DNA of 64,000 nt, taken from positions 17,298 through 81,297 of the IMG/VR virus record IMGVR_UViG_3300043436_004623; one strand, written 5' to 3'. This DNA comes from a virus (lineage: Duplodnaviria; Caudoviricetes). This document shows, piece after piece, positions 1 through 64,000 of the stretch; the stretch's first letter is position 1; the number at the start of each line of letters is the position of its first letter. Under the pieces are notes generated by a model. The model worked only from the letters and a program-made list of their open reading frames with translations. It did not search any database and was not told the origin of the DNA. The translations under genes and the position numbers were made by a program.

Positions 1-458
1 ATATAATTTTTAATATTATTTTTTATAAACCTAGTATTTAGATCATTTTGATCAAATAATCCACATATTCTTAAATTATAAAATTGATCTTCATCTTTAA
101 TATATTTTGCTATAATATTTTTACTTAATCCATATAAACTTTCATATAAATTGCATTCTGCTATTGAACCAAAGTTTATAAATTTTTTATATTTATCTTT
201 TTGATTTAATAAATTAAAAAATATTTTTAAATTATCTAATAATATACTATCTACTTCTGGAATTAATCTATTGCCACCTGTAATTGCTGTATGTAATACA
301 ACATCAAAATATTTATTTTTGAACCAATTGTTTACAGTATCTCTATCTGTTAATTGCAAGTCCTCTCTTCCTATGCAAGTTATTTCATACTTTTTTGAAA
401 ATTCTTTGACAAGAGCTTTAGATAAATATCCAGTTTTGCCAGTTATTAGTATCTTCAT
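1..458 (-). CDS. NAD(P)-dependent sugar epimerase/reductase (extended SDR), truncated by window start; not in the ORF track
   Basis: Manual translation from ATG at 458: MKILITGKTGYLSKAL (GxxGxxS Rossmann motif)...FGSIAE...YGLSK (YxxxK); frame stays open to position 1. Confidence 0.8.
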   Translation of the reverse strand, partial: MKILITGKTGYLSKALVKEFSKKYEITCIGREDLQLTDRDTVNNWFKNKYFDVVLHTAITGGNRLIPEVDSILLDNLKIFFNLLNQKDKYKKFINFGSIAECNLYESLYGLSKNIIAKYIKDEDQFYNLRICGLFDQNDLNTRFIKNNIKNY

Positions 459-459
459 T

Positions 460-996
460 TTATTTTTCTTTACTAAAATCTGCAAATTCAACCAAAATAG
501 TACTTTTCCCATCAGTTCGATGCAGCGCTTTTTCATAAGCGGGTACAATATCTTCTGGCTCAATTAATTCTATTATATCAATTGTTTTGCACATTTCTCT
601 AAAAGCTTGCGAAAAGTTTCCTTTATGTTGATCTTGTGGATCTACTGGTCTTTCACTACCAACTGCCACCCGAATAATTACTTTAGGTAAGCATTTACTT
701 AAAGACATTAATGATATTTTATCAAGATGATTAACTATTTGATCTGTAGCCATTAATAAAAAATTCCATCTTGGATAAGTTGATATTGGTATCATACCTT
801 CTATAGCAATACCATTAGATATTCCCATTTGAAGATATTCTGCAACAGGAAATTCCATTTTTTTATTATCTGGTATATGTTTTAATGAGTCATATAAACC
901 TGTGCCTTCATATTCAACAGCTTGGCCAATAAAGATTGTATCTGGATGTTCAGCAAGCAATGACATTGCTTTTTTTATCTCTTCGCTATATTTCAT
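460..996 (-). CDS. ThDP-dependent E1-beta/transketolase pyrimidine-binding domain protein (short, lacks C-terminal domain)
   Basis: FIGQAV...EFPVAEYLQMGISNGIAIEG...PRWNFLLMATDQIVNH, typical of E1-beta N-terminal domain; paired with adjacent E1-alpha. Confidence 0.85.
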   Translation of the reverse strand: MKYSEEIKKAMSLLAEHPDTIFIGQAVEYEGTGLYDSLKHIPDNKKMEFPVAEYLQMGISNGIAIEGMIPISTYPRWNFLLMATDQIVNHLDKISLMSLSKCLPKVIIRVAVGSERPVDPQDQHKGNFSQAFREMCKTIDIIELIEPEDIVPAYEKALHRTDGKSTILVEFADFSKEK

Positions 997-1002
997 AAAA
1001 AT

Positions 1003-1632
1003 TTAAAATTGAACTCTTTTTCCTGCTCCAGCATGTGGGTATTTTTGATTATCATATTGATAATATATTAGATTTTTTTGTCTTAATATACCACCACGAT
1101 ATTCTTCTTTAAGAAAGTAAGGCGTATCTCTTCCCCATATAGAAGCTGTTGGTGTGCATACAGATTTTTTATTATCTTCGACAATAAATGTTATAGGTAA
1201 ATCATGATTTAAACTATATTTATAAGCTTCGTGAAAAGCCCCTGTTTCTGCGCTCATGTCTCCTACCCAACACCACACCTTATTTGATTTGCCTTTCAAC
1301 TTAATAGATAAAGCAATGCCTGTCGCAATAGATGGAATTCCGCCAACAATAGAACTGCATATAAATTTATATTCAGGTAGTGTCATTACCATTGATTTGC
1401 CTTTTATAATATTTTGTTTTAAAATTTCTTTAGGTATTCCTTTTAATAAAGCTTGGTAATGATTTCTCCATGTGCAACAGACCCAATCATTATTGCTATC
1501 GATATCTTTAAAAAGATCAATCATTATGTTTTCATTACCTGAATATAAATGAATAGGAGCTTTGATAAGTCCATTATCAAATGTATCCGCAATATCTTTT
1601 TCAAATTCTATTAATTCCTCTAAAGTTACCAT
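1003..1632 (-). CDS. ThDP-dependent E1-alpha-like subunit
   Basis: HLYSGNE, WRNHYQAL, SIVGGIP and the ThDP-binding motif variant GDMSAETG...FIVEDN. Confidence 0.85.
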   Translation of the reverse strand: MVTLEELIEFEKDIADTFDNGLIKAPIHLYSGNENIMIDLFKDIDSNNDWVCCTWRNHYQALLKGIPKEILKQNIIKGKSMVMTLPEYKFICSSIVGGIPSIATGIALSIKLKGKSNKVWCWVGDMSAETGAFHEAYKYSLNHDLPITFIVEDNKKSVCTPTASIWGRDTPYFLKEEYRGGILRQKNLIYYQYDNQKYPHAGAGKRVQF

Positions 1633-2573
1633 ATGTATTTTTGTTTATAATAATCAACAATATGTTGAATTTCTTCATTGAAATCTATTTCAGGTTTCCA
1701 TCCAAGAAGTTTTAATTTTTCATCGTTTAAAGCGTATCTTAAATCTTGCCCTTCCCTGTTATAGGATAAATCAATATTTTCATCAATAATTTTATTTGGA
1801 TATAAATTTATTATTTTTTGAAATGTATCATAATTGCTCTGTTCAAAGTTTCCGCATATATTATATATTTCATTTTTTGAATTGCTTTCTATAATTTTTA
1901 TAATTGCCGATGCGGTATCTTTTGCGTGTAGCCAATTCCTAACTGGAGTTCCATTATTATGAAGTGGTAGTTTTTTGCCAAGCATAATATACTTACATGC
2001 TTTAGGAATTAATTTTTCAACGTATTGACCAATTCCATAGTTATTAGTTGGCCTAACAATAACATATGGAATGTCATATGTTCTATTCCACGCAAGAATA
2101 AGCATATCAGCAGCAGCTTTAGTCGCTGAATATGGGTTGCTTGGTTTTAATAAATCTGTTTCAATATGTTTTCCTTTTTCAATATCTCCATATACTTCGT
2201 CTGTACTAAAATGTAATAATATTGGTTTTTTATTTGTTTCTTGTCTATAGTTTTTTATAAGTTCTAAGATATTATGAACTCCATTTATATTAGATTTAAT
2301 AAATTCATCACTATTTGCAATTGAGTTGCCCACGTGAGTTTCTGCTGCTGTATTAATTATATAATCGCATTCATAAAGAAATTTTAAATCATTAATGTCA
2401 CAATTAATAAATGAAAAATTATCATATTGTTCAAATTCTTTTAAAAGAGTTTTATTCGCCGCATAAGTTATTTTATCAACACCCTTAACGTACCAACCTT
2501 TATCTAAGCAGGATCTTGTTATGTATGAACCAATAAATCCAAGACATCCAGTTACATATACTACTTTTTTCAT
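1626..2573 (-). CDS. rmlB: NDP-glucose 4,6-dehydratase (RmlB-like)
   Basis: GCLGFIG, AAETHV, STDEVYG, YSATK, NNYG..Q..EKLIP, RNWLH motifs. Confidence 0.9.
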   Translation of the reverse strand: MKKVVYVTGCLGFIGSYITRSCLDKGWYVKGVDKITYAANKTLLKEFEQYDNFSFINCDINDLKFLYECDYIINTAAETHVGNSIANSDEFIKSNINGVHNILELIKNYRQETNKKPILLHFSTDEVYGDIEKGKHIETDLLKPSNPYSATKAAADMLILAWNRTYDIPYVIVRPTNNYGIGQYVEKLIPKACKYIMLGKKLPLHNNGTPVRNWLHAKDTASAIIKIIESNSKNEIYNICGNFEQSNYDTFQKIINLYPNKIIDENIDLSYNREGQDLRYALNDEKLKLLGWKPEIDFNEEIQHIVDYYKQKYIW

Positions 2574-3892
2574 TATAGATTTATAAAATTATTTAGAGTT
2601 TTTTCAATATAATCTAATTGTTCAGAAGTAATAATTGGGCTTGTACCAAGAAAAAATGTATCTGTAGTAACTTTTCTTGCATTCGGAAAATTATTAATAA
2701 TTTCATTTGAACTCATTAATCCTTCATAAGCTGGTTGTAACATAATATTTCCAGCAAAATAAGGTCTTGTTTGAATTTTATTATTTTCAAAAAAATCAAC
2801 TATATCCATTCTTTTAAATGGAGCATTATCTTTAATTGTAATAGCAAATGCAAACCAATTAGGATCGCTTTTTTCTGTAGCTTTTGGTATAATAAAATAC
2901 TCTTCATATTTAAAAAATATTTCACATAGTCTTTTATGATTAGCTTTTCTTTTTTCTGCAATTTCTGGAAGCTTTTTTAATTGTTCAAGACCCATTGCTG
3001 CTTGTAATTCAATCGGTTTCATATTATAACCAATTTCATCATATACATATTTATGATCAAAAATTTCATTTGGAAGAGATGGAAGCCAATTAGAGAAACG
3101 GTTGCCACAAGATCCATTCTTGTGGAGTCCAGCCTTCATACCAACACAATAACAACCTCTACCCCATTCTCTGAAGCTTCTAATTACTGTTTCTTGATTA
3201 TGAGTATTACATGCGACAAAGCCCCCTTCTCCCATTGTTATGTGATGGGCGGGATAAAATGAGCAACTAGAGAACTCTCCAAATGATCCTAAATATTTTC
3301 CATCATAAGTAGAACCTAGAGCATCACAGCAATCTTCCAATAGGATTAAATCATACTGTTTAACAATGCGCATTAATTCATCCATATTAGGAGGGTTTCC
3401 AAGTACATGTGCGAAAGTGATCACTTTTGCGCCTTCTTTTGCTTTTTCTTCTACTTGAGCTAAGTTTAAATTTAGAGTATCTAAATCAATATCGACAAAA
3501 ATAGGTTCAAATCCAACTTGAAAAATCGCATTAATAGTAGTAGGGAATCCAGCTATTGGTGTTATAACTTTTGTTCCTTTAGGTAAATTGTAAAGTCTTT
3601 TCGATGTTAATGCCGACATCATGATTAAATTAGAACTGCTTCCACTATTAGTTAATATTCCGAATTGCTTATTAAATAGTTTAGAAAACTTATTTTCAAA
3701 AGAAAGACCCTTGGAGCCTAAAACTAACCAACCATTTAATAGAGACTCAATAGATGCAGTGTATTCTAATTCATTAAAATATGGACCAGCATATTGAACC
3801 CAGTCTTTTCCAGCTTCCCATTTTTTATTATTATGTTTTTTTTGTATATAAATAGAAATTTTATCTAAAATGTCATTTAATTCAGAATCCAT
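2573..3892 (-). CDS. rfbH: NDP-4-keto-6-deoxyglucose 3-dehydratase (E1, DdhC/RfbH family; PMP and 2Fe-2S)
   Basis: NSGSSSN, HVLGNP, EDCCDALGS, SFYPAHHITMGEGG (His in place of the aminotransferase Lys), WGRGCYC and GSCGNRF cysteines. Confidence 0.92.
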   Translation of the reverse strand: MDSELNDILDKISIYIQKKHNNKKWEAGKDWVQYAGPYFNELEYTASIESLLNGWLVLGSKGLSFENKFSKLFNKQFGILTNSGSSSNLIMMSALTSKRLYNLPKGTKVITPIAGFPTTINAIFQVGFEPIFVDIDLDTLNLNLAQVEEKAKEGAKVITFAHVLGNPPNMDELMRIVKQYDLILLEDCCDALGSTYDGKYLGSFGEFSSCSFYPAHHITMGEGGFVACNTHNQETVIRSFREWGRGCYCVGMKAGLHKNGSCGNRFSNWLPSLPNEIFDHKYVYDEIGYNMKPIELQAAMGLEQLKKLPEIAEKRKANHKRLCEIFFKYEEYFIIPKATEKSDPNWFAFAITIKDNAPFKRMDIVDFFENNKIQTRPYFAGNIMLQPAYEGLMSSNEIINNFPNARKVTTDTFFLGTSPIITSEQLDYIEKTLNNFINL

Positions 3893-3901
3893 ACAAAATA
3901 G

Positions 3902-3930
3902 AATATAATATAAATAAAATCAAATGTCAA
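3902..3930 (-). promoter_or_regulatory. sigma70-type promoter ahead of the rfbH-rmlB-E1 block
   Basis: TTGACA (3930-3925), 17-nt spacer, TATATT, in the short gap before ATG 3892. Confidence 0.6.
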
Positions 3931-4767
3931 TTATTTTTTTAATTTATAATAATGTGAATGCTTATTCGAAAGATATATTTTATTTCTATACACAATATCA
4001 GCATATTTTAAATGGTATTCTTTACTGGGATCTTTTGGGCTTCTTGTTCCGCCCCAATCAAGCAAGCTTTTAAATTTAATTCCAAAAATAGCATTTTTAT
4101 AACCTTTTTGATTTAATCTGATTGATAAATCTAAATCATCATGTCCAAATGGAGCAAGATTTTCATCAAATAATCCAATTTCATCTAAAATTGATTTTTT
4201 AATACATGTTGGACTTTTAATTACAATTTCACAAAATGAAAATTGTTTATTCTTGAATTCTTGAAAATGATTTAAATTCAATTGGTTCCAATGACCACAT
4301 TCAGACTCTAAAAACGAATGTTCAAAAAGAATACCATTACTATCTAAATTAGTAGATAATCCACATCTAAAAGAAATATATCCAAGATTTTTTATATTTT
4401 TGTATAAATCATCTATATCTTCGTTTATATTTATGCCTTCTAAAACAACATCATCCTGTAAAAAGAAAACTAAATCTTCTTTTGACGTTTCAATTGTTTC
4501 CAAGTATTTTATTGCGGAATTCAAAGAAAGAAGTTCATGCACATCATTTTCATAAATTTTATGAAGTTTATATTTATTTGAAAAAGATAAAAAACAATCA
4601 TCTATATTTTTTTCAGAATTGTCGATGCATCCATCTAATACACATATAATATTTATATTAAATAAAGAATTTTCTGTAGCTTTTCGTATACCTTTTAAAA
4701 CATCAGATATCAAATCTTCTTTGTTATGAATTGTAATTATATAATGAGCTGTTTTTTTATTTTTCAT
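3931..4767 (-). CDS. Glycosyltransferase, GT2-like
   Basis: IITIHN...CVLDGCID, FFLQDD, FDENLAPFGHDDLDLSIR. Confidence 0.8.
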   Translation of the reverse strand: MKNKKTAHYIITIHNKEDLISDVLKGIRKATENSLFNINIICVLDGCIDNSEKNIDDCFLSFSNKYKLHKIYENDVHELLSLNSAIKYLETIETSKEDLVFFLQDDVVLEGININEDIDDLYKNIKNLGYISFRCGLSTNLDSNGILFEHSFLESECGHWNQLNLNHFQEFKNKQFSFCEIVIKSPTCIKKSILDEIGLFDENLAPFGHDDLDLSIRLNQKGYKNAIFGIKFKSLLDWGGTRSPKDPSKEYHLKYADIVYRNKIYLSNKHSHYYKLKK

Positions 4768-5728
4768 TTGTTTTGAGATCTTGTATCCAATTTTTTAAAT
4801 TTTTTAATTCTTCTATTTTTGTAATTTTTAATTTAAACAGTAAATCATATATAAACAATAAACAGTCTTCAATTGATTTGTTTTTTAAATTAATGTTATT
4901 AAATTCTTCCATAATTATTGGTAAATTTTTATACATTGAAATTTCTCCAATAAAATCTTTAAAATAATCATGAGCATTTCTTATTTGATAAGTATTAGGA
5001 GAATGAAAACCAAGTTTATAATCAAATTCCCACATTATTCTTTGAGCTACATAAGATCTTAAAATATCTGTAAATCTAAAATCAACTGTAATAGGAATAT
5101 AAAGTAAAGAATTTAATTCTTTATTCCATAATGTGCTTTGAGAATTAAATGGACTATAACAAAATTCATTAATTGATATATTAATATCATTATTAAATTT
5201 AATATGTTTATTATTTGTTAATCTATAAATTGCATCAAAATCTGAATCATCATCTATAATTCCTTGCCACACACCAATTTTCGAAATATTACTTTCTTTA
5301 GTGTATTGATTTTTTTTATTGATTAAAGATAATGGAGTTCCTCTAGGCCAACATTTTTCATTTGTAAAAAACTCAAATGGATTAATAAATGCAGATCCTT
5401 TGATATTGTTTTTGCAAATAAAATCATTCACTTCCCAGGATTCATAAGGAAATGTATCATCATCTGTATCATAAATTAAATTTGCATTATTTTTAATAGC
5501 ATATAAATATCCAAGATTTTTTCTTGAATAATGATTCATTGGAGTTGTATCAAAACTTAATAGATTTAAATTTTTTTGATCATTTATATCTAAAAATGTT
5601 ACATTATCATAGTCATAATGATTGCTTTTGCTATCTCCAACTATTACAACATGCCAATTTTTTATTTTAGAAAACTTTTTTACAGCTTCTGTGATTGGAT
5701 TTATGGAAGTAATTATTATATAATTCAT
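4757..5728 (-). CDS. STELLO/DUF288-like glycosyltransferase
   Basis: IIITSIN, VIVGDSKS, YSRKNLGYLYAI, IYDTDDD, WPRGTPL, FRFTDILRSY. Confidence 0.75.
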   Translation of the reverse strand: MNYIIITSINPITEAVKKFSKIKNWHVVIVGDSKSNHYDYDNVTFLDINDQKNLNLLSFDTTPMNHYSRKNLGYLYAIKNNANLIYDTDDDTFPYESWEVNDFICKNNIKGSAFINPFEFFTNEKCWPRGTPLSLINKKNQYTKESNISKIGVWQGIIDDDSDFDAIYRLTNNKHIKFNNDINISINEFCYSPFNSQSTLWNKELNSLLYIPITVDFRFTDILRSYVAQRIMWEFDYKLGFHSPNTYQIRNAHDYFKDFIGEISMYKNLPIIMEEFNNINLKNKSIEDCLLFIYDLLFKLKITKIEELKNLKNWIQDLKTNEK

Positions 5729-5736
5729 AATTTATT

Positions 5737-6489
5737 TTATTTTATTTTTTGCCAAACTCTATTATGACCACAAGCAAATAAATGTTTGTAATTTTCATCT
5801 TTACTTATAGAGTGTTCTATTGCTAATCCAACATCATGATGACCATTGAATCTATTTGGCATTTTGTACATATTTAAAAATGATGAAGCATCATCCATCA
5901 CTAAAAATCCATTAGTTTTTAGCAGTTTATCGCATAAATTAATATCACTTATCACTGTTTCATAATCATGTCCACCATCAATATAAATTATATCATATTG
6001 ACCATTTTTAATTGCTTGTATTTGTGCGTCAATATTAGTAGATAATCCTTTTATAATATTTACTTTTGAAAAATCTAATTTAAATTCTGAAAATAAAAAT
6101 TCTATACATTTTTTATAATCTTCTGGTGGGTATTCAGAATATTTATCGCTTGCATTATATAATGGTGTTAATCCGTATGTTTGAATATCTTTATTTAAAT
6201 AGTCTGAACATATTTGTGAGAGAGCCAAGATAGATCCTTTGTATACACCTATTTCTAAAAATTTACCATTTTGAGGTATTTGAGAAAATAATAATAGCCA
6301 TAAATATCTAAAAGCTTTTTCTCCATATCCATAGTTTAATATTGAAATAGTTTTATTATGATGATTTAAAACGTCATAATCATTGACTTTTGATTCAAAA
6401 TATTCATAAATTTCATTATTAAATACTTCTGTATTTTTCCAATTTTTAGAGAATTTTTTAAAATCTTCTTGTAATTCTTGTTTATTCAT
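5737..6489 (-). CDS. Class I SAM-dependent methyltransferase (Methyltransf_24-like)
   Basis: FLEIGVYKG and YIDGGHDYE...LVMDD motifs. Confidence 0.8.
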   Translation of the reverse strand: MNKQELQEDFKKFSKNWKNTEVFNNEIYEYFESKVNDYDVLNHHNKTISILNYGYGEKAFRYLWLLLFSQIPQNGKFLEIGVYKGSILALSQICSDYLNKDIQTYGLTPLYNASDKYSEYPPEDYKKCIEFLFSEFKLDFSKVNIIKGLSTNIDAQIQAIKNGQYDIIYIDGGHDYETVISDINLCDKLLKTNGFLVMDDASSFLNMYKMPNRFNGHHDVGLAIEHSISKDENYKHLFACGHNRVWQKIK

Positions 6490-6491
6490 AA

Positions 6492-7349
6492 TTATTTTTG
6501 TTTTATAAAAGATACATAATGATTATAATCTATATTTGATATATTCCATCTTGATCTATATATATCAGTTTCAAAATTTAAATTTTTGGATGAATGGATT
6601 ATTTTAAATGGTATTTTTTTCCCATCAACAAATAAATTACATTTATTTGCTTCATCATCATGATACTGTATATCTAAATTCAATTGTCTTACTAATATGC
6701 TATATAAAGTTTGATCATGCCTTCCCGTTCCCCAACCATTAGGACAAGTTCCATTATCTATAAAATTATTAATATCTTTGCATAATTCATACATTGGGTC
6801 AATTAGGGAATTTTTAATTTTTCTAGAAACCCCTTGAAATCCAGCATCAATTCCAAAAATATCATCATTTAAAATCCAAGAATTTTCTTTTGAATTTAAA
6901 TTGAATTTTTTTATGATATTATCTGTTGTCATCCATTTTATAGAATGTCCACAATCAAATAATAAATATCCATTTTGTTCTATATGTTTAAAAAGATTTT
7001 TTAAGCATTTTAGTATTGTTGTTCCAGAATCTAGATATAAAATATTTTCGTGAATATCAATAGATTGTTTAATTATAACAGGTTTCCATGAAAATAATCC
7101 TTTAACTTTTCTATTAATATCTGTTTGTAAATCTTCAATAATATATGGATTTATTTTTTCTACTTGATATACATTGGTATATTTAATTGAATTAATTTTA
7201 TTAATACTATCTTGTGAAAGACCTAAATCATAAACCATTATTTCGCCTATATCATTTTCATTATGTTTGAAAATGCTTCCTATTAAATTAAACAATAAAG
7301 GCAAGTGTTTATCATCACTAGCTATGCAGAAATTAATTTTATTTTTCAT
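6492..7349 (-). CDS. Putative glycosyltransferase (DUF1647-like)
   Basis: MVYDLGL, FSWKPVII, ILYLDSG, RHDQT motifs. Confidence 0.65.
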   Translation of the reverse strand: MKNKINFCIASDDKHLPLLFNLIGSIFKHNENDIGEIMVYDLGLSQDSINKINSIKYTNVYQVEKINPYIIEDLQTDINRKVKGLFSWKPVIIKQSIDIHENILYLDSGTTILKCLKNLFKHIEQNGYLLFDCGHSIKWMTTDNIIKKFNLNSKENSWILNDDIFGIDAGFQGVSRKIKNSLIDPMYELCKDINNFIDNGTCPNGWGTGRHDQTLYSILVRQLNLDIQYHDDEANKCNLFVDGKKIPFKIIHSSKNLNFETDIYRSRWNISNIDYNHYVSFIKQK

Positions 7350-8178
7350 ATATATTCATTCCCCAATCTCCTAAATTTGGAATATTATATTTTTGCGTTT
7401 GTTCTTTAATAAATTGCAATTTATAATTGTCTTTATCTAATAATTTAGAATAAATATTTGGATCTATCTTTAGATTGTATGAAAATTTAGAAAGTTTCCA
7501 ATCAAAGTCATTAACCGAACTGTCGTATGCTGAACGTGGAACAGTATTTATATTATGATTTAAATTATTAATATAATCTGTTATTTTCCAAAAATATTGT
7601 TTTATTGCGGCAGTTTTTTTATCTAGCCACTGTAAATGAGCAATAAATAATGAGTTCTTATCAAATATTAGATTATTATTTGTGCTTGGTAAATGAGTTG
7701 AATGCATTTGAGCATAATTAAATAATGCTCTATGTTCATAAGAGCCAATCCTATCCATTAAATTATTTTCCCAAGGGCCATCTATTCTTATAGTGTCAAT
7801 ATCTGTGTATTGAATCCAATTCAAATGAAATGTACAATCTCTATTATTTTCTAATATATATTCTAATTCTTTTTTATCAATGTTCCCATCTAAATATTCA
7901 TCAGAATCTAAACATATAATATTTTTAGAATATTTAAATGCCTCATCATATAGAGCTTGTCTTATATCGGTTTCTATAAATAATTCATGATCTTCTCTAT
8001 GAGAAGATAAGATGCTTAATATATTATATTTTTCTTTATTTTCTTGTAAAAACTCATATGTTTCATCATTAGAATTATCTACAAAAAATACAAAGGAGTC
8101 TGCATATTTTTGCCATATAGGAAGCATTTCTCTTAATAAGAAAAGCTCATTTCTAGTCATTGTTATTTGAGTGATCAT
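7339..8178 (-). CDS. Glycosyltransferase, GT2-like
   Basis: MTRNELFLL, FVDNSNDET, ICLDSDEYL (DxD). Confidence 0.7.
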   Translation of the reverse strand: MITQITMTRNELFLLREMLPIWQKYADSFVFFVDNSNDETYEFLQENKEKYNILSILSSHREDHELFIETDIRQALYDEAFKYSKNIICLDSDEYLDGNIDKKELEYILENNRDCTFHLNWIQYTDIDTIRIDGPWENNLMDRIGSYEHRALFNYAQMHSTHLPSTNNNLIFDKNSLFIAHLQWLDKKTAAIKQYFWKITDYINNLNHNINTVPRSAYDSSVNDFDWKLSKFSYNLKIDPNIYSKLLDKDNYKLQFIKEQTQKYNIPNLGDWGMNIYEK

Positions 8179-8864
8179 TTATAGTTATTTTGAATTTCTT
8201 TATCTTCTTCTTGTGCTAATTGCATATTCAATACAGAAACCGATTCTTCTCTATAAAAATATGAACCAATGAATTCTGGTATCTTTTTAAATTTATAGTT
8301 ATTTTTAGAAAGTTTTAGCCACATATCATAATCACTAGATGATTTATATTTTTCATTAAAATAATTACACTCCTCAATGGCTGATTTTTTTACAAGAGGA
8401 AATGGCCCACAAAAACAAAACTGTAATAATAATTCATGAGAATACTCAGGCCAAACTCTAACCCCTGTTAAGTCGTCAACATTTTGAGATTTTATTTGGA
8501 CGTGTGATCCATAAAATAAATCTATTTCTGAAAATTTATTAATGTATTTTGAGTAAATGCTTAATGCTGATGGGTATAAAATATCATCCGTATTCCAATT
8601 AACAATATAATTACCACTTGAGTTTTTAATTCCTATATTCCACGCTTCATAGACGCTGATTCTGGTGGAGCATTCTATAATTTTTATAGAAATGCCATCT
8701 CTAAAATTAAAGTTTTTAATCTTAGATATAGATTCATCTGTTGAATTAGCATCAATGAAAATTATTTCAAAAAAATCTTCTAGTTGATCATTTACATAAT
8801 TTAAAAATTTATCTAAAAAATTAGAAGAATTATATACAGAAGTTATTACTGAAATCTTATTCAT
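8175..8864 (-). CDS. Glycosyltransferase family 2
   Basis: ISVITSVYN, IDANSTDES, WNTDD, DYDMWLK; start placed at ATG 8864 because it forms an ATGA overlap with the upstream stop. Confidence 0.9.
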   Translation of the reverse strand: MNKISVITSVYNSSNFLDKFLNYVNDQLEDFFEIIFIDANSTDESISKIKNFNFRDGISIKIIECSTRISVYEAWNIGIKNSSGNYIVNWNTDDILYPSALSIYSKYINKFSEIDLFYGSHVQIKSQNVDDLTGVRVWPEYSHELLLQFCFCGPFPLVKKSAIEECNYFNEKYKSSSDYDMWLKLSKNNYKFKKIPEFIGSYFYREESVSVLNMQLAQEEDKEIQNNYK

Positions 8865-9712
8865 GCTTGTTCTATTTTTTGCCAAAATAGCTGAGAGGCA
8901 TTTTGACAGTTTTCTTTAAAAACTAATGATCCTTTATTTAAAAATTCTTTTAAACTTCCTATTTTAGATTGATCACCAATAAATTGGCATCCACATAATA
9001 AAGCTTCTGCGATCATCCTGCAAAATGGTTCATTTACAACTGGGGAATGGTAAACATATTTAGATTTTTTAAATATATTTGATATCTCAGAATGAGATAC
9101 TTTATCATGTATTTTTACATTTGTCAATGGAGATAATTGATTAAATATATTTTGATCTTGAGTCCAACCAAATATATCTATATTTCTATTTGGATTTTTT
9201 TTACAAAATTCAATTAAATTATCTGATCCTTTAAGCGGGTGAATAAACCCACAATAAACTATATCATATATTTTCTCAGAACCGTCTTCATAAAATAAAG
9301 ACGTATCTATTGGATCGTAAACTATTTCTATATTATTAAAATAATCCCCATAGTTGCTTTTAAAAAAAGATGCATGAAATTCAGATAAAAAGAAATTTAT
9401 TTTTGATGATGTAAATATTTTTTTACGCAATTCATCGTCTAAATAAGAACAAGAATCGTGCTCAAGGCGAACATGATTTTCATGATTTAAAATAAAATCA
9501 ATTAGATATTTAGAAGTTTGATTAATAGCCTCTAAATTAGAACTTATCACTAGATCATATCTAGAAATTAAATTTAATGGAGACGAGTCATAATTATGTA
9601 ATGTAATATTATGACCAAGTTCAATACCTTTTTTAATAATTAAATCATTACTAACTTGAGAACCACCAGAGTTATGGTTTAAGCTAAAGTCTGAAATAAA
9701 AAGAATATTCAT
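8861..9712 (-). CDS. Glycosyltransferase, GT4/GT-B-like
   Basis: ILFISDF...GGSQ, YCGFIHPLKG, EPFCRMIAEALLCGC (EX7E). Confidence 0.8.
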   Translation of the reverse strand: MNILFISDFSLNHNSGGSQVSNDLIIKKGIELGHNITLHNYDSSPLNLISRYDLVISSNLEAINQTSKYLIDFILNHENHVRLEHDSCSYLDDELRKKIFTSSKINFFLSEFHASFFKSNYGDYFNNIEIVYDPIDTSLFYEDGSEKIYDIVYCGFIHPLKGSDNLIEFCKKNPNRNIDIFGWTQDQNIFNQLSPLTNVKIHDKVSHSEISNIFKKSKYVYHSPVVNEPFCRMIAEALLCGCQFIGDQSKIGSLKEFLNKGSLVFKENCQNASQLFWQKIEQA

Positions 9713-9732
9713 GCGAATGCATGATTATACCA

Positions 9733-10716
9733 TTAAAGCTCTTCTTCTTCAAAAAAATCTTCAATATTTTCAAGATCTGGGTTTTCTGTAAAAATTTGAT
9801 CTTGATCAATGAATGTAGAATCATCCCATCCCCAATCCAATCCATCATCATCACTTAATAAAAGCTCTTCAGCAGATGCCATTGACGAAACAGGTTTAGC
9901 TGACCAGAATTTACAGCTCCAATAACGAGCTTTCCATTTTGGTCCGACATTAGTATCACATTGATGACGTGCTCTAAAACTTTTTCTACGTTCTGGATCG
10001 TCACGACGAATTTCCATATTTGGATCACCAAATTTAACCATTACGGTGTTGCCTTTATCATTTTTAACATAAACGCCAAATTTCTTATTTGATCCACTTG
10101 GTAATCTAAATGGTTTATTAAGAGTCTTTTTTTCAGCTTCAGAATAGTCGATATCATCTAATTCAATATCACCTTCTTCTTCAATATCCACACCAGCTTT
10201 AACTAAGTCAATACGAGCTAAATCAAAATCAATTGAATCGAATTCCCAAAAACAATCTTCTGGTTTTTGTTCATAGTAAAGTTCCTCACCTCTAGCAACA
10301 TCTTGATCTGCGGCACGATAAGAATCTTTAACTTTACCACCTTTCTGCATTTTTAAAAACATATTGACTCTGGCCATTGCCCAGCTATTTCTAGTCTGGC
10401 CAGGTCTATGAGAAACGGAAAATGCTCCAAGTCCACGACGATAGACTTTTTTAAGTTGATTTAAAGTAACTTTTTTATCATATTTTTCATTATGATCAGA
10501 GACTTTCTGCTTTAAAGAGTTAATTACTTTTTCAGTAAAAGTAATTTTTGAATCAGAATCTGAAGATGCTGAATCTGGTTTATTTTTTTCTGAACCCTTT
10601 CTACGCTCAGATGGTTTAGAAGGTGTTTGCGCTCCACTTTTTGGTCCAGGTCTTGATGCTGCATCAGACTCGACTCCAAAAAAACTTCTTAATTTAGATG
10701 AAAAATCAACTTCCAT
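9733..10716 (-). CDS. Hypothetical two-domain protein heading the glycosylation operon
   Basis: Basic domain YRRGLGAF...WAMARVNMFLK, then KKFGVYVK...VKFGDPNM...RRKSFRARH.C...ARYWSCK, acidic tail; GTGTAA motif 10 nt upstream. Confidence 0.7.
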   Translation of the reverse strand: MEVDFSSKLRSFFGVESDAASRPGPKSGAQTPSKPSERRKGSEKNKPDSASSDSDSKITFTEKVINSLKQKVSDHNEKYDKKVTLNQLKKVYRRGLGAFSVSHRPGQTRNSWAMARVNMFLKMQKGGKVKDSYRAADQDVARGEELYYEQKPEDCFWEFDSIDFDLARIDLVKAGVDIEEEGDIELDDIDYSEAEKKTLNKPFRLPSGSNKKFGVYVKNDKGNTVMVKFGDPNMEIRRDDPERRKSFRARHQCDTNVGPKWKARYWSCKFWSAKPVSSMASAEELLLSDDDGLDWGWDDSTFIDQDQIFTENPDLENIEDFFEEEEL

Positions 10717-10760
10717 TATATTAATGTTACACTTTTTTTAAAAAAAATATATCTTTTTTA

Positions 10761-12413
10761 TCAAGATTCACATGTAGAACATGATAAAATTGACCTACTA
10801 AGTTCTTGAGATGGATTACTAGAACGTTGATAGTATAGACCTTTAATACCTTGCTCCCAAGCAAATATCATAAGTTCATTAACTTCCTTTGGCTTAGTAT
10901 TCGGTGGTATCATTAAATTAAGTGATTGACCTTGATCAATAAATTTTTGTCTTTGAGCTGCTTGAATAATAATTTCTTTTTGAGAAATCTCTCCAAATGT
11001 TTTAAATGCATCTTTCTCTTCTTGAGTTAAGAAATCAAGATGCTGAACAGAGCCACCTTTAATCAAAATAGATTTCCATGTTTCTTGATCATTTTTATCT
11101 TTTTCTTTAAGAAGCTTTTCAAGATAAGGATTTTTATAAGTAAATTTACCCTTAGCGAGATCCTTAACAAAATAGTTACTATTAAGAGGTTCAATAGAAG
11201 GCGAAACTTGACCTAATATAAATGAACTGCTAGTTGTTGGAGCAACTGCAAGAGTAGTGGAATTGCGGCGACCATATCCTTCAAGCATTGGAGGTTCTCC
11301 AAATAAGTTTGAAAGTTCGGTTGTTGCCTTATCTGATTTTTCCCTAATGGTGCGCCAAATTTGACCATTGAGCAGTTTAGCATCCATAGATTCAAACGGA
11401 ATCATTTTTGATTGAAGTAGCGAATGCCAACCAAGAACACCAACACCAAGAGCGCGTTGATTAACAGCAAACTTACGTGGAGCCTCCATAAACTTGACAC
11501 CATCTGTCTTTTCAATAAACTCAGACATCACAGCATCAAGAAAATATACAAGAGTCTCTACCGCATCTGTTTCAGCAATCTCATCCCATTTCTCAAGATT
11601 AAGAGATGAGAGATCGCAAACAAATGATTCATCATCTGAATTAGAAAGCATAATTTCATTACAGAGATTGGAGTTATTAATTCTAAGCCCTTTATCTTTG
11701 TACATTTGAGGAGCTTGATTGTTAGCATTATCAGAAAAGAAAATATACGGATAACCAGATTCAAAACGCTTCTTGATCACAAGACCCCAAATCTTACGAG
11801 CTTCTTTGTCTCCTTCAATCATCTTTTTCATCCATTCGTCAGAAACACAAACGCCGATTGACATTTCTTGAATTTCGTGACCTTCACCACGAATTTTAAG
11901 AAATTCTTCGATATCTGGATGATCAATAGGCAGATAGGCAGCAAATGAACCCCTACGAACATTGCCTTGAGAAACAACATTCATAAGCTTATCGTAAAGC
12001 TCCATAAAATGCACTGAACCTGTAGATTTTCCGCCAGATGAGATTGAGGCTCCTCTACCACGCAACGCTCCAAAATATGCACTAGTCCCTCCACCAGCTT
12101 TGGTCATTTGACCGACTTCAGATATTTTTTCAAGAATTGAAGACATTTGATCGGAAATAAAACTGCCAAAACAGGAAATGGGCAAACCTCTCTCACGGCC
12201 AAAATTACTCCAAATTGGACTGGATAAGGAATAAAAACCCTTTGACATGTAATTGACAAATTTGTCTGAGAAACCATCAAGATTACCTAATAAAGATTCA
12301 GCTCTATCAGCAATGTCTTTAATCCTCTGCTCTGGTGTTTCACCTTCTGTCAAATACCCTCTTTCAAGAAATTTTCTTGAATCCTTGTTTAGCCAATATA
12401 CCTCGTTCTTCAT
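10761..12413 (-). CDS. nrdA: Class I ribonucleotide reductase alpha subunit without N-terminal ATP cone
   Basis: LPISCF, GGGT, NSNLCNEI, FVCDLSSLNL, APTTSSS, DQGQSLN, C-terminal CSTCES. Confidence 0.95.
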   Translation of the reverse strand: MKNEVYWLNKDSRKFLERGYLTEGETPEQRIKDIADRAESLLGNLDGFSDKFVNYMSKGFYSLSSPIWSNFGRERGLPISCFGSFISDQMSSILEKISEVGQMTKAGGGTSAYFGALRGRGASISSGGKSTGSVHFMELYDKLMNVVSQGNVRRGSFAAYLPIDHPDIEEFLKIRGEGHEIQEMSIGVCVSDEWMKKMIEGDKEARKIWGLVIKKRFESGYPYIFFSDNANNQAPQMYKDKGLRINNSNLCNEIMLSNSDDESFVCDLSSLNLEKWDEIAETDAVETLVYFLDAVMSEFIEKTDGVKFMEAPRKFAVNQRALGVGVLGWHSLLQSKMIPFESMDAKLLNGQIWRTIREKSDKATTELSNLFGEPPMLEGYGRRNSTTLAVAPTTSSSFILGQVSPSIEPLNSNYFVKDLAKGKFTYKNPYLEKLLKEKDKNDQETWKSILIKGGSVQHLDFLTQEEKDAFKTFGEISQKEIIIQAAQRQKFIDQGQSLNLMIPPNTKPKEVNELMIFAWEQGIKGLYYQRSSNPSQELSRSILSCSTCES

Positions 12414-12416
12414 AAA

Positions 12417-13388
12417 TTAAAACAAATCGTCTTCACTGAATGATTGATTTTTTTTGCTATACTCGACTGGTCTTGAGTGAAAGAAGTCAGTCATGTTGTT
12501 GCCCAAAAGTTCTTCATCAAACCATGTTGTACATGATATAAGATTTTCATCAATTTTAAATACTTTTGGAAAATTAATTTGAGATAGTGATTCATTGATT
12601 CTGTTTTTAATGAATTCCTTTAAAATATCTGCAGATAATCCATCTTCGTTGATTCCATTCACCATCCAATCAACGATTTTAGATTCTGATTTAAAAGCCT
12701 CTTCAGCCTCATGAAGAATTCTCTCTTGAAGATCTTCGTCGAAAAGTTCTGGATGCTCCTCACGAATTGTGTTAATTATTTTAATACCAACTAAAGCATG
12801 AATGTTTTCTTCATTACGAGTATATTTTACCTGTTGATCAGTATCTTTAAGAACATTCTTAAATCTTGCAAACCAATTGATAATATAAAATTGAGAAAAT
12901 AAAGACACATTCTCAACAAATAAAGTAAATAGAATTAAAGCATAAAGATATTGCTTCTTTGAATCTTTATAGAATTTATGCGTGTACTTTTTTAAGTACT
13001 TAACTCTTCCTTGAATCCACTCAAGTTTAAGATTTTCATCAAAAACATCTTCTAAATCAAGAACGCTAATAAGTCTTTCGTATGCGCTATTGTGAATAAC
13101 TTCGATATTAGCCATTACATAACCAAGATCTTGAAGCGATGGGTGTGGTAAGTTTTCACCAAGCTTGGCCCAAAATGTTTTAACAGCAACTTCAATTTGT
13201 CCAATTGCTGATAATGTGCGAACAATAATCTCTCTTTCTTGATCAGTCAATTCGGTTTTGAATTGTTGAACATCCGCTTTAAATGAAAATTCCTTGTCTG
13301 TCCAAAAGCCATTATGCATGGCTTCAATAAACTGTTCTGTCCAAGGGTACAAATTAGGTTTGCGGGAGATTTGTTCTTCAAAGATCAT
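12417..13388 (-). CDS. nrdB: Class I ribonucleotide reductase beta subunit
   Basis: GQIE, EVIHNSAY (radical Tyr), VENVSLFSQF, EENIH; start reassigned to ATG 13388 (MIFEEQ), 11 nt after GTGTAA. Confidence 0.95.
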   Translation of the reverse strand: MIFEEQISRKPNLYPWTEQFIEAMHNGFWTDKEFSFKADVQQFKTELTDQEREIIVRTLSAIGQIEVAVKTFWAKLGENLPHPSLQDLGYVMANIEVIHNSAYERLISVLDLEDVFDENLKLEWIQGRVKYLKKYTHKFYKDSKKQYLYALILFTLFVENVSLFSQFYIINWFARFKNVLKDTDQQVKYTRNEENIHALVGIKIINTIREEHPELFDEDLQERILHEAEEAFKSESKIVDWMVNGINEDGLSADILKEFIKNRINESLSQINFPKVFKIDENLISCTTWFDEELLGNNMTDFFHSRPVEYSKKNQSFSEDDLF

Positions 13389-13456
13389 AGTAATATGATT
13401 TACACTATACCCCAAAATTAATATTTTACAAGACGAAAATTTAGTAATTTTTTTTC

Positions 13457-13485
13457 TTGACATCATTTTTTATTTGGTGTATACG
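13457..13485 (+). promoter_or_regulatory. sigma70-type promoter firing into a ~200-nt non-coding gap
   Basis: TTGACA-17-TATACG. Confidence 0.45.
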
Positions 13486-13654
13486 ATAAACAAGAAGCTT
13501 TACTTCTAGCAGCAAAAAGAAAAAAACGTTTACTAAAAACCATAAGCTTTACGAATAAAATATATTTTAAAGTAAAGTAGAGAGTAAAAGTTGACGTAAT
13601 TTGTTAGAGATAAGAAATGTAAAATATATTTTATTACGAATATTTTTTTAAATA

Positions 13655-13683
13655 TTGACATTTTCAAACATTTCAATTATACT
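13655..13683 (+). promoter_or_regulatory. sigma70-type promoter of the dut-ssb operon
   Basis: TTGACA-17-TATACT, 8 nt before ATG 13692. Confidence 0.8.
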
Positions 13684-13691
13684 TTAAAAAA

Positions 13692-13988
13692 ATGCTTCTA
13701 AATAATGAGGATGATTGCAAGTTATTCTTGTGCGCAAGTGCTAATTGGCAGTGCGTAGTAGAGTCATTTAGTTATGAGCAAGCTGCATCTAAAGCGGTGC
13801 AGGAGGCCGTGGATAAAACTGGAGAAGAATTTTCAATAGGCGCTGCGATTTCAGTAACAGAACTTTCTTTAAGGAAAAAAAACTCTATCTTAGTTTTCTC
13901 ACCAAGAGTACTTGCGGATATTGGAATGCACACCTTATCATCAAATTTACTAAACATAATAGATAAAGATACCAATGACGACGATTAA
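13692..13988 (+). CDS. Hypothetical protein
   Basis: ORF directly behind a consensus promoter and overlapping dut. Confidence 0.6.
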   Translation: MLLNNEDDCKLFLCASANWQCVVESFSYEQAASKAVQEAVDKTGEEFSIGAAISVTELSLRKKNSILVFSPRVLADIGMHTLSSNLLNIIDKDTNDDD

Positions 13989-14478
13989 AGTAAATACATT
14001 AGAGACTATAAGGTATCCAGCAAACGAAGCTGATTCTGGCTATGACATTATAGCTGCATCAGATCCGTTTATTCAAGGGATATCTATAGATAAGACAGAC
14101 GATTATCTTTCAATTGATTATATTGAGTATGATACAAACTTAATTATTGAGCCTCAAAATGGTTATCATACTTGTGTTTTCCCAAGATCTTCAATATCAA
14201 AATACAATCTTACTTTAGCCAATTCTATTGGTTTGATTGATAATGGTTATAGAGGCACAATTAAGCTTAGATTTAAATATAATGCACAACCTCTTGATTA
14301 TAAAATTCATGACAACGCTAAACTCTCTATTAGCATAAACAAAAACAAGCTTTATAAAAAGGGAGATAAAATTGGACAACTCGTGTTTGCAAAAACTTTC
14401 AATCCAGCAATTGAACTTGTGGAATCGTTTGAATTAACAGATAGAAATAGTGGGGGCTTTGGGAGCACTGGACAATGA
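13975..14478 (+). CDS. dut: Trimeric dUTPase
   Basis: SGYDI, PRSS, GLIDNGYRG, IGQL, RNSGGFGSTG. Confidence 0.95.
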   Translation: MTTIKVNTLETIRYPANEADSGYDIIAASDPFIQGISIDKTDDYLSIDYIEYDTNLIIEPQNGYHTCVFPRSSISKYNLTLANSIGLIDNGYRGTIKLRFKYNAQPLDYKIHDNAKLSISINKNKLYKKGDKIGQLVFAKTFNPAIELVESFELTDRNSGGFGSTGQ

Positions 14479-15065
14479 CTACAATAATTGGAATTGCTGG
14501 ACCTGCAAGAAGCGGAAAGGATACCCTGTGCAATCAATTTCTTGAGATTTTTCAAGAAATGAACATAAAAGCTAAAAGATCTGCATTGGCTGATCAATTA
14601 AAACTAGAGTCTAAAGACTTTATTTTCAATACTTTGGGTATTGATGTCTTTACAGAAAAAACCGAAGAAAAGAATATTATTAGACCATTTTTAGTCACAT
14701 GGGGTACGCACGTCAGAAGAAAACTTGATCCAGATATTTGGATTAAAAAAATCCAAGACTCAATTGAAGAAAACTCAATCCTAATTGTACCTGATATAAG
14801 ATTTAAAAATGAATTTGATTGGGTTAAAAATAACAATGGCTATATGTTTTTTGTCGATAGGATTAATGAAAATGGAGAACTGGTCCCAGATGCAAATCAA
14901 GATGAGGCTGAAAATAATACGTTTTTAAGAGAAAGCTCTGATCATTCATTTGTATGGTCTACAACCGATGATAAAAAAATATTAATTTCTGTTGCTTTTG
15001 AAATTATATCTAATACAATAAGTGATCAACAACTTTCCATATGGAGACAGACTTATTCCTTATAA
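14475..15065 (+). CDS. Deoxynucleoside monophosphate kinase
   Basis: IIGIAGPARSGKDT, RPFL..WGT..RR, VPDIRFKNE. Confidence 0.85.
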   Translation: MTTIIGIAGPARSGKDTLCNQFLEIFQEMNIKAKRSALADQLKLESKDFIFNTLGIDVFTEKTEEKNIIRPFLVTWGTHVRRKLDPDIWIKKIQDSIEENSILIVPDIRFKNEFDWVKNNNGYMFFVDRINENGELVPDANQDEAENNTFLRESSDHSFVWSTTDDKKILISVAFEIISNTISDQQLSIWRQTYSL

Positions 15066-15610
15066 ATGAAATTAAAAATCACAATGACAACTGGTGTCTT
15101 AAAGAGTTAATTGATAGACACTCTGGTATTTATATGACTATTGTAAATAAGATTATATCTGATTCTTGTGATTTTGTTAATAAAACTGACGTTATAGCAG
15201 ATAAGGATTATACCATATATAATGCCGCATTAAAATATAATCCAGATTTAAATACTAAATTTCCTACGTATCTAGCGAATGAAACCCGTTGGAAATGTTT
15301 AAATTTATATAATAAGAATAAAAAAAGAAAAGAAGAACCTCTTGAGTATCATGAGAATGATAAAGAGGTTTCTGGTGATTTTGTTTCAGATTTACAAAAT
15401 TATGAAATACTTAATAAGATTTATAAATTAGCTGAAACACATGAAGACAAAAGAATCAAAAAAATCATTGACATGAGATATGGTTCGGACTATAATAAAC
15501 TCACACCTTGGAAAACTATTGCGAAAAAACTTAGGATGAGCATACAAGGATGCATCAATATTCATAATAAGTTTATAGAACAAACAAAGAAAGAATTAGA
15601 AAATGTTTAA
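15041..15610 (+). CDS. Phage RNA polymerase sigma-70-like factor
   Basis: LKELIDRHSGIY, AALKYNP...KFPTYLANETRW (region 2), MRYG...TPWKTIAKKL.MS.QG (region 4 HTH). Confidence 0.8.
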   Translation: METDLFLINEIKNHNDNWCLKELIDRHSGIYMTIVNKIISDSCDFVNKTDVIADKDYTIYNAALKYNPDLNTKFPTYLANETRWKCLNLYNKNKKRKEEPLEYHENDKEVSGDFVSDLQNYEILNKIYKLAETHEDKRIKKIIDMRYGSDYNKLTPWKTIAKKLRMSIQGCINIHNKFIEQTKKELENV

Positions 15611-16025
15611 CACAATTATTACACTAGCACACCTAGTAAAAGATCCAGAAATCAAACAAACCCAAAGTGGTAAGTCAGTATGCTCAATGCGAATCTGCGT
15701 TTCAGAAAATCAAGCAAAGACAAAGTGCTTTATTGATTGTGAGGCTTGGGATAAGACAGCAGAAGCTTGCGCTAAATTCATGAAGAAGGGTAGAGAGATT
15801 ATGGTTGAGGGGGAGCTTTGCATGTCTTCGTGGACTAATAAAGAAGGTGTAACACAAAGCCGACATTTTATCCGTGCCAATAAGGTTAAGTTTATGAATT
15901 CAGCCTTGAAGAAGGATGATGGTTCTGGACCCGCAGAAAGTGAAGCGACATATAGAACTAATAAAAATGCAAATACTCCAATCTCAGAAGGTGCTGGAGA
16001 CAACACTGAAGATATTCCATTTTGA
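15603..16025 (+). CDS. ssb: Single-stranded DNA-binding protein
   Basis: LVKDPE, FIDCEAW...AE, G.EIMVEGEL, acidic tail EDIPF. Confidence 0.92.
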   Translation: MFNTIITLAHLVKDPEIKQTQSGKSVCSMRICVSENQAKTKCFIDCEAWDKTAEACAKFMKKGREIMVEGELCMSSWTNKEGVTQSRHFIRANKVKFMNSALKKDDGSGPAESEATYRTNKNANTPISEGAGDNTEDIPF

Positions 16026-17101
16026 TGAAACTTTTAGTAGAAGCTCCACTTAATTCACTTAGCTTTGGGAATGTCTCATTGAACATTCTCAGAGAATTTT
16101 ATAAGAAAAATGTTGATGTTGGAATTTTCCCAATTGGGAATCTTGACATTTCTACTTTTGAAATTTCCCAAGATTTTGGGCAATGGTTGCAAAAATCTAT
16201 TGATACTCGATTTAATTACTTATCAAAAGATATTCCTGGTTTTAAATTATGGCATCTTAATGGAAGTGAAAATAGAAAAAACTCAACTCAAAATCTATTA
16301 ACGTTTTATGAATGCAGTGAACCAACAGAACTTGAAAAAACACTTTGCAAAGCTCAGGATAAAGTATTCTTTAGCTCAACCTACTCAAGAGATAAGTTTT
16401 TATCTAACGGTTGTGAAAATGCAACTTATATCCCTATGGGGTTTGATAAAGACTTTACCCGCACTAATAAGAAATATCTTGAAGGTGTGATCCATTTTGG
16501 TTTGATGGGTAAGTTTGAAAACAGAAAGCATACTGGCAAAATCATTAAGTCTTGGCTTAAGAAATATGGTAATGACAATAAATATCAGTTAACTTGTTGT
16601 GTTACTAATCCATTTTTTAAACCAGAGCAAATGCAGGGTATTATTGAAAATGTTTTAGAGGGAAAAAGATATACTAACATTAATTTTCTTCCGTATCTCA
16701 AGACAAACAAAGAAGTTAATGAATTCTTAAATGCAATTGATATTGACTTAACTGGTTTAAGTTTATCGGAGGGTTGGAATTTGCCAGCATTTAATGCTAC
16801 ATGCCTTGGTAAATGGTCTATAGTTCATAATGCTACAGCTCATAAAGATTGGGCAAATAATGAAAATAGTATTTTAGTTGAATCTGAATCTGAAATAGAA
16901 TGTTATGATCAAGTTTTCTTTCAAAAGGGTTCTGACTTTAATCAAGGAAAATGGCCAATTTACTCTGACGAATCAATGATTTCTGCTATGGAAATGGCAG
17001 AAAAAAAATCTGGACAATTAAATTTTGAAGGCATTAAATTATCTGAAAAATTTACCTACTCCAATACAGCTGATTTATTGCTTAAAAAAATATTTGAATA
17101 A
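16025..17101 (+). CDS. Glycosyltransferase, GT4-like
   Basis: GLMGKFENRKHT, GLSLSEGWNLPAFNATCLGK. Confidence 0.75.
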   Translation: MKLLVEAPLNSLSFGNVSLNILREFYKKNVDVGIFPIGNLDISTFEISQDFGQWLQKSIDTRFNYLSKDIPGFKLWHLNGSENRKNSTQNLLTFYECSEPTELEKTLCKAQDKVFFSSTYSRDKFLSNGCENATYIPMGFDKDFTRTNKKYLEGVIHFGLMGKFENRKHTGKIIKSWLKKYGNDNKYQLTCCVTNPFFKPEQMQGIIENVLEGKRYTNINFLPYLKTNKEVNEFLNAIDIDLTGLSLSEGWNLPAFNATCLGKWSIVHNATAHKDWANNENSILVESESEIECYDQVFFQKGSDFNQGKWPIYSDESMISAMEMAEKKSGQLNFEGIKLSEKFTYSNTADLLLKKIFE

Positions 17102-17141
17102 ATTCAGATTAATGGTGTAAATATATTACATCTTCCATAAT

Positions 17142-17963
17142 ATGAATTTAAAAATAAATGTAGAAAAATCAAATATTATATTAAATAATTTAAATTTATC
17201 TAATAAAAAAATATCTCAATTAATAAATGTATCAGAAACTACTGTAGAAAAATTTCTTAAAAAGAGTGGTATTAAAAAAGGAAGGAGAAAACTCTCTTTA
17301 AATGAGTCTTTTTTTGAAAACATAAATACTAATGATAAATGTTATATACTTGGATTAATATATGCAGATGGGTGGAATAACGTCTCTGGTAATAGATGGG
17401 GAATTCAATTAACTAAAGATGATGAATATATATTATATGAGATATCTAAAATTTTAGACTACGGTGGTTCTATTAAAACCCTTAAACCATCTTGTGAAAA
17501 CGGAAAGTTAAGATCAAGGTTAGAATTATGTAGCAAAAAAATGTGTAACGATTTATTAAATTTAGGAGTTGTTCAAAATAAAAGTTTAGTGTTAGATTTT
17601 TATGAAGAAAAGCTCCCGTTAAACTTTATAAATGATTTTTTTAGAGGCGTTTTTGATGGAGATGGTTCTTTATATATATCACCTAAATTTACTCATTTTT
17701 CAGTAAAAATTACATCTTCTACTATATTTTGCAAATCTTGTCAAAGATTTTTAGAAAAACATATTAATTACAAACCTTCTTTAAAAATTTATAAACAAAA
17801 CCCTAAATCATGTGATTTAATTATTTCTGGTAGAAATAACGTATTAAATTTTTTAAATTGGATTTATAATAGTGAAAGCGATTTAAAACTTTCTAGAAAA
17901 TATAATAAATTTTTATCTATACCTAATGGACCTAAAAAAAATCCACACAACTCATCAAAGTAG
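17142..17963 (+). mobile_element. Free-standing LAGLIDADG homing endonuclease
   Basis: ILGLIYADGW and FFRGVFDGDGSL motifs, N-terminal HTH-like segment. Confidence 0.9.
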
Positions 17964-18051
17964 GACAAAATAACGCAGAGGGACAAAAGTTGTCGGTCAA
18001 TATGACATATGAACATACTGCGAGCGCCATTTTGTCTAGTATTTTCGGGGG

Positions 18052-18080
18052 TTGACACTTGGCATAATATATGATATATA
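18052..18080 (+). promoter_or_regulatory. sigma70-type promoter of hsp20
   Basis: TTGACA-17-TATATA with TG extension. Confidence 0.6.
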
Positions 18081-18088
18081 AAAAGCCT

Positions 18089-18430
18089 ATGAGTACATTA
18101 TTTACTAATACACTATTCGACGAATTATTTTCAGCATCAGACTCTTGCTGCAAAAAAAACTCTCAAAAATCTTCTATTAAAGATATCGGAGATGTTTATA
18201 CGGCAGAAGTTGAACTTGCTGGATATGATAAATCTGAAATTAAAATCACAGCGACAGATGAAGTTCTTAAAATTAAAGCTAAAAATGAAGAGAGATCTAA
18301 AGATTTAGTTATTAATCTTAATAACGCTGTTTCAATTAATCATATTAAATCAGAATATAAAAACGGATTGCTTAAATTAACACTTCCAAAAAAATCGGTA
18401 ACCGACAAAGTGGAAATCAAAATAGCATAA
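18089..18430 (+). CDS. Small heat-shock protein (Hsp20)
   Basis: VELAGYDKSEIKI, IKSEYKNGLLKLTLPK; start placed at ATG 18089. Confidence 0.88.
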   Translation: MSTLFTNTLFDELFSASDSCCKKNSQKSSIKDIGDVYTAEVELAGYDKSEIKITATDEVLKIKAKNEERSKDLVINLNNAVSINHIKSEYKNGLLKLTLPKKSVTDKVEIKIA

Positions 18431-18448
18431 TATAGTTAAACCCAAATT

Positions 18449-18483
18449 AAACAGGTGGAATTGAATTTCCACCTGTTTTTTTT
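18449..18483 (+). terminator. Intrinsic terminator
   Basis: AAACAGGTGGAA/TTCCACCTGTTT stem followed by a T-tract. Confidence 0.85.
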
Positions 18484-18493
18484 ATAGTAATAT

Positions 18494-18883
18494 ATGCCAG
18501 TCTATACTTACAAAAGAAAATCAACCGATGAACATCGTGATGTTTTTCAATCAATGAATGATAAACATGAATACTTTGGTGAAAATGGAGATGAAGATGA
18601 TTGGATCAGAGTGTTTTATTCTCCATGCGCCTCTATTGATTCTCAAATAGATCCATTTAGCTCAAAACAATTTGCGGAAAAGACTGGAACTAAAAAGGGG
18701 ACGTATGGTGATTTATTGGACAGAAGCGCCGAAATGAGTAATAAACGTGCAGAACTAGCTGGCGGCAAAGATCCTGTTAAAGAAAAGTACTTTGAAAATT
18801 ACTCAAAAGAACGTAAGGGTGCTAAACACCCAGAACAGATGAAATCTTTTGAAAGTAAAACTGTCAAGGTTGATTATAATTAA
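18494..18883 (+). CDS. FmdB-like small protein (no cysteine ribbon)
   Basis: MPVYTYK start typical of the FmdB-like family; converges on the tail fibre gene. Confidence 0.5.
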   Translation: MPVYTYKRKSTDEHRDVFQSMNDKHEYFGENGDEDDWIRVFYSPCASIDSQIDPFSSKQFAEKTGTKKGTYGDLLDRSAEMSNKRAELAGGKDPVKEKYFENYSKERKGAKHPEQMKSFESKTVKVDYN

Positions 18884-21060
18884 AAAGAACTTAATTGAAT
18901 TCTTCCCCATCCAGAAACGCTTCCAGTACATACATATAAAAAGTCTCCACTGACTGCCATTTCACCACGATTTCCTGTTTGAGATGATAATCCAGTAAAT
19001 TGCGGTAATCTTAAATAAACACCATTAAAGAAGTCTAAGCTTAAAGTATGCGCTCCTCTTGAGTAGTGATCTCTTTCTTGTCCATCGGAAATAACTGTTG
19101 CACCTAAATCTCCTGTGCGAGTTATAGCTCTTCTTCCAATGACTGTTGAATAACCTGCTAAAGCTTGATTACCATCTCCTGCTAATACGGTGGAATATTG
19201 CCCAGATGCTACATTAAACCTTCCTCCTAAAATTGCTGCATATGTATTAAATGTTTTATTATTTTCACCACCAACAATTACAGAATTAATTGATTTGACT
19301 TCATTCCGCGCCCCTCCACCAACAAAACCTGCATTTCCACTGCATATATTACTATCTCCACCAACTATAACTGAAAACATCCCATAAAGCTTGTTATCTC
19401 TTCCTGCTCCACAAAATGAATTGAAAGTAATAATATCATTATTACTTTCAATTCTATTACGTACACCACCAAATATTGAATTACCTCCTCCTCCACTTAT
19501 AAAATTGTTAGTACCACCACCAACACTACTATAGTCTGTACTTATAATTTCATTTTTCTCACCAGCTCCAATAAAACAAGACTGCGAGTAACCACTTATT
19601 ATATTACTCAATCCACCAGCAATTGCACAAATAGCTGAGTTATGAATCCTATGAAGCGCTCCACCATTAATTGAATTAACAGCAGAGAAATCAGCACCAG
19701 TAGTTAGTATAATTCCATTGTCATAACCACCGCCAATATTGTTCCAAAGAGATCCTATGCCAGAAGAAAAAGAATAATCAAAAGGATAATCAGATTTCAC
19801 ATAATTACCGATACCACCTAAAATTGCACAGCCTGAACTATTACCAATTATATTATTTGCTCCATTTACAATAGTAGATGCAGCACTAGAACCAGTTATT
19901 TTATTTTCAACACCAGCTCCTATAAAATTATGATCCCCAAATAATTCATTTAAACTTCCACCACCCAGAAAAGAATAAACTCCTGATACTTTATTTTGTG
20001 TTCCCACTCCAATAAACGAACCATCTCCGCTTAAACGATTATTGACTCCACCTAAAATTACTGAAGCATCTCCACTTAAACTATTTCCAGAACCACCAAT
20101 TATAGTATCTACATCTGAATATATAATAGTATTACCATGTCCTAAAATTAAATCTCCCTCAACCACCAAATCATTTGAAAATGTTTTTAAACCACCTATT
20201 ATTTCTACGCCAGTATTCATTACTGGTTTACCACCACCAACTATAATATTATTTTCAAAAATGGTTTGTCCAGTAAATATCCCAGAGTAAAAAGTATTGA
20301 TACCGCCTTCTCCAAATTTATTAACAGAAAGTTTTCCAAATTCGTTTGTTGGTGTATTTGCCCCAAATGAATTCAATGTAGAAAAACCTCCAAAACTATT
20401 TGTATTACCAGAAACTCCAAAACTATTTAAAATAGCTGAAGTACCAAAAAAGTTTCCACTTCCAGTTCCACCTATATTCAACGAACCAGATTGAATAAAT
20501 TCATTATTAATAATAAGTTTTCCACTTAATGTTTGTTCACCAGTGTTTAATATAACAGTTCCACTACCAACTTTTGGCGTAAGTGTAAATGTTTTTTGCC
20601 CACTAATTTCTTCTACTCCAGTAATAGATACAATTTCATTTGAATTGATTGCTATTGTTTTAGCAGCACTTCCATTAAAAAAATCTCCGCTTGATTCAAT
20701 GCCAAATCCAAAAGTCAAATCATTTGGTGTTGCTATACCAGCAGCATCACCACTTAAAACAACTCCAATACCATTAACAAAAGGACGATCTGTAAATGTT
20801 TTTATACCAGCGACTGTTTGATCTCCAGTCGTTAAGACTGGTTCTGCAGTGCCTATAATTGGATTCAGCGCAAATGTTTTTTGGCCATCTATTATTTGCT
20901 CGCCACTTAATGAAAGAAATAAAGATGTATCAACATCAAAATATCTTTCTACAGAACCGTCATAAGCTCCTCCGCTTGATGTTAATCCAATACCTGGGAA
21001 AAGCGCAAAGCGGTTTTCTGCGTTTAAAACATATACTACATTTTGATCTCCGTCTGCCAT
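18880..21060 (-). CDS. Tail fibre/adhesin with Gly-Asn beta-helical (YadA-head-like) repeats
   Basis: QxxxGxKTF shaft repeats, xNxFG repeats, many xIGGGxxNx repeats, C-terminal GWGRIQLSSF. Confidence 0.8.
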   Translation of the reverse strand: MADGDQNVVYVLNAENRFALFPGIGLTSSGGAYDGSVERYFDVDTSLFLSLSGEQIIDGQKTFALNPIIGTAEPVLTTGDQTVAGIKTFTDRPFVNGIGVVLSGDAAGIATPNDLTFGFGIESSGDFFNGSAAKTIAINSNEIVSITGVEEISGQKTFTLTPKVGSGTVILNTGEQTLSGKLIINNEFIQSGSLNIGGTGSGNFFGTSAILNSFGVSGNTNSFGGFSTLNSFGANTPTNEFGKLSVNKFGEGGINTFYSGIFTGQTIFENNIIVGGGKPVMNTGVEIIGGLKTFSNDLVVEGDLILGHGNTIIYSDVDTIIGGSGNSLSGDASVILGGVNNRLSGDGSFIGVGTQNKVSGVYSFLGGGSLNELFGDHNFIGAGVENKITGSSAASTIVNGANNIIGNSSGCAILGGIGNYVKSDYPFDYSFSSGIGSLWNNIGGGYDNGIILTTGADFSAVNSINGGALHRIHNSAICAIAGGLSNIISGYSQSCFIGAGEKNEIISTDYSSVGGGTNNFISGGGGNSIFGGVRNRIESNNDIITFNSFCGAGRDNKLYGMFSVIVGGDSNICSGNAGFVGGGARNEVKSINSVIVGGENNKTFNTYAAILGGRFNVASGQYSTVLAGDGNQALAGYSTVIGRRAITRTGDLGATVISDGQERDHYSRGAHTLSLDFFNGVYLRLPQFTGLSSQTGNRGEMAVSGDFLYVCTGSVSGWGRIQLSSF

Positions 21061-21062
21061 AA

Positions 21063-24000
21063 TTAATATCTATATATTCCTGTTAATTTACTATCTTGAA
21101 ACTGAAGCGGCCAATAAGAAAATCTTTGAAGATACATGTTACTAAATTGCGGCCCAGCAGTTTCTCCATTTGCCCCAAAAACGAGCTTATTCATCGGCAA
21201 TGATCCAAGTCTTCCGCTCGTATCTGTTCGTGTTGTTTCATTATAAAATGATGTCTTAAAGCTGTTTTCTTTATAAGATGCCATAACTAATACACCACGC
21301 GAACCAGTTGTTTTTGAAAAATTAGCTTGTGATTGATGACTTGGTGGACCTGAAGAAAAATTTGTTGCAAAATTAGCACCAACTCTAGTCAAAGCATATG
21401 ATCCAGATTGCCTATCACTACCTTCTATACCCATCATTCCCATTGTTTGCCATGTATTATATTGCAATAACTCTGCTTCAATAAAATACGTTCCTTGATT
21501 TTGATTATAAAAACCACTAAAATCATTTCCACCAATTGCGAATACGTCTCGCGTAAGTGTTCCAACTGAACCAGTTGTTGGCTTATAACTTGTAGCCCCA
21601 TCTCCACTAAATGCAGTTTCAAGTTGGTGGCCAAATATTTGAAAACCTGGTCCATTAAGACCAGAGTATGAATTAGCGTTAACGCCAAATCCAGTTGTTG
21701 ACCAAAATTCACAATTAGCACCAACAAGAGCCGCACCAGTTGCTGTTTGACCTATTACGAGCCTATACCAATTATTAGGATATTTTATTCCTGTAAAAAA
21801 TGTTGGATTTGTAAAACCAGGAACTGATACCGTTCTTCCACCGCTAATTCCACTATGTAAATCGATAACAACTCTTGTATCAGGAATAGACCCAGCAGTT
21901 ACTAACCTTCCAAGAACATATCTTCTACCAGTATATTGTCCATAATATGGCTGTTTTAAGAAAATTGATGATACATAATTTATTCCAGATTGAATATTAT
22001 CTATTGGCCGTCTATACACATAATGTTGACTTGTTGTACCGTCTTCAACATAAACAGATCCAGATGTACTAGTATCTGGCCAAACTCCACCAGTTAATTG
22101 TATTGATCCATTAACTGGTTCACCAGCATTAGATCCAGTAAAAGTATTTGAATTTAAAATATAATTATTAGAAGCTTGTTCTAATAACAAGCCTTTTGGC
22201 GTTCTAAATGATTTATAACCTTCTAGAAACGTTCCATATGCTTGTTCATACGGTGTGGGTATTGCGCTTTCCTCTAATTGTGGACCCCACAAATAAAATG
22301 AATCGCTTTGTGTTGTAACTAGTCTGCTTGTAGCTCCAGCTGCATTTGACGGATAAATAGCATTAACCTGCCAAGATGTTGCTGAGTTATAAAGAGTTGA
22401 TAACCACAAACGTGACCATCCATTTCCATATGACGAGTCTAAACCAGATGAAGTTATTGTTCCAGCCATTCCAGATATAGAACCATTGGATAAATTATAC
22501 AAAGCCCTCGCACCACCTATCTGTAAAGAAATAAAATTATTATTTATTGGTTTAGCGAAAACCGACATGGTATAATTTAATCCAGAATATAAAACATCAT
22601 CTCTTCTAATTTGATAAGTCGTAGCCACACCAGATCCAGTCACATCAATAAATTTATCCGCATCTTTTGCCGACTTAAATGGATTTATCTCACTACGTGG
22701 TGCTATTACATCTTGGACATATGGAGGACCGCTAGTAAAAGGATATCTCCAGAAATTTAAAAAGCTGTTGCTTCCATAAAATAAATTTTTACTTACTGCA
22801 TGATCAAATCTTGGTTGATTTGCCGCTACATATTTAATAAAACCATCGCTTGCCAAATAACTACCGCTTGTATTTGTTTGAGTTCTTGATAAAGATGGAG
22901 TTGGCCCTATTCTTGGCGTTAATGTTGTCGCGCCAGTTTCGTATACCATATCTAATGTCGGAATTTCAATTGCTGATCTAGTATTACCATCATTTGTAAA
23001 ATAGACTTCTCTAGAAGATAGCAATCCATTAAAATCAGCATCAATATCATTTTCAAATGGACCATATGGAACAACAGACGCATTTCTAAATCTTTTTCTT
23101 CCAGAAATTATTTGATCGCCCGTATTGTAAACAAGGTTTGTAGCCTCAACTCTAGTAAAAGCAGTGGTATCACCGCTTAATAACACATTAACTCCATTAA
23201 TAGTTGGTCTTATAGTAAAGTTTTTTGAACCGCCAATATCTTGAGTGCCAGTTGTCATCACAAAGGATGAATTGCCACTTACATCTGGTATCGTATAAGT
23301 TCTATCTCCAGAAATAGTTGGTGCAGAAATTGTAAAACTATTACTACCAGCGCTTCCAGTACGTAAAACTAACTGATTTGAACTCGTGGCTACTATTAGT
23401 TGACTAGCAAAAGTTTTAGTTCCAGTAATATTCTGAGAACCACTCGTCATTACAAAATCTGCATTTCCACCAACATCTGGAATTGTATAAACCCTATTTG
23501 CAGAAATGTTTGGTGCTGTAATATCAATTTTATTGCCAGCAGAACCAGTTCTTAAAGTTAATTGATTGCCAGTTACTTGTATAACAATACCAGTATTAAA
23601 GGTTTTTATTCCATTTAATGTTTGACTTCCAGTTAATGATGCAATTGCAGCTGTATCGACTTCAACTATTTTTGATTGATTTCCATTCCATGTAAATGGA
23701 GCGCCTCCATTAGTTAATCTTAATCCATTTTGAAATTCTAATGAATACGCTGTATAAGCACCAGGAACAGCTTCTCCACTTAAAAATACTCCCGATCCAT
23801 TAACGGTTGGTCTAGTTGTGAAAGTTTTTAAACCATCAATTGTTTGAGTACCAGTAGTCATTACAAATGAAGCGTTACCACTTACATCTGGTATTGTATA
23901 TGTTCTGTTTCCAGATATGTTTGGCGCTGTAAATGTAATTGTATTAGTCCCAGCTGAACCAGTTCTAAAAGCTAACTGGTTAGATACATTTTGTAAAACA

Positions 24001-25142
24001 ACTCCAGTTGTGAACGTTTTAGTTCCACCGATTGTTTGATTGACTTCGTTCATTACAAATGAAGCATTAGTTCCAGCATCTGGAATTGTATAAGTTCTTG
24101 CAGAAGCTGGGGTCGGGGCGGTAATTGTTGTTTTTTGAGTTGAACCTAAAACTAATTGATCTGTTGTTTTAAGAATATTTATTCCACTTGCAAATGTTTT
24201 TTCTCCAGCAAAGGTTTGTTGTCCTTCTAATGCTGCTATATTAATATTTCCAGTTGGAAATGTGCCTGTTGTGTTAGCTGTTGTAGTTAAGCCTAATGTA
24301 TGATTACCAGCTTTAACTATTTGTCCAGCACTAGTGTATGAGACTGTTGCTGGCAAAGTAAGTGGTCCAGCAAATGATCCAGAGTAAAAGTAATTTTCAC
24401 CATTTTCTCCAAAAAAGTTTTTAGAATTTTTACCAAAATTATTTATAGCACCAGATCTCAAATCAATTCCAAATCCATTAGATGCAGTAGATCCACTAAC
24501 TCCTGAACCAAATTGATTACTACCAGTTACAAGAAGGCCAAATCGATTTATATTTCCAGTTTCACCAAAAGTATTATATCTAGACGAATTTCCAAAACTA
24601 TTAGTTGCACTAAGTCCAATTACATTATTTCCAAATGAATTTGAAGTTATAACATTATCTCCAAATCTATTTGTACTAGCTCCCGTTCCAAATAAATTAG
24701 TTGCTGTTCCAGTTAATCCTATTTCAGTATCTCCAAATATTTTTATTTCTCCATTAAATGTTTTTGTTCCATTTATTGTTTGAGTTCCTTCTGTCATTAC
24801 AAAAGAAGCGTTTGCTCCTGGATTTGGAACTGTATAAGTAAAAGCTGTAGCACTTGAAAATGTTATATTAGAATTTGAAGAAGTTGTTAATGTAACAGCA
24901 TGATTCCCAGCTTTAACAATTGAACCATTTGAAGCGAAATTAAGAGTGGATGGAATAGTCAATATACCATTAAAAGTTTTACTTCCACCTATTGTTTGGT
25001 TGGCGCTATTACTAGTAGTAACAACACCATTAGCCTCCCAAGGAACAACAGATCCATCTCCTAATGTTATTGATGTGGAACTTGGTCCAGTTGATAACAA
25101 ATAAATATAAGTGCTGCTTAACTTTTGACCAACTAAATTCAT
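21063..25142 (-). CDS. Long tail fibre with shaft repeats and two carbohydrate-binding-like modules
   Basis: About eight QTIxGxKTF and several RTYTIPDxxGNASFVMT repeats; modules ending LWGPQLE and IFGHQLE. Confidence 0.8.
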   Translation of the reverse strand: MNLVGQKLSSTYIYLLSTGPSSTSITLGDGSVVPWEANGVVTTSNSANQTIGGSKTFNGILTIPSTLNFASNGSIVKAGNHAVTLTTSSNSNITFSSATAFTYTVPNPGANASFVMTEGTQTINGTKTFNGEIKIFGDTEIGLTGTATNLFGTGASTNRFGDNVITSNSFGNNVIGLSATNSFGNSSRYNTFGETGNINRFGLLVTGSNQFGSGVSGSTASNGFGIDLRSGAINNFGKNSKNFFGENGENYFYSGSFAGPLTLPATVSYTSAGQIVKAGNHTLGLTTTANTTGTFPTGNINIAALEGQQTFAGEKTFASGINILKTTDQLVLGSTQKTTITAPTPASARTYTIPDAGTNASFVMNEVNQTIGGTKTFTTGVVLQNVSNQLAFRTGSAGTNTITFTAPNISGNRTYTIPDVSGNASFVMTTGTQTIDGLKTFTTRPTVNGSGVFLSGEAVPGAYTAYSLEFQNGLRLTNGGAPFTWNGNQSKIVEVDTAAIASLTGSQTLNGIKTFNTGIVIQVTGNQLTLRTGSAGNKIDITAPNISANRVYTIPDVGGNADFVMTSGSQNITGTKTFASQLIVATSSNQLVLRTGSAGSNSFTISAPTISGDRTYTIPDVSGNSSFVMTTGTQDIGGSKNFTIRPTINGVNVLLSGDTTAFTRVEATNLVYNTGDQIISGRKRFRNASVVPYGPFENDIDADFNGLLSSREVYFTNDGNTRSAIEIPTLDMVYETGATTLTPRIGPTPSLSRTQTNTSGSYLASDGFIKYVAANQPRFDHAVSKNLFYGSNSFLNFWRYPFTSGPPYVQDVIAPRSEINPFKSAKDADKFIDVTGSGVATTYQIRRDDVLYSGLNYTMSVFAKPINNNFISLQIGGARALYNLSNGSISGMAGTITSSGLDSSYGNGWSRLWLSTLYNSATSWQVNAIYPSNAAGATSRLVTTQSDSFYLWGPQLEESAIPTPYEQAYGTFLEGYKSFRTPKGLLLEQASNNYILNSNTFTGSNAGEPVNGSIQLTGGVWPDTSTSGSVYVEDGTTSQHYVYRRPIDNIQSGINYVSSIFLKQPYYGQYTGRRYVLGRLVTAGSIPDTRVVIDLHSGISGGRTVSVPGFTNPTFFTGIKYPNNWYRLVIGQTATGAALVGANCEFWSTTGFGVNANSYSGLNGPGFQIFGHQLETAFSGDGATSYKPTTGSVGTLTRDVFAIGGNDFSGFYNQNQGTYFIEAELLQYNTWQTMGMMGIEGSDRQSGSYALTRVGANFATNFSSGPPSHQSQANFSKTTGSRGVLVMASYKENSFKTSFYNETTRTDTSGRLGSLPMNKLVFGANGETAGPQFSNMYLQRFSYWPLQFQDSKLTGIYRY

Positions 25143-25168
25143 ATTTTCATTATTTTTTACACTTTATT

Positions 25169-27205
25169 TTAATTTGATTCCCAATTTATGGATAAGTTAT
25201 TCCAAATAGTATCGAAATCTTGATAATAATTACCCAATGTATTAATTACCCGCCTCATTAAAAATCCAGCATCGCTTCTAATTGTACAATCAAACGAAGC
25301 ATTAAAAGTCATCACATCATTCAATGGCATTGAATAATTAAAATTACTTAATCTACAATTGTTAAATTTATATGAACCTGTTATATAATTTTTAGTATTT
25401 ATACAATTTATTGTAAAAGCGTAAATTTGTTGATTAGATAAAATTCCACTGATAAATCCATCATCTACCCCAGAAACTAATACAGACATATCGATTTTTG
25501 CATTAATTGGATAATTTAATTTTCGATCATATACATAATCACTGCCTAATCCATATAAATCGTTTCTAGATAAATCTATGTCTATTGATAGAGATTGTAA
25601 TAGTGGTTTATTATAAGGCTCTAATTTAATGCCGCCAACCTGTAAATCATCAAGAATAAATTCACTATGCATCGGGGAAGTTACTGGAACATTGAATTCA
25701 GTTTTTCCCTCTGAATTATCTGTAACAAACCCAGATGCAAGAGTAAAATAAGTATCAGCTAAATTTAAAATTCCTGGATTTCTTATTGATGGAGTGTCGA
25801 TTTGATTTTTAGTTTCTAATATTCCATATTCAATTATATAACCATTAGTTGAAGATGCATTTGCTAAATCGTTCCATTTATAAGAATTAGCGCCGTGTAT
25901 ATTTCCAAGTCTAGATGCATAATTTTCTGCTCCGCCAGCATTATTTGGTTCTCCTGCATTCCAATTAGTATATCCATCGTTAAGAAGTGTGCCATCTATC
26001 CACCTCCAAGTTCCCTCTACTCCAGTATCTGTTGCTCCAATCCATAATGATGATTGAGTTTGAGTTGGTACTTTATTATTTTTTTCTTCTGTATTTAATA
26101 TTGCCAATCTTCCACCCCTTGACTCTGCGTCTGTTTTAGCCCCGCTCCATGTAAAACTCCCAGCGACTATTTCAAATTTTTCAGAATCAACGATAGTATC
26201 TATTTTCATATTAGAACAAGCAAAAGTTGTGCTAACTGATGGGATTTGACCTATTTGAAAATTAAGCGAATAATTTGTTAGATAAGAATCTCCAAAAGAA
26301 AAAATACTAAAACCACTAAAATCAATATTTAATGGATCAATTCTTTTTACTTCATCAAAACCTTCTTTTAAATCTCTATTATCAACCACTAAATAAAAAT
26401 TATTTCTTTTTAAGTTAAAATTAGAAAGAGCATTTTCATAAATATCACCACTTCCATTAAAACCCAACAATAGTTCATTATTCAAATATGGAGAATGTAA
26501 ATAATCTAAAGTTAAATTAACTTTTGGCGCTTGAAAAACCTCATTTACAGCATAATCATCAGACCCAATTTGTTTTAATTTTAAATGATCATTTGCTACT
26601 CCAAAATTACAATTTTGAGTGAGTGAAAATAATCTTAATTCATCAATATTTTCAGTTACCGTAACTGCGGCAGTTGTTGTTTTTATATAGTTTGTTGAGT
26701 AAGAACCTGCTTCTAGTTGTGCTCCATATACATAAAGAGACTCTGGTGTGGCAAATGTCGCATTTGCACCAATATACACTCTTGTTTGAGATACACTCGA
26801 TGGATATGTTGCAGTAACAGAAACTCTTTGCCATGTATTTGTTGTTGTAAAAGTAGTATGACCAATTGAATTAGAGCCGCCGTTATTATATAAATTAATT
26901 GTTAATGTTGCTGGGGATGCTGCTGCTTTAACCCATACGCTAAATGTATAAGTAGTATTTGCAAGACCAGCAAATTGTTGAGAAATATTTGAATTTGAGG
27001 TTGTTGCTGAAAGCAAAGTGGCGTTAGATTTGCCATCTGGAGACAACCCGCCAGGAGTTGGCGTGACTGAACCTTTTGACCAAATTGATTGAGTAAAATC
27101 TTCACTATAAGTTAAAATATTAGTTCTCTGTCTAGTTTTTGATGTTGATAATGGATTTCCAATACCAACAAATGCGGAATTACTTTTTAATATTTGTTTT
27201 GGCAT
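25169..27205 (-). CDS. Tail-tube-fold paralog with inserted carbohydrate-binding-like module and C-type lectin domain
   Basis: Shares YLTNYS...IGQIPSVS and QSLSI...R..L..LGS..RKL.YPINA with the major tail protein; lectin WIGATD...EGTWRW...WNAGEPNN...WND at about 25825-26165. Confidence 0.8.
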   Translation of the reverse strand: MPKQILKSNSAFVGIGNPLSTSKTRQRTNILTYSEDFTQSIWSKGSVTPTPGGLSPDGKSNATLLSATTSNSNISQQFAGLANTTYTFSVWVKAAASPATLTINLYNNGGSNSIGHTTFTTTNTWQRVSVTATYPSSVSQTRVYIGANATFATPESLYVYGAQLEAGSYSTNYIKTTTAAVTVTENIDELRLFSLTQNCNFGVANDHLKLKQIGSDDYAVNEVFQAPKVNLTLDYLHSPYLNNELLLGFNGSGDIYENALSNFNLKRNNFYLVVDNRDLKEGFDEVKRIDPLNIDFSGFSIFSFGDSYLTNYSLNFQIGQIPSVSTTFACSNMKIDTIVDSEKFEIVAGSFTWSGAKTDAESRGGRLAILNTEEKNNKVPTQTQSSLWIGATDTGVEGTWRWIDGTLLNDGYTNWNAGEPNNAGGAENYASRLGNIHGANSYKWNDLANASSTNGYIIEYGILETKNQIDTPSIRNPGILNLADTYFTLASGFVTDNSEGKTEFNVPVTSPMHSEFILDDLQVGGIKLEPYNKPLLQSLSIDIDLSRNDLYGLGSDYVYDRKLNYPINAKIDMSVLVSGVDDGFISGILSNQQIYAFTINCINTKNYITGSYKFNNCRLSNFNYSMPLNDVMTFNASFDCTIRSDAGFLMRRVINTLGNYYQDFDTIWNNLSINWESN

Positions 27206-27209
27206 GGTA

Positions 27210-29348
27210 TCAATCTTTAGGTATTACACCCAATGGGTCTTCAATTAATTGCACTTCAATATCATGTGAATCCTCAAACTTCCAAGTGTGATTCCAAGAC
27301 GGTGCGTAAAAAACTTTCGGTTTATTGTAAACAGAATCCATATTTACTCTAAATCTTCTATAACCACCTTTATTTTCTAAAAAATGCAAGATCGCCCTTG
27401 CTTTTTGTGTTGTTATGTTAGAAAATTTATATGTGAAATCAGTTGTTGCTATATTTTTTTTAGTTTTTATTCTTTGGCTAAATGAATTTTTAAAATTAAT
27501 TTTTTCAACTTTTAAATCGACAGAATTCTGCATTGCTAGATCAGGCTCAAAAAAGAAATCTTGTCTCCATGGTGATATAGAATCTCCTGGCTCTGTATCA
27601 ATACCTTCTTTTGAATTATGATTGTAACCACAATAATAAAAACTATTTAATCTATTTTGCCTCTTTGGAGATCCTTCTGTTTTGACATAATCTAATAAAT
27701 CCCCATTTTGTACTTGCGCACCCCAAATATACATAAAACCATCATTAGGTGGAATATTATAGTCCCAATTCCCCGAATAATCTGGAGCATTATCTAATAA
27801 TACAAAAACTGGAACATAATGATCGTTTTTAATTAGAACTGTTATAGAACATCTAAACCACCCGTTTGCATATGGAGTTATTTGACCCACAACACCCTCC
27901 CCCTGACGAGACATTGTTTGATTTTGTAAATTAAACGAACAATAATGAAAAGATCTTGGATTAATTGTTTGGTCTGTTGTTGCTGTTTTCATGAACTCCA
28001 AACCTATCATAAATTTATATTTTGGAGAAGCGGCATCAGCGCGAACAAAAATTGAAAAAGTCATTTTTTCTGAAAATTTTGAAGTTCTTTCAAAAAAATT
28101 ACTATAGTTAAACCCCGCACCCAAACCTTTGCCTGGATAAAACCCGTGCCAACGATTTGATGCAGCGTTTATTCTGTAGCACGAATCTTGACCAAATGGA
28201 TTTAATACCAATCTCGTGTGTATTAAATTTATATTTGCCAACTCCCAATATTTTCGTTCTGAAAAATTTTCACTATATCTTAAGAGATTGGATTTATTAC
28301 TTCGACTTTCGGAATACAATATATCATATTTATTATAATTTACATTTTTTCTCCAATATTTTTCATCATAATTTACAAAACAAGAATTATACCAATTTAA
28401 AATTGATGACGCTTGATCAACATCTAAAGACAACGCAACCTCATAATGATTTTTATTAATAAAATTAATTGCATATTGCGTACAAAAACCATCTATTGAT
28501 CTATAAATATTAGATGGATCTTTAAAAGAAAAATCATAAACACCTTTTTTATTTTCTATAAAATTTACAAGCTGTTGAGCTTCTAATTCATTTAAATCAA
28601 ATTTTAAATCAAATTTTGCTATTAAACTATTAATAGATAAGGGAATCATATTGATATAATTATCATGAGTGTCATATTTATTAACATTAGAAGAAAAAAA
28701 TACTTTAGATCCATATGTTGGTTTATATATTAAACTTGATATTGGATTTGTAACAATAACATTACTATCTCTATTATAAAAAATTAACGAATCTCCTCCA
28801 GTTTGCTCATATTCACCTGGTTCACTAGATAAATTAGTAACTTCTTCAACTTGAGCGCCCCAAACCCACATTGATCCATTATTACCATCACCATATCCCC
28901 CCATATGGTAATTATTTAAAACTAAAGTATTTGTTGGTGTTTTTTTAGTATTCCACCAAACCCTCATCCAACCATTATCGTATTCTTTATAATTAGCTTG
29001 AAATATAGTTCCAACTTCACCAGCTTGAGCATATTGCCACGTAAAAATTTTTGTTTTAAGATTAAAAATCCCCAATCTATGTTGAGTATTCTCGCCACCA
29101 ATTATAAATGGAAGTAATCTAGGCTCTGGGTTATCGCTTACTGGTTTTACAAAAATAGATCTACAGTATATTTTATCTGTAACAAAAGTAATTGGATTTA
29201 ATGGGGTATCAAATGTAGTACTCTTAACACTAGCTGGAGAAAAGAATCTGGTTGCTTCTTTAACTCCATTTGGTGCAATTGCATCATTTTCTGTTTTTAC
29301 AGATTTACCCCCCAAATTAAAATTTATACTATTTTTTACAAAATTCAT
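27210..29348 (-). CDS. Minor (distal) tail protein with duplicated lambda gpM-like segments and two inserted carbohydrate-binding-like modules
   Basis: Repeats EAQQLVNFIENKKGVYDF and KARAILHFLENKGGYRRF; modules ending WVWGAQVE and YIWGAQVQ. Confidence 0.65.
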   Translation of the reverse strand: MNFVKNSINFNLGGKSVKTENDAIAPNGVKEATRFFSPASVKSTTFDTPLNPITFVTDKIYCRSIFVKPVSDNPEPRLLPFIIGGENTQHRLGIFNLKTKIFTWQYAQAGEVGTIFQANYKEYDNGWMRVWWNTKKTPTNTLVLNNYHMGGYGDGNNGSMWVWGAQVEEVTNLSSEPGEYEQTGGDSLIFYNRDSNVIVTNPISSLIYKPTYGSKVFFSSNVNKYDTHDNYINMIPLSINSLIAKFDLKFDLNELEAQQLVNFIENKKGVYDFSFKDPSNIYRSIDGFCTQYAINFINKNHYEVALSLDVDQASSILNWYNSCFVNYDEKYWRKNVNYNKYDILYSESRSNKSNLLRYSENFSERKYWELANINLIHTRLVLNPFGQDSCYRINAASNRWHGFYPGKGLGAGFNYSNFFERTSKFSEKMTFSIFVRADAASPKYKFMIGLEFMKTATTDQTINPRSFHYCSFNLQNQTMSRQGEGVVGQITPYANGWFRCSITVLIKNDHYVPVFVLLDNAPDYSGNWDYNIPPNDGFMYIWGAQVQNGDLLDYVKTEGSPKRQNRLNSFYYCGYNHNSKEGIDTEPGDSISPWRQDFFFEPDLAMQNSVDLKVEKINFKNSFSQRIKTKKNIATTDFTYKFSNITTQKARAILHFLENKGGYRRFRVNMDSVYNKPKVFYAPSWNHTWKFEDSHDIEVQLIEDPLGVIPKD

Positions 29349-30136
29349 AAGTGTCCAATATAGTTAAGTGTTAATTTTATATTTCCATCTGCAGAACTTG
29401 ATAACGACTCCCCAACTAAAGAAGCATTAGGTATGGTTAAAGATTGTAAAGTAGCTAAACTATCTCTAGATGTTATAGAAAAAGAAAGAGTTTTATTTTG
29501 TCTATTTGATAAAAATGCAAATCCACTTTGTAAAAATGCATCATCAACATCAATTTGAACAGTTGCTGCATATTCAATTATCGGCATTGATAATATTTCA
29601 CTTGGCATTTTAGATCCAATTGTATATATAGGTTTTCTATAAGTTTTTAATGCATAATCAAAACCAACAATTCTATTAGTTGTAGAGCCATCACAGGTTA
29701 TGCTTATATTTCCCTGTCTTGGTATATATATTAATGGCGCGGACGCTGTACCATATGCATTTTTACCAGTTGTCATTTCATCGTAAACAGTTATATTTGT
29801 TGTTACTTTAGGTATATTGCCTACAGCACAATTAACCATATACTCATCTAAATAACCGCTATTAAATCCATAAAACCTTCCATCATAATTTAAACTTCCT
29901 TTTATAGCAGAATTACCAGTATATGATAATAAGTTATCATTATAAATTAAATATCTAGATAATGATATTTTTTGCTGTGGACTTGCGCTAACTGTTGTTA
30001 CCCCTTTGCTTGATCCCAAAATTTTATTTACATTATATGAATTTGAATAATTTATATCAATCGACTCAATCCCCAAAATCTCTTGATTTTGAATATAAAA
30101 CTTATTCTCATTATTATTTATTGAATTAAATGACAT
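29345..30136 (-). CDS. Tail-tube-fold paralog (baseplate/tube initiator-like)
   Basis: GYLDEYMVNCAVGNIPKVT resembles major tail AYLTDYTVDLSVGNIPTVS. Confidence 0.65.
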   Translation of the reverse strand: MSFNSINNNENKFYIQNQEILGIESIDINYSNSYNVNKILGSSKGVTTVSASPQQKISLSRYLIYNDNLLSYTGNSAIKGSLNYDGRFYGFNSGYLDEYMVNCAVGNIPKVTTNITVYDEMTTGKNAYGTASAPLIYIPRQGNISITCDGSTTNRIVGFDYALKTYRKPIYTIGSKMPSEILSMPIIEYAATVQIDVDDAFLQSGFAFLSNRQNKTLSFSITSRDSLATLQSLTIPNASLVGESLSSSADGNIKLTLNYIGHL

Positions 30137-30138
30137 AT

Positions 30139-33100
30139 TTAATATAACAACCCTCCAACTCTTTGCTCTTGTTGAATAACTTTAACTACTTGTTCTTTAA
30201 TTTGCTGTGCAAATTTTGTTAATGCCTCATTAGCACTTGTTGATGTATCTGATTCTTTTGTAGAATTACCAGCACTGTCAACATTAATTGTAATCGAAGC
30301 TAATGAACCAGAAGTAATTTTATCAATTAACTCATCAAGTTTTGAAATAATTCTATCATTAAGTTCTTCTGTTTTTTCTTCGGTGGGAAGAGAACCTGCA
30401 CCAGCATTTAATGACTGTAAATTACCAGCACCAATATTTTGAGATGCAGCGCGATTCATTATAAATTCACCGCCAGAAAGCATTGTTGGAACAGTATCTA
30501 TTCCACTTGTTTGTGGGATTGATCCACCAGTAGCTCTTTTAAAGAAATTATCGAACCAGCTTGTCTTTTGTGAAACTTCTGGTATATTAGATGTAACATT
30601 ATTAACAGAACCCGATGGTTTGTATGAATAATTTGAACTTAAATATTTAGCAAACTCTTTATTTTCTGATCCTGAACTTTGTTTAAAAGCCTCTGCTAAA
30701 GCTTCTCCGCTTCCAATTTGAGAAAGCTTATAAGTTGATGATGCACCTTTAAAATCGCCAGTTAAAAATTGCCCAGCAGATGAAAAATAATTTTTTAATC
30801 CACCAACATTTACAGCTGACCCATCTGCTCCAGTGATTGTTCCACCACTCCATATGCCACTTAATTTATTTCCTGCAGCTTTGTAACCACTTGCAGCTGA
30901 TTTAGCAACACCAGACGCTACAGACGTAACAGCTGCTGTTGCCATGCCAGTCCAGAAACTTTTCCACATAGCTTTCTTTTCTTCTTCTGCAGCTTTTTCT
31001 ATTGCTTCTATTTGTTCTAATCTATCTTGTTCTTGTTGGTATTGAGAAGAGTATAAATCAAATGCTTGAGATTTGACACCCTTTTCAGCACCAAGAAGAC
31101 CGTCTGTTCTTGATCTTCCGTAATTTGTTAATCTATAACTTTCAGATTCTAAATCTACTGAAGCGAAATTATTGCCAGAAACCATTCTATCATATAAACC
31201 GCTGCTATAAGCTTGTGTGGCGTAAGATAATAAATTTTCTTTTCCTTTAATTGTTGCATATGTTTGTGTACCTGGCGCATAAAAACTTCCACCAGCTCCT
31301 ACCTGAGATTTAAAATCTTGGAAGTCTTTATTATCATCTATTGTTTTTTGATAAAAATTTGGATCGTAAGATCTTTCATCCACTAAATTTTGCGCTCTTA
31401 AATAATCATCATCTGATCTATTTGATCCATATCTTCCTCCCGAAACAGTTACCGCTCCTCCTGATGCATATTTTTGTATAGATCCATTGTTAAGAGCATT
31501 TAAAAATTCTTGTCCATATTTTTGAACAGCTTTTTTCTTAACAACATATTCCCCACCCATTAGCATAGCTGGGACATCATCTTTATTCCCAGAACCACCA
31601 TTAATCATTCCACCAGATGCATATTTTTTAACCTCTCCGCCTTGAGAAAATCCTGAGAAAATACTTGATGTAAATGTATTTGCAAGATTTTTTATAGCCA
31701 TGCTTTGAATTTCTTGAACAAAGCTTGATGCGGCTGAAAGCAACGCATCCTCTAAACTCTTAGCCCCAGTAACAGCATCTTGTATACCTTGTGATAAATT
31801 ATTGGAAAATGAAGTTGGTATTGCTTGCCCTAATTCATATTGAAAATTAGAAATATCCTTATTTATATTTGTTACAGCATCAGCCCAACCCTTTGAGAAA
31901 GTTTGAGGTTGCATTGCTTTTAAAGCTGCTATATCCTCTAATCTTTTTGCTTCTTTTTTTGCAGCCTCATCTACACCTAATTTTTTAAATCCTTCAGCTG
32001 CTTGTCTAATTGATGTTGCAAACTTTGTAATTTCTTGCGCTGGAGCATCTGCACCTAAAAATTCTTTCGCGGCTTTTTCAGCAGCTTCTCCTATTTTACT
32101 TATATCTAAAGCTGCAATTTTTACTGCTTCTGAATATGCTTTTTCTGATAAATCAAATTGTTTAGCAGCTCCCTGTTTAGTTTGCTGAGTCATTGTCGCT
32201 GGTATTGGTAAACCAGCACCTCGAAAAGCATAATTATAATAATCTCCTAGTTGTGTTCCAGATTCTCTTTTACTTCTGGCGGCAGCTAATGAAGCTTTAT
32301 CCACATTTGATGATTCAATATGCCACGGTTCATACTTACCTCCTCCTTGCCCCATCATTGGTCTATAAAATCCATGTTTTTGCAACAAGCCTAATCTTGC
32401 TGCTTTATCCATTTGATCAGAGCTTGCATCTATAGCTAAACCAAAACCATGCATTGATGTTCCTGGTGTAGCCGCTAAATTTGGTTTTCTTCTTTTAACA
32501 TCTACTTGTGATGCAAATGATCTATAACCATCTGTGACCTGAATTTTCTCACCAGTCTGTAATTCATAATCAGCCGCCATTGCTTCAAAATCTTTTCTAA
32601 ATCTTGAATTAAGACGAGCCATATCAGCACCCATATTAACTATACTAGAATTGGCTGCTTTTGAAATGCTAGAAATATTAGGTAATGGAGTAAATGTAAA
32701 AGGATTTTGTTGTGAACCAGATGGTTGCCCAGGAATTCCAGGCGTTAGAGCTGCAGATGGTTGTAATTGTTGCATTTTCTGCGCTATATTTTCTGGTAAT
32801 TTTTGCAATTCTTGTATAGCTATTTCTGTAGTGCTTTTTAAGTTATCTAAAGCTGTTGTCGCACTAGCCAACTTAAGAGAATTTTCATCTACTTTTAAAC
32901 TTCTTGTTAATTCGGATTTAATTTCAAGAGCTGTTTTTTCACGTTCAGCAGCCATCTCTAAATCAAAATATTTTTGATTGATTTGATCAAGACCTTTCTT
33001 GAAGTCTTCTGCCGTAGTGCTTAATGATGTTCTTTCATAAACAGATGTTTCAAGTTCTTTTCTAGCTTGATTGACTGATTGTCCACTTGAAATTGTACCA

Positions 33101-36100
33101 GCTCTAAAGTCTAACGCCGAAGCTTTACTTTCTAATTTGTAATTTATTCCTTCAACTATTGCAGCTCTATCTTCTTCATTTTGTTTTGTTTTTACAGATA
33201 TATCATAGAGCTTATTTCTTCTTGATTCTTCTTGATCTAAAAGATTTAAAATATTCTTTTCTCCCTGGGTAAACTGAAGAATAGCTGTAGTCATTAATTT
33301 AATATATTCTTCATTATTTTTATACTCTTCCCCTAATTCAGTAGATCTTGTTATTAAATTTGATAATTCTGTATTATTACCTTTTAATGCTTGTGATATT
33401 GCTGCTGCTGCCCCTGGTGTTTTGTATATGTTATTTACAAATTCTTTAGACTTATTTACAGCTTCTTCTATTTGCTTCTTATCTGTAATAGCTCCAAATT
33501 GAAGACCTCCTTTGCTAATTTCAGAGAGTGATTCATCTAACTTATCAGCAATTTGTGATTGAGCTTCTAATTCTGCAGTAATTCTTGCTTGTGTATTTTC
33601 TTGTTCTGCTAATTTTTTAGCTCTTTGTGTTTGTGAAAGTGTTAAATCAGAAGAAATTGCTAAAATTCTTTCTTGATTATTTACTTCGGCTTGATTTAAT
33701 GCGCCTTTTTCTTGAAATTTTCTTACATTTAAGAGTTCTTGCGCTCTAATTAATTTTAAAGTTTCTTGGACCTGTGAGGAGATTGATTCTTTAGCTGTTT
33801 GAGCAGCATCTTTTTCAGCTTTATCTTTTTGATTTATTAAATCAACAATTAACTCTAGTGCCTTTACTTGAGGTTCTTCTTCTGTTATCCCAACGGCAGA
33901 TAGACCATCAGTAAGTTTTTTACGATATTGTAATAAATAATCTGTATTACCCTTTGTTGATTCATCACCAGTACCAGTAAGAAAAGTTTTTAAGAGTTCG
34001 TCACTCAAACCAATAAGGGTTTGACCCATGCCTTCTCCTGGTTTTAAATCAAATTTATTAAGAAAATCTTCTGGTTTGAATTTTGCAGCAATTTTAATCA
34101 ACCCTTCAATTTCTTGACTAATTTTATTTACTTCGTCCGCAGTAACTTTACTTCCAGATTTTGATGCCTCTCGCACCATATTCCACATTTTACCATATGA
34201 AACTCCAACAGCCAGCGCTTGATCAATTGTTTGGTTGAAAGATTCTTCTAATACATCGCTTACTCCTTCAAATTCAGCTAATTTTTCTACCTCTTGACCA
34301 CGGTAAATTTGTCCAGTTTTTATTTTTCTAGACCCAGAAAGAAGAGCTTCCCTACGTTGTTCTATTCTTTCTTTTTGTGCTGGATTGAAATTACTTAAAT
34401 TGATAGCCGCTTTAGAAGCTGCTTCAGAAACTCTATACATTGCTTCTGAAGCTTTATTAATAGCTGGATTAGTTGAATCCATATAAGAAGCAAATTGTTT
34501 AAATGCTTCAAATGCACCAGCAGCTATAGCACCATAAATACCTACCTGACCTAACACTTTAGATGCCATACTCCCTTCTTTAGCTAAACCTGATAGACCT
34601 TGACCAACTAATGCGACTGTTGAAGCTGCTGATGCAATAGAACCAACAGCATTAGCAAATTTACCAACTCCACTTGTAGCATCACTAGTCGCGCCAGTGA
34701 GTAAAGTTAATCCAGTTTGAACAAGAAAAATAACACCTAATAAATCTCTTTTTGGTTTTTCTATATCGGCGCTACTAGTAGTTGTTGTAGGCGTATTTCT
34801 TGGTACTCCAGATGAAGTTCCAGATGCGCCAATCATTGTTCCTGGTCCAGAGTTTACATAATTAGGAACAAACCCTCCAGCTGCACCATACAACATTGGA
34901 TTAGCGCCTTCTTTTCTGGCACGACTAATTCCCTGCATACCGCCAGCTGGTTCATCACGGCGATTAGCAACCATTAATCCCATTGGATTCATGGAGTTCT
35001 TTAATGATGAATTTTGATCTACATAAATTTGCGAAGCTGGAACACCAGCGGACATTTCGCGGCCAATAGCCTCTTTAAGTGGATCTGCAAAGTTAGGAAT
35101 AAAGCCTTTAGCGCCATTAACCAAATTAAAATTACGAGATTTTGATTTAACATAACCCATAAAATCAAACTGATTTAATGGCGCATAAGTTGTTCCTTTT
35201 AATTGTTTTTTACTTCTTAAATCCCCTTCTTCTGCGACCGTTCTTCCAGCTCTTCTAGATAAGATATCAAGATTTTTTGCATAAAGATAAGATACTTTAC
35301 CGCCAGAAGCATTTACTGCTGAAATTATAGCTTCTAAATTTTTAGATATGCCGCCTCCTTTTGCACGAGCAGCTCCAGAAAGAATATCAATTTCTGATGC
35401 ACTAGCTACATCGCTAACACCAGAAAGAAATTTACCCATTTTTCCAGCTAATGTCGATTTGCCTGATCCTGCTGGACCAATAATAAGATTCTTTTTAACT
35501 TGAGAAGCAAGAACTGCTTTTAAGGTAGCCCCTTTGTCTGGAGCAATCCTATCGGAATCATAAATGTATTTTGCAAAGTTAGGAATATAACCTCTACTTG
35601 CTTTTATAGTAGCTTTATTAATCGCTTCAGCTACACCTATACTTTTTGATAATTTATTAGCAAAAAGTGGAGAATTTAAAATTTTCTCAGACATGCTTTT
35701 AACAGCATATTTACCTTTATTAATTTTAAAATCTGCTAATCCATTATTTGGAATCGAATTTGGACCAAATAATTTAATAATATTATCTCGCGCATCCCCC
35801 CTAGCGTTAACATCAAAATCCCCACCAATATTTTCAATATTTTTATCATTATCTATTGATGCGGCTCTTATGCCAGTAGTAACAGCTGCGTCAAAAATAC
35901 CACCAAAAGCACCCATCACAGAACCAATAAAACCTTTAACTTTATCAACCTCTTCTAATGTTTCTGGCTCTATAGGATTTTTACTATCTAAAGAAGAAAC
36001 TATTTTTCTTGCATAAGATAAGGCTGTTTTATTGGCGAGATTTTTAATTGTATCTTCATTAAATTTTCTTTCAAAATCATTTCTAATCGACTGTTTTCCA

Positions 36101-38325
36101 TTAGCTTGTAATCCAAATGATTCAAATTTAAATTCAGCATTTTTTCCGCTGCCAAATATATTCTTTTTAGTATATATTGCACTTAAACCGCTTTGATTTG
36201 GTGTTAAAATAGTTGGTAAATCATCGCCTAATATAGAAGCAACATCAATAACTTTTTTTTGTTTGTCAGTAACTACTAAAGCACGATCAAATTGAGATTT
36301 ACTAATTCTATATTGTGCATTATTGTAAGTAACAAATCCATCTTTCGCCGCTTTTGACGCTTCTTCAAAACTGCCCCAGTTAAAATCTCTATACCCTTGT
36401 TGCGGCAATTCTTTTAATTTTGCAAAATTAGGAATAAATCCTCCAGCAGCACCAATCTTTTTAGCACCAGCTGGAAGACCCATTGATCTAACCATATCTC
36501 TATTAAAGATAGCTGAACCACCTCCTGCAAAATTAGGAATAATATATTCACCAGTATGAGCGACCATCGTTCCTTTTTTGCCACCACCAAATGCAAAATT
36601 TGGTATAACTACTGGTTTATCTCCAGCTTTTGCTCCACCAACGCCACGGTTAATATCACGAGATTCTTGAGAAACTGCTGGCATATAACCACCAGCCGCC
36701 TGAGGAACCCTCAATCCTTGACCACCAGTTGATCTGACTCCTTGTTGATATAACGATCCAGCTAATGATCCAGCTGTAGCAGACATTCTACGCATTACAG
36801 CTTCTTGCTGGACAATAGCGTCAGTCATTAACTTGAGTTGGGCGGCGCGATTTCCTTCTAAAGCGAAAAGTTGTCTTTGTAAAGTTAAATTACTACCTAA
36901 AGCAGCAGCAATTGCTTTTTCAACACTTGCAATTTCTTTTGCAGATTGACCAATTTTAAAGAAACTTTTTAAACTCTCAATACCAAAACCAATTAAATCT
37001 TTGGAAAGTTTTGCAATAATTGCTCCAAATAATGCTAAACCAGGACCAGCTAGAACATTTCCAATTCCTTTTGCTAACCCTTGAACAAAAGTACCTAACG
37101 CGCTTTCCTCTCCAAGAATTTTTTGTATATCCTCTAAAACATTATTAAAGAAACTTAATAAACCTTTTAAACTATCTGTAATACCAATAGCCCCAAGAGT
37201 TGCCCCAAGTTGTTGTGCGCTTAAATTGACTTTATTAATTAAAGAAGCTAGTGTTTCATTTAATGCTGCATTTTTTTGATATGCCTCATTTGTTGCGTCA
37301 GCTGATAATTTAACTATATCATTATATTTAGATTGTTCACTTGATAAATCTTTAACAGCGGCTAATAAATTTGATAATTGATAAACGCCACCAAGTTTTT
37401 TAGCGATATCTGCTTGTTCTAGTTGACTTAAATTATTAAACTCTGCACCTAAGTTTTGTAAAATTCTTGTAGCGGGTAAAACCTTACCTTCTAAATCGGT
37501 AACTTGAATACCTAAATTTGATAAATCTTGTAAAGCTCCAGTATCTTGTATACGAGCGAAAATTGTTTTAAATGCGTTACCAATAACAGCACCACCGCGA
37601 GCAGTTCTTTCTTGAACTGTTGTAATAATACCAACTAACTCATCAAATGAAACACCAGCCTGATCAGCGACAGATGCAGATCTTTTAAGACCTTCAATTA
37701 AGTCTCTTTCTGAAACTGAATATTGTTGAGAAACGACAACTAGCTTATTTAAAATTTGAGATGTGGTAATTCCTGTTTCTTTAAACGAGTTGAATGCCGC
37801 CGTTAAACCTTCAACAGATTGTTGAGCATCTAAACCAGAAAGTCTTGAAAGAATAAGTGCGTCATTAATTCTTTTTAAAGTGTCTTCTGTGTTTAAACCT
37901 TGTCTAGCAAGTTCTAACGCACCTTTAGCAACAGTATCAAAAGTTTGACCAGTAGTTTTAGCTACATCAAAAAGTTTATTACCAAAGTCTTGTAACGCAT
38001 CTCCGCTTCTATTTAAAACTGTATTAATTTCTACAAGAGATTTCTCAACCTCAATTGTATTTCTGACTAAAGCGCCAAAAGCTTTACTTACGCCATTAAT
38101 AATACCAACTGAAGCGCCGAAAGCAAACACGCGAGCATTTGCAGCTTCCATTGATTTTGTAAATTCATCAGCTTGACCAGTAATTCTACCAAGAGGTTGA
38201 GATAAAGCATTAATTTGGCGACTATTCGTTCCAAGATTAATCTGAGTATTACGCCCAGCATTTCTCATGGCCTGTTGAATACTCGCTTCTAATCCTGTTT
38301 GGGTTACTGGTATCTGTAGTGGCAT
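30139..38325 (-). CDS. Tape measure protein (TP901-like N-terminus) with inserted domains, including an M15 peptidase
   Basis: 2728 aa; ELARQGL..EDTLKRI, A.QAGVSFDELVGIIT, GNAFKTIFARI; YRSF...SMHGFGLAID...EPWHIE at about 32300-32620; two GG..D.VP.ML.GGE motifs near the C-terminus. Confidence 0.92.
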   Translation of the reverse strand: MPLQIPVTQTGLEASIQQAMRNAGRNTQINLGTNSRQINALSQPLGRITGQADEFTKSMEAANARVFAFGASVGIINGVSKAFGALVRNTIEVEKSLVEINTVLNRSGDALQDFGNKLFDVAKTTGQTFDTVAKGALELARQGLNTEDTLKRINDALILSRLSGLDAQQSVEGLTAAFNSFKETGITTSQILNKLVVVSQQYSVSERDLIEGLKRSASVADQAGVSFDELVGIITTVQERTARGGAVIGNAFKTIFARIQDTGALQDLSNLGIQVTDLEGKVLPATRILQNLGAEFNNLSQLEQADIAKKLGGVYQLSNLLAAVKDLSSEQSKYNDIVKLSADATNEAYQKNAALNETLASLINKVNLSAQQLGATLGAIGITDSLKGLLSFFNNVLEDIQKILGEESALGTFVQGLAKGIGNVLAGPGLALFGAIIAKLSKDLIGFGIESLKSFFKIGQSAKEIASVEKAIAAALGSNLTLQRQLFALEGNRAAQLKLMTDAIVQQEAVMRRMSATAGSLAGSLYQQGVRSTGGQGLRVPQAAGGYMPAVSQESRDINRGVGGAKAGDKPVVIPNFAFGGGKKGTMVAHTGEYIIPNFAGGGSAIFNRDMVRSMGLPAGAKKIGAAGGFIPNFAKLKELPQQGYRDFNWGSFEEASKAAKDGFVTYNNAQYRISKSQFDRALVVTDKQKKVIDVASILGDDLPTILTPNQSGLSAIYTKKNIFGSGKNAEFKFESFGLQANGKQSIRNDFERKFNEDTIKNLANKTALSYARKIVSSLDSKNPIEPETLEEVDKVKGFIGSVMGAFGGIFDAAVTTGIRAASIDNDKNIENIGGDFDVNARGDARDNIIKLFGPNSIPNNGLADFKINKGKYAVKSMSEKILNSPLFANKLSKSIGVAEAINKATIKASRGYIPNFAKYIYDSDRIAPDKGATLKAVLASQVKKNLIIGPAGSGKSTLAGKMGKFLSGVSDVASASEIDILSGAARAKGGGISKNLEAIISAVNASGGKVSYLYAKNLDILSRRAGRTVAEEGDLRSKKQLKGTTYAPLNQFDFMGYVKSKSRNFNLVNGAKGFIPNFADPLKEAIGREMSAGVPASQIYVDQNSSLKNSMNPMGLMVANRRDEPAGGMQGISRARKEGANPMLYGAAGGFVPNYVNSGPGTMIGASGTSSGVPRNTPTTTTSSADIEKPKRDLLGVIFLVQTGLTLLTGATSDATSGVGKFANAVGSIASAASTVALVGQGLSGLAKEGSMASKVLGQVGIYGAIAAGAFEAFKQFASYMDSTNPAINKASEAMYRVSEAASKAAINLSNFNPAQKERIEQRREALLSGSRKIKTGQIYRGQEVEKLAEFEGVSDVLEESFNQTIDQALAVGVSYGKMWNMVREASKSGSKVTADEVNKISQEIEGLIKIAAKFKPEDFLNKFDLKPGEGMGQTLIGLSDELLKTFLTGTGDESTKGNTDYLLQYRKKLTDGLSAVGITEEEPQVKALELIVDLINQKDKAEKDAAQTAKESISSQVQETLKLIRAQELLNVRKFQEKGALNQAEVNNQERILAISSDLTLSQTQRAKKLAEQENTQARITAELEAQSQIADKLDESLSEISKGGLQFGAITDKKQIEEAVNKSKEFVNNIYKTPGAAAAISQALKGNNTELSNLITRSTELGEEYKNNEEYIKLMTTAILQFTQGEKNILNLLDQEESRRNKLYDISVKTKQNEEDRAAIVEGINYKLESKASALDFRAGTISSGQSVNQARKELETSVYERTSLSTTAEDFKKGLDQINQKYFDLEMAAEREKTALEIKSELTRSLKVDENSLKLASATTALDNLKSTTEIAIQELQKLPENIAQKMQQLQPSAALTPGIPGQPSGSQQNPFTFTPLPNISSISKAANSSIVNMGADMARLNSRFRKDFEAMAADYELQTGEKIQVTDGYRSFASQVDVKRRKPNLAATPGTSMHGFGLAIDASSDQMDKAARLGLLQKHGFYRPMMGQGGGKYEPWHIESSNVDKASLAAARSKRESGTQLGDYYNYAFRGAGLPIPATMTQQTKQGAAKQFDLSEKAYSEAVKIAALDISKIGEAAEKAAKEFLGADAPAQEITKFATSIRQAAEGFKKLGVDEAAKKEAKRLEDIAALKAMQPQTFSKGWADAVTNINKDISNFQYELGQAIPTSFSNNLSQGIQDAVTGAKSLEDALLSAASSFVQEIQSMAIKNLANTFTSSIFSGFSQGGEVKKYASGGMINGGSGNKDDVPAMLMGGEYVVKKKAVQKYGQEFLNALNNGSIQKYASGGAVTVSGGRYGSNRSDDDYLRAQNLVDERSYDPNFYQKTIDDNKDFQDFKSQVGAGGSFYAPGTQTYATIKGKENLLSYATQAYSSGLYDRMVSGNNFASVDLESESYRLTNYGRSRTDGLLGAEKGVKSQAFDLYSSQYQQEQDRLEQIEAIEKAAEEEKKAMWKSFWTGMATAAVTSVASGVAKSAASGYKAAGNKLSGIWSGGTITGADGSAVNVGGLKNYFSSAGQFLTGDFKGASSTYKLSQIGSGEALAEAFKQSSGSENKEFAKYLSSNYSYKPSGSVNNVTSNIPEVSQKTSWFDNFFKRATGGSIPQTSGIDTVPTMLSGGEFIMNRAASQNIGAGNLQSLNAGAGSLPTEEKTEELNDRIISKLDELIDKITSGSLASITINVDSAGNSTKESDTSTSANEALTKFAQQIKEQVVKVIQQEQRVGGLLY

Positions 38326-38362
38326 TCCTTAATCCTTTAGGAATATTTACACATAAAAAATA

Positions 38363-39349
38363 CTATTCTCCCATTAATTTAATCATATCATCCATGTTTA
38401 AAGTGCCGCCACTATTTTTAATATGATCAGACAATGAAATAGTTGGTGTGTCTGGTATTACTTCTTGCAAGTCTTCTTTTGTTGCACCAAAAAGAGTTGT
38501 TGCTCCAGAGTCTTTATCTTTTATTTTTGATAAAACTTTATTGTTTCCACCGCTGCGTTTACTTTCTGCAAATCTTAATAAAGCAGATGGGTCTTTTTTA
38601 ATTCCATTTGGAATGTCATCATTGTATTGGAATATGTTATAAAATACTCTAGCATATAAAGCTAGTTTTAGTTGATAAACAGAAAGGTGGATAATTGGTT
38701 TGCCATAAAATGATGAAACATCTTCTGTTTGAGATAAATACATGTTAAAGAAATCCCTCAAAACACTTTCTTGAATAAGTTCTTCACTAAGTCTACTAGA
38801 ACAATTTGAATTTTGTTTTACTAAAGATGTAATATCTTTATCATCTAATTCACCAAATTCTTCTTCAGTAAATAAGTGTTTTTTTAAATCTTGATCTTTA
38901 AATAAAATATATCTAATAAACTCTTCATTAGATCTAGAACTTGCAAAATCTTCAGCAGTTGTGCCAACAACTTCTTTTCTTTTAATTTTAAAAATATTTA
39001 ATTCTTTATGTCTTTCGGCAATTGTTTCTTGTAAAGCTTTTTTTTGTGATGGTAAAATTGTATTCAATAAAGAATCTTTTAAATTATCCAACTCCACTTC
39101 AAGAGATGAAATTTTAAAATCATCATCTTTAGACCAAAGACCATCTTTTTTTAAATTATTTAAAGCTTCTTCTTCAGTAGGTATACCTTTATTAATTGCA
39201 AGATTTTTATATTTATTATAATACTTATGTATATACCTTTGATCTCTAATAGAAAAATGTTTTAGGTATACTGGTTCACCTTTAAAGTAAAACTCAGTAT
39301 ACCCATCAAATATTTCACCAACAATGGCTATATATTCTTCTTCACTCAC
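38363..39349 (-). CDS. Probable tail assembly chaperone
   Basis: Immediately upstream of the tape measure gene; helical, charged sequence. Confidence 0.5.
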   Translation of the reverse strand: MSEEEYIAIVGEIFDGYTEFYFKGEPVYLKHFSIRDQRYIHKYYNKYKNLAINKGIPTEEEALNNLKKDGLWSKDDDFKISSLEVELDNLKDSLLNTILPSQKKALQETIAERHKELNIFKIKRKEVVGTTAEDFASSRSNEEFIRYILFKDQDLKKHLFTEEEFGELDDKDITSLVKQNSNCSSRLSEELIQESVLRDFFNMYLSQTEDVSSFYGKPIIHLSVYQLKLALYARVFYNIFQYNDDIPNGIKKDPSALLRFAESKRSGGNNKVLSKIKDKDSGATTLFGATKEDLQEVIPDTPTISLSDHIKNSGGTLNMDDMIKLMGE

Positions 39350-40101
39350 ACTTCATTTTTCTCAATTCTTTCCATTAAGCCGTCAAAGGATTCTTTGTCA
39401 GAAGCTTGGTTAAAGAACCAGAAAGCTAAAATAGTTGCAGCCTTTTTAGTAATTAAAAAGTAAAGACTATCATCAGATTCTTCTCTTTTATAATATTCTT
39501 CAATTCTTTGATCAAAATCTCCAGTTCCAAAAAATGGTTTTGGATTCTCATCTTCTTCTTCTTGAATATAAGTAAGCATAATTACATACCATAAAATCAA
39601 ACGATTTTGAGCCTTTACATCAGCGGTATGATCAAAAAGTGATTGATAGTTAGATTCAAATTCAACAATCTGACGGCGGGTTGAAGCAAGCTCCTTAGTA
39701 ATTTCTTCTACTCTTTCTTTTTGTTTATCAGACTTTTCTTGAATAATCTCAAGACGAGAATATTCATTTTGAAGATCAAAAATCTTTTTATAAGAATCAA
39801 CTAATGAACCAGCGTCATCTTCACTCATCAAACCACCAGTATCACTATACTTCTTAGCAAGCATGGCTTTTGTTAAAATTCCCTTCTTAACGCAGCGACT
39901 CATTTCAACACTGAATTCTAACTCAGCTTCTTCTAATTCTCTGCGAGATGGCCTTTTTAAACGAATTGAAACAGGTGTTTTTTCTTTTACTTTTTTCTTA
40001 GTAATGATTTCTTCACCTGTTTTTTTATCCTTTTTAGTAGATTCAATTGTTTTCTCTACTTCCTTATCGACTGTGAAACTATATAATTCTTTGAATTCCA
40101 T
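39346..40101 (-). CDS. Probable tail assembly chaperone
   Basis: Synteny; LKRPSRRELEEAE motif; GTGA overlap with the next gene. Confidence 0.5.
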   Translation of the reverse strand: MEFKELYSFTVDKEVEKTIESTKKDKKTGEEIITKKKVKEKTPVSIRLKRPSRRELEEAELEFSVEMSRCVKKGILTKAMLAKKYSDTGGLMSEDDAGSLVDSYKKIFDLQNEYSRLEIIQEKSDKQKERVEEITKELASTRRQIVEFESNYQSLFDHTADVKAQNRLILWYVIMLTYIQEEEDENPKPFFGTGDFDQRIEEYYKREESDDSLYFLITKKAATILAFWFFNQASDKESFDGLMERIEKNEV

Positions 40102-40118
40102 ATTATTTTTCTATTATA

Positions 40119-40406
40119 TTATTTAAAAACAAAACTTACAGTATAATTATTAATTTCATCAGAAAAAGTTCTTAAACACTCATTTCCCTGATCTAATATT
40201 CTTTTGCGAATATAAGCTAATTTCGATTCATCAAAATGATTTGCAGTTGAAATTACAGAGTGATATTCTTCTGGAATATTATCATATAATTTTTTATAAT
40301 GATAATCGTGGTCCTGTTTCATATCTTCAACCATCATTAACATTTGTTTAAAAATGGCTGTAATTGACTGTTTTGACTTTTTTTCTAAAGAATTTTTAGC
40401 ATTCAT
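40119..40406 (-). CDS. Hypothetical protein
   Basis: ORF with AAGGA upstream, in line with the chaperone genes. Confidence 0.6.
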   Translation of the reverse strand: MNAKNSLEKKSKQSITAIFKQMLMMVEDMKQDHDYHYKKLYDNIPEEYHSVISTANHFDESKLAYIRKRILDQGNECLRTFSDEINNYTVSFVFK

Positions 40407-40451
40407 CCTTATACCTTAATAAATAATAAATAAAAAAGTGTAAATTTCAAT

Positions 40452-40910
40452 ATGCCAAGCTTAATTAATTTATCTAGACAAAATAAAGTGATCTCAGCCC
40501 TTGCTGATTTACATGATACATTTTCTAGAGAAATAACAGTATATAAGAATGCTAAAAAAATAGCTATATCCAGTTCTCCACAATATAATTCAATTTATGG
40601 AAATGCTGGAGCCGCCACAAGTATAGACTATGAAACAGTATCCTCTACATTTATGGCAAGAATTTATTATTTAAAATCAGAAGAAGAATATTTTGCAGAC
40701 AGTAGTAGCAACAAAGGCTCTCAAAATAAAATTATAATGCCACAAGGTTCTGTTAAAATTGTTGTAGATCCAGAAGGCTACCAGTACATTAAAGAAGCTA
40801 GAAAAGTAGAATTTGATGGCATAACTTTTTCAATTAGAAGCGATGGTAATCCAATGGGATTGTTTTCAAACCAATATTATGAATTCTTTTTAACACCAAT
40901 TGATGAATAA
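40452..40910 (+). CDS. Probable head-closure/stopper protein
   Basis: First gene of the plus-strand neck/tube operon; beta-rich C-terminus (ARKVEFDGITFSI). Confidence 0.5.
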   Translation: MPSLINLSRQNKVISALADLHDTFSREITVYKNAKKIAISSSPQYNSIYGNAGAATSIDYETVSSTFMARIYYLKSEEEYFADSSSNKGSQNKIIMPQGSVKIVVDPEGYQYIKEARKVEFDGITFSIRSDGNPMGLFSNQYYEFFLTPIDE

Positions 40911-41494
40911 TGGCTAGGCGACTTCCAGCAGATGTCCAAAAAATAATTGATTCTCAATCTCCAAAATTATTGAGAAAAGATTTTAATGATATAGTTCAAG
41001 ATAGATTTAATAAAATTAAAAACGAATTAATTCAAGAATTTTTAAACCATCCAGTTACGCAAGAGATTAAAGCTGGACCAAATGCAACCAACATTAGTGG
41101 TGCTTTAAATGGAAAAGGTAACTTATTTTCATTTATTGGTTTTTATGAAGGAGACGATCCAATACAAGATATTTTAAATATATTAGAATCTATAGAAGTA
41201 AGATTTATCAAAGATATTCAATCTGGAAATCAATTTTCTATTAATTTCCCCGAACCAAAAGACATATTTTCTGTTACACCGATGCCTTGGGCATCTGGAA
41301 GAAGTTGGGCTAGAGGGATAGAATCTGGAATATCTGGCCTTGGCTTTTATATGTTTAAAAAAAGTTCTCAAAGTAGATCGGGCGAAGCTATCCAAACAAG
41401 TGTAAGTATCAATAGCGTTAGATTTAAAAATACCGCTTATATATCTTCATTACTAGCAAAATATAAAAAACAATTTCTACTTTTAAATGATTGA
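40910..41494 (+). CDS. Probable neck/tail-completion protein
   Basis: Synteny; basic C-terminus (PWASGRSWARGIESG...SRSG). Confidence 0.45.
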   Translation: MARRLPADVQKIIDSQSPKLLRKDFNDIVQDRFNKIKNELIQEFLNHPVTQEIKAGPNATNISGALNGKGNLFSFIGFYEGDDPIQDILNILESIEVRFIKDIQSGNQFSINFPEPKDIFSVTPMPWASGRSWARGIESGISGLGFYMFKKSSQSRSGEAIQTSVSINSVRFKNTAYISSLLAKYKKQFLLLND

Positions 41495-42335
41495 ACAATT
41501 CCAACATAGGGCAACTACTTCATTTTTTCTTTGGTTTGATAACTACTTACTAAAGAAAGGGCAAGCATATTCCAATCAAACTGGCAAATTCTATTATTAT
41601 TCGGATGATCGCCTTGATAGCAGATATAAAGCTTTTGGAAGCCCATATAAACAATGGGTTACTGATAGTTCAATTGTTGGCGCTAATGTTCCAAGTGGAG
41701 TTTGGATTAATAATACATTCACTTCTCGTAGTAATAACTTGATGCTTGATTTTGAAAATGGTAGAGCTTTAGTTAGTGGAGTAGCTAATACCGCCAATAT
41801 AACTGGTAGTTTTGCAGTAAAAGATTTTAACATATACTTTACCAATGAAGGCGAAGAGGATCTTTTGGTTGACAAAAAATATAACTCAAATCCAAGAATC
41901 TTTAGTTCTGCTCAAAATTATGTTCAGCCTTATGATCAAGTAGTTCCAGCTATATTCTTATCTAGCGAATCTATAAACAATCAGCCATTTGCTTTTGGCG
42001 GGGAAGATACTACTAAAATATCTATGAAGGCCGTTGTTATGGCTGAAAATGCATATCAATTAGATGGAGCATTATCAATTTTTGCAGATTCACAAAATGA
42101 AGTAATCACAAACATTCCCTTTACTGGACATCCATTAAATGAATATGGAGATCTTAAAAATGGATCATATTCATATGAAACATTAAAAGTTCAAAATCAA
42201 AATAATCAACTATTCTTTATTGATGAAGTTATTACATCTAAACTTACAGATAAAGCTCGCAAAAGTTTAGCTAATGATTTATATGTTGGATTTATTGATT
42301 TTGAAATACATCAGCAAAGATATCCAAGAGCTTAA
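41487..42335 (+). CDS. Probable tail terminator/completion protein
   Basis: Directly precedes the major tail protein; PAIFLS...FAFGG motif. Confidence 0.45.
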   Translation: MIEQFQHRATTSFFLWFDNYLLKKGQAYSNQTGKFYYYSDDRLDSRYKAFGSPYKQWVTDSSIVGANVPSGVWINNTFTSRSNNLMLDFENGRALVSGVANTANITGSFAVKDFNIYFTNEGEEDLLVDKKYNSNPRIFSSAQNYVQPYDQVVPAIFLSSESINNQPFAFGGEDTTKISMKAVVMAENAYQLDGALSIFADSQNEVITNIPFTGHPLNEYGDLKNGSYSYETLKVQNQNNQLFFIDEVITSKLTDKARKSLANDLYVGFIDFEIHQQRYPRA

Positions 42336-42387
42336 AAATAATTTCTCATTTTAAAGATTAAAATGTAAAACTAATAAACTAAATATT

Positions 42388-43551
42388 ATGCCTAGAAACA
42401 GAGTAATTTATCAATCGGAAGCGCTTTATGTTAGTAGTGGAGCCAACTCAACAACAAGTGGTCATCACTATCAATTAGATAGAGTGCAAAGTGCAAACTA
42501 CAACTTCAATATCGCTCGTCAAGATATTAATCAATTCGGAGAATTAGCTCGTATTGACTCAATCGCTCTTGAATCACCAACAGTTTCACTTGATTTTTCA
42601 TACTATTTAACAGATGGAGCTAATGAAGCAGCTCTTGGATTTTATGTTCCAACTGGAGCTTCACAAACTCAAAGTCAGTTTCCATCTGGTCAATTAGTTG
42701 ATGGAAACAGCGGTCAAAACTTTTATATCGTAACAACTTCAGAAGGTTTTGATTTAAATGCTGAAACTGGACTTGCTGGAAGTGTTGCTAATGCTCTTTC
42801 TGGTAAGTCTGCAATTGGTATTGGTAATGCTTATCTTACTGACTATACTGTTGATTTGTCAGTTGGAAACATTCCTACTGTTTCAGTTTCATTTGAAGGT
42901 AGTAATATGAATGCATTCACCTTTACTTCTGGAAATAGCGGTCAATCTGCAGGAATCAATCTAGCTAGTGGAACAAAACTCGATAATCGAATTCAACTTG
43001 CACAACCAAATAGTCAAACTGGTTCTACAATTGTCAGCGCATTACGCCCAGGAGATGTAACTATATCATTTGGTAATTTTACTGGAGCAACTGGTATTGG
43101 TGGTTTTGCAGAATTAAGTCAGGCGAATGCCAGTGGTATTCATATACAAAGTGCAAGCCTTTCACTTCCTCTTGGACGTACTCCAATTGAAAGACTTGGT
43201 TCTAGATATGCATTTGCTCGTACTGTTGATTTCCCAATTAACGCTACTCTTAGTGTTAATGGTGTTCAAAATGACCTTAGTAGTGGAAGTCTTATTGATT
43301 TAATCAATAATAATCCTAAAGGCGACATTACAATCACTATTAATAAACCTACTACAATAGGATCAACAAGTGTACCTGCTGTAAGATATATAATGAAAAA
43401 TTCTCAACTTGATTCAGTTGGTTATTCAAGTTCGATTGGAGCAAATAAAACAATTGATTTAACATTCACCACTCAAATTGGTGGCGCTAATGATACAGTT
43501 AATGGTATTCAAATGAGTGGTAGCTATAGTGGAACGACAGTCTATAGTTAA
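42388..43551 (+). CDS. Major tail tube protein
   Basis: Ser/Gly/Thr-rich beta protein with an internally duplicated tube-like pattern (RVQSANYNFNIARQDINQFG / IQSASLSLPLGRTPIERLG); strong terminator follows. Confidence 0.8.
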   Translation: MPRNRVIYQSEALYVSSGANSTTSGHHYQLDRVQSANYNFNIARQDINQFGELARIDSIALESPTVSLDFSYYLTDGANEAALGFYVPTGASQTQSQFPSGQLVDGNSGQNFYIVTTSEGFDLNAETGLAGSVANALSGKSAIGIGNAYLTDYTVDLSVGNIPTVSVSFEGSNMNAFTFTSGNSGQSAGINLASGTKLDNRIQLAQPNSQTGSTIVSALRPGDVTISFGNFTGATGIGGFAELSQANASGIHIQSASLSLPLGRTPIERLGSRYAFARTVDFPINATLSVNGVQNDLSSGSLIDLINNNPKGDITITINKPTTIGSTSVPAVRYIMKNSQLDSVGYSSSIGANKTIDLTFTTQIGGANDTVNGIQMSGSYSGTTVYS

Positions 43552-43580
43552 TATTAACTTAAACCAAAAACCAAATAAAT

Positions 43581-43612
43581 AAAAAGAGGCTGAGAAATCA
43601 GCCTCTTTTTTT
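43581..43612. terminator. Bidirectional intrinsic terminator between convergent operons
   Basis: AAAAAGAGGCTGA-GAAA-TCAGCCTCTTTTT. Confidence 0.9.
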
Positions 43613-43635
43613 ATATATAAATTTAAATAAAAAAA

Positions 43636-44097
43636 TCAATAATAAATATCTAAGTTAGTTTCAATACCGCCCAACTGTAAAGGCTGCGATTGATATATAT
43701 TATATTTAGCCACAAGTTGGTTTAAACGCAACTCTGAATCGTCAGCCATACTCTTGTAGACCTTCGCCACTTCATTCTTATTAGTGAATGTCACGGCGCT
43801 ATTGCCATCTCTAAGGCTTAATATATCACCTCCACCGCCGTTAGACTCGACTAACCCTCTTAATGCATTTCTAGACTGCTTTCTGTAGTAACTAGCCAAA
43901 TATAACTCCTTATAGATAGCTTGCGACTCTAGATCAAGTTCAGCATTTGAACCATTATAAGAAGTATTTAATAAAGTATTTAACTGTCCAAGGTTAGCAT
44001 CTAACCATCCTGAAATATGAGAGCGTGGCATGATGCCAGTATCACTATCAAATTCTGTCTGAAATATTTTTAAAGATAAATCCGCAATTACACTCAT
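43636..44097 (-). CDS. Probable head-tail connector
   Basis: Small helical protein downstream of the capsid gene; GTGTAA 8 nt upstream. Confidence 0.5.
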   Translation of the reverse strand: MSVIADLSLKIFQTEFDSDTGIMPRSHISGWLDANLGQLNTLLNTSYNGSNAELDLESQAIYKELYLASYYRKQSRNALRGLVESNGGGGDILSLRDGNSAVTFTNKNEVAKVYKSMADDSELRLNQLVAKYNIYQSQPLQLGGIETNLDIYY

Positions 44098-44111
44098 ACT
44101 ATATATTACAC

Positions 44112-44564
44112 TTAAATATCATTAAGTATTTTAAGTAATTGTTTATGTTTTGGATTATTTGGATCAATTTTAAAGCTCTCCATCATAGTGGGCATAATAT
44201 TTCTACGACTATTGCGCGTCGAGGCTTTAAATTCTTTTATAAGAATATTCTTTAATGTCACTTGGTCATGAAATGGATTAAGACCAACTTTCTGAGCAAC
44301 TTTTTGCATCTCAGATAGAGACATTTGCTTTAAATTCTCTTCAAAAACCTCTAATTCATTTGTTCCAAATGGACTGATTTCAGATACGCCAAGTAAAACT
44401 TCAAGTTCTCTCATTTTAGTAACAAATTCTGGAGTTCCTACTTGACCAGAAGCTCTCATTTCATCAATTTCCTGCACTAAGGTTTTCTTTTGTGTTGAAC
44501 CAATAGCAACATTATTAACTTGCTCTAAACCATTAGTAATTTCAATTTTCTTTTTTCTAGCCAT
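44112..44564 (-). CDS. Hypothetical head-associated protein
   Basis: ORF between capsid terminator and connector. Confidence 0.6.
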   Translation of the reverse strand: MARKKKIEITNGLEQVNNVAIGSTQKKTLVQEIDEMRASGQVGTPEFVTKMRELEVLLGVSEISPFGTNELEVFEENLKQMSLSEMQKVAQKVGLNPFHDQVTLKNILIKEFKASTRNSRRNIMPTMMESFKIDPNNPKHKQLLKILNDI

Positions 44565-44598
44565 ATTATATTATACTTATAATAACTGAAATTTAAAC

Positions 44599-44633
44599 AA
44601 AAAAAAAGAGCCACCCCTTTCGGGGTGACTCTT
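44599..44633 (-). terminator. Intrinsic terminator after the major capsid gene
   Basis: Minus strand AAGAGTCACCCC-GAAA-GGGGTGGCTCTT followed by a long T-tract. Confidence 0.9.
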
Positions 44634-44649
44634 AAATTTATAGATCGAA

Positions 44650-45771
44650 TTAGGCGAGGCCAGAAACAATCTTACCAACGAGGGCGCGATTGTCAAGAAC
44701 CATACGTCCTTCTTCAAGTGAACCAAAGTAACCGATCTTGTTCTGACGGATGCTGTACTGATCATCAGCTGTGAGGCTGAATTCAGAACCATTCTCAGAA
44801 TCAACGGCAACTGCACGGATAAGTGACTCGCGTCCACGATCAAGACCAATGATGATTTCTTCATTAGCGCCATTGAATGCGCCAGGATTACCACCAGCGG
44901 CGGTTGTATAGCTTTGTGAAGAAACGTTATCAAAGATTGTGTTGAAACGCTGACCACGGCCAAGCTCATTGATTTCCATGATAGCAACTCCATAAAACTC
45001 AGGGATACCTGCGTTGTTATAAACAGCTGTTCTCATTTCGTCGGTAGCTGGGATATCAGTCTTTGTTCCAACGGTGTTGATTGGGTTATAAGCCATTGCA
45101 CGAAGCTCTTGAACAACTTCTGGAGAAACAATGAGGTCAGTGATACCACGTCCACCACGTGCTTCTGGAGTTCCTTTGAGCCATGAGGTGTTGATTCTCT
45201 TGGAAAGGGTGAAGAGTTCGTTAAGGTCAGCAAGAAGGAAACGGCCATTTGTATTGGCGCGTTGTACGTGTTGCTTACCATTTGTTTGAGCAGCGGCAAG
45301 TGCGCTGAGGATAAGGTTAGCAGAAGTCTTCTCTTGCTTAAGAAGGATTTCTTGAGCCATACGAGTAAAGGTCTTGCTAACTACATCCATGCGGCTCTTA
45401 GCAGCATAACGCTTATCAAAGCTAAGTGCTGAGTCAAGGCTATATGTAGCAATCTTCATTTCAGAAACAGTTGGAAGAACTTGGTTCTGTGGAAGACCAC
45501 CAGCTACGCTTTGGCTGTAAACGGTGATATAATCTTCAGCTGTGATGTCATAATAGAGATCAAGCGGAATACTTGGATTGTCATCAGCATTAAACTGAAG
45601 ACTCGTGAATAAGTTACTAAGGGTTGGAGCGTTGTTGATGACTTCAGCCAATACTGGTCCGATGAATTCAGCAAGCGCAACCTGAGCTTCAACTGCAACC
45701 GCACGGTTCTTTGAAGCCATAGCCTTAATTAACTCAACTTGTTCTGGAGTTCTTTTTAAAGTAATTTTCAT
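44650..45771 (-). CDS. Major capsid protein (HK97 fold inferred)
   Basis: 373 aa after protease/scaffold and decoration genes; ITDLIVSPE motif; codon usage of a highly expressed gene; strong terminator. Confidence 0.8.
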   Translation of the reverse strand: MKITLKRTPEQVELIKAMASKNRAVAVEAQVALAEFIGPVLAEVINNAPTLSNLFTSLQFNADDNPSIPLDLYYDITAEDYITVYSQSVAGGLPQNQVLPTVSEMKIATYSLDSALSFDKRYAAKSRMDVVSKTFTRMAQEILLKQEKTSANLILSALAAAQTNGKQHVQRANTNGRFLLADLNELFTLSKRINTSWLKGTPEARGGRGITDLIVSPEVVQELRAMAYNPINTVGTKTDIPATDEMRTAVYNNAGIPEFYGVAIMEINELGRGQRFNTIFDNVSSQSYTTAAGGNPGAFNGANEEIIIGLDRGRESLIRAVAVDSENGSEFSLTADDQYSIRQNKIGYFGSLEEGRMVLDNRALVGKIVSGLA

Positions 45772-45798
45772 ATTTTTTTCTGTTATTAAGGGGTTAAA

Positions 45799-46434
45799 TT
45801 ATAAGCCAAGACCAATGATTGCATAGCTTCCTGTTGATCCAGCAGCACCTGCGAATTGATCGATTGCTGTAGATGCAACACGTGAGCCAGTAGCGATAAC
45901 GAGTCCAACTCTTGATGCGTCTACAACTGAACAACCTGTGAGTTTACCACTTGTTGTGGAAAGTCTTACGCCACTGCCAACTGCGAGTGCGCCATCATAA
46001 GCTGTACTTGTTAAAGTGAATACTCCGCGAGTAGCAACTGGAACGGCTTGCCCTGGAAGTACGCACATAAGCTCTTCAGCTTTTTGTGGGTAATAGAGAA
46101 GCTTTTCTCCGTTTTCATCGAATCTTGCGGTTTGACGAAGTGTCATGCCAAAGCAAGCTGTGCCTGAAACGGCTGGCCTGACTGTAAGGCTGACTCTTGG
46201 ATATTGATTAACTCCAACGAATGGATAATTGGTGTTACCAAGATAGGAACTGTATGTGCTATCATAAGTAATTGCATCAAGATTAAGATTGCCAACGTCT
46301 GTTGTTACAAAAACGCCAGCATCTCCGAAACTTGAACCAGTTACGTTTTCATTAACAAAAGTATCGCTAAGAGCGAACATGTTAATGACATCGTTTTCGT
46401 CGTATTGTCTGAATGGTAATGTTCTAAGTGCCAT
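45799..46434 (-). CDS. Capsid decoration/cement protein
   Basis: Between scaffold and capsid; GQAVPVATRGVF...GKL beta-tulip-like pattern. Confidence 0.65.
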   Translation of the reverse strand: MALRTLPFRQYDENDVINMFALSDTFVNENVTGSSFGDAGVFVTTDVGNLNLDAITYDSTYSSYLGNTNYPFVGVNQYPRVSLTVRPAVSGTACFGMTLRQTARFDENGEKLLYYPQKAEELMCVLPGQAVPVATRGVFTLTSTAYDGALAVGSGVRLSTTSGKLTGCSVVDASRVGLVIATGSRVASTAIDQFAGAAGSTGSYAIIGLGL

Positions 46435-46465
46435 ATATTTTTTTCTTTGTTAGATTGTTTTTTTA

Positions 46466-48040
46466 TTAGGAAATGATGATATTTTCACGATTGAAAGCTG
46501 CTGCAAACTTATCACGCAAAGAAGCAGGTTGGCGCGAAGACTCTTCATTTGAACTGGAAATACCAGCTTCTGAAACTTCTGAGTTTTCGATAGCCTCTTT
46601 GATTACTTCTTCTTCTGATTCAGGTTCTACAGAAGCTTTTGATTCTTGCATTTTAGCAAGCTTCTTAGCAACTTCTTCATCAATCTTATCTTGGATTGAT
46701 TTTTCGATAGCTGCTTTAGCTTCTTTATTCTTGTGTTTCCACATGATGGAAAGTTTGTTTTGGAATGAAGCAAATGCTTCTTCTGTTTCACTAAGCTCTT
46801 TTAGCTCTTGAGCTAAAAGTTGACGATCTTCATCATCAAGATCGTATGATTGGTCAACAGATTCCATGCGAGCGTTGAAACGAGCAAGTGCTTCATCAGC
46901 TTTTTTGGAAGCTTCAAACTCAGTAAGCTTTTCACTTGCGTCAGCAAGTTGCTTACGAATTTCTTCCATGGAAGCCTTGAGTTCTTCTCTTTCTTTTGCT
47001 AAAGCTTCTTTTTCTTCATCAGCCTTAGTAAGAGATTCGCGGTATTCTGTATCTTTTTGCTTAATAGCGTCAGCAAATGTGCTGGTCATATTAGCAACAG
47101 CTTCTTCAGAAAATTTCTTTTCAACGAGAAGATCCTTCAATTCGGAAAGTACTTGTTCAATATCCATAATGATTTCTTTTTTGTTTTTTACATTAATATT
47201 TTTATATTGTGAAATTTTTGACTCAACTTTTTCAGTTAATTCAGGTTTTTTGATCTGAAAATATGTTTTTTTATCTCTTTTATCTTTTATTTCTACATTT
47301 GAAGATTCATCTTGTGAAGAATAAAGCCCTTTAACATCTGCAGCTGGAGTGGTTGTAAATCCAATTCCAAGGGGATATATATCACCTCTTAATAATCTAT
47401 AAACTTTAGAACCATCATCTAATTTTCCAGAACCACCATAAGCTCTAAGTTTAGCTCTCATTTCTTCAAAGTGTTTTGGATTTTTTATAATCTCAGTGTC
47501 TTTAAGATCATTACCACCAACAGCGATAACATAATCACTAAATCCAACTTCCCAACTTGTAGATATATGTTGATATAATGAGTCGTTAGAATCAACAGAT
47601 CTTTCTATTAATTTTGCAAAATCTTTATTAGCGTACTTATAAACAACCGCTCCAAGTGAAATATTAAATGGATCTACGCGATCTTTAATTTCTTCTACTG
47701 AAAGCATTTTGTTATCATTTCCATATTCGCTAAAACCAGCAGATACAATATGACCCACGATTTTACTTTTTTCGTGTTCAATATTTGTTGGTTTATGGAT
47801 AAAGTTTTTAACAACTCTAGCGGCTGTTTCAGAATCCATGCCGTCATCATTTTTATTAAATTTATTCACTACGGCTGCATTAAAAGCAACTCCAAGTAAA
47901 TCAATGTTTTCTGAAAAATCTATATCTTGTGGAATTAATGGTTTTAAATTCTCTAAAGACGCTTTAGAAATAAATGTTTCATCACCAATTACGCAAGAAT
48001 ATATTGGGGCTTCAAATTTTGTGGTGTACTTATATTTCAT
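46466..48040 (-). CDS. Prohead protease fused to scaffolding coiled coil
   Basis: NKNDDG...KPTNIEH...STSWEVGF N-terminal protease-like domain; long E/K/A coiled-coil C-terminus. Confidence 0.75.
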   Translation of the reverse strand: MKYKYTTKFEAPIYSCVIGDETFISKASLENLKPLIPQDIDFSENIDLLGVAFNAAVVNKFNKNDDGMDSETAARVVKNFIHKPTNIEHEKSKIVGHIVSAGFSEYGNDNKMLSVEEIKDRVDPFNISLGAVVYKYANKDFAKLIERSVDSNDSLYQHISTSWEVGFSDYVIAVGGNDLKDTEIIKNPKHFEEMRAKLRAYGGSGKLDDGSKVYRLLRGDIYPLGIGFTTTPAADVKGLYSSQDESSNVEIKDKRDKKTYFQIKKPELTEKVESKISQYKNINVKNKKEIIMDIEQVLSELKDLLVEKKFSEEAVANMTSTFADAIKQKDTEYRESLTKADEEKEALAKEREELKASMEEIRKQLADASEKLTEFEASKKADEALARFNARMESVDQSYDLDDEDRQLLAQELKELSETEEAFASFQNKLSIMWKHKNKEAKAAIEKSIQDKIDEEVAKKLAKMQESKASVEPESEEEVIKEAIENSEVSEAGISSSNEESSRQPASLRDKFAAAFNRENIIIS

Positions 48041-48049
48041 ATTTAAAAA

Positions 48050-48445
48050 TTAATCTTCTCCTTCTTCCATTTCCTCCTCTTCTTCAGTTTCTTCATTTTC
48101 ATGAGAAGCTGGATCTGAAGATTTATCCATTTTTTCAAGGATTTTTTTCTGAAGCGCTGGTGGAAGTTTCTTTTGCTCTGGTGTTAATTCTCCAGAATCA
48201 CTTTCTTCCATGAGCATAGCTTGCATTTTATCAAATTGAACCATACAAGCTTTCATTGTTGATTCATCGTCCATATCGGTTGTATCAACAAGAGCCTTAT
48301 CATCCGAAGCGCAAGCACTCATAAATGATTTATACATAACAGCTTTTTTATCTGCCATTTTTGAAAGAGAGATTTGCATTTCTCCGTTTTTAACTTCCAC
48401 TGTTTTTTCAAGTGGCACTTTAATGTCTTCTGGATTAATTTTCAT
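48050..48445 (-). CDS. Acidic, Met-rich hypothetical protein
   Basis: ORF between portal and protease. Confidence 0.6.
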   Translation of the reverse strand: MKINPEDIKVPLEKTVEVKNGEMQISLSKMADKKAVMYKSFMSACASDDKALVDTTDMDDESTMKACMVQFDKMQAMLMEESDSGELTPEQKKLPPALQKKILEKMDKSSDPASHENEETEEEEEMEEGED

Positions 48446-50441
48446 TTATTTTTTTAGAGTGATATAAAATTGCTGCTGAATAATCATCTTCTAATTGATG
48501 CTCTGCCAATATAGATAAAATATCTGGCATAGTATTTAACGAAGCTATATTATCAAAATTATTTACACAAGAATTCGCTACCGATTCCCAAGTTTCTATT
48601 TCATTGGAAACAACTACAGCTTCACATAATTTATTAAGCATAGCCTCTTGCTGCTCATTAAACTTTTTAATATTAAGTTTTTTCTTTAAAGAATTTGATA
48701 TTGAAGCGCGAGTTTTTTCTATTCTTTTAACGGTGGATTGAATTCCTTTAACTGAATAGTTTCCTTTAACAAGTGGAATTCCTGTAGTTCCTTCTGGTCT
48801 ACCAGCAACTTTATTAGTGGTATTTTTTTGAACTTGTTCTTGTCCATCTCCACCTGGCGCAATCAAAGGAACTCCCCCAACCAGTGGATTATAATAACCT
48901 TCTTTTCTTTCTTCATTGAAAGTATTTTGCGCTGGAGATATTTCTTTTGCTTGTGGAAATTGACCTGTGTGGAACATATCCATACCTTGCTGTGGAGTAA
49001 GAACTCCAAGTTCCATAAGTCTTGTTGTTATGCGCATGAGTTGAGTTTGGTCTCTCATATCAACATCACGGAATTTTGCAGTAGGGAAAGATCTAAATCC
49101 TAATTCCTTAGCAATTCTATTAATCTCAACTTGAAGAAAATCATTTAAAAATGCGTTTCTCGATTCTTTTAATCTGTCAACAAATATTTGAGCTTTAACT
49201 TCTGTTGCGCTATATTTCTCTTCACCAATAACTATATTTTGAAGACCTTGTTTAATATCTTCATTTAAAACTTGATATTTTTCAGACCCTAAAACCTTTC
49301 CTAAATCTGGAATAACAAATTCTGCTTTTGTTGTATAATCAGAAACTAAAACTCTACCAACACTTTCGTTTTTAAACAAACTTTGCATGGCAGATAAATT
49401 TTGAGCATTAATACCGCCTTTTTCTGGTTCAGCTCCCATTGTTATCAATAAAATAACATTTTCTACTGTACGGGTAATGGCTTGATCCATTTTCTTCAAT
49501 TCCATTTTAGCATTGATATCCTCAAGAACTGGATATCCAAAAGGAACAGCAAATGGTTCGTAGTCTTGTTTTTTATAAAATGAGTAAGTTAACTTTTTAG
49601 GATCAAGCTCTATTTTTAATCCATCTGTATAGTACGCACCCTTTTTAATATCTTTTTTGACGGCAGATGGCATCGCATCTAAAATTTCTTTATCCTCTTC
49701 TGTGATTGGATTTTGAAGTCTTGCTAACTCATATTCAGATAAAATTTTCTCATATGCTCCTGTAGCAAAAGTAGAACTTCTTTTTGCCACAATATCAAAT
49801 GGATTAAGAACAATATACTTAAGAGGTATTTTATTATCTCCCAAAACTCCTATTTGGCTAACTAATTTAGCAAAATCATCTGCTTTAAACTTGCCATCTA
49901 CTCTATATAAAAATACATTACCACTTCTATAATATTCTCTAAAATATTGATCTCTAAGATTCCATAATTTAATCTTTTTAAACCATTCTGTAAAAAAATC
50001 TCTACTTTTTTGAGTACCACCTTCAAGATAAATTTCTGTATTGGCAAATTCAGACATAATGTCTATAGCATTCCTGAATACTGAAACATTAGCATAGGCT
50101 TTTTGGCAAAGCTCAATAGCTTCACGAACGTTAACACCATCCATGGCGTAGTTATATGGAAGCAACCCATTTCTAATGCTTCCAAACCTATCTGTGGTTG
50201 AAGTCATCGCGGCTACATTTTTCCTAGACCCAGTAGGACTTTCTCCATTCCTGCGAGAATATGAAGCTTTGCTGAAAATTAATTCTTTAGTGCTTGATGT
50301 GGCATTAGATACATAAAATGGCTCTCCACATAATTGCGGCTCATAACCTTCTATTTGTTGTTGACTTATTGGATCTTGTACTTTATTAAATTTTGTCCAA
50401 TAATCTGACTTTTTATTATAATGTCTTTTTGAGCCGCTCAT
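48435..50441 (-). CDS. Portal protein
   Basis: 668 aa immediately after the terminase; VFRNAIDIMSEF, FREYYRSGNVFLY. Confidence 0.8.
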   Translation of the reverse strand: MSGSKRHYNKKSDYWTKFNKVQDPISQQQIEGYEPQLCGEPFYVSNATSSTKELIFSKASYSRRNGESPTGSRKNVAAMTSTTDRFGSIRNGLLPYNYAMDGVNVREAIELCQKAYANVSVFRNAIDIMSEFANTEIYLEGGTQKSRDFFTEWFKKIKLWNLRDQYFREYYRSGNVFLYRVDGKFKADDFAKLVSQIGVLGDNKIPLKYIVLNPFDIVAKRSSTFATGAYEKILSEYELARLQNPITEEDKEILDAMPSAVKKDIKKGAYYTDGLKIELDPKKLTYSFYKKQDYEPFAVPFGYPVLEDINAKMELKKMDQAITRTVENVILLITMGAEPEKGGINAQNLSAMQSLFKNESVGRVLVSDYTTKAEFVIPDLGKVLGSEKYQVLNEDIKQGLQNIVIGEEKYSATEVKAQIFVDRLKESRNAFLNDFLQVEINRIAKELGFRSFPTAKFRDVDMRDQTQLMRITTRLMELGVLTPQQGMDMFHTGQFPQAKEISPAQNTFNEERKEGYYNPLVGGVPLIAPGGDGQEQVQKNTTNKVAGRPEGTTGIPLVKGNYSVKGIQSTVKRIEKTRASISNSLKKKLNIKKFNEQQEAMLNKLCEAVVVSNEIETWESVANSCVNNFDNIASLNTMPDILSILAEHQLEDDYSAAILYHSKKINEN

Positions 50442-50487
50442 ACTTTTACTATTTTACACAGAAATGTTAAAAAGTTAACTTTAAAAG

Positions 50488-53400
50488 TCAATTAATAAAC
50501 ATTGGTGTGAATGTGGCTTGGACATTTTGCTCTTGAAGATTAATCATGTCAAAATATGTTTGCATCATCCAATTTCCTAAAACTAATGTGGAATACGAGT
50601 CTTTTCGAGCTTTATCTGCCCCTCTTTGTTTTTTCAAATTTAATGGGAGATCGAAACTCTGAGTTCCTTGAGCTGACGTGTTCACTTGAATAAGTGCGCA
50701 TTGTACTTTAATAAGTTCAACATTGTCTTTTAATTGTTCAATAAAATCAATTTGTCTAGCGCCAGATTCTTTTTCATCATCATGTCTAGAAAATTTTAAT
50801 GTTTGAATTGGGATATTAGCTAACCTTTGTTTATTATAAGCTTCATCCATTGCTGCGCCAGCGAACCATATTCTTTTATGGTCGAATGCGGCCTGTAATG
50901 ACTCGTTAGCATATCTAATCCAAGCTGAACTTGGTTTCCTCAAGTGAACTATTTTTCTTGTGGATATATTGTATTGATTTCTTGCGTCTCTAAGAGCTTT
51001 ATCGTATTCTTGTGGATTATCAAAATCCGCATCAAACATATCTAATTTAATACCAGCCTTTTTAAATATTTCACTTTCATTGCATGAATTAATGAATTGA
51101 ACACCTCCGTTATAGTCTCCAACAATTGAAACAATATTAAAATGAGCAATTAAGTAATGAATATATTCTATATGCTTTTTTAAATTTGTTCCAGAAAGTG
51201 CATAGCTGTGGACAACTACACCATTTCTTTTTTCTGGATTAATTTTAATTAGTTGCATAGAGAAGTCGTCGGAACCATCACTCTCTGACCAAGAAGGGTC
51301 AAATGCTAATATATATTGCGCTGTAGGATCTCCTATAACCTCAACAGCTTGCCCTTCTCCATCTGGTATAGTACAAAGCGCCATCTTACTTACCTTGAAG
51401 TATCCAGAGCTATCGTCAGTAAATACAGCACCAAACTCACGATCAAATTGAGATTGACTCATTGTAGCTTTTGCTTGATTAATTAAGTTCTGGTCATAAA
51501 GCTGATCTGGAGCGCAGTCATAACTAAAATGCATAATTACTCTATGAGCATTATCTTTTTCGGCGTTGTTTAAAATCAATGACTCATATTGTTGATATAA
51601 TTTATAAAGATATTCAAATTTATAACTTGCTGAAGACAGGCCAATAATTTTATTATTTGGCCAACGATAACGATCTTCTTCAGACATTTTACCTTGTTTA
51701 ATTAATGTACTTTCCAAATCATATAATTTTTGTCTTTCAGTTGGATTTTCTACAACAGAAAGGAATGGCAGAATAACTTCATTTAAAATTTTCTCTGGCA
51801 TCAAAAGAAGCTCATCGATAATCATCCTTTGGAAACGGAAACCGCGAAGTTTTTCACCATCACCAAGTGGTAATGCTGTAATCTTACTTCTTCCGATCTC
51901 AATAACCCACTCATCGTTTGTCTTAGATATTCTATTAATACATTGTGATAAAAATCCAGCCTTTGGACTGCGAGATATTTCCTCAATCTTACGGAAAATC
52001 ATTTTAGACTGCCTGAATGATTTACTAATAATTCCAATATGAACTCCTTGATTTAAAATTGCGTCTAAAATAGCAAAAATTGCAGTAGAGAAAGATTTAC
52101 TCATACCGCGAGAATTATGATGAACAAAACCACTACCAACATAACACTCCTCATTTTCTACAGTAATATCTATAGATTTAACAAGACAATTATCTATTGA
52201 TTTAATTGGCGAAAATACAACGTTTTCATTTTTAATACTATCAATAATTTGACGAGTATTATCAGAAATATTTATAAGTGAATCAAAATTATTTTGAGAA
52301 AAACCCTTACCCCAAGATCCTCTTTTACCAGTTACTTTTTCTTTTGAGCCGTCTTTTTTAATAATTTCGCAAAAATTTGGTATTAAGTTGTTTTGATAAT
52401 TTTTATTTTTTGATCTATTAATAATTTTTTCCAAATTGCTTTTCTTGTGAAAAACTTGAAAGTCTATTGAATTTTGAAACTCTCTCAAAGAATTAACATC
52501 ATTTGATATAACTAAATCATAATATGAGACTCCTTTATGCTCACCCGATTTTCTTAAATTAGATATTATTCCAAGATTATTTAAAATCATTTTAATCTGT
52601 CTAAGAAGTTGTAATGAAGTATTTTTTAAACCAACTTTACTGCTAGTAGATAAATATGAAGCATAGCCATCAGCATCAAACAATCCCCCAATTAGTGCGC
52701 ATAATTCATTTCTAGAACATTGTAAAATGGAATCACAGATAACTTTATCTTTTGATTTTAAAGATCTATCCCAACCTATACTTTCTAACCAAGAAACAAT
52801 CTCTCTATTAAATATTGAATATTCATAAAAACTTAAATTTTTTGTTCTTTGTCTTGCGTAACTTTTTAAATCATTATCTCTTAAAAACTTTAAGCAAGTC
52901 TCTTGTACTTCAAAATGTTCAGAACAATAATGAATTCCATCTTGATTAACCCATCCATCTCCTAAAACATAGCCAAGTAAATAAAATAAATATGGAGAGC
53001 GGTTTACTTTAGATCCTTCAGTTATATCTTTATCGCCCCATATTTCAGTAGCTATTTTAATTGGAATAGAATCTCCAATTTTTAAATTTTCAATTTCTTT
53101 AAAAACAAACTTGCCATCATCATAAACTAAAACTTTATGACCGATTTTTGCTTTAAAACTATCGCCAGATTGTAGTTTTATATCTAAACCTTGTTCTTCT
53201 GGATTTTCTTTTTTATCTGAAACAAGATTAATTTCATTTCTTGATCTGACATAATCTCCAATTTGGATCTCTTTAATTTTTTTAAATCCATTTTTTGATA
53301 AGACATATTCATTTTCTTCTAAACACCATATCCCCAAAAAGTAATCAGTTTCCATCATTGCTTTAATTGCCATGTGCTGGAATGGAAATAGCGAAACGCC

Positions 53401-53559
53401 AGTAATTAATTCAGAAGAGAAAGATGGGTTTTCTTTTAAAAATTTATATAATAAAATTTTAGCTTTTCTTTCATCAATAAAACCGTTTGTATCAAGAATT
53501 TCTTGATTAATATTTTTAAATTTTTTATTTAATTTTTGATTGCCAGTTTCCCAACTCAT
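50488..53559 (-). CDS. terL: Terminase large subunit with intein
   Basis: LFPFQ, Walker A SRGMSKS, LRGFRF, Walker B IIDE, nuclease LAFDPS...DDFS...RKDSYS. Confidence 0.93.
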   Translation of the reverse strand: MSWETGNQKLNKKFKNINQEILDTNGFIDERKAKILLYKFLKENPSFSSELITGVSLFPFQHMAIKAMMETDYFLGIWCLEENEYVLSKNGFKKIKEIQIGDYVRSRNEINLVSDKKENPEEQGLDIKLQSGDSFKAKIGHKVLVYDDGKFVFKEIENLKIGDSIPIKIATEIWGDKDITEGSKVNRSPYLFYLLGYVLGDGWVNQDGIHYCSEHFEVQETCLKFLRDNDLKSYARQRTKNLSFYEYSIFNREIVSWLESIGWDRSLKSKDKVICDSILQCSRNELCALIGGLFDADGYASYLSTSSKVGLKNTSLQLLRQIKMILNNLGIISNLRKSGEHKGVSYYDLVISNDVNSLREFQNSIDFQVFHKKSNLEKIINRSKNKNYQNNLIPNFCEIIKKDGSKEKVTGKRGSWGKGFSQNNFDSLINISDNTRQIIDSIKNENVVFSPIKSIDNCLVKSIDITVENEECYVGSGFVHHNSRGMSKSFSTAIFAILDAILNQGVHIGIISKSFRQSKMIFRKIEEISRSPKAGFLSQCINRISKTNDEWVIEIGRSKITALPLGDGEKLRGFRFQRMIIDELLLMPEKILNEVILPFLSVVENPTERQKLYDLESTLIKQGKMSEEDRYRWPNNKIIGLSSASYKFEYLYKLYQQYESLILNNAEKDNAHRVIMHFSYDCAPDQLYDQNLINQAKATMSQSQFDREFGAVFTDDSSGYFKVSKMALCTIPDGEGQAVEVIGDPTAQYILAFDPSWSESDGSDDFSMQLIKINPEKRNGVVVHSYALSGTNLKKHIEYIHYLIAHFNIVSIVGDYNGGVQFINSCNESEIFKKAGIKLDMFDADFDNPQEYDKALRDARNQYNISTRKIVHLRKPSSAWIRYANESLQAAFDHKRIWFAGAAMDEAYNKQRLANIPIQTLKFSRHDDEKESGARQIDFIEQLKDNVELIKVQCALIQVNTSAQGTQSFDLPLNLKKQRGADKARKDSYSTLVLGNWMMQTYFDMINLQEQNVQATFTPMFIN
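52114..53325 (-). mobile_element. 404-aa intein with LAGLIDADG endonuclease in terL
   Basis: Begins CLEENEYVLS after W78 and ends FVHHN followed by Ser; internal LLGYVLGDG and LIGGLFDADG. Confidence 0.95.
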
Positions 53560-54494
53560 GACTGCTTCCTTTCAAAATAATTCATTACTCCAGAATCTAG
53601 AAAATACTGGATATCTGTATTCCAAACTTTCTTGCCTAAAACCAAAAGCTTTGGAATAAGGAGTGTGCTATTACCTCTATTTCCGCTAAATACAAACTGA
53701 CAACAATCTCTAAAGTCATGTTGTATTGTTCTCATATTATGAAAAACATATTTTAAATTTACTTTTTGTGGAGAAAAGATATTCTTTTTTTCCATTTTAT
53801 ATAAATCTGTTTCTACGACAATAAATAAATAAGAACCAAGACTTCTACATCTTTCAAGTTCCCTACGAAATCTTTCATATCCGCTACCCATTGTGTTACA
53901 AAAGTCATCATAAGATTTTCTATCAACATAAGTATAGCTATAGTGTTCACCACCAACAGCATAGTCACCGACATCTAATTTTAATTTTTCAAAATTCTTA
54001 AAGGGAAGAGGTTTTTGCTCTCTTGTATCTACAAAAATTTTAATTTTTGAATAATCGTTATGAAATTCTTTTGGAAATTTGCCACCAAACATTGGCTCTA
54101 CTAAACATTTTTTACAAGCATCAGTATAACTGCCATAGAATTTTTTATAAACATCTATTGATGGTAATTGATTAGTGTATAATTCAATCGAATTTGGAGC
54201 ATATTTTAATTCTTTTTTTTGTATGCGATCTTTTAAAACTTTAATCACATAATCAGAAGCTTCTGAAAATGAAGCAGAATCACACCATTTTAATAATTGA
54301 TCACGATTGCTAAAATCTTTTTCAAAGTATTCGTCGTAGTTTTTAAACTGCATTAAATCGCCAGTTAATTTATTTCTACGCTGATAATTTTTTACATAAT
54401 ACTCACCCAACAACATATCGTGCTTTTTGATATGCGTATGAAGGCTTTTTAGGGCAGGAAACTCCTGTCCGCACTCTTTACACTTAAATGACAT
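53556..54494 (-). CDS. C2H2 zinc finger plus ERCC4-like nuclease
   Basis: CKECG...LHTHIKKH; VDTREQKP, GDYA, VDRKS..DF. Confidence 0.8.
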   Translation of the reverse strand: MSFKCKECGQEFPALKSLHTHIKKHDMLLGEYYVKNYQRRNKLTGDLMQFKNYDEYFEKDFSNRDQLLKWCDSASFSEASDYVIKVLKDRIQKKELKYAPNSIELYTNQLPSIDVYKKFYGSYTDACKKCLVEPMFGGKFPKEFHNDYSKIKIFVDTREQKPLPFKNFEKLKLDVGDYAVGGEHYSYTYVDRKSYDDFCNTMGSGYERFRRELERCRSLGSYLFIVVETDLYKMEKKNIFSPQKVNLKYVFHNMRTIQHDFRDCCQFVFSGNRGNSTLLIPKLLVLGKKVWNTDIQYFLDSGVMNYFERKQS

Positions 54495-55533
54495 CTTCTT
54501 GAGAAATACCTAAAACTCTTGCCTTCCATTCGGCCATACCTTCAAGTCTGTGAGCTTCTTGTTGAATGACTTCTTTTTGCATCTCAGCCATTCTTACCAT
54601 ATTTTTTCGTTCTTCTTCATCTTGGAAGAATTGAACCAAAGAAAGAATAGATGCATTTTCCTTATGTTTATTCTTCATTCGTTCAGAACGATCTCCTTGC
54701 AGTTTTTTTGTAAGATTTTCTATTCTACCTTCGCATTGATGATATTCAGAACTTTTAGCTTTAATAATTTCCGCAAGTCTTATACTCATTTCTTCTTGGT
54801 CATTAGCAATATCAAATAAATCATTAAGCTTATTTAAATGTTTACTAACAACTTCTAAATTAATGACTTCTTTACAAACGTTCATGTATAAGTTGAGTTC
54901 ATCTGCAGTTAAATCTGGCTTGTCCCAAGTTAAACGAATAAACTCTTGTTCAAATAACTCACGATCATCTTTAGATGTGTAATTATTAACAATTTTAACA
55001 AATCTAGAATTATTGAGATTTACCCCCAATTTATCAACACAGTTTTTATGTTGCCTATTTAATTTCTCTTCCTCCAAAGACAATCCAGTAGCATCGTTGA
55101 TCTTTTTTACGATGCGCCCAGTAGACTTAGGTGCTACATAACTGCTTAAAGAGGCATCAACATCTTGGGATGGAGTATAGTCTGGGTTAGCTTCTCTGAG
55201 AATTTCAAGAACGGCTCGTTGCTCAAGAGAAAGAGGCTTCACCTCTTTCTTTGGAAAGACGATTTCAGCAATCTTTAAAGAAGATAATCCATCATTACCT
55301 TGTTTAATAATAAAATCAATTTGTTCTTGAGTAAATTCAATTCCTTCTTTCTTCTCTCTTCTAGCTGTTTTGAATTTAAGTTGATTCTCAATCATGAATT
55401 GTCTGATCAAGCGTCCTTCTTTACTTCTACCATCAATGTCTGGGTTATCGAAAACGCGACGAGTGATCTCATTCAAATCAGAAGTAGATCTATATGTATC
55501 AATAACTTGTTGTTTTTGTAATTCAGTTAACAT
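54484..55533 (-). CDS. HTH/coiled-coil protein, candidate terminase small subunit
   Basis: N-terminal helix-turn-helix-like segments, C-terminal coiled coil, located just upstream of terL. Confidence 0.4.
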   Translation of the reverse strand: MLTELQKQQVIDTYRSTSDLNEITRRVFDNPDIDGRSKEGRLIRQFMIENQLKFKTARREKKEGIEFTQEQIDFIIKQGNDGLSSLKIAEIVFPKKEVKPLSLEQRAVLEILREANPDYTPSQDVDASLSSYVAPKSTGRIVKKINDATGLSLEEEKLNRQHKNCVDKLGVNLNNSRFVKIVNNYTSKDDRELFEQEFIRLTWDKPDLTADELNLYMNVCKEVINLEVVSKHLNKLNDLFDIANDQEEMSIRLAEIIKAKSSEYHQCEGRIENLTKKLQGDRSERMKNKHKENASILSLVQFFQDEEERKNMVRMAEMQKEVIQQEAHRLEGMAEWKARVLGISQEDVI

Positions 55534-55535
55534 TG

Positions 55536-56252
55536 TTAGTCTAATATAATATCGTTATCTCTAATTATTTCTTCAGCTTTTTCTCTGAGCATTTTTTTAA
55601 GATTTTTTATTTGTTTATATCCAGCTTTTCTGTTTTTTTCATTTGTTTTATAACCCATGAATTTAGCGACTTCTTCTTCAGGCTTTTCTTCGAAAAATAA
55701 CATTATATAAACAGTATAATGTTCTTCGCTTAATTTTGTCTTTAATAATTCATTTAATTTTTCTATTGCCGAATCAAAATGAATAGTTGTGTCTGGTCTT
55801 GAATCTATTTCTTTTATATGATTCTCCAAAGCAAGGGGTAACTTAATTCCATACCCCGCTTTCTTTTGCTTTGACCATTTAGCATACATGCCGCAAGTTA
55901 AATTTTGACTACCACTTCTAGTCCAAGAACAAAGATTGTCACCCATATTGAACTTGCATTGCATACAAGGCTTGACATAATTAGTATAATTGTTTCTAAT
56001 TATATTTTTAATTTGATTGGAAGCTATGCGAGCTATCCAAGGTTCAAGTGGAAGAGATTGATCCCACATATCCCACTTTTTGTGGATGTGAATTTTAATA
56101 ACCTGCTCTACATCAGAAAAGTCAAACCAATTGATTGCATTTAACTGCCACTTAGATCTAAACTTTCTTATAGTAGCATCAATGATATCGGAATAATCTT
56201 CATATTTATGTTTTTTATTCCCCACTGGTAGATTTCTCGCTAATAAAATCAT
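55536..56252 (-). CDS. Second phage sigma-70-like factor
   Basis: DVEQVIKIHI.KKW..WD...LEPWIARIASNQIKN (region 2), Cys cluster, EEEVAKFMGY HTH; start codon uncertain. Confidence 0.75.
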   Translation of the reverse strand: MILLARNLPVGNKKHKYEDYSDIIDATIRKFRSKWQLNAINWFDFSDVEQVIKIHIHKKWDMWDQSLPLEPWIARIASNQIKNIIRNNYTNYVKPCMQCKFNMGDNLCSWTRSGSQNLTCGMYAKWSKQKKAGYGIKLPLALENHIKEIDSRPDTTIHFDSAIEKLNELLKTKLSEEHYTVYIMLFFEEKPEEEVAKFMGYKTNEKNRKAGYKQIKNLKKMLREKAEEIIRDNDIILD

Positions 56253-56574
56253 CTACCGTTTTAGAACGGCGACTCCTCCTTGAAACACCCGAATTACCTT
56301 GCCCAAATAATGAACCAAGAGTAAATTGATTGACACCATCTTCACGTTCAATATCTACTTGTAGATTTCGAATATTAGGAACATGTTGAACGTTGGTGTT
56401 TTCACCATCGTCTTCTTCATCCTCTTCATCAATATCATACTTAGCGCTTGTTACTTGCTTTTTTGGGGGCAAGAAAGAAGAACCAAAAGACTGACCACAG
56501 TTGGAGCAGAATTTTGGTTGAGAGTATGTATATTGATGTTTGGTTCCGCAGCTTGAACAGAATATTTGACTCAT
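56215..56574 (-). CDS. Zinc-ribbon protein
   Basis: FCSSCG...PKFCSNCG followed by an acidic region. Confidence 0.75.
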   Translation of the reverse strand: MSQIFCSSCGTKHQYTYSQPKFCSNCGQSFGSSFLPPKKQVTSAKYDIDEEDEEDDGENTNVQHVPNIRNLQVDIEREDGVNQFTLGSLFGQGNSGVSRRSRRSKTVDDFISEKSTSGE

Positions 56575-56837
56575 TTTACTTTTGCTTTGATTTCTTTAAC
56601 GTCCGTTAATATATATTCAAGCTTAGTATTAATTATTTCTATTTTTTTATTTAAATCGGCCTCATTTTCTTTATTTGAGACTTCCAATGTTAATACTTTG
56701 TTTTCTAAACCATCAAAAGCATCAACTGTTGCGTATCTACTATTAAGCCACAAAATAGCAACGCCAAAAATAATTGGTAAAATCCATTTTAATACGGATG
56801 CTGTCTCTGCAATTGTTTCTTTGGTTTTTTGAGTCAT
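56571..56837 (-). CDS. Small single-pass membrane protein with coiled coil (holin-like?)
   Basis: Hydrophobic VLKWILPIIFGVAILWL followed by a heptad-rich tail. Confidence 0.4.
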   Translation of the reverse strand: MTQKTKETIAETASVLKWILPIIFGVAILWLNSRYATVDAFDGLENKVLTLEVSNKENEADLNKKIEIINTKLEYILTDVKEIKAKVK

Positions 56838-56937
56838 GGCTTAGGCTTCTAGGGACAAAAAGTAGACAAGATACAACCGCCCTTATTTTTGCAATTACAT
56901 TTAGCTGTGCGCTTTGGCAGGTCTTGTCTAATTTTAT

Positions 56938-57666
56938 TTACACATTTTTTTCTGCTTTTTGTAATCTTGAGATTAAAAATTTCAAAATTTCACTACGTAC
57001 AATATCTGACTCATTAAAGCAGAAGGTGCATACGCCGCGAGACTTACTTTCATCATCATCAAAGAGTCTAAACATTGGTGAAAAACCAGAACGACCATTA
57101 ATATCGCTTTGCATAAAATCGCCGCAAATAATAAGTTTAGTTCCTTCTCCAACGCGAGTGATTAAAGTTGTAAGCTCTTTAAAGGTGAAGTTTTGCGCTT
57201 CATCTGCGATAACTACCTTATCTGTCCAGTTTGCGCCACGAAGAAAGTTAATTGGTATAGCGCCAATTTTACCTTGACCTTTTAACCATACTACATCTTG
57301 TGGTACGATGATTTCATCAAGCTTATCGTAAAGAGGAATCAAAAATGGGTCAAATTTTTCCGCAACATCTCCAGGTAGACTACCTAATCCTTGATCAGCA
57401 CTTTCGATAATACTGCGAACATAAAGTAATTCGCGCTCTTTATCTTTAATCATCATTTGAATGGCCGCATATAATGACATATATGTTTTAGAACTTCCCG
57501 CTGGCCCCGATACAAAAATAATTGGGTTTTGGGGGTCTAAGACCATCTCCAAAAACATGTGCTGTTTTGGAGTAAACTTGAATTTGCGCTGTTTAAGCTT
57601 GATACTATGTTCTAATTGAGGGCGAATCTCAAAAGAACCCGACAGGTCGGCTTTTTTCTTTGGCAT
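56938..57666 (-). CDS. phoH: PhoH-family ATPase
   Basis: GPAGSSKT, GSLPGD, FLRGANW, DEAQN, TRVG, GDFMQSD. Confidence 0.95.
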   Translation of the reverse strand: MPKKKADLSGSFEIRPQLEHSIKLKQRKFKFTPKQHMFLEMVLDPQNPIIFVSGPAGSSKTYMSLYAAIQMMIKDKERELLYVRSIIESADQGLGSLPGDVAEKFDPFLIPLYDKLDEIIVPQDVVWLKGQGKIGAIPINFLRGANWTDKVVIADEAQNFTFKELTTLITRVGEGTKLIICGDFMQSDINGRSGFSPMFRLFDDDESKSRGVCTFCFNESDIVRSEILKFLISRLQKAEKNV

Positions 57667-57700
57667 TCAAATGTATTTACACTAAATGAAGTATTTTTAA

Positions 57701-58534
57701 TTATAAAACAACTTCTTTTGCTTTAATTTCTGCAACTAAAGTGTCACCTTCTGAAGCGCTTAGTGATTGCCCCAATATTCTCGCGGCAGAGAATTGAATA
57801 TCAGAAGACAATGCATTTTTTCCTGTTTCATCATTTAAACGAATAGATATGGCATCATCATAACCAGTATAGTTTATGAATTTAGTTATGTTTGTTGATT
57901 TTATTGATATTTCTTTTTCTAATGTATCTAAAAATACTCTATCTGTATTTATACTTCCAATAGTATATCTAGGAGTTCTTCCACATGAAACAGAATAACT
58001 AATTGAATCTCTTGATGATTCTGAAAGATTAGTTCCATTTGTAATAGAAACAGAATGGCCATATACTATTTTTTGAGTATAATTTGAGACATTGGGTATT
58101 TCTGTTATAGTTCTATCTATACCGTCAATAGTTTTTGCCCAAGTACTTCCTGTGGTTGGATCATGACAAATAAAATCGGCGTTAATGATGACTGGCGTAA
58201 AGGGTTGTATGTTAACTGTAGCGCTGTTTAAATAACAAGCATTAAATGGAACGCCACCGATTAGTAAATTACCCGAAGTATTCCCAGTTAGTGTTTCTAA
58301 ACAATACTTTGCCCCAGAACCAGAAGTCTCTGCATAAAATGCTAATGATATAGATGCATCCATTGAGCCATCAATGCCATATCTATCAAATTGAGTTGAT
58401 TGAGATGAATTTAATATTCTGTTTGGTCTTAGTTTATTTTGATATTGGATTGAAACATTCTGCGCGAGTATTGGAGTGAAACCGCCACCAGTGGACAAAT
58501 AAACAGGAACATTTTGATGCGAAATCGCTGGCAT
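57701..58534 (-). CDS. Tail-tube-fold paralog, isolated from the tail module
   Basis: Start reassigned to ATG 58534 (MPAISH), 10 nt after GTGTAA; CYLNSATVNI and ISYSVSCGRTPRYTIGS resemble tube repeats. Confidence 0.55.
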   Translation of the reverse strand: MPAISHQNVPVYLSTGGGFTPILAQNVSIQYQNKLRPNRILNSSQSTQFDRYGIDGSMDASISLAFYAETSGSGAKYCLETLTGNTSGNLLIGGVPFNACYLNSATVNIQPFTPVIINADFICHDPTTGSTWAKTIDGIDRTITEIPNVSNYTQKIVYGHSVSITNGTNLSESSRDSISYSVSCGRTPRYTIGSINTDRVFLDTLEKEISIKSTNITKFINYTGYDDAISIRLNDETGKNALSSDIQFSAARILGQSLSASEGDTLVAEIKAKEVVL

Positions 58535-58820
58535 ACAAAAGTACTTACACTTTTTCAGTCTGGGATTTTTTTTTATGTTTGGTATTGGTGAATTTAGATA
58601 GACCGATAACGTTTTCGACAAATGGGGGAGGGGTACGTTGGTTTGGAGAGGGGAGATTGAGGAAAGTGTCCCCCCGCCCTTTCCCACGCAAACGACTCGC
58701 AGTTTTTTTGAGAAATGGGGGGAGGGTGTCAAGTGTTTTCTTTAGAATCTCGCAAAATTCTTTTCGAAAAAAAACGATTTTTTTTCTTGTGATATGGGGG
58801 GTATCTGGTAATGTTCTTAC

Positions 58821-58991
58821 ATGTCAAACGAACTCCAACTCCTCCGCATCGGTGATGTAATCGAATCCAAGCAAGGCAAATTCAAGGTTGCCGACATTGT
58901 AGAAGAACAATGGTATGAGCCTTGGGTTGTGCTGGTAAAGTGGAACGGAAACGCTTGGGAAGATACGAGAATCCAATTCAAAGACCTCTGA
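58821..58991 (+). CDS. 56-aa early protein (MSNELQLLRIGDVIESK...)
   Basis: Manual translation; own promoter; below ORF-track cutoff. Confidence 0.75.
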   Translation: MSNELQLLRIGDVIESKQGKFKVADIVEEQWYEPWVVLVKWNGNAWEDTRIQFKDL

Positions 58992-59044
58992 AAATAAAAA
59001 ATCTTTTTCCTTGCTCTAACCTCAAAATCTGCTAACTTTCTCTC

Positions 59045-59203
59045 ATGTCAAACGAACTCGCCAACCTCTACAGCGCCGAAACTCTTGCCGCTCTTGCCGA
59101 ACTCGAAGCAGTCGCGCAACGCTTTGAGCAACTGGCAATCCGCACGGGTGAAAACGCCCAAGCATTCATCGAAGAATGCCGCGAAATAAAATGGGAAAAG
59201 TGA
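59045..59203 (+). CDS. 52-aa helical early protein (MSNELANLYSAETL...)
   Basis: Manual translation; own promoter; shares MSNEL start with the previous gene. Confidence 0.75.
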   Translation: MSNELANLYSAETLAALAELEAVAQRFEQLAIRTGENAQAFIEECREIKWEK

Positions 59204-59246
59204 AAATTTTCCTTGCGTTCCCTCTCTCATCTGCTAACTTTCTCCC

Positions 59247-59441
59247 ATGTCCAACACGACCACCACCACCCGCCCACGCATTAACTCCACCGTAGACTTT
59301 CGCTATGAAGGTCGCCGCTTCTGCGGTAGCGTCACCGATAGGAACACGCTCGACGGCGGCTTTGTCATCATCTATCGTGACCTTGCAGGAGATCGCGCAT
59401 TCATTGGCTCAAATCAAATTGAAATCATCAAAGTCTGGTAA
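59247..59441 (+). CDS. 64-aa early protein, paralog of 63233..63439
   Basis: Own promoter; MSNTTTTTRPRIN...GSVTDR.TLDG.F.IIYRD shared with the paralog. Confidence 0.85.
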   Translation: MSNTTTTTRPRINSTVDFRYEGRRFCGSVTDRNTLDGGFVIIYRDLAGDRAFIGSNQIEIIKVW

Positions 59442-59461
59442 ACATAACACATAGAAAAAAA

Positions 59462-59641
59462 ATGAAACACACACTAGCAATCCTTGGCTCTGCCATTGTC
59501 ACCATGTCGCCTGTCTTTAGCCTTTGCGCCTTCTGTATCTACGGAGGACGAAGCGAAGTGTTCGACGCTGTATGCTTCTTAACCTTTGGCGCGACCTGCT
59601 ACTGCCTCGCACATCTTCAATCATACATCAAACATAACTAA
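59462..59641 (+). CDS. 59-aa Cys-rich hydrophobic (membrane) protein
   Basis: Manual translation MKHTLAILGSAIVTMSPVFSLCAF...; A/C-rich leader. Confidence 0.6.
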   Translation: MKHTLAILGSAIVTMSPVFSLCAFCIYGGRSEVFDAVCFLTFGATCYCLAHLQSYIKHN

Positions 59642-59644
59642 CAC

Positions 59645-59869
59645 ATGAGCGCACGAAACAAAGCACGAAAGATGATCAACGCACAAGTCTACGCCATCAC
59701 AGGCTTGTCACTCGATGATCTACCCGACACCGCTCTTCTATGTGACCACATGGATACATTGGAAGAGATGATAGAAGAAGCGGACAGCATGACTCCCATG
59801 AGTGAGCTTCTCGACTACGCACAAGAAGCCGCAATGGAATTTCTAGAAGAAGAAGGAATGTCGGCATGA
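59645..59869 (+). CDS. 74-aa acidic early protein
   Basis: ORF track; ITGLSLDDLPD...acidic helical C-terminus. Confidence 0.75.
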   Translation: MSARNKARKMINAQVYAITGLSLDDLPDTALLCDHMDTLEEMIEEADSMTPMSELLDYAQEAAMEFLEEEGMSA

Positions 59870-59976
59870 GTGAAGAACTGCATGACATAGTTGCAAGCGC
59901 CGTGTGCTTTACTACTACGCTTGTAGTAGTATGGCACATTGTGCATAGCATAACTACATTGCCACTGCCTCTGTAA
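59866..59976 (+). CDS. 36-aa hydrophobic peptide
   Basis: ATGA overlap with the previous stop; its stop codon lies in the first bases of repeat element 1. Confidence 0.4.
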   Translation: MSEELHDIVASAVCFTTTLVVVWHIVHSITTLPLPL

Positions 59977-60049
59977 CTCGTTGAGAATGAGTGAGTTACG
60001 GGCGGGGGCGGGGCCGCGCCCCGTAACTCGTTGAAAATCAATGAGTTAT
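59973..60049. repeat. Palindromic repeat element 1 (27-bp palindrome, 23-bp GC core, 27-bp palindrome); core inverted relative to elements 2-4
   Basis: GTAACTC-N13-GAGTTAC, GGGCGGGGGCGGGGCCGCGCCCC, GTAACTC-N13-GAGTTAT. Confidence 0.95.
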
Positions 60050-60165
60050 GTTTTTCGCTTCTTTATCATAAATAATCAATCTGTCAAGAAAAAAGTGCGA
60101 AAAATAAAAAATAAAAAATGAAAAAAGATGTTGCATTTTATCGGTTCCGAGGTTATTCTTTGCGC

Positions 60166-60228
60166 ACGAGCTTCGGGTACTCGCTAAATCACTCTAGAGA
60201 GTTGAGCATCTCTTAAAACTGCTCACCA
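60166..60228 (+). ncRNA. Candidate small structured RNA with H-type pseudoknot
   Basis: Promoter TTGCAT-17-TATTCT (60131-60159) with no ATG downstream; hairpin CGAG/CTCG; pseudoknot AGAGA/TCTCT plus TGAGCA/TGCTCA with loop TAAAAC. Confidence 0.6.
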
Positions 60229-60294
60229 CTTTCCAAGCTGAAAAAAAACGAAAATTTTTCTTGCTACACTCCGAAAATCTGCTAACTTTCTCTC

Positions 60295-60522
60295 ATGACC
60301 AACACCACTACCACCGCCGCCTTGTTCCGCGCCACTAAAAACTTTACTGTTGCTTACTGGCACAGCAAGCACACCACCAAAATCACCAAGGGCGAAACGA
60401 TCATGCCAAACGAAAATTTCCGCATCTTGAATGGCTTCTTCTTCTGGGTTGAGCGCGTGAGCAATGAGCAAACCACGCAAATGACAAAACCCTTGCCAGT
60501 CGAATTGATCGAAGAAATCTGA
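60295..60522 (+). CDS. 75-aa early protein
   Basis: ORF track; own leaderless promoter. Confidence 0.8.
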   Translation: MTNTTTTAALFRATKNFTVAYWHSKHTTKITKGETIMPNENFRILNGFFFWVERVSNEQTTQMTKPLPVELIEEI

Positions 60523-60565
60523 AAATTTTTCTTGCCATTCTCTCAAAATAAACTAACTTTCTCTC

Positions 60566-60700
60566 ATGTCCATTGACCAACTCACCCACACCGATTCAGT
60601 CGAACTGCTCGCCGCATTTCACGAAGCCGCAACGCAAGCCATGTATGAGTGGCAAGCCGAACAAGCCGCCGAATACTTTTCTTCACTTCTTGAAAAATAA
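60566..60700 (+). CDS. 44-aa helical acidic early protein (MSIDQLTHTDSVELL...)
   Basis: Manual translation; own promoter. Confidence 0.7.
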   Translation: MSIDQLTHTDSVELLAAFHEAATQAMYEWQAEQAAEYFSSLLEK

Positions 60701-60741
60701 AAGTTGACGCAACACAAAAAAAATCTTACTCTTTCCCCGAC

Positions 60742-60891
60742 ATGAACACCACCGAATATAAAGAAATGTTTGCCAAGGTTCAAGCTGGCCAAATCACTCA
60801 ACAAGTCTGGTTTGACTACTGCTTCCAACAATTGAGCCAAATCATGGAAGACAACAAGGATGTTTTCATCCGCTTAAAAAATCGCGGATAA
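60742..60891 (+). CDS. 49-aa early protein (MNTTEYKEMFAKVQAGQIT...)
   Basis: Manual translation; own promoter. Confidence 0.7.
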   Translation: MNTTEYKEMFAKVQAGQITQQVWFDYCFQQLSQIMEDNKDVFIRLKNRG

Positions 60892-60965
60892 TAAAAAAAT
60901 AAATTGACACAATCCGAAAAATCTGCCATACTTCTCCCGCAACAATAAACAAAACAAAGCACACC

Positions 60966-61220
60966 ATGAACATAAACTACCAAGCATCCGCACTTGAAAT
61001 CGCAAACGCACTCGTCGGCAAAACCGTTCGCTACTTTGCGAATGATTCCAAAATCAAAAATGATGGCGTTCGCGTCTTCAAAGTTGAAGCAGTCGATCAT
61101 GTTTCGATTGGCAAAAAATCGGGTCGTCGTTATGTCACTATCCTTGCCAAGGATGTTGACGATGGCGGCGAAAGCAAGCATCGCAACCTTCACCTCGCGG
61201 GAATCGATCTCGTGGTGTGA
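60966..61220 (+). CDS. 84-aa beta-rich early protein
   Basis: ORF track; promoter TTGACA-17-CATACT at 60904-60932 and A/C-rich leader. Confidence 0.8.
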   Translation: MNINYQASALEIANALVGKTVRYFANDSKIKNDGVRVFKVEAVDHVSIGKKSGRRYVTILAKDVDDGGESKHRNLHLAGIDLVV

Positions 61221-61258
61221 GTGGTGAAGGGTGCTGGGCATCACACTAAAAGGCCCAC
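61213..61258 (+). ncRNA. Second H-type pseudoknot related to the 60196-60226 one, overlapping a stop codon
   Basis: GTGTGA/TCACAC plus TGGGC/GCCCA with loop TAAAA. Confidence 0.5.
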
Positions 61259-61283
61259 TTTGTCAACCCTAAAAAATAAAAAA

Positions 61284-61448
61284 ATGAAATCCGCCGTTCT
61301 TTGTCTTTTCTTTTCTTCTTTACACATTGCAATTTTTTCGATTGTGCAAGCGTATGACATCATACCACACGATCTAAACTTTATTGTTTTTTGGCTTTGC
61401 CTCGCGTTGACTTGGGCAGGGTGCTTCAAAAGCGCATTGCAAGAATAA
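61284..61448 (+). CDS. 54-aa two-helix membrane protein
   Basis: In frame with ORF 61221..61448; start at ATG after an A-tract; two hydrophobic stretches. Confidence 0.6.
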   Translation: MKSAVLCLFFSSLHIAIFSIVQAYDIIPHDLNFIVFWLCLALTWAGCFKSALQE

Positions 61449-61459
61449 TTTTTCGGGCA

Positions 61460-61505
61460 TGGGTGAAAAGTCGCGCCTCTGTGGTAGGGGGCGCGACTAC
61501 ACCCA
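61460..61505. terminator. Strong GC hairpin ending an early transcription unit (no U-tract)
   Basis: TGGGTG-AAA-AGTCGCGCCTCT/AGGGGGCGCGACT-A-CACCCA. Confidence 0.5.
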
Positions 61506-61511
61506 AAAGTC

Positions 61512-61572
61512 ATAACCGCTTGAAAATGAGCGAGTTACGGGGCGCGGCCCCGCCGCCGCCCGTAACTGTCAA
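61512..61572. repeat. Palindromic repeat element 2 (right palindrome truncated to GTAACTGTCAA)
   Basis: ATAACCGCTTGAAAATGAGCGAGTTAC, GGGGCGCGGCCCCGCCGCCGCCC, GTAACT. Confidence 0.95.
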
Positions 61573-61661
61573 GAAAAAAATGCAATTTTCTGAAAGTTTT
61601 TTTTTCTGCAAAAAGTGAAAATTTTTCTTGCGATATCGCGGGGATGTGATAACTTTCTTGC

Positions 61662-61799
61662 ATGACTGACAGCAACACCACCCCCGACACAGAAAACCAC
61701 AACGGAACTTTCGGCTTGAATGATCGCCCATCTTTCAGCGACAGCGAAGACTTTGGCTTGTTCGGTTGGTTGGGCGAAGAAGAGCAGGAAGAAAAATAA
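61662..61799 (+). CDS. 45-aa acidic early peptide (MTDSNTTPDTENH...)
   Basis: Manual translation; own promoter. Confidence 0.65.
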   Translation: MTDSNTTPDTENHNGTFGLNDRPSFSDSEDFGLFGWLGEEEQEEK

Positions 61800-61846
61800 G
61801 TAAACTTTTTTCTTGCTTAAATCATCCAATCAACTATCTTTCTCTC

Positions 61847-62002
61847 ATGTCTACCACATCACTCATCATCGCCATCGACAACCTCCGCAAGCAACTTGAA
61901 CTTTGCGAAGACTTCTCCGATTGGGAAGGTTGCGAAAGAATCGAAGAAGAAATTTCTTCTCTTGAAGCAATACTGGAAGAAAAGAATTTGACAGAAGCAT
62001 GA
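61847..62002 (+). CDS. 51-aa acidic helical-hairpin early protein (MSTTSLIIAIDNLRKQL...)
   Basis: In frame with ORF 61766..62002; start fixed by promoter geometry. Confidence 0.75.
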   Translation: MSTTSLIIAIDNLRKQLELCEDFSDWEGCERIEEEISSLEAILEEKNLTEA

Positions 62003-62121
62003 AAACCATCACCATCACCATCCAACCCGCAAAGCCTCGCATCCGCTTTGCCCCTGCAACGATTCGCTTTGTAGACAAAAAGAAAAAACAAAAAAAAGAA
62101 TCTTGCAGAAATAAAAATTGA
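61999..62121 (+). CDS. 40-aa highly basic peptide (MKTITITIQPAKPRIRFAPATIRFVDKKKKQKKESCRNKN)
   Basis: Manual translation; ATGA overlap with the previous stop. Confidence 0.55.
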   Translation: MKTITITIQPAKPRIRFAPATIRFVDKKKKQKKESCRNKN

Positions 62122-62155
62122 CAACCCGCCCCAAAAACTTTATCTTTCTCCCGCC

Positions 62156-62329
62156 ATGAAAAACGCAATACTCGAAAGCCTCTTCCTTCTTTCCTGCTCC
62201 ATCCTTTGCGGCTCTGGACTTTTCCTCATTGAATGCCCTGCTTGGTTGCAAAATAGTTTCCTTGCAATGATGGTTGCCCCAAGTCTCTGGTTTATTCCTA
62301 AAAGAATTTTCATCGAAATGAAAAAATAA
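62156..62329 (+). CDS. 57-aa membrane protein (MKNAILESLFLLSCSILCG...)
   Basis: Manual translation; own promoter TTGACA-17-TATCTT. Confidence 0.65.
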   Translation: MKNAILESLFLLSCSILCGSGLFLIECPAWLQNSFLAMMVAPSLWFIPKRIFIEMKK

Positions 62330-62368
62330 GTTGATAATCTCGAAAAAAAATCTTACTCTTTCCCCGCC

Positions 62369-62578
62369 ATGAAATACACCATAACACGCAACGCATTCGC
62401 CACCACCTACCGCACACCCTTGTTTGATCTTAAGATCCACAAGTTCATGAAGCATCCTCGCCCACTTTTGGTTTTCAGCGATGGACGCGAGGCCGCTAGC
62501 GTTTTTGTTGACAGAAAACAAAGCGCCGATCTTCTGCGAAATAAGTTTAAAAACCACATTGACAGACGCAACGCATAA
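62369..62578 (+). CDS. 69-aa basic early protein
   Basis: ORF track; own promoter TTGATA-17-TACTCT. Confidence 0.8.
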   Translation: MKYTITRNAFATTYRTPLFDLKIHKFMKHPRPLLVFSDGREAASVFVDRKQSADLLRNKFKNHIDRRNA

Positions 62579-62594
62579 CTAAAAACTCTTTCTG

Positions 62595-62696
62595 TCACCC
62601 GATAGATCGGTACGCCAGCACTAACGCTTGACGAGGTACAAGTACTTGAGCGAATAGGCTGGGTGGACGAGGTTCGACTCCTCGCGGGTGAGACCA
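62595..62696 (+). ncRNA. tRNA-like / tmRNA-TLD-like RNA lacking an anticodon loop
   Basis: Acceptor TCACCCG/CGGGTGA, T arm CGAGG-TTCGACT-CCTCG, encoded 3' CCA, stemless 13-nt D region, long irregular helix in place of the anticodon arm. Confidence 0.75.
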
Positions 62697-62717
62697 CTCA
62701 AACACAAAACAAAAAAA

Positions 62718-63071
62718 ATGAAATCATATATCATCATCCTTGCTGAAATTCTTTTAGTTATCATCTTTGCATCTGCTATGCCGATTGCTCTTTATGCTGG
62801 AGGACAAAACGAACTTGCTCTTTACTCTACTTATATCTTCGGAGCAATCATTCTTTGGTTTTCTATTGTTATGATACATTTAGAATACATTTCCCGAAAA
62901 GTTGGAAAAGAAGATAAACTGGAAAGGGCGAGACATCTTGGATACATACATGGACTAAAAGAAGGTGTTGACAATAACCCTTTTAAGGATGACACGGAAA
63001 GGCATGTGTATCGTTTGGGATACGATGCTGGCGTTTCCGAGTACTGCAGAGTGGCGCATCCAGAAGATTAA
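62718..63071 (+). CDS. 117-aa membrane protein with two N-terminal helices and a soluble C-terminal domain
   Basis: In frame with ORF 62688..63071; ATG after an A/C-rich leader; C-terminal ARHLGYIHG...NNPF...YRLGYDAG. Confidence 0.75.
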   Translation: MKSYIIILAEILLVIIFASAMPIALYAGGQNELALYSTYIFGAIILWFSIVMIHLEYISRKVGKEDKLERARHLGYIHGLKEGVDNNPFKDDTERHVYRLGYDAGVSEYCRVAHPED

Positions 63072-63083
63072 GCTTGACAAGTC

Positions 63084-63144
63084 GTAACTCGTTGAAACCC
63101 AGCGAGTTACGGGGCGCGGCCCCGCCGCCAGCCGTAACTGTCAA
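63084..63144. repeat. Palindromic repeat element 3 (right palindrome truncated)
   Basis: GTAACTCGTTGAAACCCAGCGAGTTAC, GGGGCGCGGCCCCGCCGCCAGCC, GTAACTGTCAA. Confidence 0.95.
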
Positions 63145-63232
63145 GAAAAAAATGCGGTTTTGTGAAACTTTTTTTCTCATAAAAAATGATTTTTTTTGTT
63201 GCGTTTCGAGCGAATTGTGATAACTTTCTTAC

Positions 63233-63439
63233 ATGTCCAACACGACCACCACCACCCGCCCTCGCATCAACACTCTTGTTCAATTCACCTATTGCGGAAT
63301 GAATCTGACTGGAAGCGTCACCGACCGCGACACTCTCGACGGCGCGTTCATTATCATTTACCGCGACCCATACTGCGGCGACCGCTGCACGGTTGCATCG
63401 AGCCGAGTTGAAAATCTGAAAATTTTTCACGGAAAATAA
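63233..63439 (+). CDS. 68-aa early protein, paralog of 59247..59441
   Basis: ORF track; own promoter; clear sequence similarity to the paralog. Confidence 0.85.
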   Translation: MSNTTTTTRPRINTLVQFTYCGMNLTGSVTDRDTLDGAFIIIYRDPYCGDRCTVASSRVENLKIFHGK

Positions 63440-63483
63440 AAAGTTTTTCTTGCGTTTCTCTTAAAATCCATTAATCTACTCCC

Positions 63484-63687
63484 ATGTCCAACACCTACCA
63501 CGCCACCGAAGTTTCCCCCGAAGAATACACCGCCACTCTTGCGGAAGCCGCCGAGCTTGCGCTCGCGGACTACCACGCGCACCTCGACCAGCTTGAGGCC
63601 CAGCGCCAGCCCGACGATTCGGATTGGAACTACCACCCCGAAGACGACTACAACGAATACACGATGGGCTACGATGGCGGCTTCTGA
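63484..63687 (+). CDS. 67-aa very acidic early protein
   Basis: ORF track; own promoter; D/E-rich with spaced Tyr/Trp. Confidence 0.8.
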   Translation: MSNTYHATEVSPEEYTATLAEAAELALADYHAHLDQLEAQRQPDDSDWNYHPEDDYNEYTMGYDGGF

Positions 63688-63704
63688 GTCGCCCCATCGC
63701 CTTT

Positions 63705-63781
63705 CTAACTCATTGAAAACAAGCGAGTTACGGGGCGCGGCCCCGCCCCCGCCCGTAACTCATTCAAAACCAATGACTTAC
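63705..63781. repeat. Palindromic repeat element 4 (complete)
   Basis: CTAACTCATTGAAAACAAGCGAGTTAC, GGGGCGCGGCCCCGCCCCCGCCC, GTAACTCATTCAAAACCAATGACTTAC. Confidence 0.95.
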
Positions 63782-63801
63782 AGCGGCCCATGTAGTCTAT
63801 T

Positions 63802-63902
63802 AGCTATTAACTGATTTGCTATTTGCTATTTTGCTATTTGCTACTGTTGATTTGTCAATAACAAAATTGCAGTTTGATTTGTCAAGAAGAAAATTGCAGT
63901 TT
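63802..63902. repeat. GCTATT micro-repeats followed by a tandem 27-bp-period direct repeat
   Basis: About five GCTA(T/C)T units; TGATTTGTCAA-N5-AAATTGCAGTTT at 63848-63875 and 63875-63902. Confidence 0.8.
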
Positions 63903-63952
63903 ATTCTGAAAATAAAATTTGACACCTCGCGTCTTTGTGTTAAGTTTCCCCC

Positions 63953-64000
63953 ATGCAAATCATTAACCACATCCTGTCACTATTCACACGCGACCGCAAA
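63953..64000 (+). CDS. Early protein, truncated by window end (MQIINHILSLFTRDRK...)
   Basis: TTGACA-16-TAAGTT-6 nt-ATG. Confidence 0.65.
   Translation, partial: MQIINHILSLFTRDRK

What the first reader, a model, noticed from the sequence alone, without database searches (positions are those of the whole stretch)
60131..61258. A promoter-driven non-coding RNA and a second copy of its H-type pseudoknot
Seen: the cassette promoter at 60131-60159 is followed not by ATG but by ~65 nt with a C(UUCG)G-containing hairpin and a pseudoknot AGAGA-gt-TGAGCA-TCTCT-TAAAAC-TGCTCA. At 61213-61258 the same architecture recurs with compensatory changes: GTGTGA-(14 nt)-TGGGCA-TCACAC-TAAAA-GGCCCA, starting on the stop codon of gene 60966. 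Both are followed by C(C)ACTTT. Inference: a small RNA motif with covariation visible within this one genome, acting for example as a 3' end protector, a protein decoy (toxIN antitoxin RNAs are pseudoknots) or a recoding signal.
Basis: partly seen in the sequence, partly recalled or inferred. Interest (0 to 1): 0.7.

Follow-up and report, generated by a model that had tools for sequence, protein, structure and literature searches.

The report
Widespread phage gene-boundary RNA pseudoknot
The two look-alike elements are real copies of a tiny 27-base RNA pseudoknot that phages of nearly every bacterial phylum place between their genes, that is in no RNA catalogue I could search, and that most likely acts as a mechanical barrier marking and protecting message ends.

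Summary
Both elements exist and are two copies (60199-60225, 61231-61257) of one structured RNA motif. The conserved stem is GUG 61231-33 with CAC 61242-44 and a 1-nt loop, not the GUGUGA that overlaps the stop codon.

In 20 relatives both stems co-vary. In GTDB genomes 82 of 126 do, across many phyla. Rfam 15 has no match, and I found no paper describing it. Earlier agents of this scan met what reads like the same family on other DNA (not compared by sequence).

The motif is intergenic and co-oriented with genes. It usually starts 6-10 nt after a stop codon, is often upstream of head-scaffold genes, and lies 5' of tRNAs but never 3'. Read-through, frameshifting, a ToxI-like array and preQ1-I membership fail their tests.

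Copy 1 lies in a 129-nt insert (weak hairpin, pseudoknot and a second promoter) that a near-identical relative lacks. It is therefore more likely a leader or leftover cassette end than a stand-alone sRNA.

Function is inferred. The most likely role is a barrier to exonucleases and ribosomes at gene boundaries, resembling coremin/xrRNA pseudoknots.

The parts
60131..60159 (+). Module promoter P1 (TTGCAT-N17-TATTCT).
   Evidence: It is homologous to promoters in L004, L006 and L008 that are followed at once by ATG, i.e. leaderless genes. It did not pass the generic sigma-70 consensus scan.
60165..60293 (+). 129-nt insert relative to contig L004, holding a weak hairpin, pseudoknot copy 1, an A-rich run and a second (cassette) promoter.
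   Evidence: In the pairwise alignment, L004 reads ...CTTTGCG|CATGACC, where the window has the insert. The L004 record has only copy 2.
60167..60183 (+). Weak hairpin CGAG/CUCG with an inner C(UUCG)G.
   Evidence: Energy is -2.7 kcal/mol and z = -0.04. It is invariant in relatives, so there is no covariation evidence.
60199..60225 (+). Pseudoknot copy 1. S1 60199-60201 with 60210-60212 (extendable to 60197 with 60214). L1 U60202. S2 60203-60208 with 60220-60225. Junction U60209. L3 60213-60219.
   Evidence: Relatives L010 and L015 have UGGGC/GCCCA here, a compensatory A-U to G-C change.
60250..60294 (+). Cassette promoter P2 (AAAATTTTTCTTGC-N-CTAACTTTCTCTC), placed directly before the ATG of gene 60295-60522.
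   Evidence: It is one member of an 8-copy repeat family D1.
60966..61220 (+). 84-aa gene of unknown function whose stop codon precedes copy 2 by 10 nt.
   Evidence: Homologues were found in 50 loci. It has no Pfam, PHROG or PADLOC match.
61231..61257 (+). Pseudoknot copy 2. S1 61231-33 with 61242-44. L1 C61234. S2 61235-39 with 61253-57. Junction A61240 U61241. L3 61245-52.
61284..61448 (+). 54-aa hydrophobic small-protein gene downstream of copy 2.
   Evidence: It is absent in L007, L008 and L018, where the pseudoknot is followed directly by a GC-rich hairpin.
61457..61567 (+). Terminator-like nested hairpin, then a palindrome/GC-core module that closes the gene block.
   Evidence: Sequence read directly; repeat families D3 and I2-I6.

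Best explanation
IDENTITY (confidence about 0.95). Both elements are members of a very large, uncatalogued family of 27-nt H-type RNA pseudoknots carried by phages and prophages. The consensus is 5'-G N N | C | U R R G C | A U | N N C | N N N A A A A G | G C Y Y A. It has a 3-bp S1 (4 bp in some members), a one-base L1 that is nearly always C (U in copy 1), a 5-6-bp S2, a bulged U at the junction and an A-rich L3. This is the geometry of compact triplex pseudoknots.

MECHANISM (inferred; the confidence given applies to this part). The knot is a self-contained mechanical roadblock on the sense transcript at gene boundaries. It stops processive enzymes that travel along mRNA, namely exoribonucleases and possibly ribosomes. 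In that way it fixes and protects message ends and insulates neighbouring cistrons.

IN THIS WINDOW. Copy 2 sits 10 nt behind the stop codon of the 84-aa gene, near the end of a block of leaderless early-gene cassettes. Copy 1 is the same module inside a 129-nt insert between promoter P1 and its gene. There it lies in a 5' leader, or is the surviving end of a lost cassette.
For: STRUCTURE, SHOWN BY COVARIATION.
- In 20 relatives, 93.8% of cells are paired. S1 is 100% paired and 2 of its 3 pairs co-vary. S2 co-varies at 2 pairs. None of 500 shuffles reaches the observed values, and slid registers give 22-46% pairing.
- A pattern that leaves the inner S1 pairs free and fixes two S2 pairs only to purine/pyrimidine gave 104 of 108 fully paired matches in IMG/VR, against about 8% expected by chance. 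In GTDB genomes it gave 82 of 126.
- L1 is C in 93% of copies although the pattern left it free.

RNA SENSE.
- The nearest long ORF lies on the motif's own strand in 125 against 39 cases upstream, and 107 against 52 downstream.

TIES TO GENE ENDS.
- The spacing from stop codon to knot peaks at 6-10 nt and is rarely under 5.
- The median is 11 nt upstream, against 57 nt to the next start.
- In L007, L008 and L018 the knot directly precedes terminator-like hairpins.
- Marine orthologues of the 84-aa gene carry a plain 13-bp GC hairpin at the same place.
- A tRNA starts 4-26 nt downstream in 8 of 219 copies and never lies upstream. RNase P cleavage would therefore leave the knot at a 3' end.

TIES TO 5' ENDS OF ABUNDANT MESSAGES.
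- The downstream gene is a head scaffold gene in 20 of 87 cases.
- Some copies of Firmicutes phages follow a terminator U-run at once.

PRECEDENT.
- Coremin and xrRNA-WCC pseudoknots are GUCCGAAGACGUUAAACUAC, with a one-base L1 that must be C or U. They stall Xrn1 and ribosomes (PMC10321173, PMC10520033).
- The modal phage sequence is GUCCUGAGCAUGACGUUAAAAGGCUC.

PORTABILITY.
- A near-identical relative lacks the 129-nt insert.
Against: - There are no transcript or degradation data, so the function is inferred from position and resemblance only.
- The direction of protection is unresolved. Contexts before terminators and before tRNAs point to a 3' cap. Contexts after promoters, after terminators and before scaffold genes point to a 5' shield.
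- Where a terminator hairpin follows directly, a 3' protector looks redundant.
- The second hairpin (hp2) that coremin needs for Xrn1 resistance is not conserved here: 30% of copies have one, against 24% of shuffles.
- Many hosts, such as Vibrio and E. coli, lack a 5'-3' exonuclease of the RNase J type (general knowledge).
- Strong sequence conservation across host phyla could equally mean a universal binding partner such as the ribosome or RNA polymerase.
- Nested-fold energies of the window copies are unremarkable, with z from 0 to -0.65.
Confidence: 0.42

Rival explanations
1. A ribosome-directed element. Placed at the mRNA entry channel when the stop codon is in the A site, the knot would tune termination or recycling. 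Alternatively it would block post-termination or read-through ribosomes from entering the next segment, controlling coupling or re-initiation.
For: The 6-10-nt spacing from the stop codon is the same geometry as frameshift stimulators. In Vibrio phage 1.238.A the knot fills the whole 36-nt gap, and its AAGG lies 7 nt before the next ATG. Coremin motifs stall ribosomes (PMC10520033).
Against: More than half of the copies are not near a stop codon. Copy 1, and the Streptococcus phage MissE2 copy, which has no same-strand ORF just upstream, lie in leaders. Most copies have a separate Shine-Dalgarno sequence further downstream. The spacing can also be explained by genome compaction plus a need to stay folded.
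Confidence: 0.15
2. A transcription element. This would be a pseudoknot-type leaky intrinsic terminator or pause site, or a cis-acting RNA that modifies RNA polymerase in the way put or EAR antitermination RNAs do.
For: The 9 nt after the knot are T-rich and G-poor: 37% of copies have at least 5 T, against 21% upstream, and G is only 2-8%. Placement just after a promoter and again before terminators recalls nut and put sites. RNA polymerase is universal, which would explain the sequence conservation.
Against: Most copies lack a real U-tract. S2 is only 5-6 bp with a 13-nt loop. The generic terminator scan does not flag either window copy. There is no resemblance to put or EAR, and nothing relevant matches in Rfam.
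Confidence: 0.12
3. Copy 1 is a stand-alone, promoter-driven small RNA that acts in trans, for example as a protein decoy.
For: A bona fide promoter homologue is followed by non-coding sequence. The unit is conserved in close relatives.
Against: No terminator lies between the knot and the next promoter and gene. A near-identical relative lacks the unit altogether. Across the family the motif sits inside mRNAs, not as a separate gene.
Confidence: 0.1
4. A DNA-level feature: a conserved linker for cassette recombination, or a promoter variant.
For: There is a cassette gain/loss polymorphism exactly at this module. Parts of copy 1 resemble the cassette promoter (TTGAGC...AAAACTGCT...ACTTTC; read).
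Against: Compensatory changes in two interleaved helices and a strong strand bias relative to genes are not expected of a recombination linker or a duplex promoter.
Confidence: 0.06
5. A very small ligand-sensing riboswitch of the preQ1-I type of fold.
For: It shares the H-type topology and the A-rich 3' loop with preQ1-I. Some copies abut a Shine-Dalgarno sequence.
Against: There is no RF00522 match at E<=10. There is no conserved alternative pairing downstream: best complementary run 2.08 nt, against 1.85 in shuffles. The neighbouring genes are unrelated to any one pathway. Many copies lie in 3' UTRs in front of terminators or tRNAs.
Confidence: 0.04
6. A recoding signal (stop-codon read-through or frameshift), or a ToxI-like antitoxin RNA.
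For: In the window, and in Vibrio phage 1.238.A, the frame stays open from the stop codon into the next gene.
Against: Frame relations are uniform at 21:19:20, with an open path in only 4 of 60 cases. Extensions are short and unconserved, and relatives L006, L012 and L013 have in-frame stops. There are no tandem repeats and no ToxN-like or other defence protein match.
Confidence: 0.03

Closest known systems
Coremin motif (xrRNA-C) and its Watson-Crick variant xrRNA-WCC, from plant, fungal and insect RNA viruses (PMC10321173, PMC10520033, PMC6546385)
   Same: Both are short hairpins with a GUC/GAC-type 3-4-bp stem. Both have a single bridging base that must be C or U, an A-rich GUUAAA spacer, and loop-to-spacer pairing that gives a compact H-type pseudoknot. 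The modal phage sequence shares GUCC and GACGUUAAA with coremin. Both lie in UTRs or intergenic regions. Coremin stalls a 5'-3' exonuclease and ribosomes.
   Different: The phage loop is 8 nt (C-URRGC-AU), not YGAD or YGNNAD. S2 is 5-6 Watson-Crick pairs, not 3. The obligatory second hairpin hp2 is not conserved here. The hosts are bacteria, which lack Xrn1. Resistance to any nuclease has not been tested. Common descent is very unlikely, so this is a resemblance in how it may work, not membership.
Luteovirus-type compact frameshift pseudoknots (BWYV, PLRV)
   Same: They have similar size and architecture: a one- or two-base L1 containing C, a bulged U at the helix junction, and a 7-nt A-rich loop suited to minor-groove triples. 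This comparison rests on general knowledge and PMC10321173.
   Different: The stem lengths are reversed: S1 5 bp and S2 3 bp in BWYV, against 3 and 5-6 here. The phage knot follows stop codons, not slippery sites, and no frameshift product is possible.
preQ1-I riboswitch aptamer (Rfam RF00522)
   Same: It is an H-type pseudoknot of about 34 nt with an A-rich tail, and its 3' strand can overlap the ribosome-binding site.
   Different: There is no covariance-model match. P1 and P2 lengths and loop sequences differ. There is no link to queuosine genes and no expression platform.
Phage T4 gene 32 leader pseudoknot
   Same: It is a compact phage H-type pseudoknot with a one-base L1, sited in an mRNA untranslated region.
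   Different: It is tied to one gene and its own protein product. The present motif is found next to unrelated genes and in phages of many families.

Membership tests
Uncatalogued 27-nt phage gene-boundary pseudoknot (as defined here from alignments A4 and A8) | S1 of 3 Watson-Crick pairs (positions 1-3 with 12-14) that co-vary | tested here: met
   Copy 1 has GAG/CUC and copy 2 has GUG/CAC. Across the family the pairs are GUC/GAC, GCC/GGC, GAC/GUC, GGC/GCC and GUG/CAC.
Uncatalogued 27-nt phage gene-boundary pseudoknot (as defined here from alignments A4 and A8) | One-base L1, either C or rarely U/A, followed by S2 URRGC with GCYYA | tested here: met
   Copy 1 has U, then UGAGC with GCUCA. Copy 2 has C, then UGGGC with GCCCA. 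L1 is C in 93% of copies.
Uncatalogued 27-nt phage gene-boundary pseudoknot (as defined here from alignments A4 and A8) | Invariant A10 (U11) junction, and AAA at positions 18-20 of an 8-nt L3 | tested here: met
   Both copies have them.
Uncatalogued 27-nt phage gene-boundary pseudoknot (as defined here from alignments A4 and A8) | Intergenic, on the sense strand of the flanking genes, typically 6-10 nt after a stop codon | tested here: met
   Copy 2 lies 10 nt after the TGA of gene 60966-61220. Copy 1 is intergenic and on the sense strand, but follows a promoter, not an ORF.
Coremin / xrRNA-WCC | hp1 loop consensus YGAD or YGNNAD | tested here: not met
   The loop is C/U-URRGC-AU, 8 nt long, and its second base is U (consensus from PMC10520033).
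Coremin / xrRNA-WCC | Second hairpin (hp2) directly after the spacer | tested here: not met
   A hairpin lies within 3 nt in 30% of copies, against 24% of shuffles. Neither window copy has one.
Coremin / xrRNA-WCC | Resistance to a 5'-3' exoribonuclease | not testable with these tools
   This needs an in vitro digestion assay.
preQ1-I riboswitch (RF00522) | Match to the Rfam covariance model | tested here: not met
   No match at E<=10, either in window 59900-61700 or in a 91-nt slice around a modal copy.
Type III toxin-antitoxin RNA (ToxI-like) | Tandem array of repeats next to a ToxN-type endoribonuclease gene | tested here: not met
   The copies lie 1 kb apart and there is no tandem array. 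No PADLOC match was found in eight neighbouring proteins.
Recoding stimulator (-1 frameshift or read-through pseudoknot) | Conserved extended ORF, or a fixed frame relation to the downstream ORF | tested here: not met
   Frame relations are 21:19:20, with an open path in 4 of 60 cases. Extensions run 0-90 codons and are unconserved.
Intrinsic terminator | GC-rich hairpin followed at once by a U-tract | tested here: inconclusive
   The tail is T-rich and G-poor on average. The window copies have only CUUU, and the consensus scan does not call them.

The most novel reading that the evidence does not exclude
DNA phages of nearly all bacterial phyla share a 27-nt, protein-independent 'full stop' for RNA-tracking machines. 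It would be an exonuclease- and ribosome-resistant triplex pseudoknot, convergent with the coremin xrRNAs of eukaryotic RNA viruses. It would cut polycistronic phage transcripts into segments of different stability, and it would travel between genomes as part of gene cassettes. That would make it the first xrRNA-like element of the bacterial world.
Probability: 0.3. Interest if true: 0.85.

Novelty: new variant of a known kind. Interest (0 to 1): 0.68.

Why it matters
A 27-nt motif with two co-varying helices recurs in phages of many hosts: Firmicutes, Bacteroidota, Proteobacteria, cyanobacteria, candidate-phyla-radiation (CPR) bacteria and others. It is absent from Rfam 15 and unannotated in every GenBank phage record I checked. 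If it is a self-sufficient barrier to nucleases or ribosomes, three things follow.

- It would explain how phages set different expression levels inside long operons, for example portal against scaffold and capsid genes.
- It would extend the xrRNA concept to bacteria.
- It would give synthetic biology a very small insulator part.

It is also a useful annotation landmark for gene boundaries and cassette junctions in uncultured phage genomes.

Tried and rejected
- **Rfam.** I ran the gathering threshold on the whole window and on 20 loci, and E<=10 on two short slices. Only chance hits came back.
- **BLAST to phages.** BLAST of the 6-kb early region and of a neighbouring structural protein against GenBank phages gave no match.
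- **Conserved downstream anti-sequence (riboswitch platform).** It is present only in a Bacillus and Streptococcus phage subgroup. Overall the best run is 2.08 nt, against 1.85 in shuffles.
- **Read-through or frameshift.** Rejected.
- **tRNA-acceptor mimic with ACCA tail.** ACCA follows copy 1 and a handful of others, but positions 28-29 are C in only about 25% of copies.
- **Hammerhead or HDV-like (theta) ribozyme.** CUGA is broken by co-varying S2 variants, and there is no room for P3 and P4. This rests on reasoning; no cleavage test was possible.
- **Single-sequence folding.** It is uninformative, because pseudoknots are not modelled.
- **Literature searches.** I searched by sequence word and by topic and found no description. 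Subscription journals are not covered.
- **Look-up of earlier scan findings by sequence.** It found nothing. The look-up by words did.
Full report
**Setting**

The window is a phage-like contig, and no host genome is held for it.
- Bases 1-58500 are about 30% GC and carry large genes, mostly on the minus strand. These include PhoH, an ERCC4 nuclease and a sigma-like protein.
- From about 58.5 kb the GC content rises to 43-45%. The plus strand there carries 40-85-aa genes. Most sit directly behind a conserved promoter cassette, AAAATTTTTCTTGC-N-CTAACTTTCTCTC-ATG, so the mRNAs are probably leaderless.
- No gene in the window has a Shine-Dalgarno sequence.

**The observation**

*Promoter and leader.* The promoter-like site at 60131-60159 is real in the comparative sense.
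- In relatives L006 and L008 the same module (CTGTCAAG-A-rich-GATCTTGC...TACTCTTTGGGC) is followed at once by ATG.
- In the near-identical contig L004 it reads ...TATACTTTGCG|CATGACC and drives the orthologue of gene 60295 directly.
- The window has 129 extra bases (60165-60293) at exactly that junction. They hold a weak hairpin, the first pseudoknot, an A-run and a second cassette promoter.
- The L004 record has only the second pseudoknot; the L001 record has both.
- The stretch after the promoter is non-coding. It reads ACG where relatives have ATG, and close relatives carry a 1-nt indel there.
- The C(UUCG)G hairpin is weak (-2.7 kcal/mol, z = -0.04) and invariant, so nothing supports it.

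*The two pseudoknots.* I fetched 50 loci that encode relatives of the 84-aa gene 60966-61220 and read the DNA behind their stop codons.
- The element persists down to 57% protein identity.
- Its conserved form is [NNN]-C-[URRGC]-AU-[NNN']-NNNAAAAG-[GCYY].
- S1 is GUG/CAC in the window's group, AGUG/CACU in L015, GCC/GGC in L006, L008, L018, L022 and L025, and GUC/GAC in L007 and L020.
- S2 is GGGC/GCCC, GAGC/GCUC or AAGC/GCUU.
- An ungapped alignment of 20 copies gives 93.8% paired cells. S1 is 100% paired with two of its three pairs co-varying. None of 500 shuffles reaches the observed values, and slid registers reach only 22-46%.
The true arm is GUG 61231-33.
- Copy 1 allows two registers because of its AGAGAG run. 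The family supports the register with a 1-nt loop.
- Copy 1 itself shows a compensatory A-U to G-C change in L010 and L015.
- A strict scan finds exactly these two copies in the window and none in 200 shuffles. A relaxed scan adds only noise.

**How widespread it is**

- The pattern GNNNTRRGCATNNCNNNAAAAGGCYY leaves the two inner S1 pairs free and two S2 pairs only purine/pyrimidine.
- Of those matches, 104 of 108 satisfy all seven pairs, against about 8% expected by chance. The free loop-1 base is C in 93% of copies.
The titles name Flavobacteriales, Bacillus, Streptococcus, Geobacter, Saccharibacteria, cyanobacteria, Chloroflexia, Omnitrophota and others.
- BLAST of a 32-nt modal copy finds it in isolated phages: Streptococcus MissE2 and Javan phages, Nostoc NMeng1, Microcystis Mwe-JY13, Vibrio 1.238.A, crAss-like cr52_1 and cr56_1, Lactobacillus CV244, Enterococcus phiFL4A and Escherichia AV102. 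No feature is annotated under the match in any of them.
- Rfam 15 has nothing, even at E<=10 on short slices.
- Full-text searches found no description.
- Notes from this scan show that earlier agents met what reads like the same family on other genomes. I had reached the family independently, and I took from one note the lead to the coremin literature.

**Anatomy**

With A10 pairing U22 (or facing G22), S2 has 5-6 pairs, U11 is a junction bulge, L1 is one base and L3 is 7-8 nt with AAAA at its 3' side. This is the classical geometry of compact triplex H-type pseudoknots. The triples themselves are inferred, not shown.

**Context across 219 non-redundant copies**

- **Strand.** The motif lies on the strand of its neighbouring genes: 125 against 39 upstream, and 107 against 52 downstream.
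- **Spacing.** The distance from the preceding stop codon peaks at 6-10 nt and is rarely below 5. The median is 11 nt, against 57 nt to the next start.
- **No recoding.** Frames of the flanking ORFs are related 21:19:20, an open path exists in 4 of 60 cases, and extensions past the stop are short. This excludes read-through or frameshifting as the family's function.
- **Neighbouring genes.** The downstream gene is a head scaffolding protein in 20 of 87 cases. Upstream genes are often portal or minor-head genes.
- **tRNAs.** A tRNA begins 4-26 nt downstream in 8 copies and none ends upstream.
- **Tail.** The nine bases after the knot are T-rich and G-poor.
- **No platform or second hairpin.** There is no general downstream anti-sequence and no conserved second hairpin.
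- **This lineage.** The knot sits at or near the end of a gene block. In L007, L008 and L018 it directly precedes terminator-like hairpins. Marine orthologues of the 84-aa gene have a plain 13-bp GC hairpin in its place.

**Interpretation**

*Shown.* This is a structured sense-strand RNA motif. It is portable and tied to gene boundaries.

*Inferred.* It works as a mechanical barrier to enzymes that track along mRNA, fixing and protecting transcript ends and insulating cistrons.
- The closest precedent is the coremin/xrRNA-WCC pseudoknot of eukaryotic RNA viruses. It is GUCCGAAGACGUUAAACUAC, its L1 is restricted to C or U, and it stalls Xrn1 and ribosomes (PMC10321173, PMC10520033).
- The modal phage copy shares GUCC and GACGUUAAA with it. 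The loop consensus and the obligatory second hairpin are not met, so this is a functional analogy, not membership.
- The polarity of protection is open. Contexts before tRNAs and terminators favour a 3' cap. Contexts after promoters or terminators and before scaffold genes favour a 5' shield.
- Rival readings remain possible: a ribosome-directed element, an element acting on RNA polymerase, a stand-alone sRNA for copy 1, a DNA linker, or a riboswitch. They are scored in the report sections.
- A ToxI-like role fails: there is no tandem array and no toxin or defence protein nearby.

**Verdict for the finding**

The thing itself is more general and more interesting than a two-copy curiosity of one genome.

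Noticed in passing
window 60165-60293 vs L004:2490-2500: There is a precise 129-nt presence/absence polymorphism between a promoter and its leaderless start codon. The insert brings a pseudoknot and a second promoter. It looks like the footprint of cassette gain or loss.
   Followed up: partly
window 59974-60050, 61520-61567, 63085-63139, 63706-63787: Four copies of a palindrome / GC-rich core / palindrome module, each followed by CTGTCAAGAAAAAA and a promoter, divide the early region into blocks. Other notes of this scan already flag them.
   Followed up: no
window 1-58500, minus strand: Many late genes have GTGTAAAT-like words 12-20 nt before the ATG and no Shine-Dalgarno sequence. This may be a late promoter for the phage's sigma-like protein (55536-56252).
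   Followed up: no
window ~58500: There is an abrupt GC shift from about 30% to 43-45% between the structural/replication part and the small-gene early region.
   Followed up: no
L026-L037, about 20-120 nt after the 84-aa homologue: Marine relatives replace the pseudoknot with a 13-bp GC hairpin. It is followed by TTGACA-N17-TATAAT and an ATG 6-7 nt later, so leaderless early genes are shared with this distant marine group.
   Followed up: no
window 60966-61448: Gene 60966 (stop TGA at 61218-20) is in frame, without further stops, with the 54-aa membrane-protein gene at 61284. Relatives have in-frame stops, so this is probably coincidence.
   Followed up: yes
L160 (Vibrio phage 1.238.A) 1496-1531: The whole 36-nt gap between two small early genes of an N4-like phage is the pseudoknot. 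Its AAGG lies 7 nt before the next ATG, so here the knot may mask the ribosome-binding site.
   Followed up: partly
L161 (Nostoc phage NMeng1) 1501-1606: The pseudoknot lies 2-3 nt before an annotated pseudo-tRNA. In eight other loci a tRNA starts 4-26 nt after the knot.
   Followed up: partly
L168, L179, L202, L232, L239, L248, L261, L280 (upstream of the knot): Several prophage copies from Deltaproteobacteria and other genomes share an upstream word like TTGTAAAGARGGYTGCA...N about 24 nt before the knot. It may be a lineage-specific promoter.
   Followed up: no

Follow-up and report, generated by a model that had tools for sequence, protein, structure and literature searches.

The DNA analysed here, hereafter called the window, is a stretch of 64,000 nucleotides from an uncultured siphovirus-like phage of freshwater lakes with a genome of roughly 130 kb. 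The phage encodes a terminase, a ribonucleotide reductase, PhoH, a sugar-modification cluster and tail proteins, including an ORF of 2728 aa, and its terminase-based relatives include a complete 133.8-kb genome with terminal repeats. In a GC-richer region (43–45%) of small plus-strand ORFs, we located a tRNA-like module of 102 nt at positions 62595-62696 on the plus strand (Table 1). A preliminary description of the window had reported an acceptor stem, a T arm, a G-A-CCA tail, a 13-nt D region and a long helix at this site, and each of these features was found in place.

Table 1. Features of the tRNA-like element and its surroundings, with positions counted from the first nucleotide of the window
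Feature	Position	Strand	Remarks
Upstream ORF P0001, 69 aa, basic, no family	62369-62578	+	Precedes the element in every copy
-35-like hexamer TTGACA	62560-62565	+	Within the 3' end of the upstream ORF; invariant in 7/7 element-bearing loci; also in G001
Presence/absence segment, 131 bp, AAC at both edges	62570-62700	+	62569 and 62701 directly adjoin in contigs of two lake runs
Conserved leader AAAACTCTTTnTG	62583-62594	+	Kept across haplotypes
Acceptor stem, 5' strand (U1-G7), TCACCCG	62595-62601	+	Perfect 7-bp pairing with 62685-62691; invariant in 7 loci
Stemless D region AUAGAUCGGUACG, 13 nt	62602-62614	+	Unpaired in all folds; invariant
Long irregular arm in the place of the anticodon arm, 48 nt	62615-62662	+	Consensus fold: three helices, two small internal loops, 12-nt apical loop
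Apical loop of the long arm, GAGGUACAAGUA, 12 nt	62633-62644	+	Invariant across copies
Junction GUGGA (window) / GGGGA (most copies)	62663-62667	+	Precedes the T stem; 62664 is T or G among haplotypes
T arm CGAGG / UUCGACU / CCUCG	62668-62684	+	Invariant; stem is that of tRNA-Asn(GUU) in L337
Acceptor 3' strand CGGGUGA, then G73, extra A, encoded CCA	62685-62696	+	Invariant
Conserved trailer CTCAAACA	62697-62704	+	Followed by the A-rich leader of the next ORF
Downstream ORF P0002, 117 aa	62718-63071	+	Hydrophobic N-terminal half and small GY-repeat domain weakly like RMF/DUF2799

Upstream of the element, the TTGACA hexamer is followed after 17 nt by AAAACT, a -10-like hexamer within the leader AAAACTCTTTnTG, and the start predicted from this pair (~62594-62596) coincides with the 5' end of the element. 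The spacer (62566-62582) was highly variable, unlike TTGACA and the leader on either side of it. AAAACT is a weak -10 hexamer, and a consensus promoter scan did not list the pair. From this pattern of conservation, we infer that TTGACA / 17 nt / AAAACT is a putative sigma-70-like promoter of the element's own. In a library labelled 'METAGENOMIC RNA-Seq', the RNA nature of which is unconfirmed, a single contig of 146 nt with a depth of 3.2 covered 62582-62720; because its ends fit the branch points that an indel produces in a de Bruijn graph equally well, this contig is uninformative on expression.

Relatives of the upstream protein P0001 in IMG/VR were limited to G001, the nearest virus record. 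The small C-terminal domain of P0002 contains two xGYxxG repeats and matched Pfam RMF with E-values of 0.002–0.01, below the cut-off; among its relatives, 4 of 32 matched RMF and 16 of 32 matched DUF2799, with no PDB match. A homolog of P0002 was named 'ribosome modulation factor' by JGI, and most of the relatives of ~55–65 aa match DUF2799. The G001 form of P0002 has 58 aa and is without the hydrophobic N-terminal half.

The part of the window from 58750 to 63510 (plus strand) contains at least eight promoter-like units, composed of an A/T tract, TTCTTGC, ~16–17 nt, TAACTT, 6 nt and ATG, which are placed for leaderless or near-leaderless mRNAs of the small ORFs. Composite GC-rich hairpin modules (GTAACTCGTTGAAA... 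around a GGGGCGCGGCCCC core) lie between the small-ORF cassettes at 59962-60050, 61507-61614, 63079-63186 and 63694-63787; they also occur in G001 and in L282-type loci, and are likely to be terminators or recombination hot spots that shuffle the cassettes. Elsewhere in the window, the large terminase ORF (50488-53559, minus strand) encodes 1023 aa. Many of its relatives align at both ends with only 619 aa and others have ~1460 aa, and these length differences suggest the gain and loss of one or two insertions, either intein-like or of a domain. Near the ribonucleotide reductase genes lies a free-standing homing endonuclease ORF of LAGLIDADG type (17142-17963, plus strand), on the strand opposite to its neighbours. 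The 373-aa product of the ORF at 44650-45771 matched no family, and BLAST against INPHARED phages found no match to it.

Fold of the element and its response to RNA detectors

The minimum free energy (MFE) fold of the element (-36.7 kcal/mol, z = -2.3) recovered the acceptor, the long arm and the T arm. The element has the 7-bp acceptor, the 5-bp T stem and the T-loop of UUCRANY type that belong to a canonical tRNA. A strict module scan, in which a 7-bp Watson–Crick acceptor was combined with a 5-bp T stem and a TTCRANN loop, matched the window once and gave no match in 300 block shuffles that preserved composition. The D region AUAGAUCGGUACG contains GG, is without the 5' D-stem strand and resembles the remnant of a D loop. 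A D stem of 3–4 bp was not found in the element, for which ARAGORN with introns allowed formed just one G-C pair and one A.G.

In the consensus fold of the haplotypes described below, the helices of the long arm lie at 21-24/65-68, 27-29/61-63 and 31-38/51-58 in element numbering, in which the variable sites 38, 51, 64 and 70 correspond to 62632, 62645, 62658 and 62664, respectively. The inner hairpin closed by CAAG in the preliminary description was unsupported by the homologs, and the consensus fold has the 12-nt apical loop GAGGUACAAGUA in its place. The tail G-A-C-C-A (62692-62696) is one nucleotide longer than that of a tRNA. The same description was correct in stating that the element has neither an mRNA-like domain nor G3-U70; the pair at 3-70 is A3-U70.

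Default ARAGORN reported no tRNA or tmRNA in the whole 64,000-nt window, and its tmRNA and mitochondrial modes returned nothing on the element, with no tmRNA call even at -ps80. At gathering thresholds, no Rfam family matched the element, and at E≤10 a search of 501 nt gave nothing tRNA-like or tmRNA-like. When 121 nt were searched at E≤10, the Rfam tRNA model RF00005, for which membership takes a score of at least 29 bits, did not match the element. The matches obtained were insignificant, namely tmRNA_permuted at 9.1 bits (E = 3.3, gathering score 47) and mascRNA (RF01684) at 12.4 bits (E = 4), with the bare T arm also matched; RF01850 reached just 5 bits. As encoded, the element is not a decoding tRNA according to default ARAGORN and the Rfam tRNA model, and it had been called anticodon-less with good reason. 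When introns were allowed, ARAGORN called a tRNA-Val(AAC) of 69 nt with a 29-nt intron (62627-62655) at position 37/38. Standard annotation with ARAGORN and Rfam overlooks such genes altogether.

Further copies, conservation and optional presence

Six further copies of the element were found in lake metagenomes, so that seven loci with three haplotypes are known; parts of the locus occur in at least 20 lake runs. Two of the copies (L282 and L292) were recovered by a degenerate pattern scan of metagenome contigs, and the other four (L377-L380) were reached via homologs of the downstream protein. Haplotype H1, in the window, carries C38, C51, G64 and U70; H2, in L282 and L292, carries U38, A51, A64 and G70; and H3, in L377-L380, carries C38, C51, A64 and G70. 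The variable columns (4 of 102) all lie in the arm or the junction and none in the acceptor stem, D region, T arm or tail; the 54 positions of the top half showed zero changes among the seven loci.

On the consensus fold, the substitutions broke no pairs. Position 64 is an internal-loop site. The sole two-sided change is the joint one at positions 38 and 51, where C.C becomes U-A and a mismatch turns into a pair. Three of the four substitutions seem to disrupt pairs when only the MFE fold of a single sequence is considered, but this is an artefact of that fold. Homologs with covariation had been proposed as a check on the element: the homologs were obtained, and the covariation consisted of the co-change at 38/51, with no pair-to-pair swap. 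The preliminary description had also named, as evidence against its own reading, the score of an ordinary tRNA and a lack of covarying homologs; the element had no tRNA score, and constraint is evident among its homologs. The arm contains a possible short tag frame, with 10 codons ending at UAG 62655-62657, but a premature UAA interrupts it in H2, indicating no coding constraint.

Pairwise divergence among the haplotypes was 2–4 of 102 positions in the element and 11–33% in the upstream ORF P0001 of the element-bearing loci; between the window and L377, there were 71 differences in 216 positions of the upstream ORF and 2 in 102 of the element. The adjacent non-coding DNA was ~25% diverged, compared with 2–4% for the element, and variation was seen at 4 of 16 columns of the leader (62579-62594) and at 5 of 21 columns of the trailer (62697-62717). 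Given the much greater divergence of the flanks, constraint is taken to act on one unit, the tRNA-like sequence together with TTGACA and the 12 nt upstream. With three haplotypes, long purifying selection is inseparable from a recent spread of this unit between phage backgrounds, and the low divergence of the element could stem from such a spread. Whichever history applies, a discrete functional unit rather than a relic is the best reading.

The element is an accessory gene of the phage, conserved but optional. In the element-less allele of the two lake runs, the TGA stop of the upstream ORF and the next ATG overlap as ATGA. In G001, the upstream ORF is 97% identical and the element is absent, and 18 other loci with P0001 homologs have no element. 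Since phage variants without it exist, its contribution must be dispensable or conditional. These natural isogenic alleles with and without the element would make a test of function simple once the host is known.

An exact 27-nt scan of IMG/VR found no copy of the element. A degenerate D-loop/T-arm pattern gave five matches in IMG/VR, all of them unrelated, and a looser pattern gave 120 matches, which were mostly chance and among which only a family of D-arm-less tRNA(UCU) genes remained after filtering. Covariance model R1 detected no further homolog in the window, in the related genomes G001-G004 or in the other loci, and no second copy of the long arm was present in the window or its relatives. 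BLAST of 61500-64000 against INPHARED phages gave no match. The known range of the element is one small phage lineage.

Likeness to tRNA-Asn

The element has both a U1-A72 first pair and a G73 discriminator, the combination that is the signature of tRNA-Asn/Gln. When species genomes were scanned for the acceptor 3' strand together with G73, most of the genes returned were those of tRNA-Asn(GUU). The tRNA-Asn(GUU) at L337:3489-3563 has an acceptor (UCACCCG/CGGGUGA) and a T stem (CGAGG/CCUCG) identical to those of the element, and scored 33.8 bits with covariance model R1, whereas none of the other tRNAs at the L337 locus exceeded 21.6 bits. The D region of the element reads as a D loop of this type, AGnUCGGUA, minus its 5' stem strand. 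In contrast to the bacterial and phage tRNA-Asn(GUU) genes with which it shares these traits, the element is without the D stem and the GUU anticodon arm, and has an extra A before CCA. On the basis of the acceptor and T stems, U1-A72/G73 and the D-loop likeness, the element is best described as a tRNA-Asn-type gene in which the D stem is gone and the anticodon arm is now a long hairpin.

GUU is absent throughout element positions 21-68, and the triplet at the formal anticodon position is AAC. U1-A72 is a determinant for the amidotransferase, and AsnRS and non-discriminating AspRS require the anticodon GUU (PMC9976931); because the GUU anticodon arm is absent, the element is without the anticodon that either synthetase needs. 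AAC is an Asn codon, and its possible role as a partner of tRNA-Asn was given little weight because the triplet is mostly base-paired in the consensus fold. No parent for the element was found among the tRNAs of G002 and G003. An attP-type tRNA fragment was also considered, and was rejected in view of the matching 5' acceptor strand and no sign of integration. The L337 contig (JAJDET010000376.1, 157 kb, binned as Planctomycetota) carries 30 tRNA genes in 8 kb (328-7945); the contig may be of viral origin, since tRNA genes are typically packed this densely in large phages and prophages.

Competing explanations and the proposed role of the element

The preliminary description had likened the element to a stand-alone tRNA-like domain (TLD) of tmRNA, which would bind SmpB or enter stalled ribosomes and so block or divert host trans-translation. 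As far as architecture is concerned, the likeness stands: a stemless D loop with GG, a long helix, GGA before the T stem and an encoded CCA are all shared, although a T arm, a stemless D loop and a long helix would likewise be seen in a tRNA that had lost its D stem. The best Rfam alignment, though insignificant, was that to tmRNA_permuted; the related phage G003 carries a full tmRNA in its tRNA cluster, and its phage group thus engages with trans-translation; and inhibition of tmRNA by a TLD-like molecule is reported both with and without the capacity for alanine charging (PMC4131195). Membership in the tmRNA family, however, did not hold up. All seven copies have a Watson–Crick A3-U70 (62597/62689) and not G3.U70, G73 and an extra A stand where A73 followed by CCA is expected, and ARAGORN made no tmRNA call even at a lowered threshold. 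None of the models RF00023, RF01849-51, RF02544 and RF04321 gave a significant match, the best being RF04321 with 9.1 bits; the same tools recovered the genuine tmRNA of G003 (124.6 bits). The TLD of that tmRNA differs from the element in the D region and the acceptor, and the acceptor and T stems of the element fit tRNA-Asn. We therefore regard a tmRNA-type domain as improbable, although the element may act in a somewhat TLD-like manner from outside the tmRNA family. The ARAGORN call with introns allowed leads to a different reading, a tRNA gene with a 29-nt hairpin insert in the anticodon loop, which after removal of the insert would decode with AAC or, at other junctions, with another anticodon. 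The insert falls at the canonical position 37/38 (loop CUAACG|A), and the related phages keep a conserved tRNA(UCU) that is itself D-arm-less, so that in this group a tRNA gene may stay functional after losing its D stem. The predicted tRNA nevertheless has several defects in addition to its missing D stem: its anticodon stem contains an A.G mismatch in every copy and a second mismatch, C.A, in six of the seven loci, and G64A (six of seven loci) leaves only three Watson–Crick pairs in it. A34 in a tRNA-Val is not known as a bacterial trait. The bacterial Val determinants A73, G3-C70 and U4-A69 (PMC9976931) are all missing. The consensus fold contains no bulge-helix-bulge (two 3-nt bulges 4 bp apart), no ribozyme or intron family of Rfam matched, the loci have the whole element or none of it, with no insert-free allele, and the apical loop of the supposed intron is invariant. 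From the lack of broken pairs, the co-change at 38/51 and the effect of G64A, the best reading is that the long arm, and not a spliced form, would be the selected shape. The 'enigmatic' introns of Lak megaphage tRNAs resemble the present case in that an intron-aware tRNA call is combined with a short, non-ribozyme insert in the anticodon loop, for which the splicing mechanism is obscure (PMC6784885). In the element, by comparison, the tRNA body appears incomplete, the anticodon disagrees with the identity elements, and the variants weaken the would-be anticodon stem. We consider the intron reading very unlikely, and keep its probability above zero because such unexplained short inserts in phage tRNA genes are on record (PMC6784885).

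A role in cis would make the element a tRNA-shaped punctuation mark or stabiliser that begins the downstream mRNA or ends the upstream one, and that directs cleavage by RNase P, Z or E or protects the transcript. Its position accords with such a role, since it lies between two ORFs, no terminator was found between it and the next ORF, and the next start codon is 21 nt on; the trailer CTCAAACA and the leader are both conserved, and the next gene varies (P0002 or, in L377-type loci, a different ORF of 87 aa) with element and trailer unchanged. In the element-less alleles, however, the same downstream genes are present and are taken to be expressed, with the upstream stop overlapping the next start, and neither a cleavage signal nor a 5' hairpin would call for sequences as invariant as those of the D region and the 12-nt apical loop. 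On balance, a purely cis-acting element seems rather unlikely to us. A decaying, functionless tRNA-Asn pseudogene carried in a variable early-gene region would account for the missing D stem, the missing anticodon and the aberrant tail, for the many sister loci without the element (the majority), and for its occurrence in just one small lineage, neither IMG/VR nor the four related genomes containing a wider family. Decay is hard to reconcile with a divergence of 2–4% next to non-coding DNA at ~25% and a neighbouring ORF at up to 33%, with an unchanged top half, and with changes in the arm that spare the paired positions; we judge this explanation to have little probability. Should the element prove to be no more than a relic or a signal for processing, it would be of minor interest.

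Our preferred explanation, to which we give about an even chance of being correct, is that the element is an accessory gene of the phage, maintained by selection, and encodes a small, tRNA-like RNA which does not decode, arose from an asparagine-type tRNA, has its own promoter and acts in trans as a mimic of the tRNA top half. Because the top half of a tRNA is kept and a long hairpin replaces the codon-reading arm, the RNA is probably a tRNA mimic and not a working tRNA. Transcription would begin from TTGACA / 17 nt / AAAACT at the 5' end of the RNA or within 1–2 nt of it, and the element would form the first 100 nt of a transcript that reads on into the next small ORF. Its 3' end would be released by the tRNA-end enzymes of the host. 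Such enzymes need just an acceptor/T minihelix; the extra A before CCA may hinder them. The resulting stable RNA of ~100 nt would not read codons, and would act in trans by mimicking the top half of a tRNA, competing for or occupying a factor, of host or phage, by which the acceptor end and elbow of tRNAs with U1-A72/G73 are recognised. The proposal of an early phage RNA decoy in the preliminary description is a reasonable conjecture, and sequestration of SmpB or EF-Tu had no specific support. A gene for SmpB was not found in G001-G004, which are partial relatives and bear on phage genes, not on the SmpB of the host; RtcB and an Rnl2-type RNA ligase were likewise not found in these relatives, to which the window genome does not belong.

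A more specific version of the mimic reading, which we put forward as doubtful, is that the element represents a new class of phage small RNA. Such an RNA would be early, transcribed from its own promoter and uncharged, would combine the architecture of a tmRNA TLD with the acceptor identity of tRNA-Asn/Gln (U1-A72, G73), and would tie up a host factor that recognises this acceptor end and the elbow, the candidates being SmpB, the GatCAB amidotransferase and a defence tRNA nuclease that reads the acceptor stem. The 12-nt apical loop would serve as a second, sequence-specific handle. Non-decoding look-alikes of tRNAs are increasingly found in phages, and to our knowledge only the alanine-type mini-tmRNA has a proposed target. 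The element would add a second, asparagine-like acceptor type on the same plan.

The closest analogues are the TLD-only RNA of mycobacteriophage DS6A, which is described as a 'no CDS' form and proposed to block or divert host trans-translation, and the phage mini-tmRNAs (PMC4131195). Like the element, these RNAs have ~60–120 nt, an acceptor, a T arm, a stemless D loop, no anticodon and an encoded CCA, and they are thought to be competitors and not adaptors, which is also our view of the element. They differ from it in having G3.U70 and A73 and in being seen by tmRNA detectors, whereas the element has A3-U70, G73 plus A, an acceptor of tRNA-Asn type and a 48-nt arm. RNA C and RNA D of phage T4 (PMC9697503) are likewise small phage-encoded RNAs other than decoding tRNAs, and are stable with obscure roles. 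The T4 pair lies in a tRNA cluster and is late, whereas the element stands alone among small ORFs resembling early genes; the two are likened by description, and no sequence relation is expected. The mascRNA / MEN-beta tRNA-like elements (RF01684) have a tRNA-like fold within a longer transcript, are freed by tRNA-end enzymes and do not decode, as is proposed for the element; they are eukaryotic, and the insignificant match of the element covers only the T arm and an acceptor strand.

tRNAs without a D arm, from metazoan mitochondria and the tRNA(UCU) of the related phages, share with the element a connector with GG in place of the D stem and a normal acceptor and T arm. Unlike the element, they keep a normal anticodon stem of 5 bp and a loop of 7 nt. 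The tRNA(UCU) genes were found at G001 L005:12526-12603 (plus strand), G003 c14364-14437 (L127), L202 781-854 (minus strand) and L223 604-677 (minus strand). Their layout consists of the acceptor, UAUCGGA, a normal anticodon arm with the loop CUUCUAA, a variable region of 20 nt and the T arm. The core is near-invariant, and the acceptor stems (GGGGAGG, GGGGAUG, GCACCAG and GCACUGG) vary with pairing kept. Members of the family score 40–41 bits in Rfam, default ARAGORN is blind to them, and AUCGGnACGC is common to the family and the window element.

The related genomes contained other unusual RNA genes. The tmRNA of G003 (L127:7863-8241, minus strand; Rfam 124.6 bits) is a full-length, one-piece molecule adjoining the tRNA cluster, for which ARAGORN predicted the tag GNNKIVSFRKPNYSSKTVAFAA, ending in AFAA; tmRNA is absent from the window, G001, G002 and G004. 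An aberrant tRNA-like gene of 101 nt in G003 (c13378-13478; L118:1501-1602, minus strand) has a 7-bp stem with a ~25-nt loop at the anticodon position and scored 40.9 bits with the Rfam tRNA model. In G002, a 91-nt gene (c28996-29086, L121) with a 29-nt expansion of the D arm and an anticodon-type loop of 8 nt adjoins tRNA-Met. G003 further encodes a tRNA-Leu(UAA) (L127:9501-9786, minus strand) with a group I intron of ~204 nt (Rfam Intron_gpI, 56.9 bits), which occupies the classic tRNA-Leu intron position, here in a phage.
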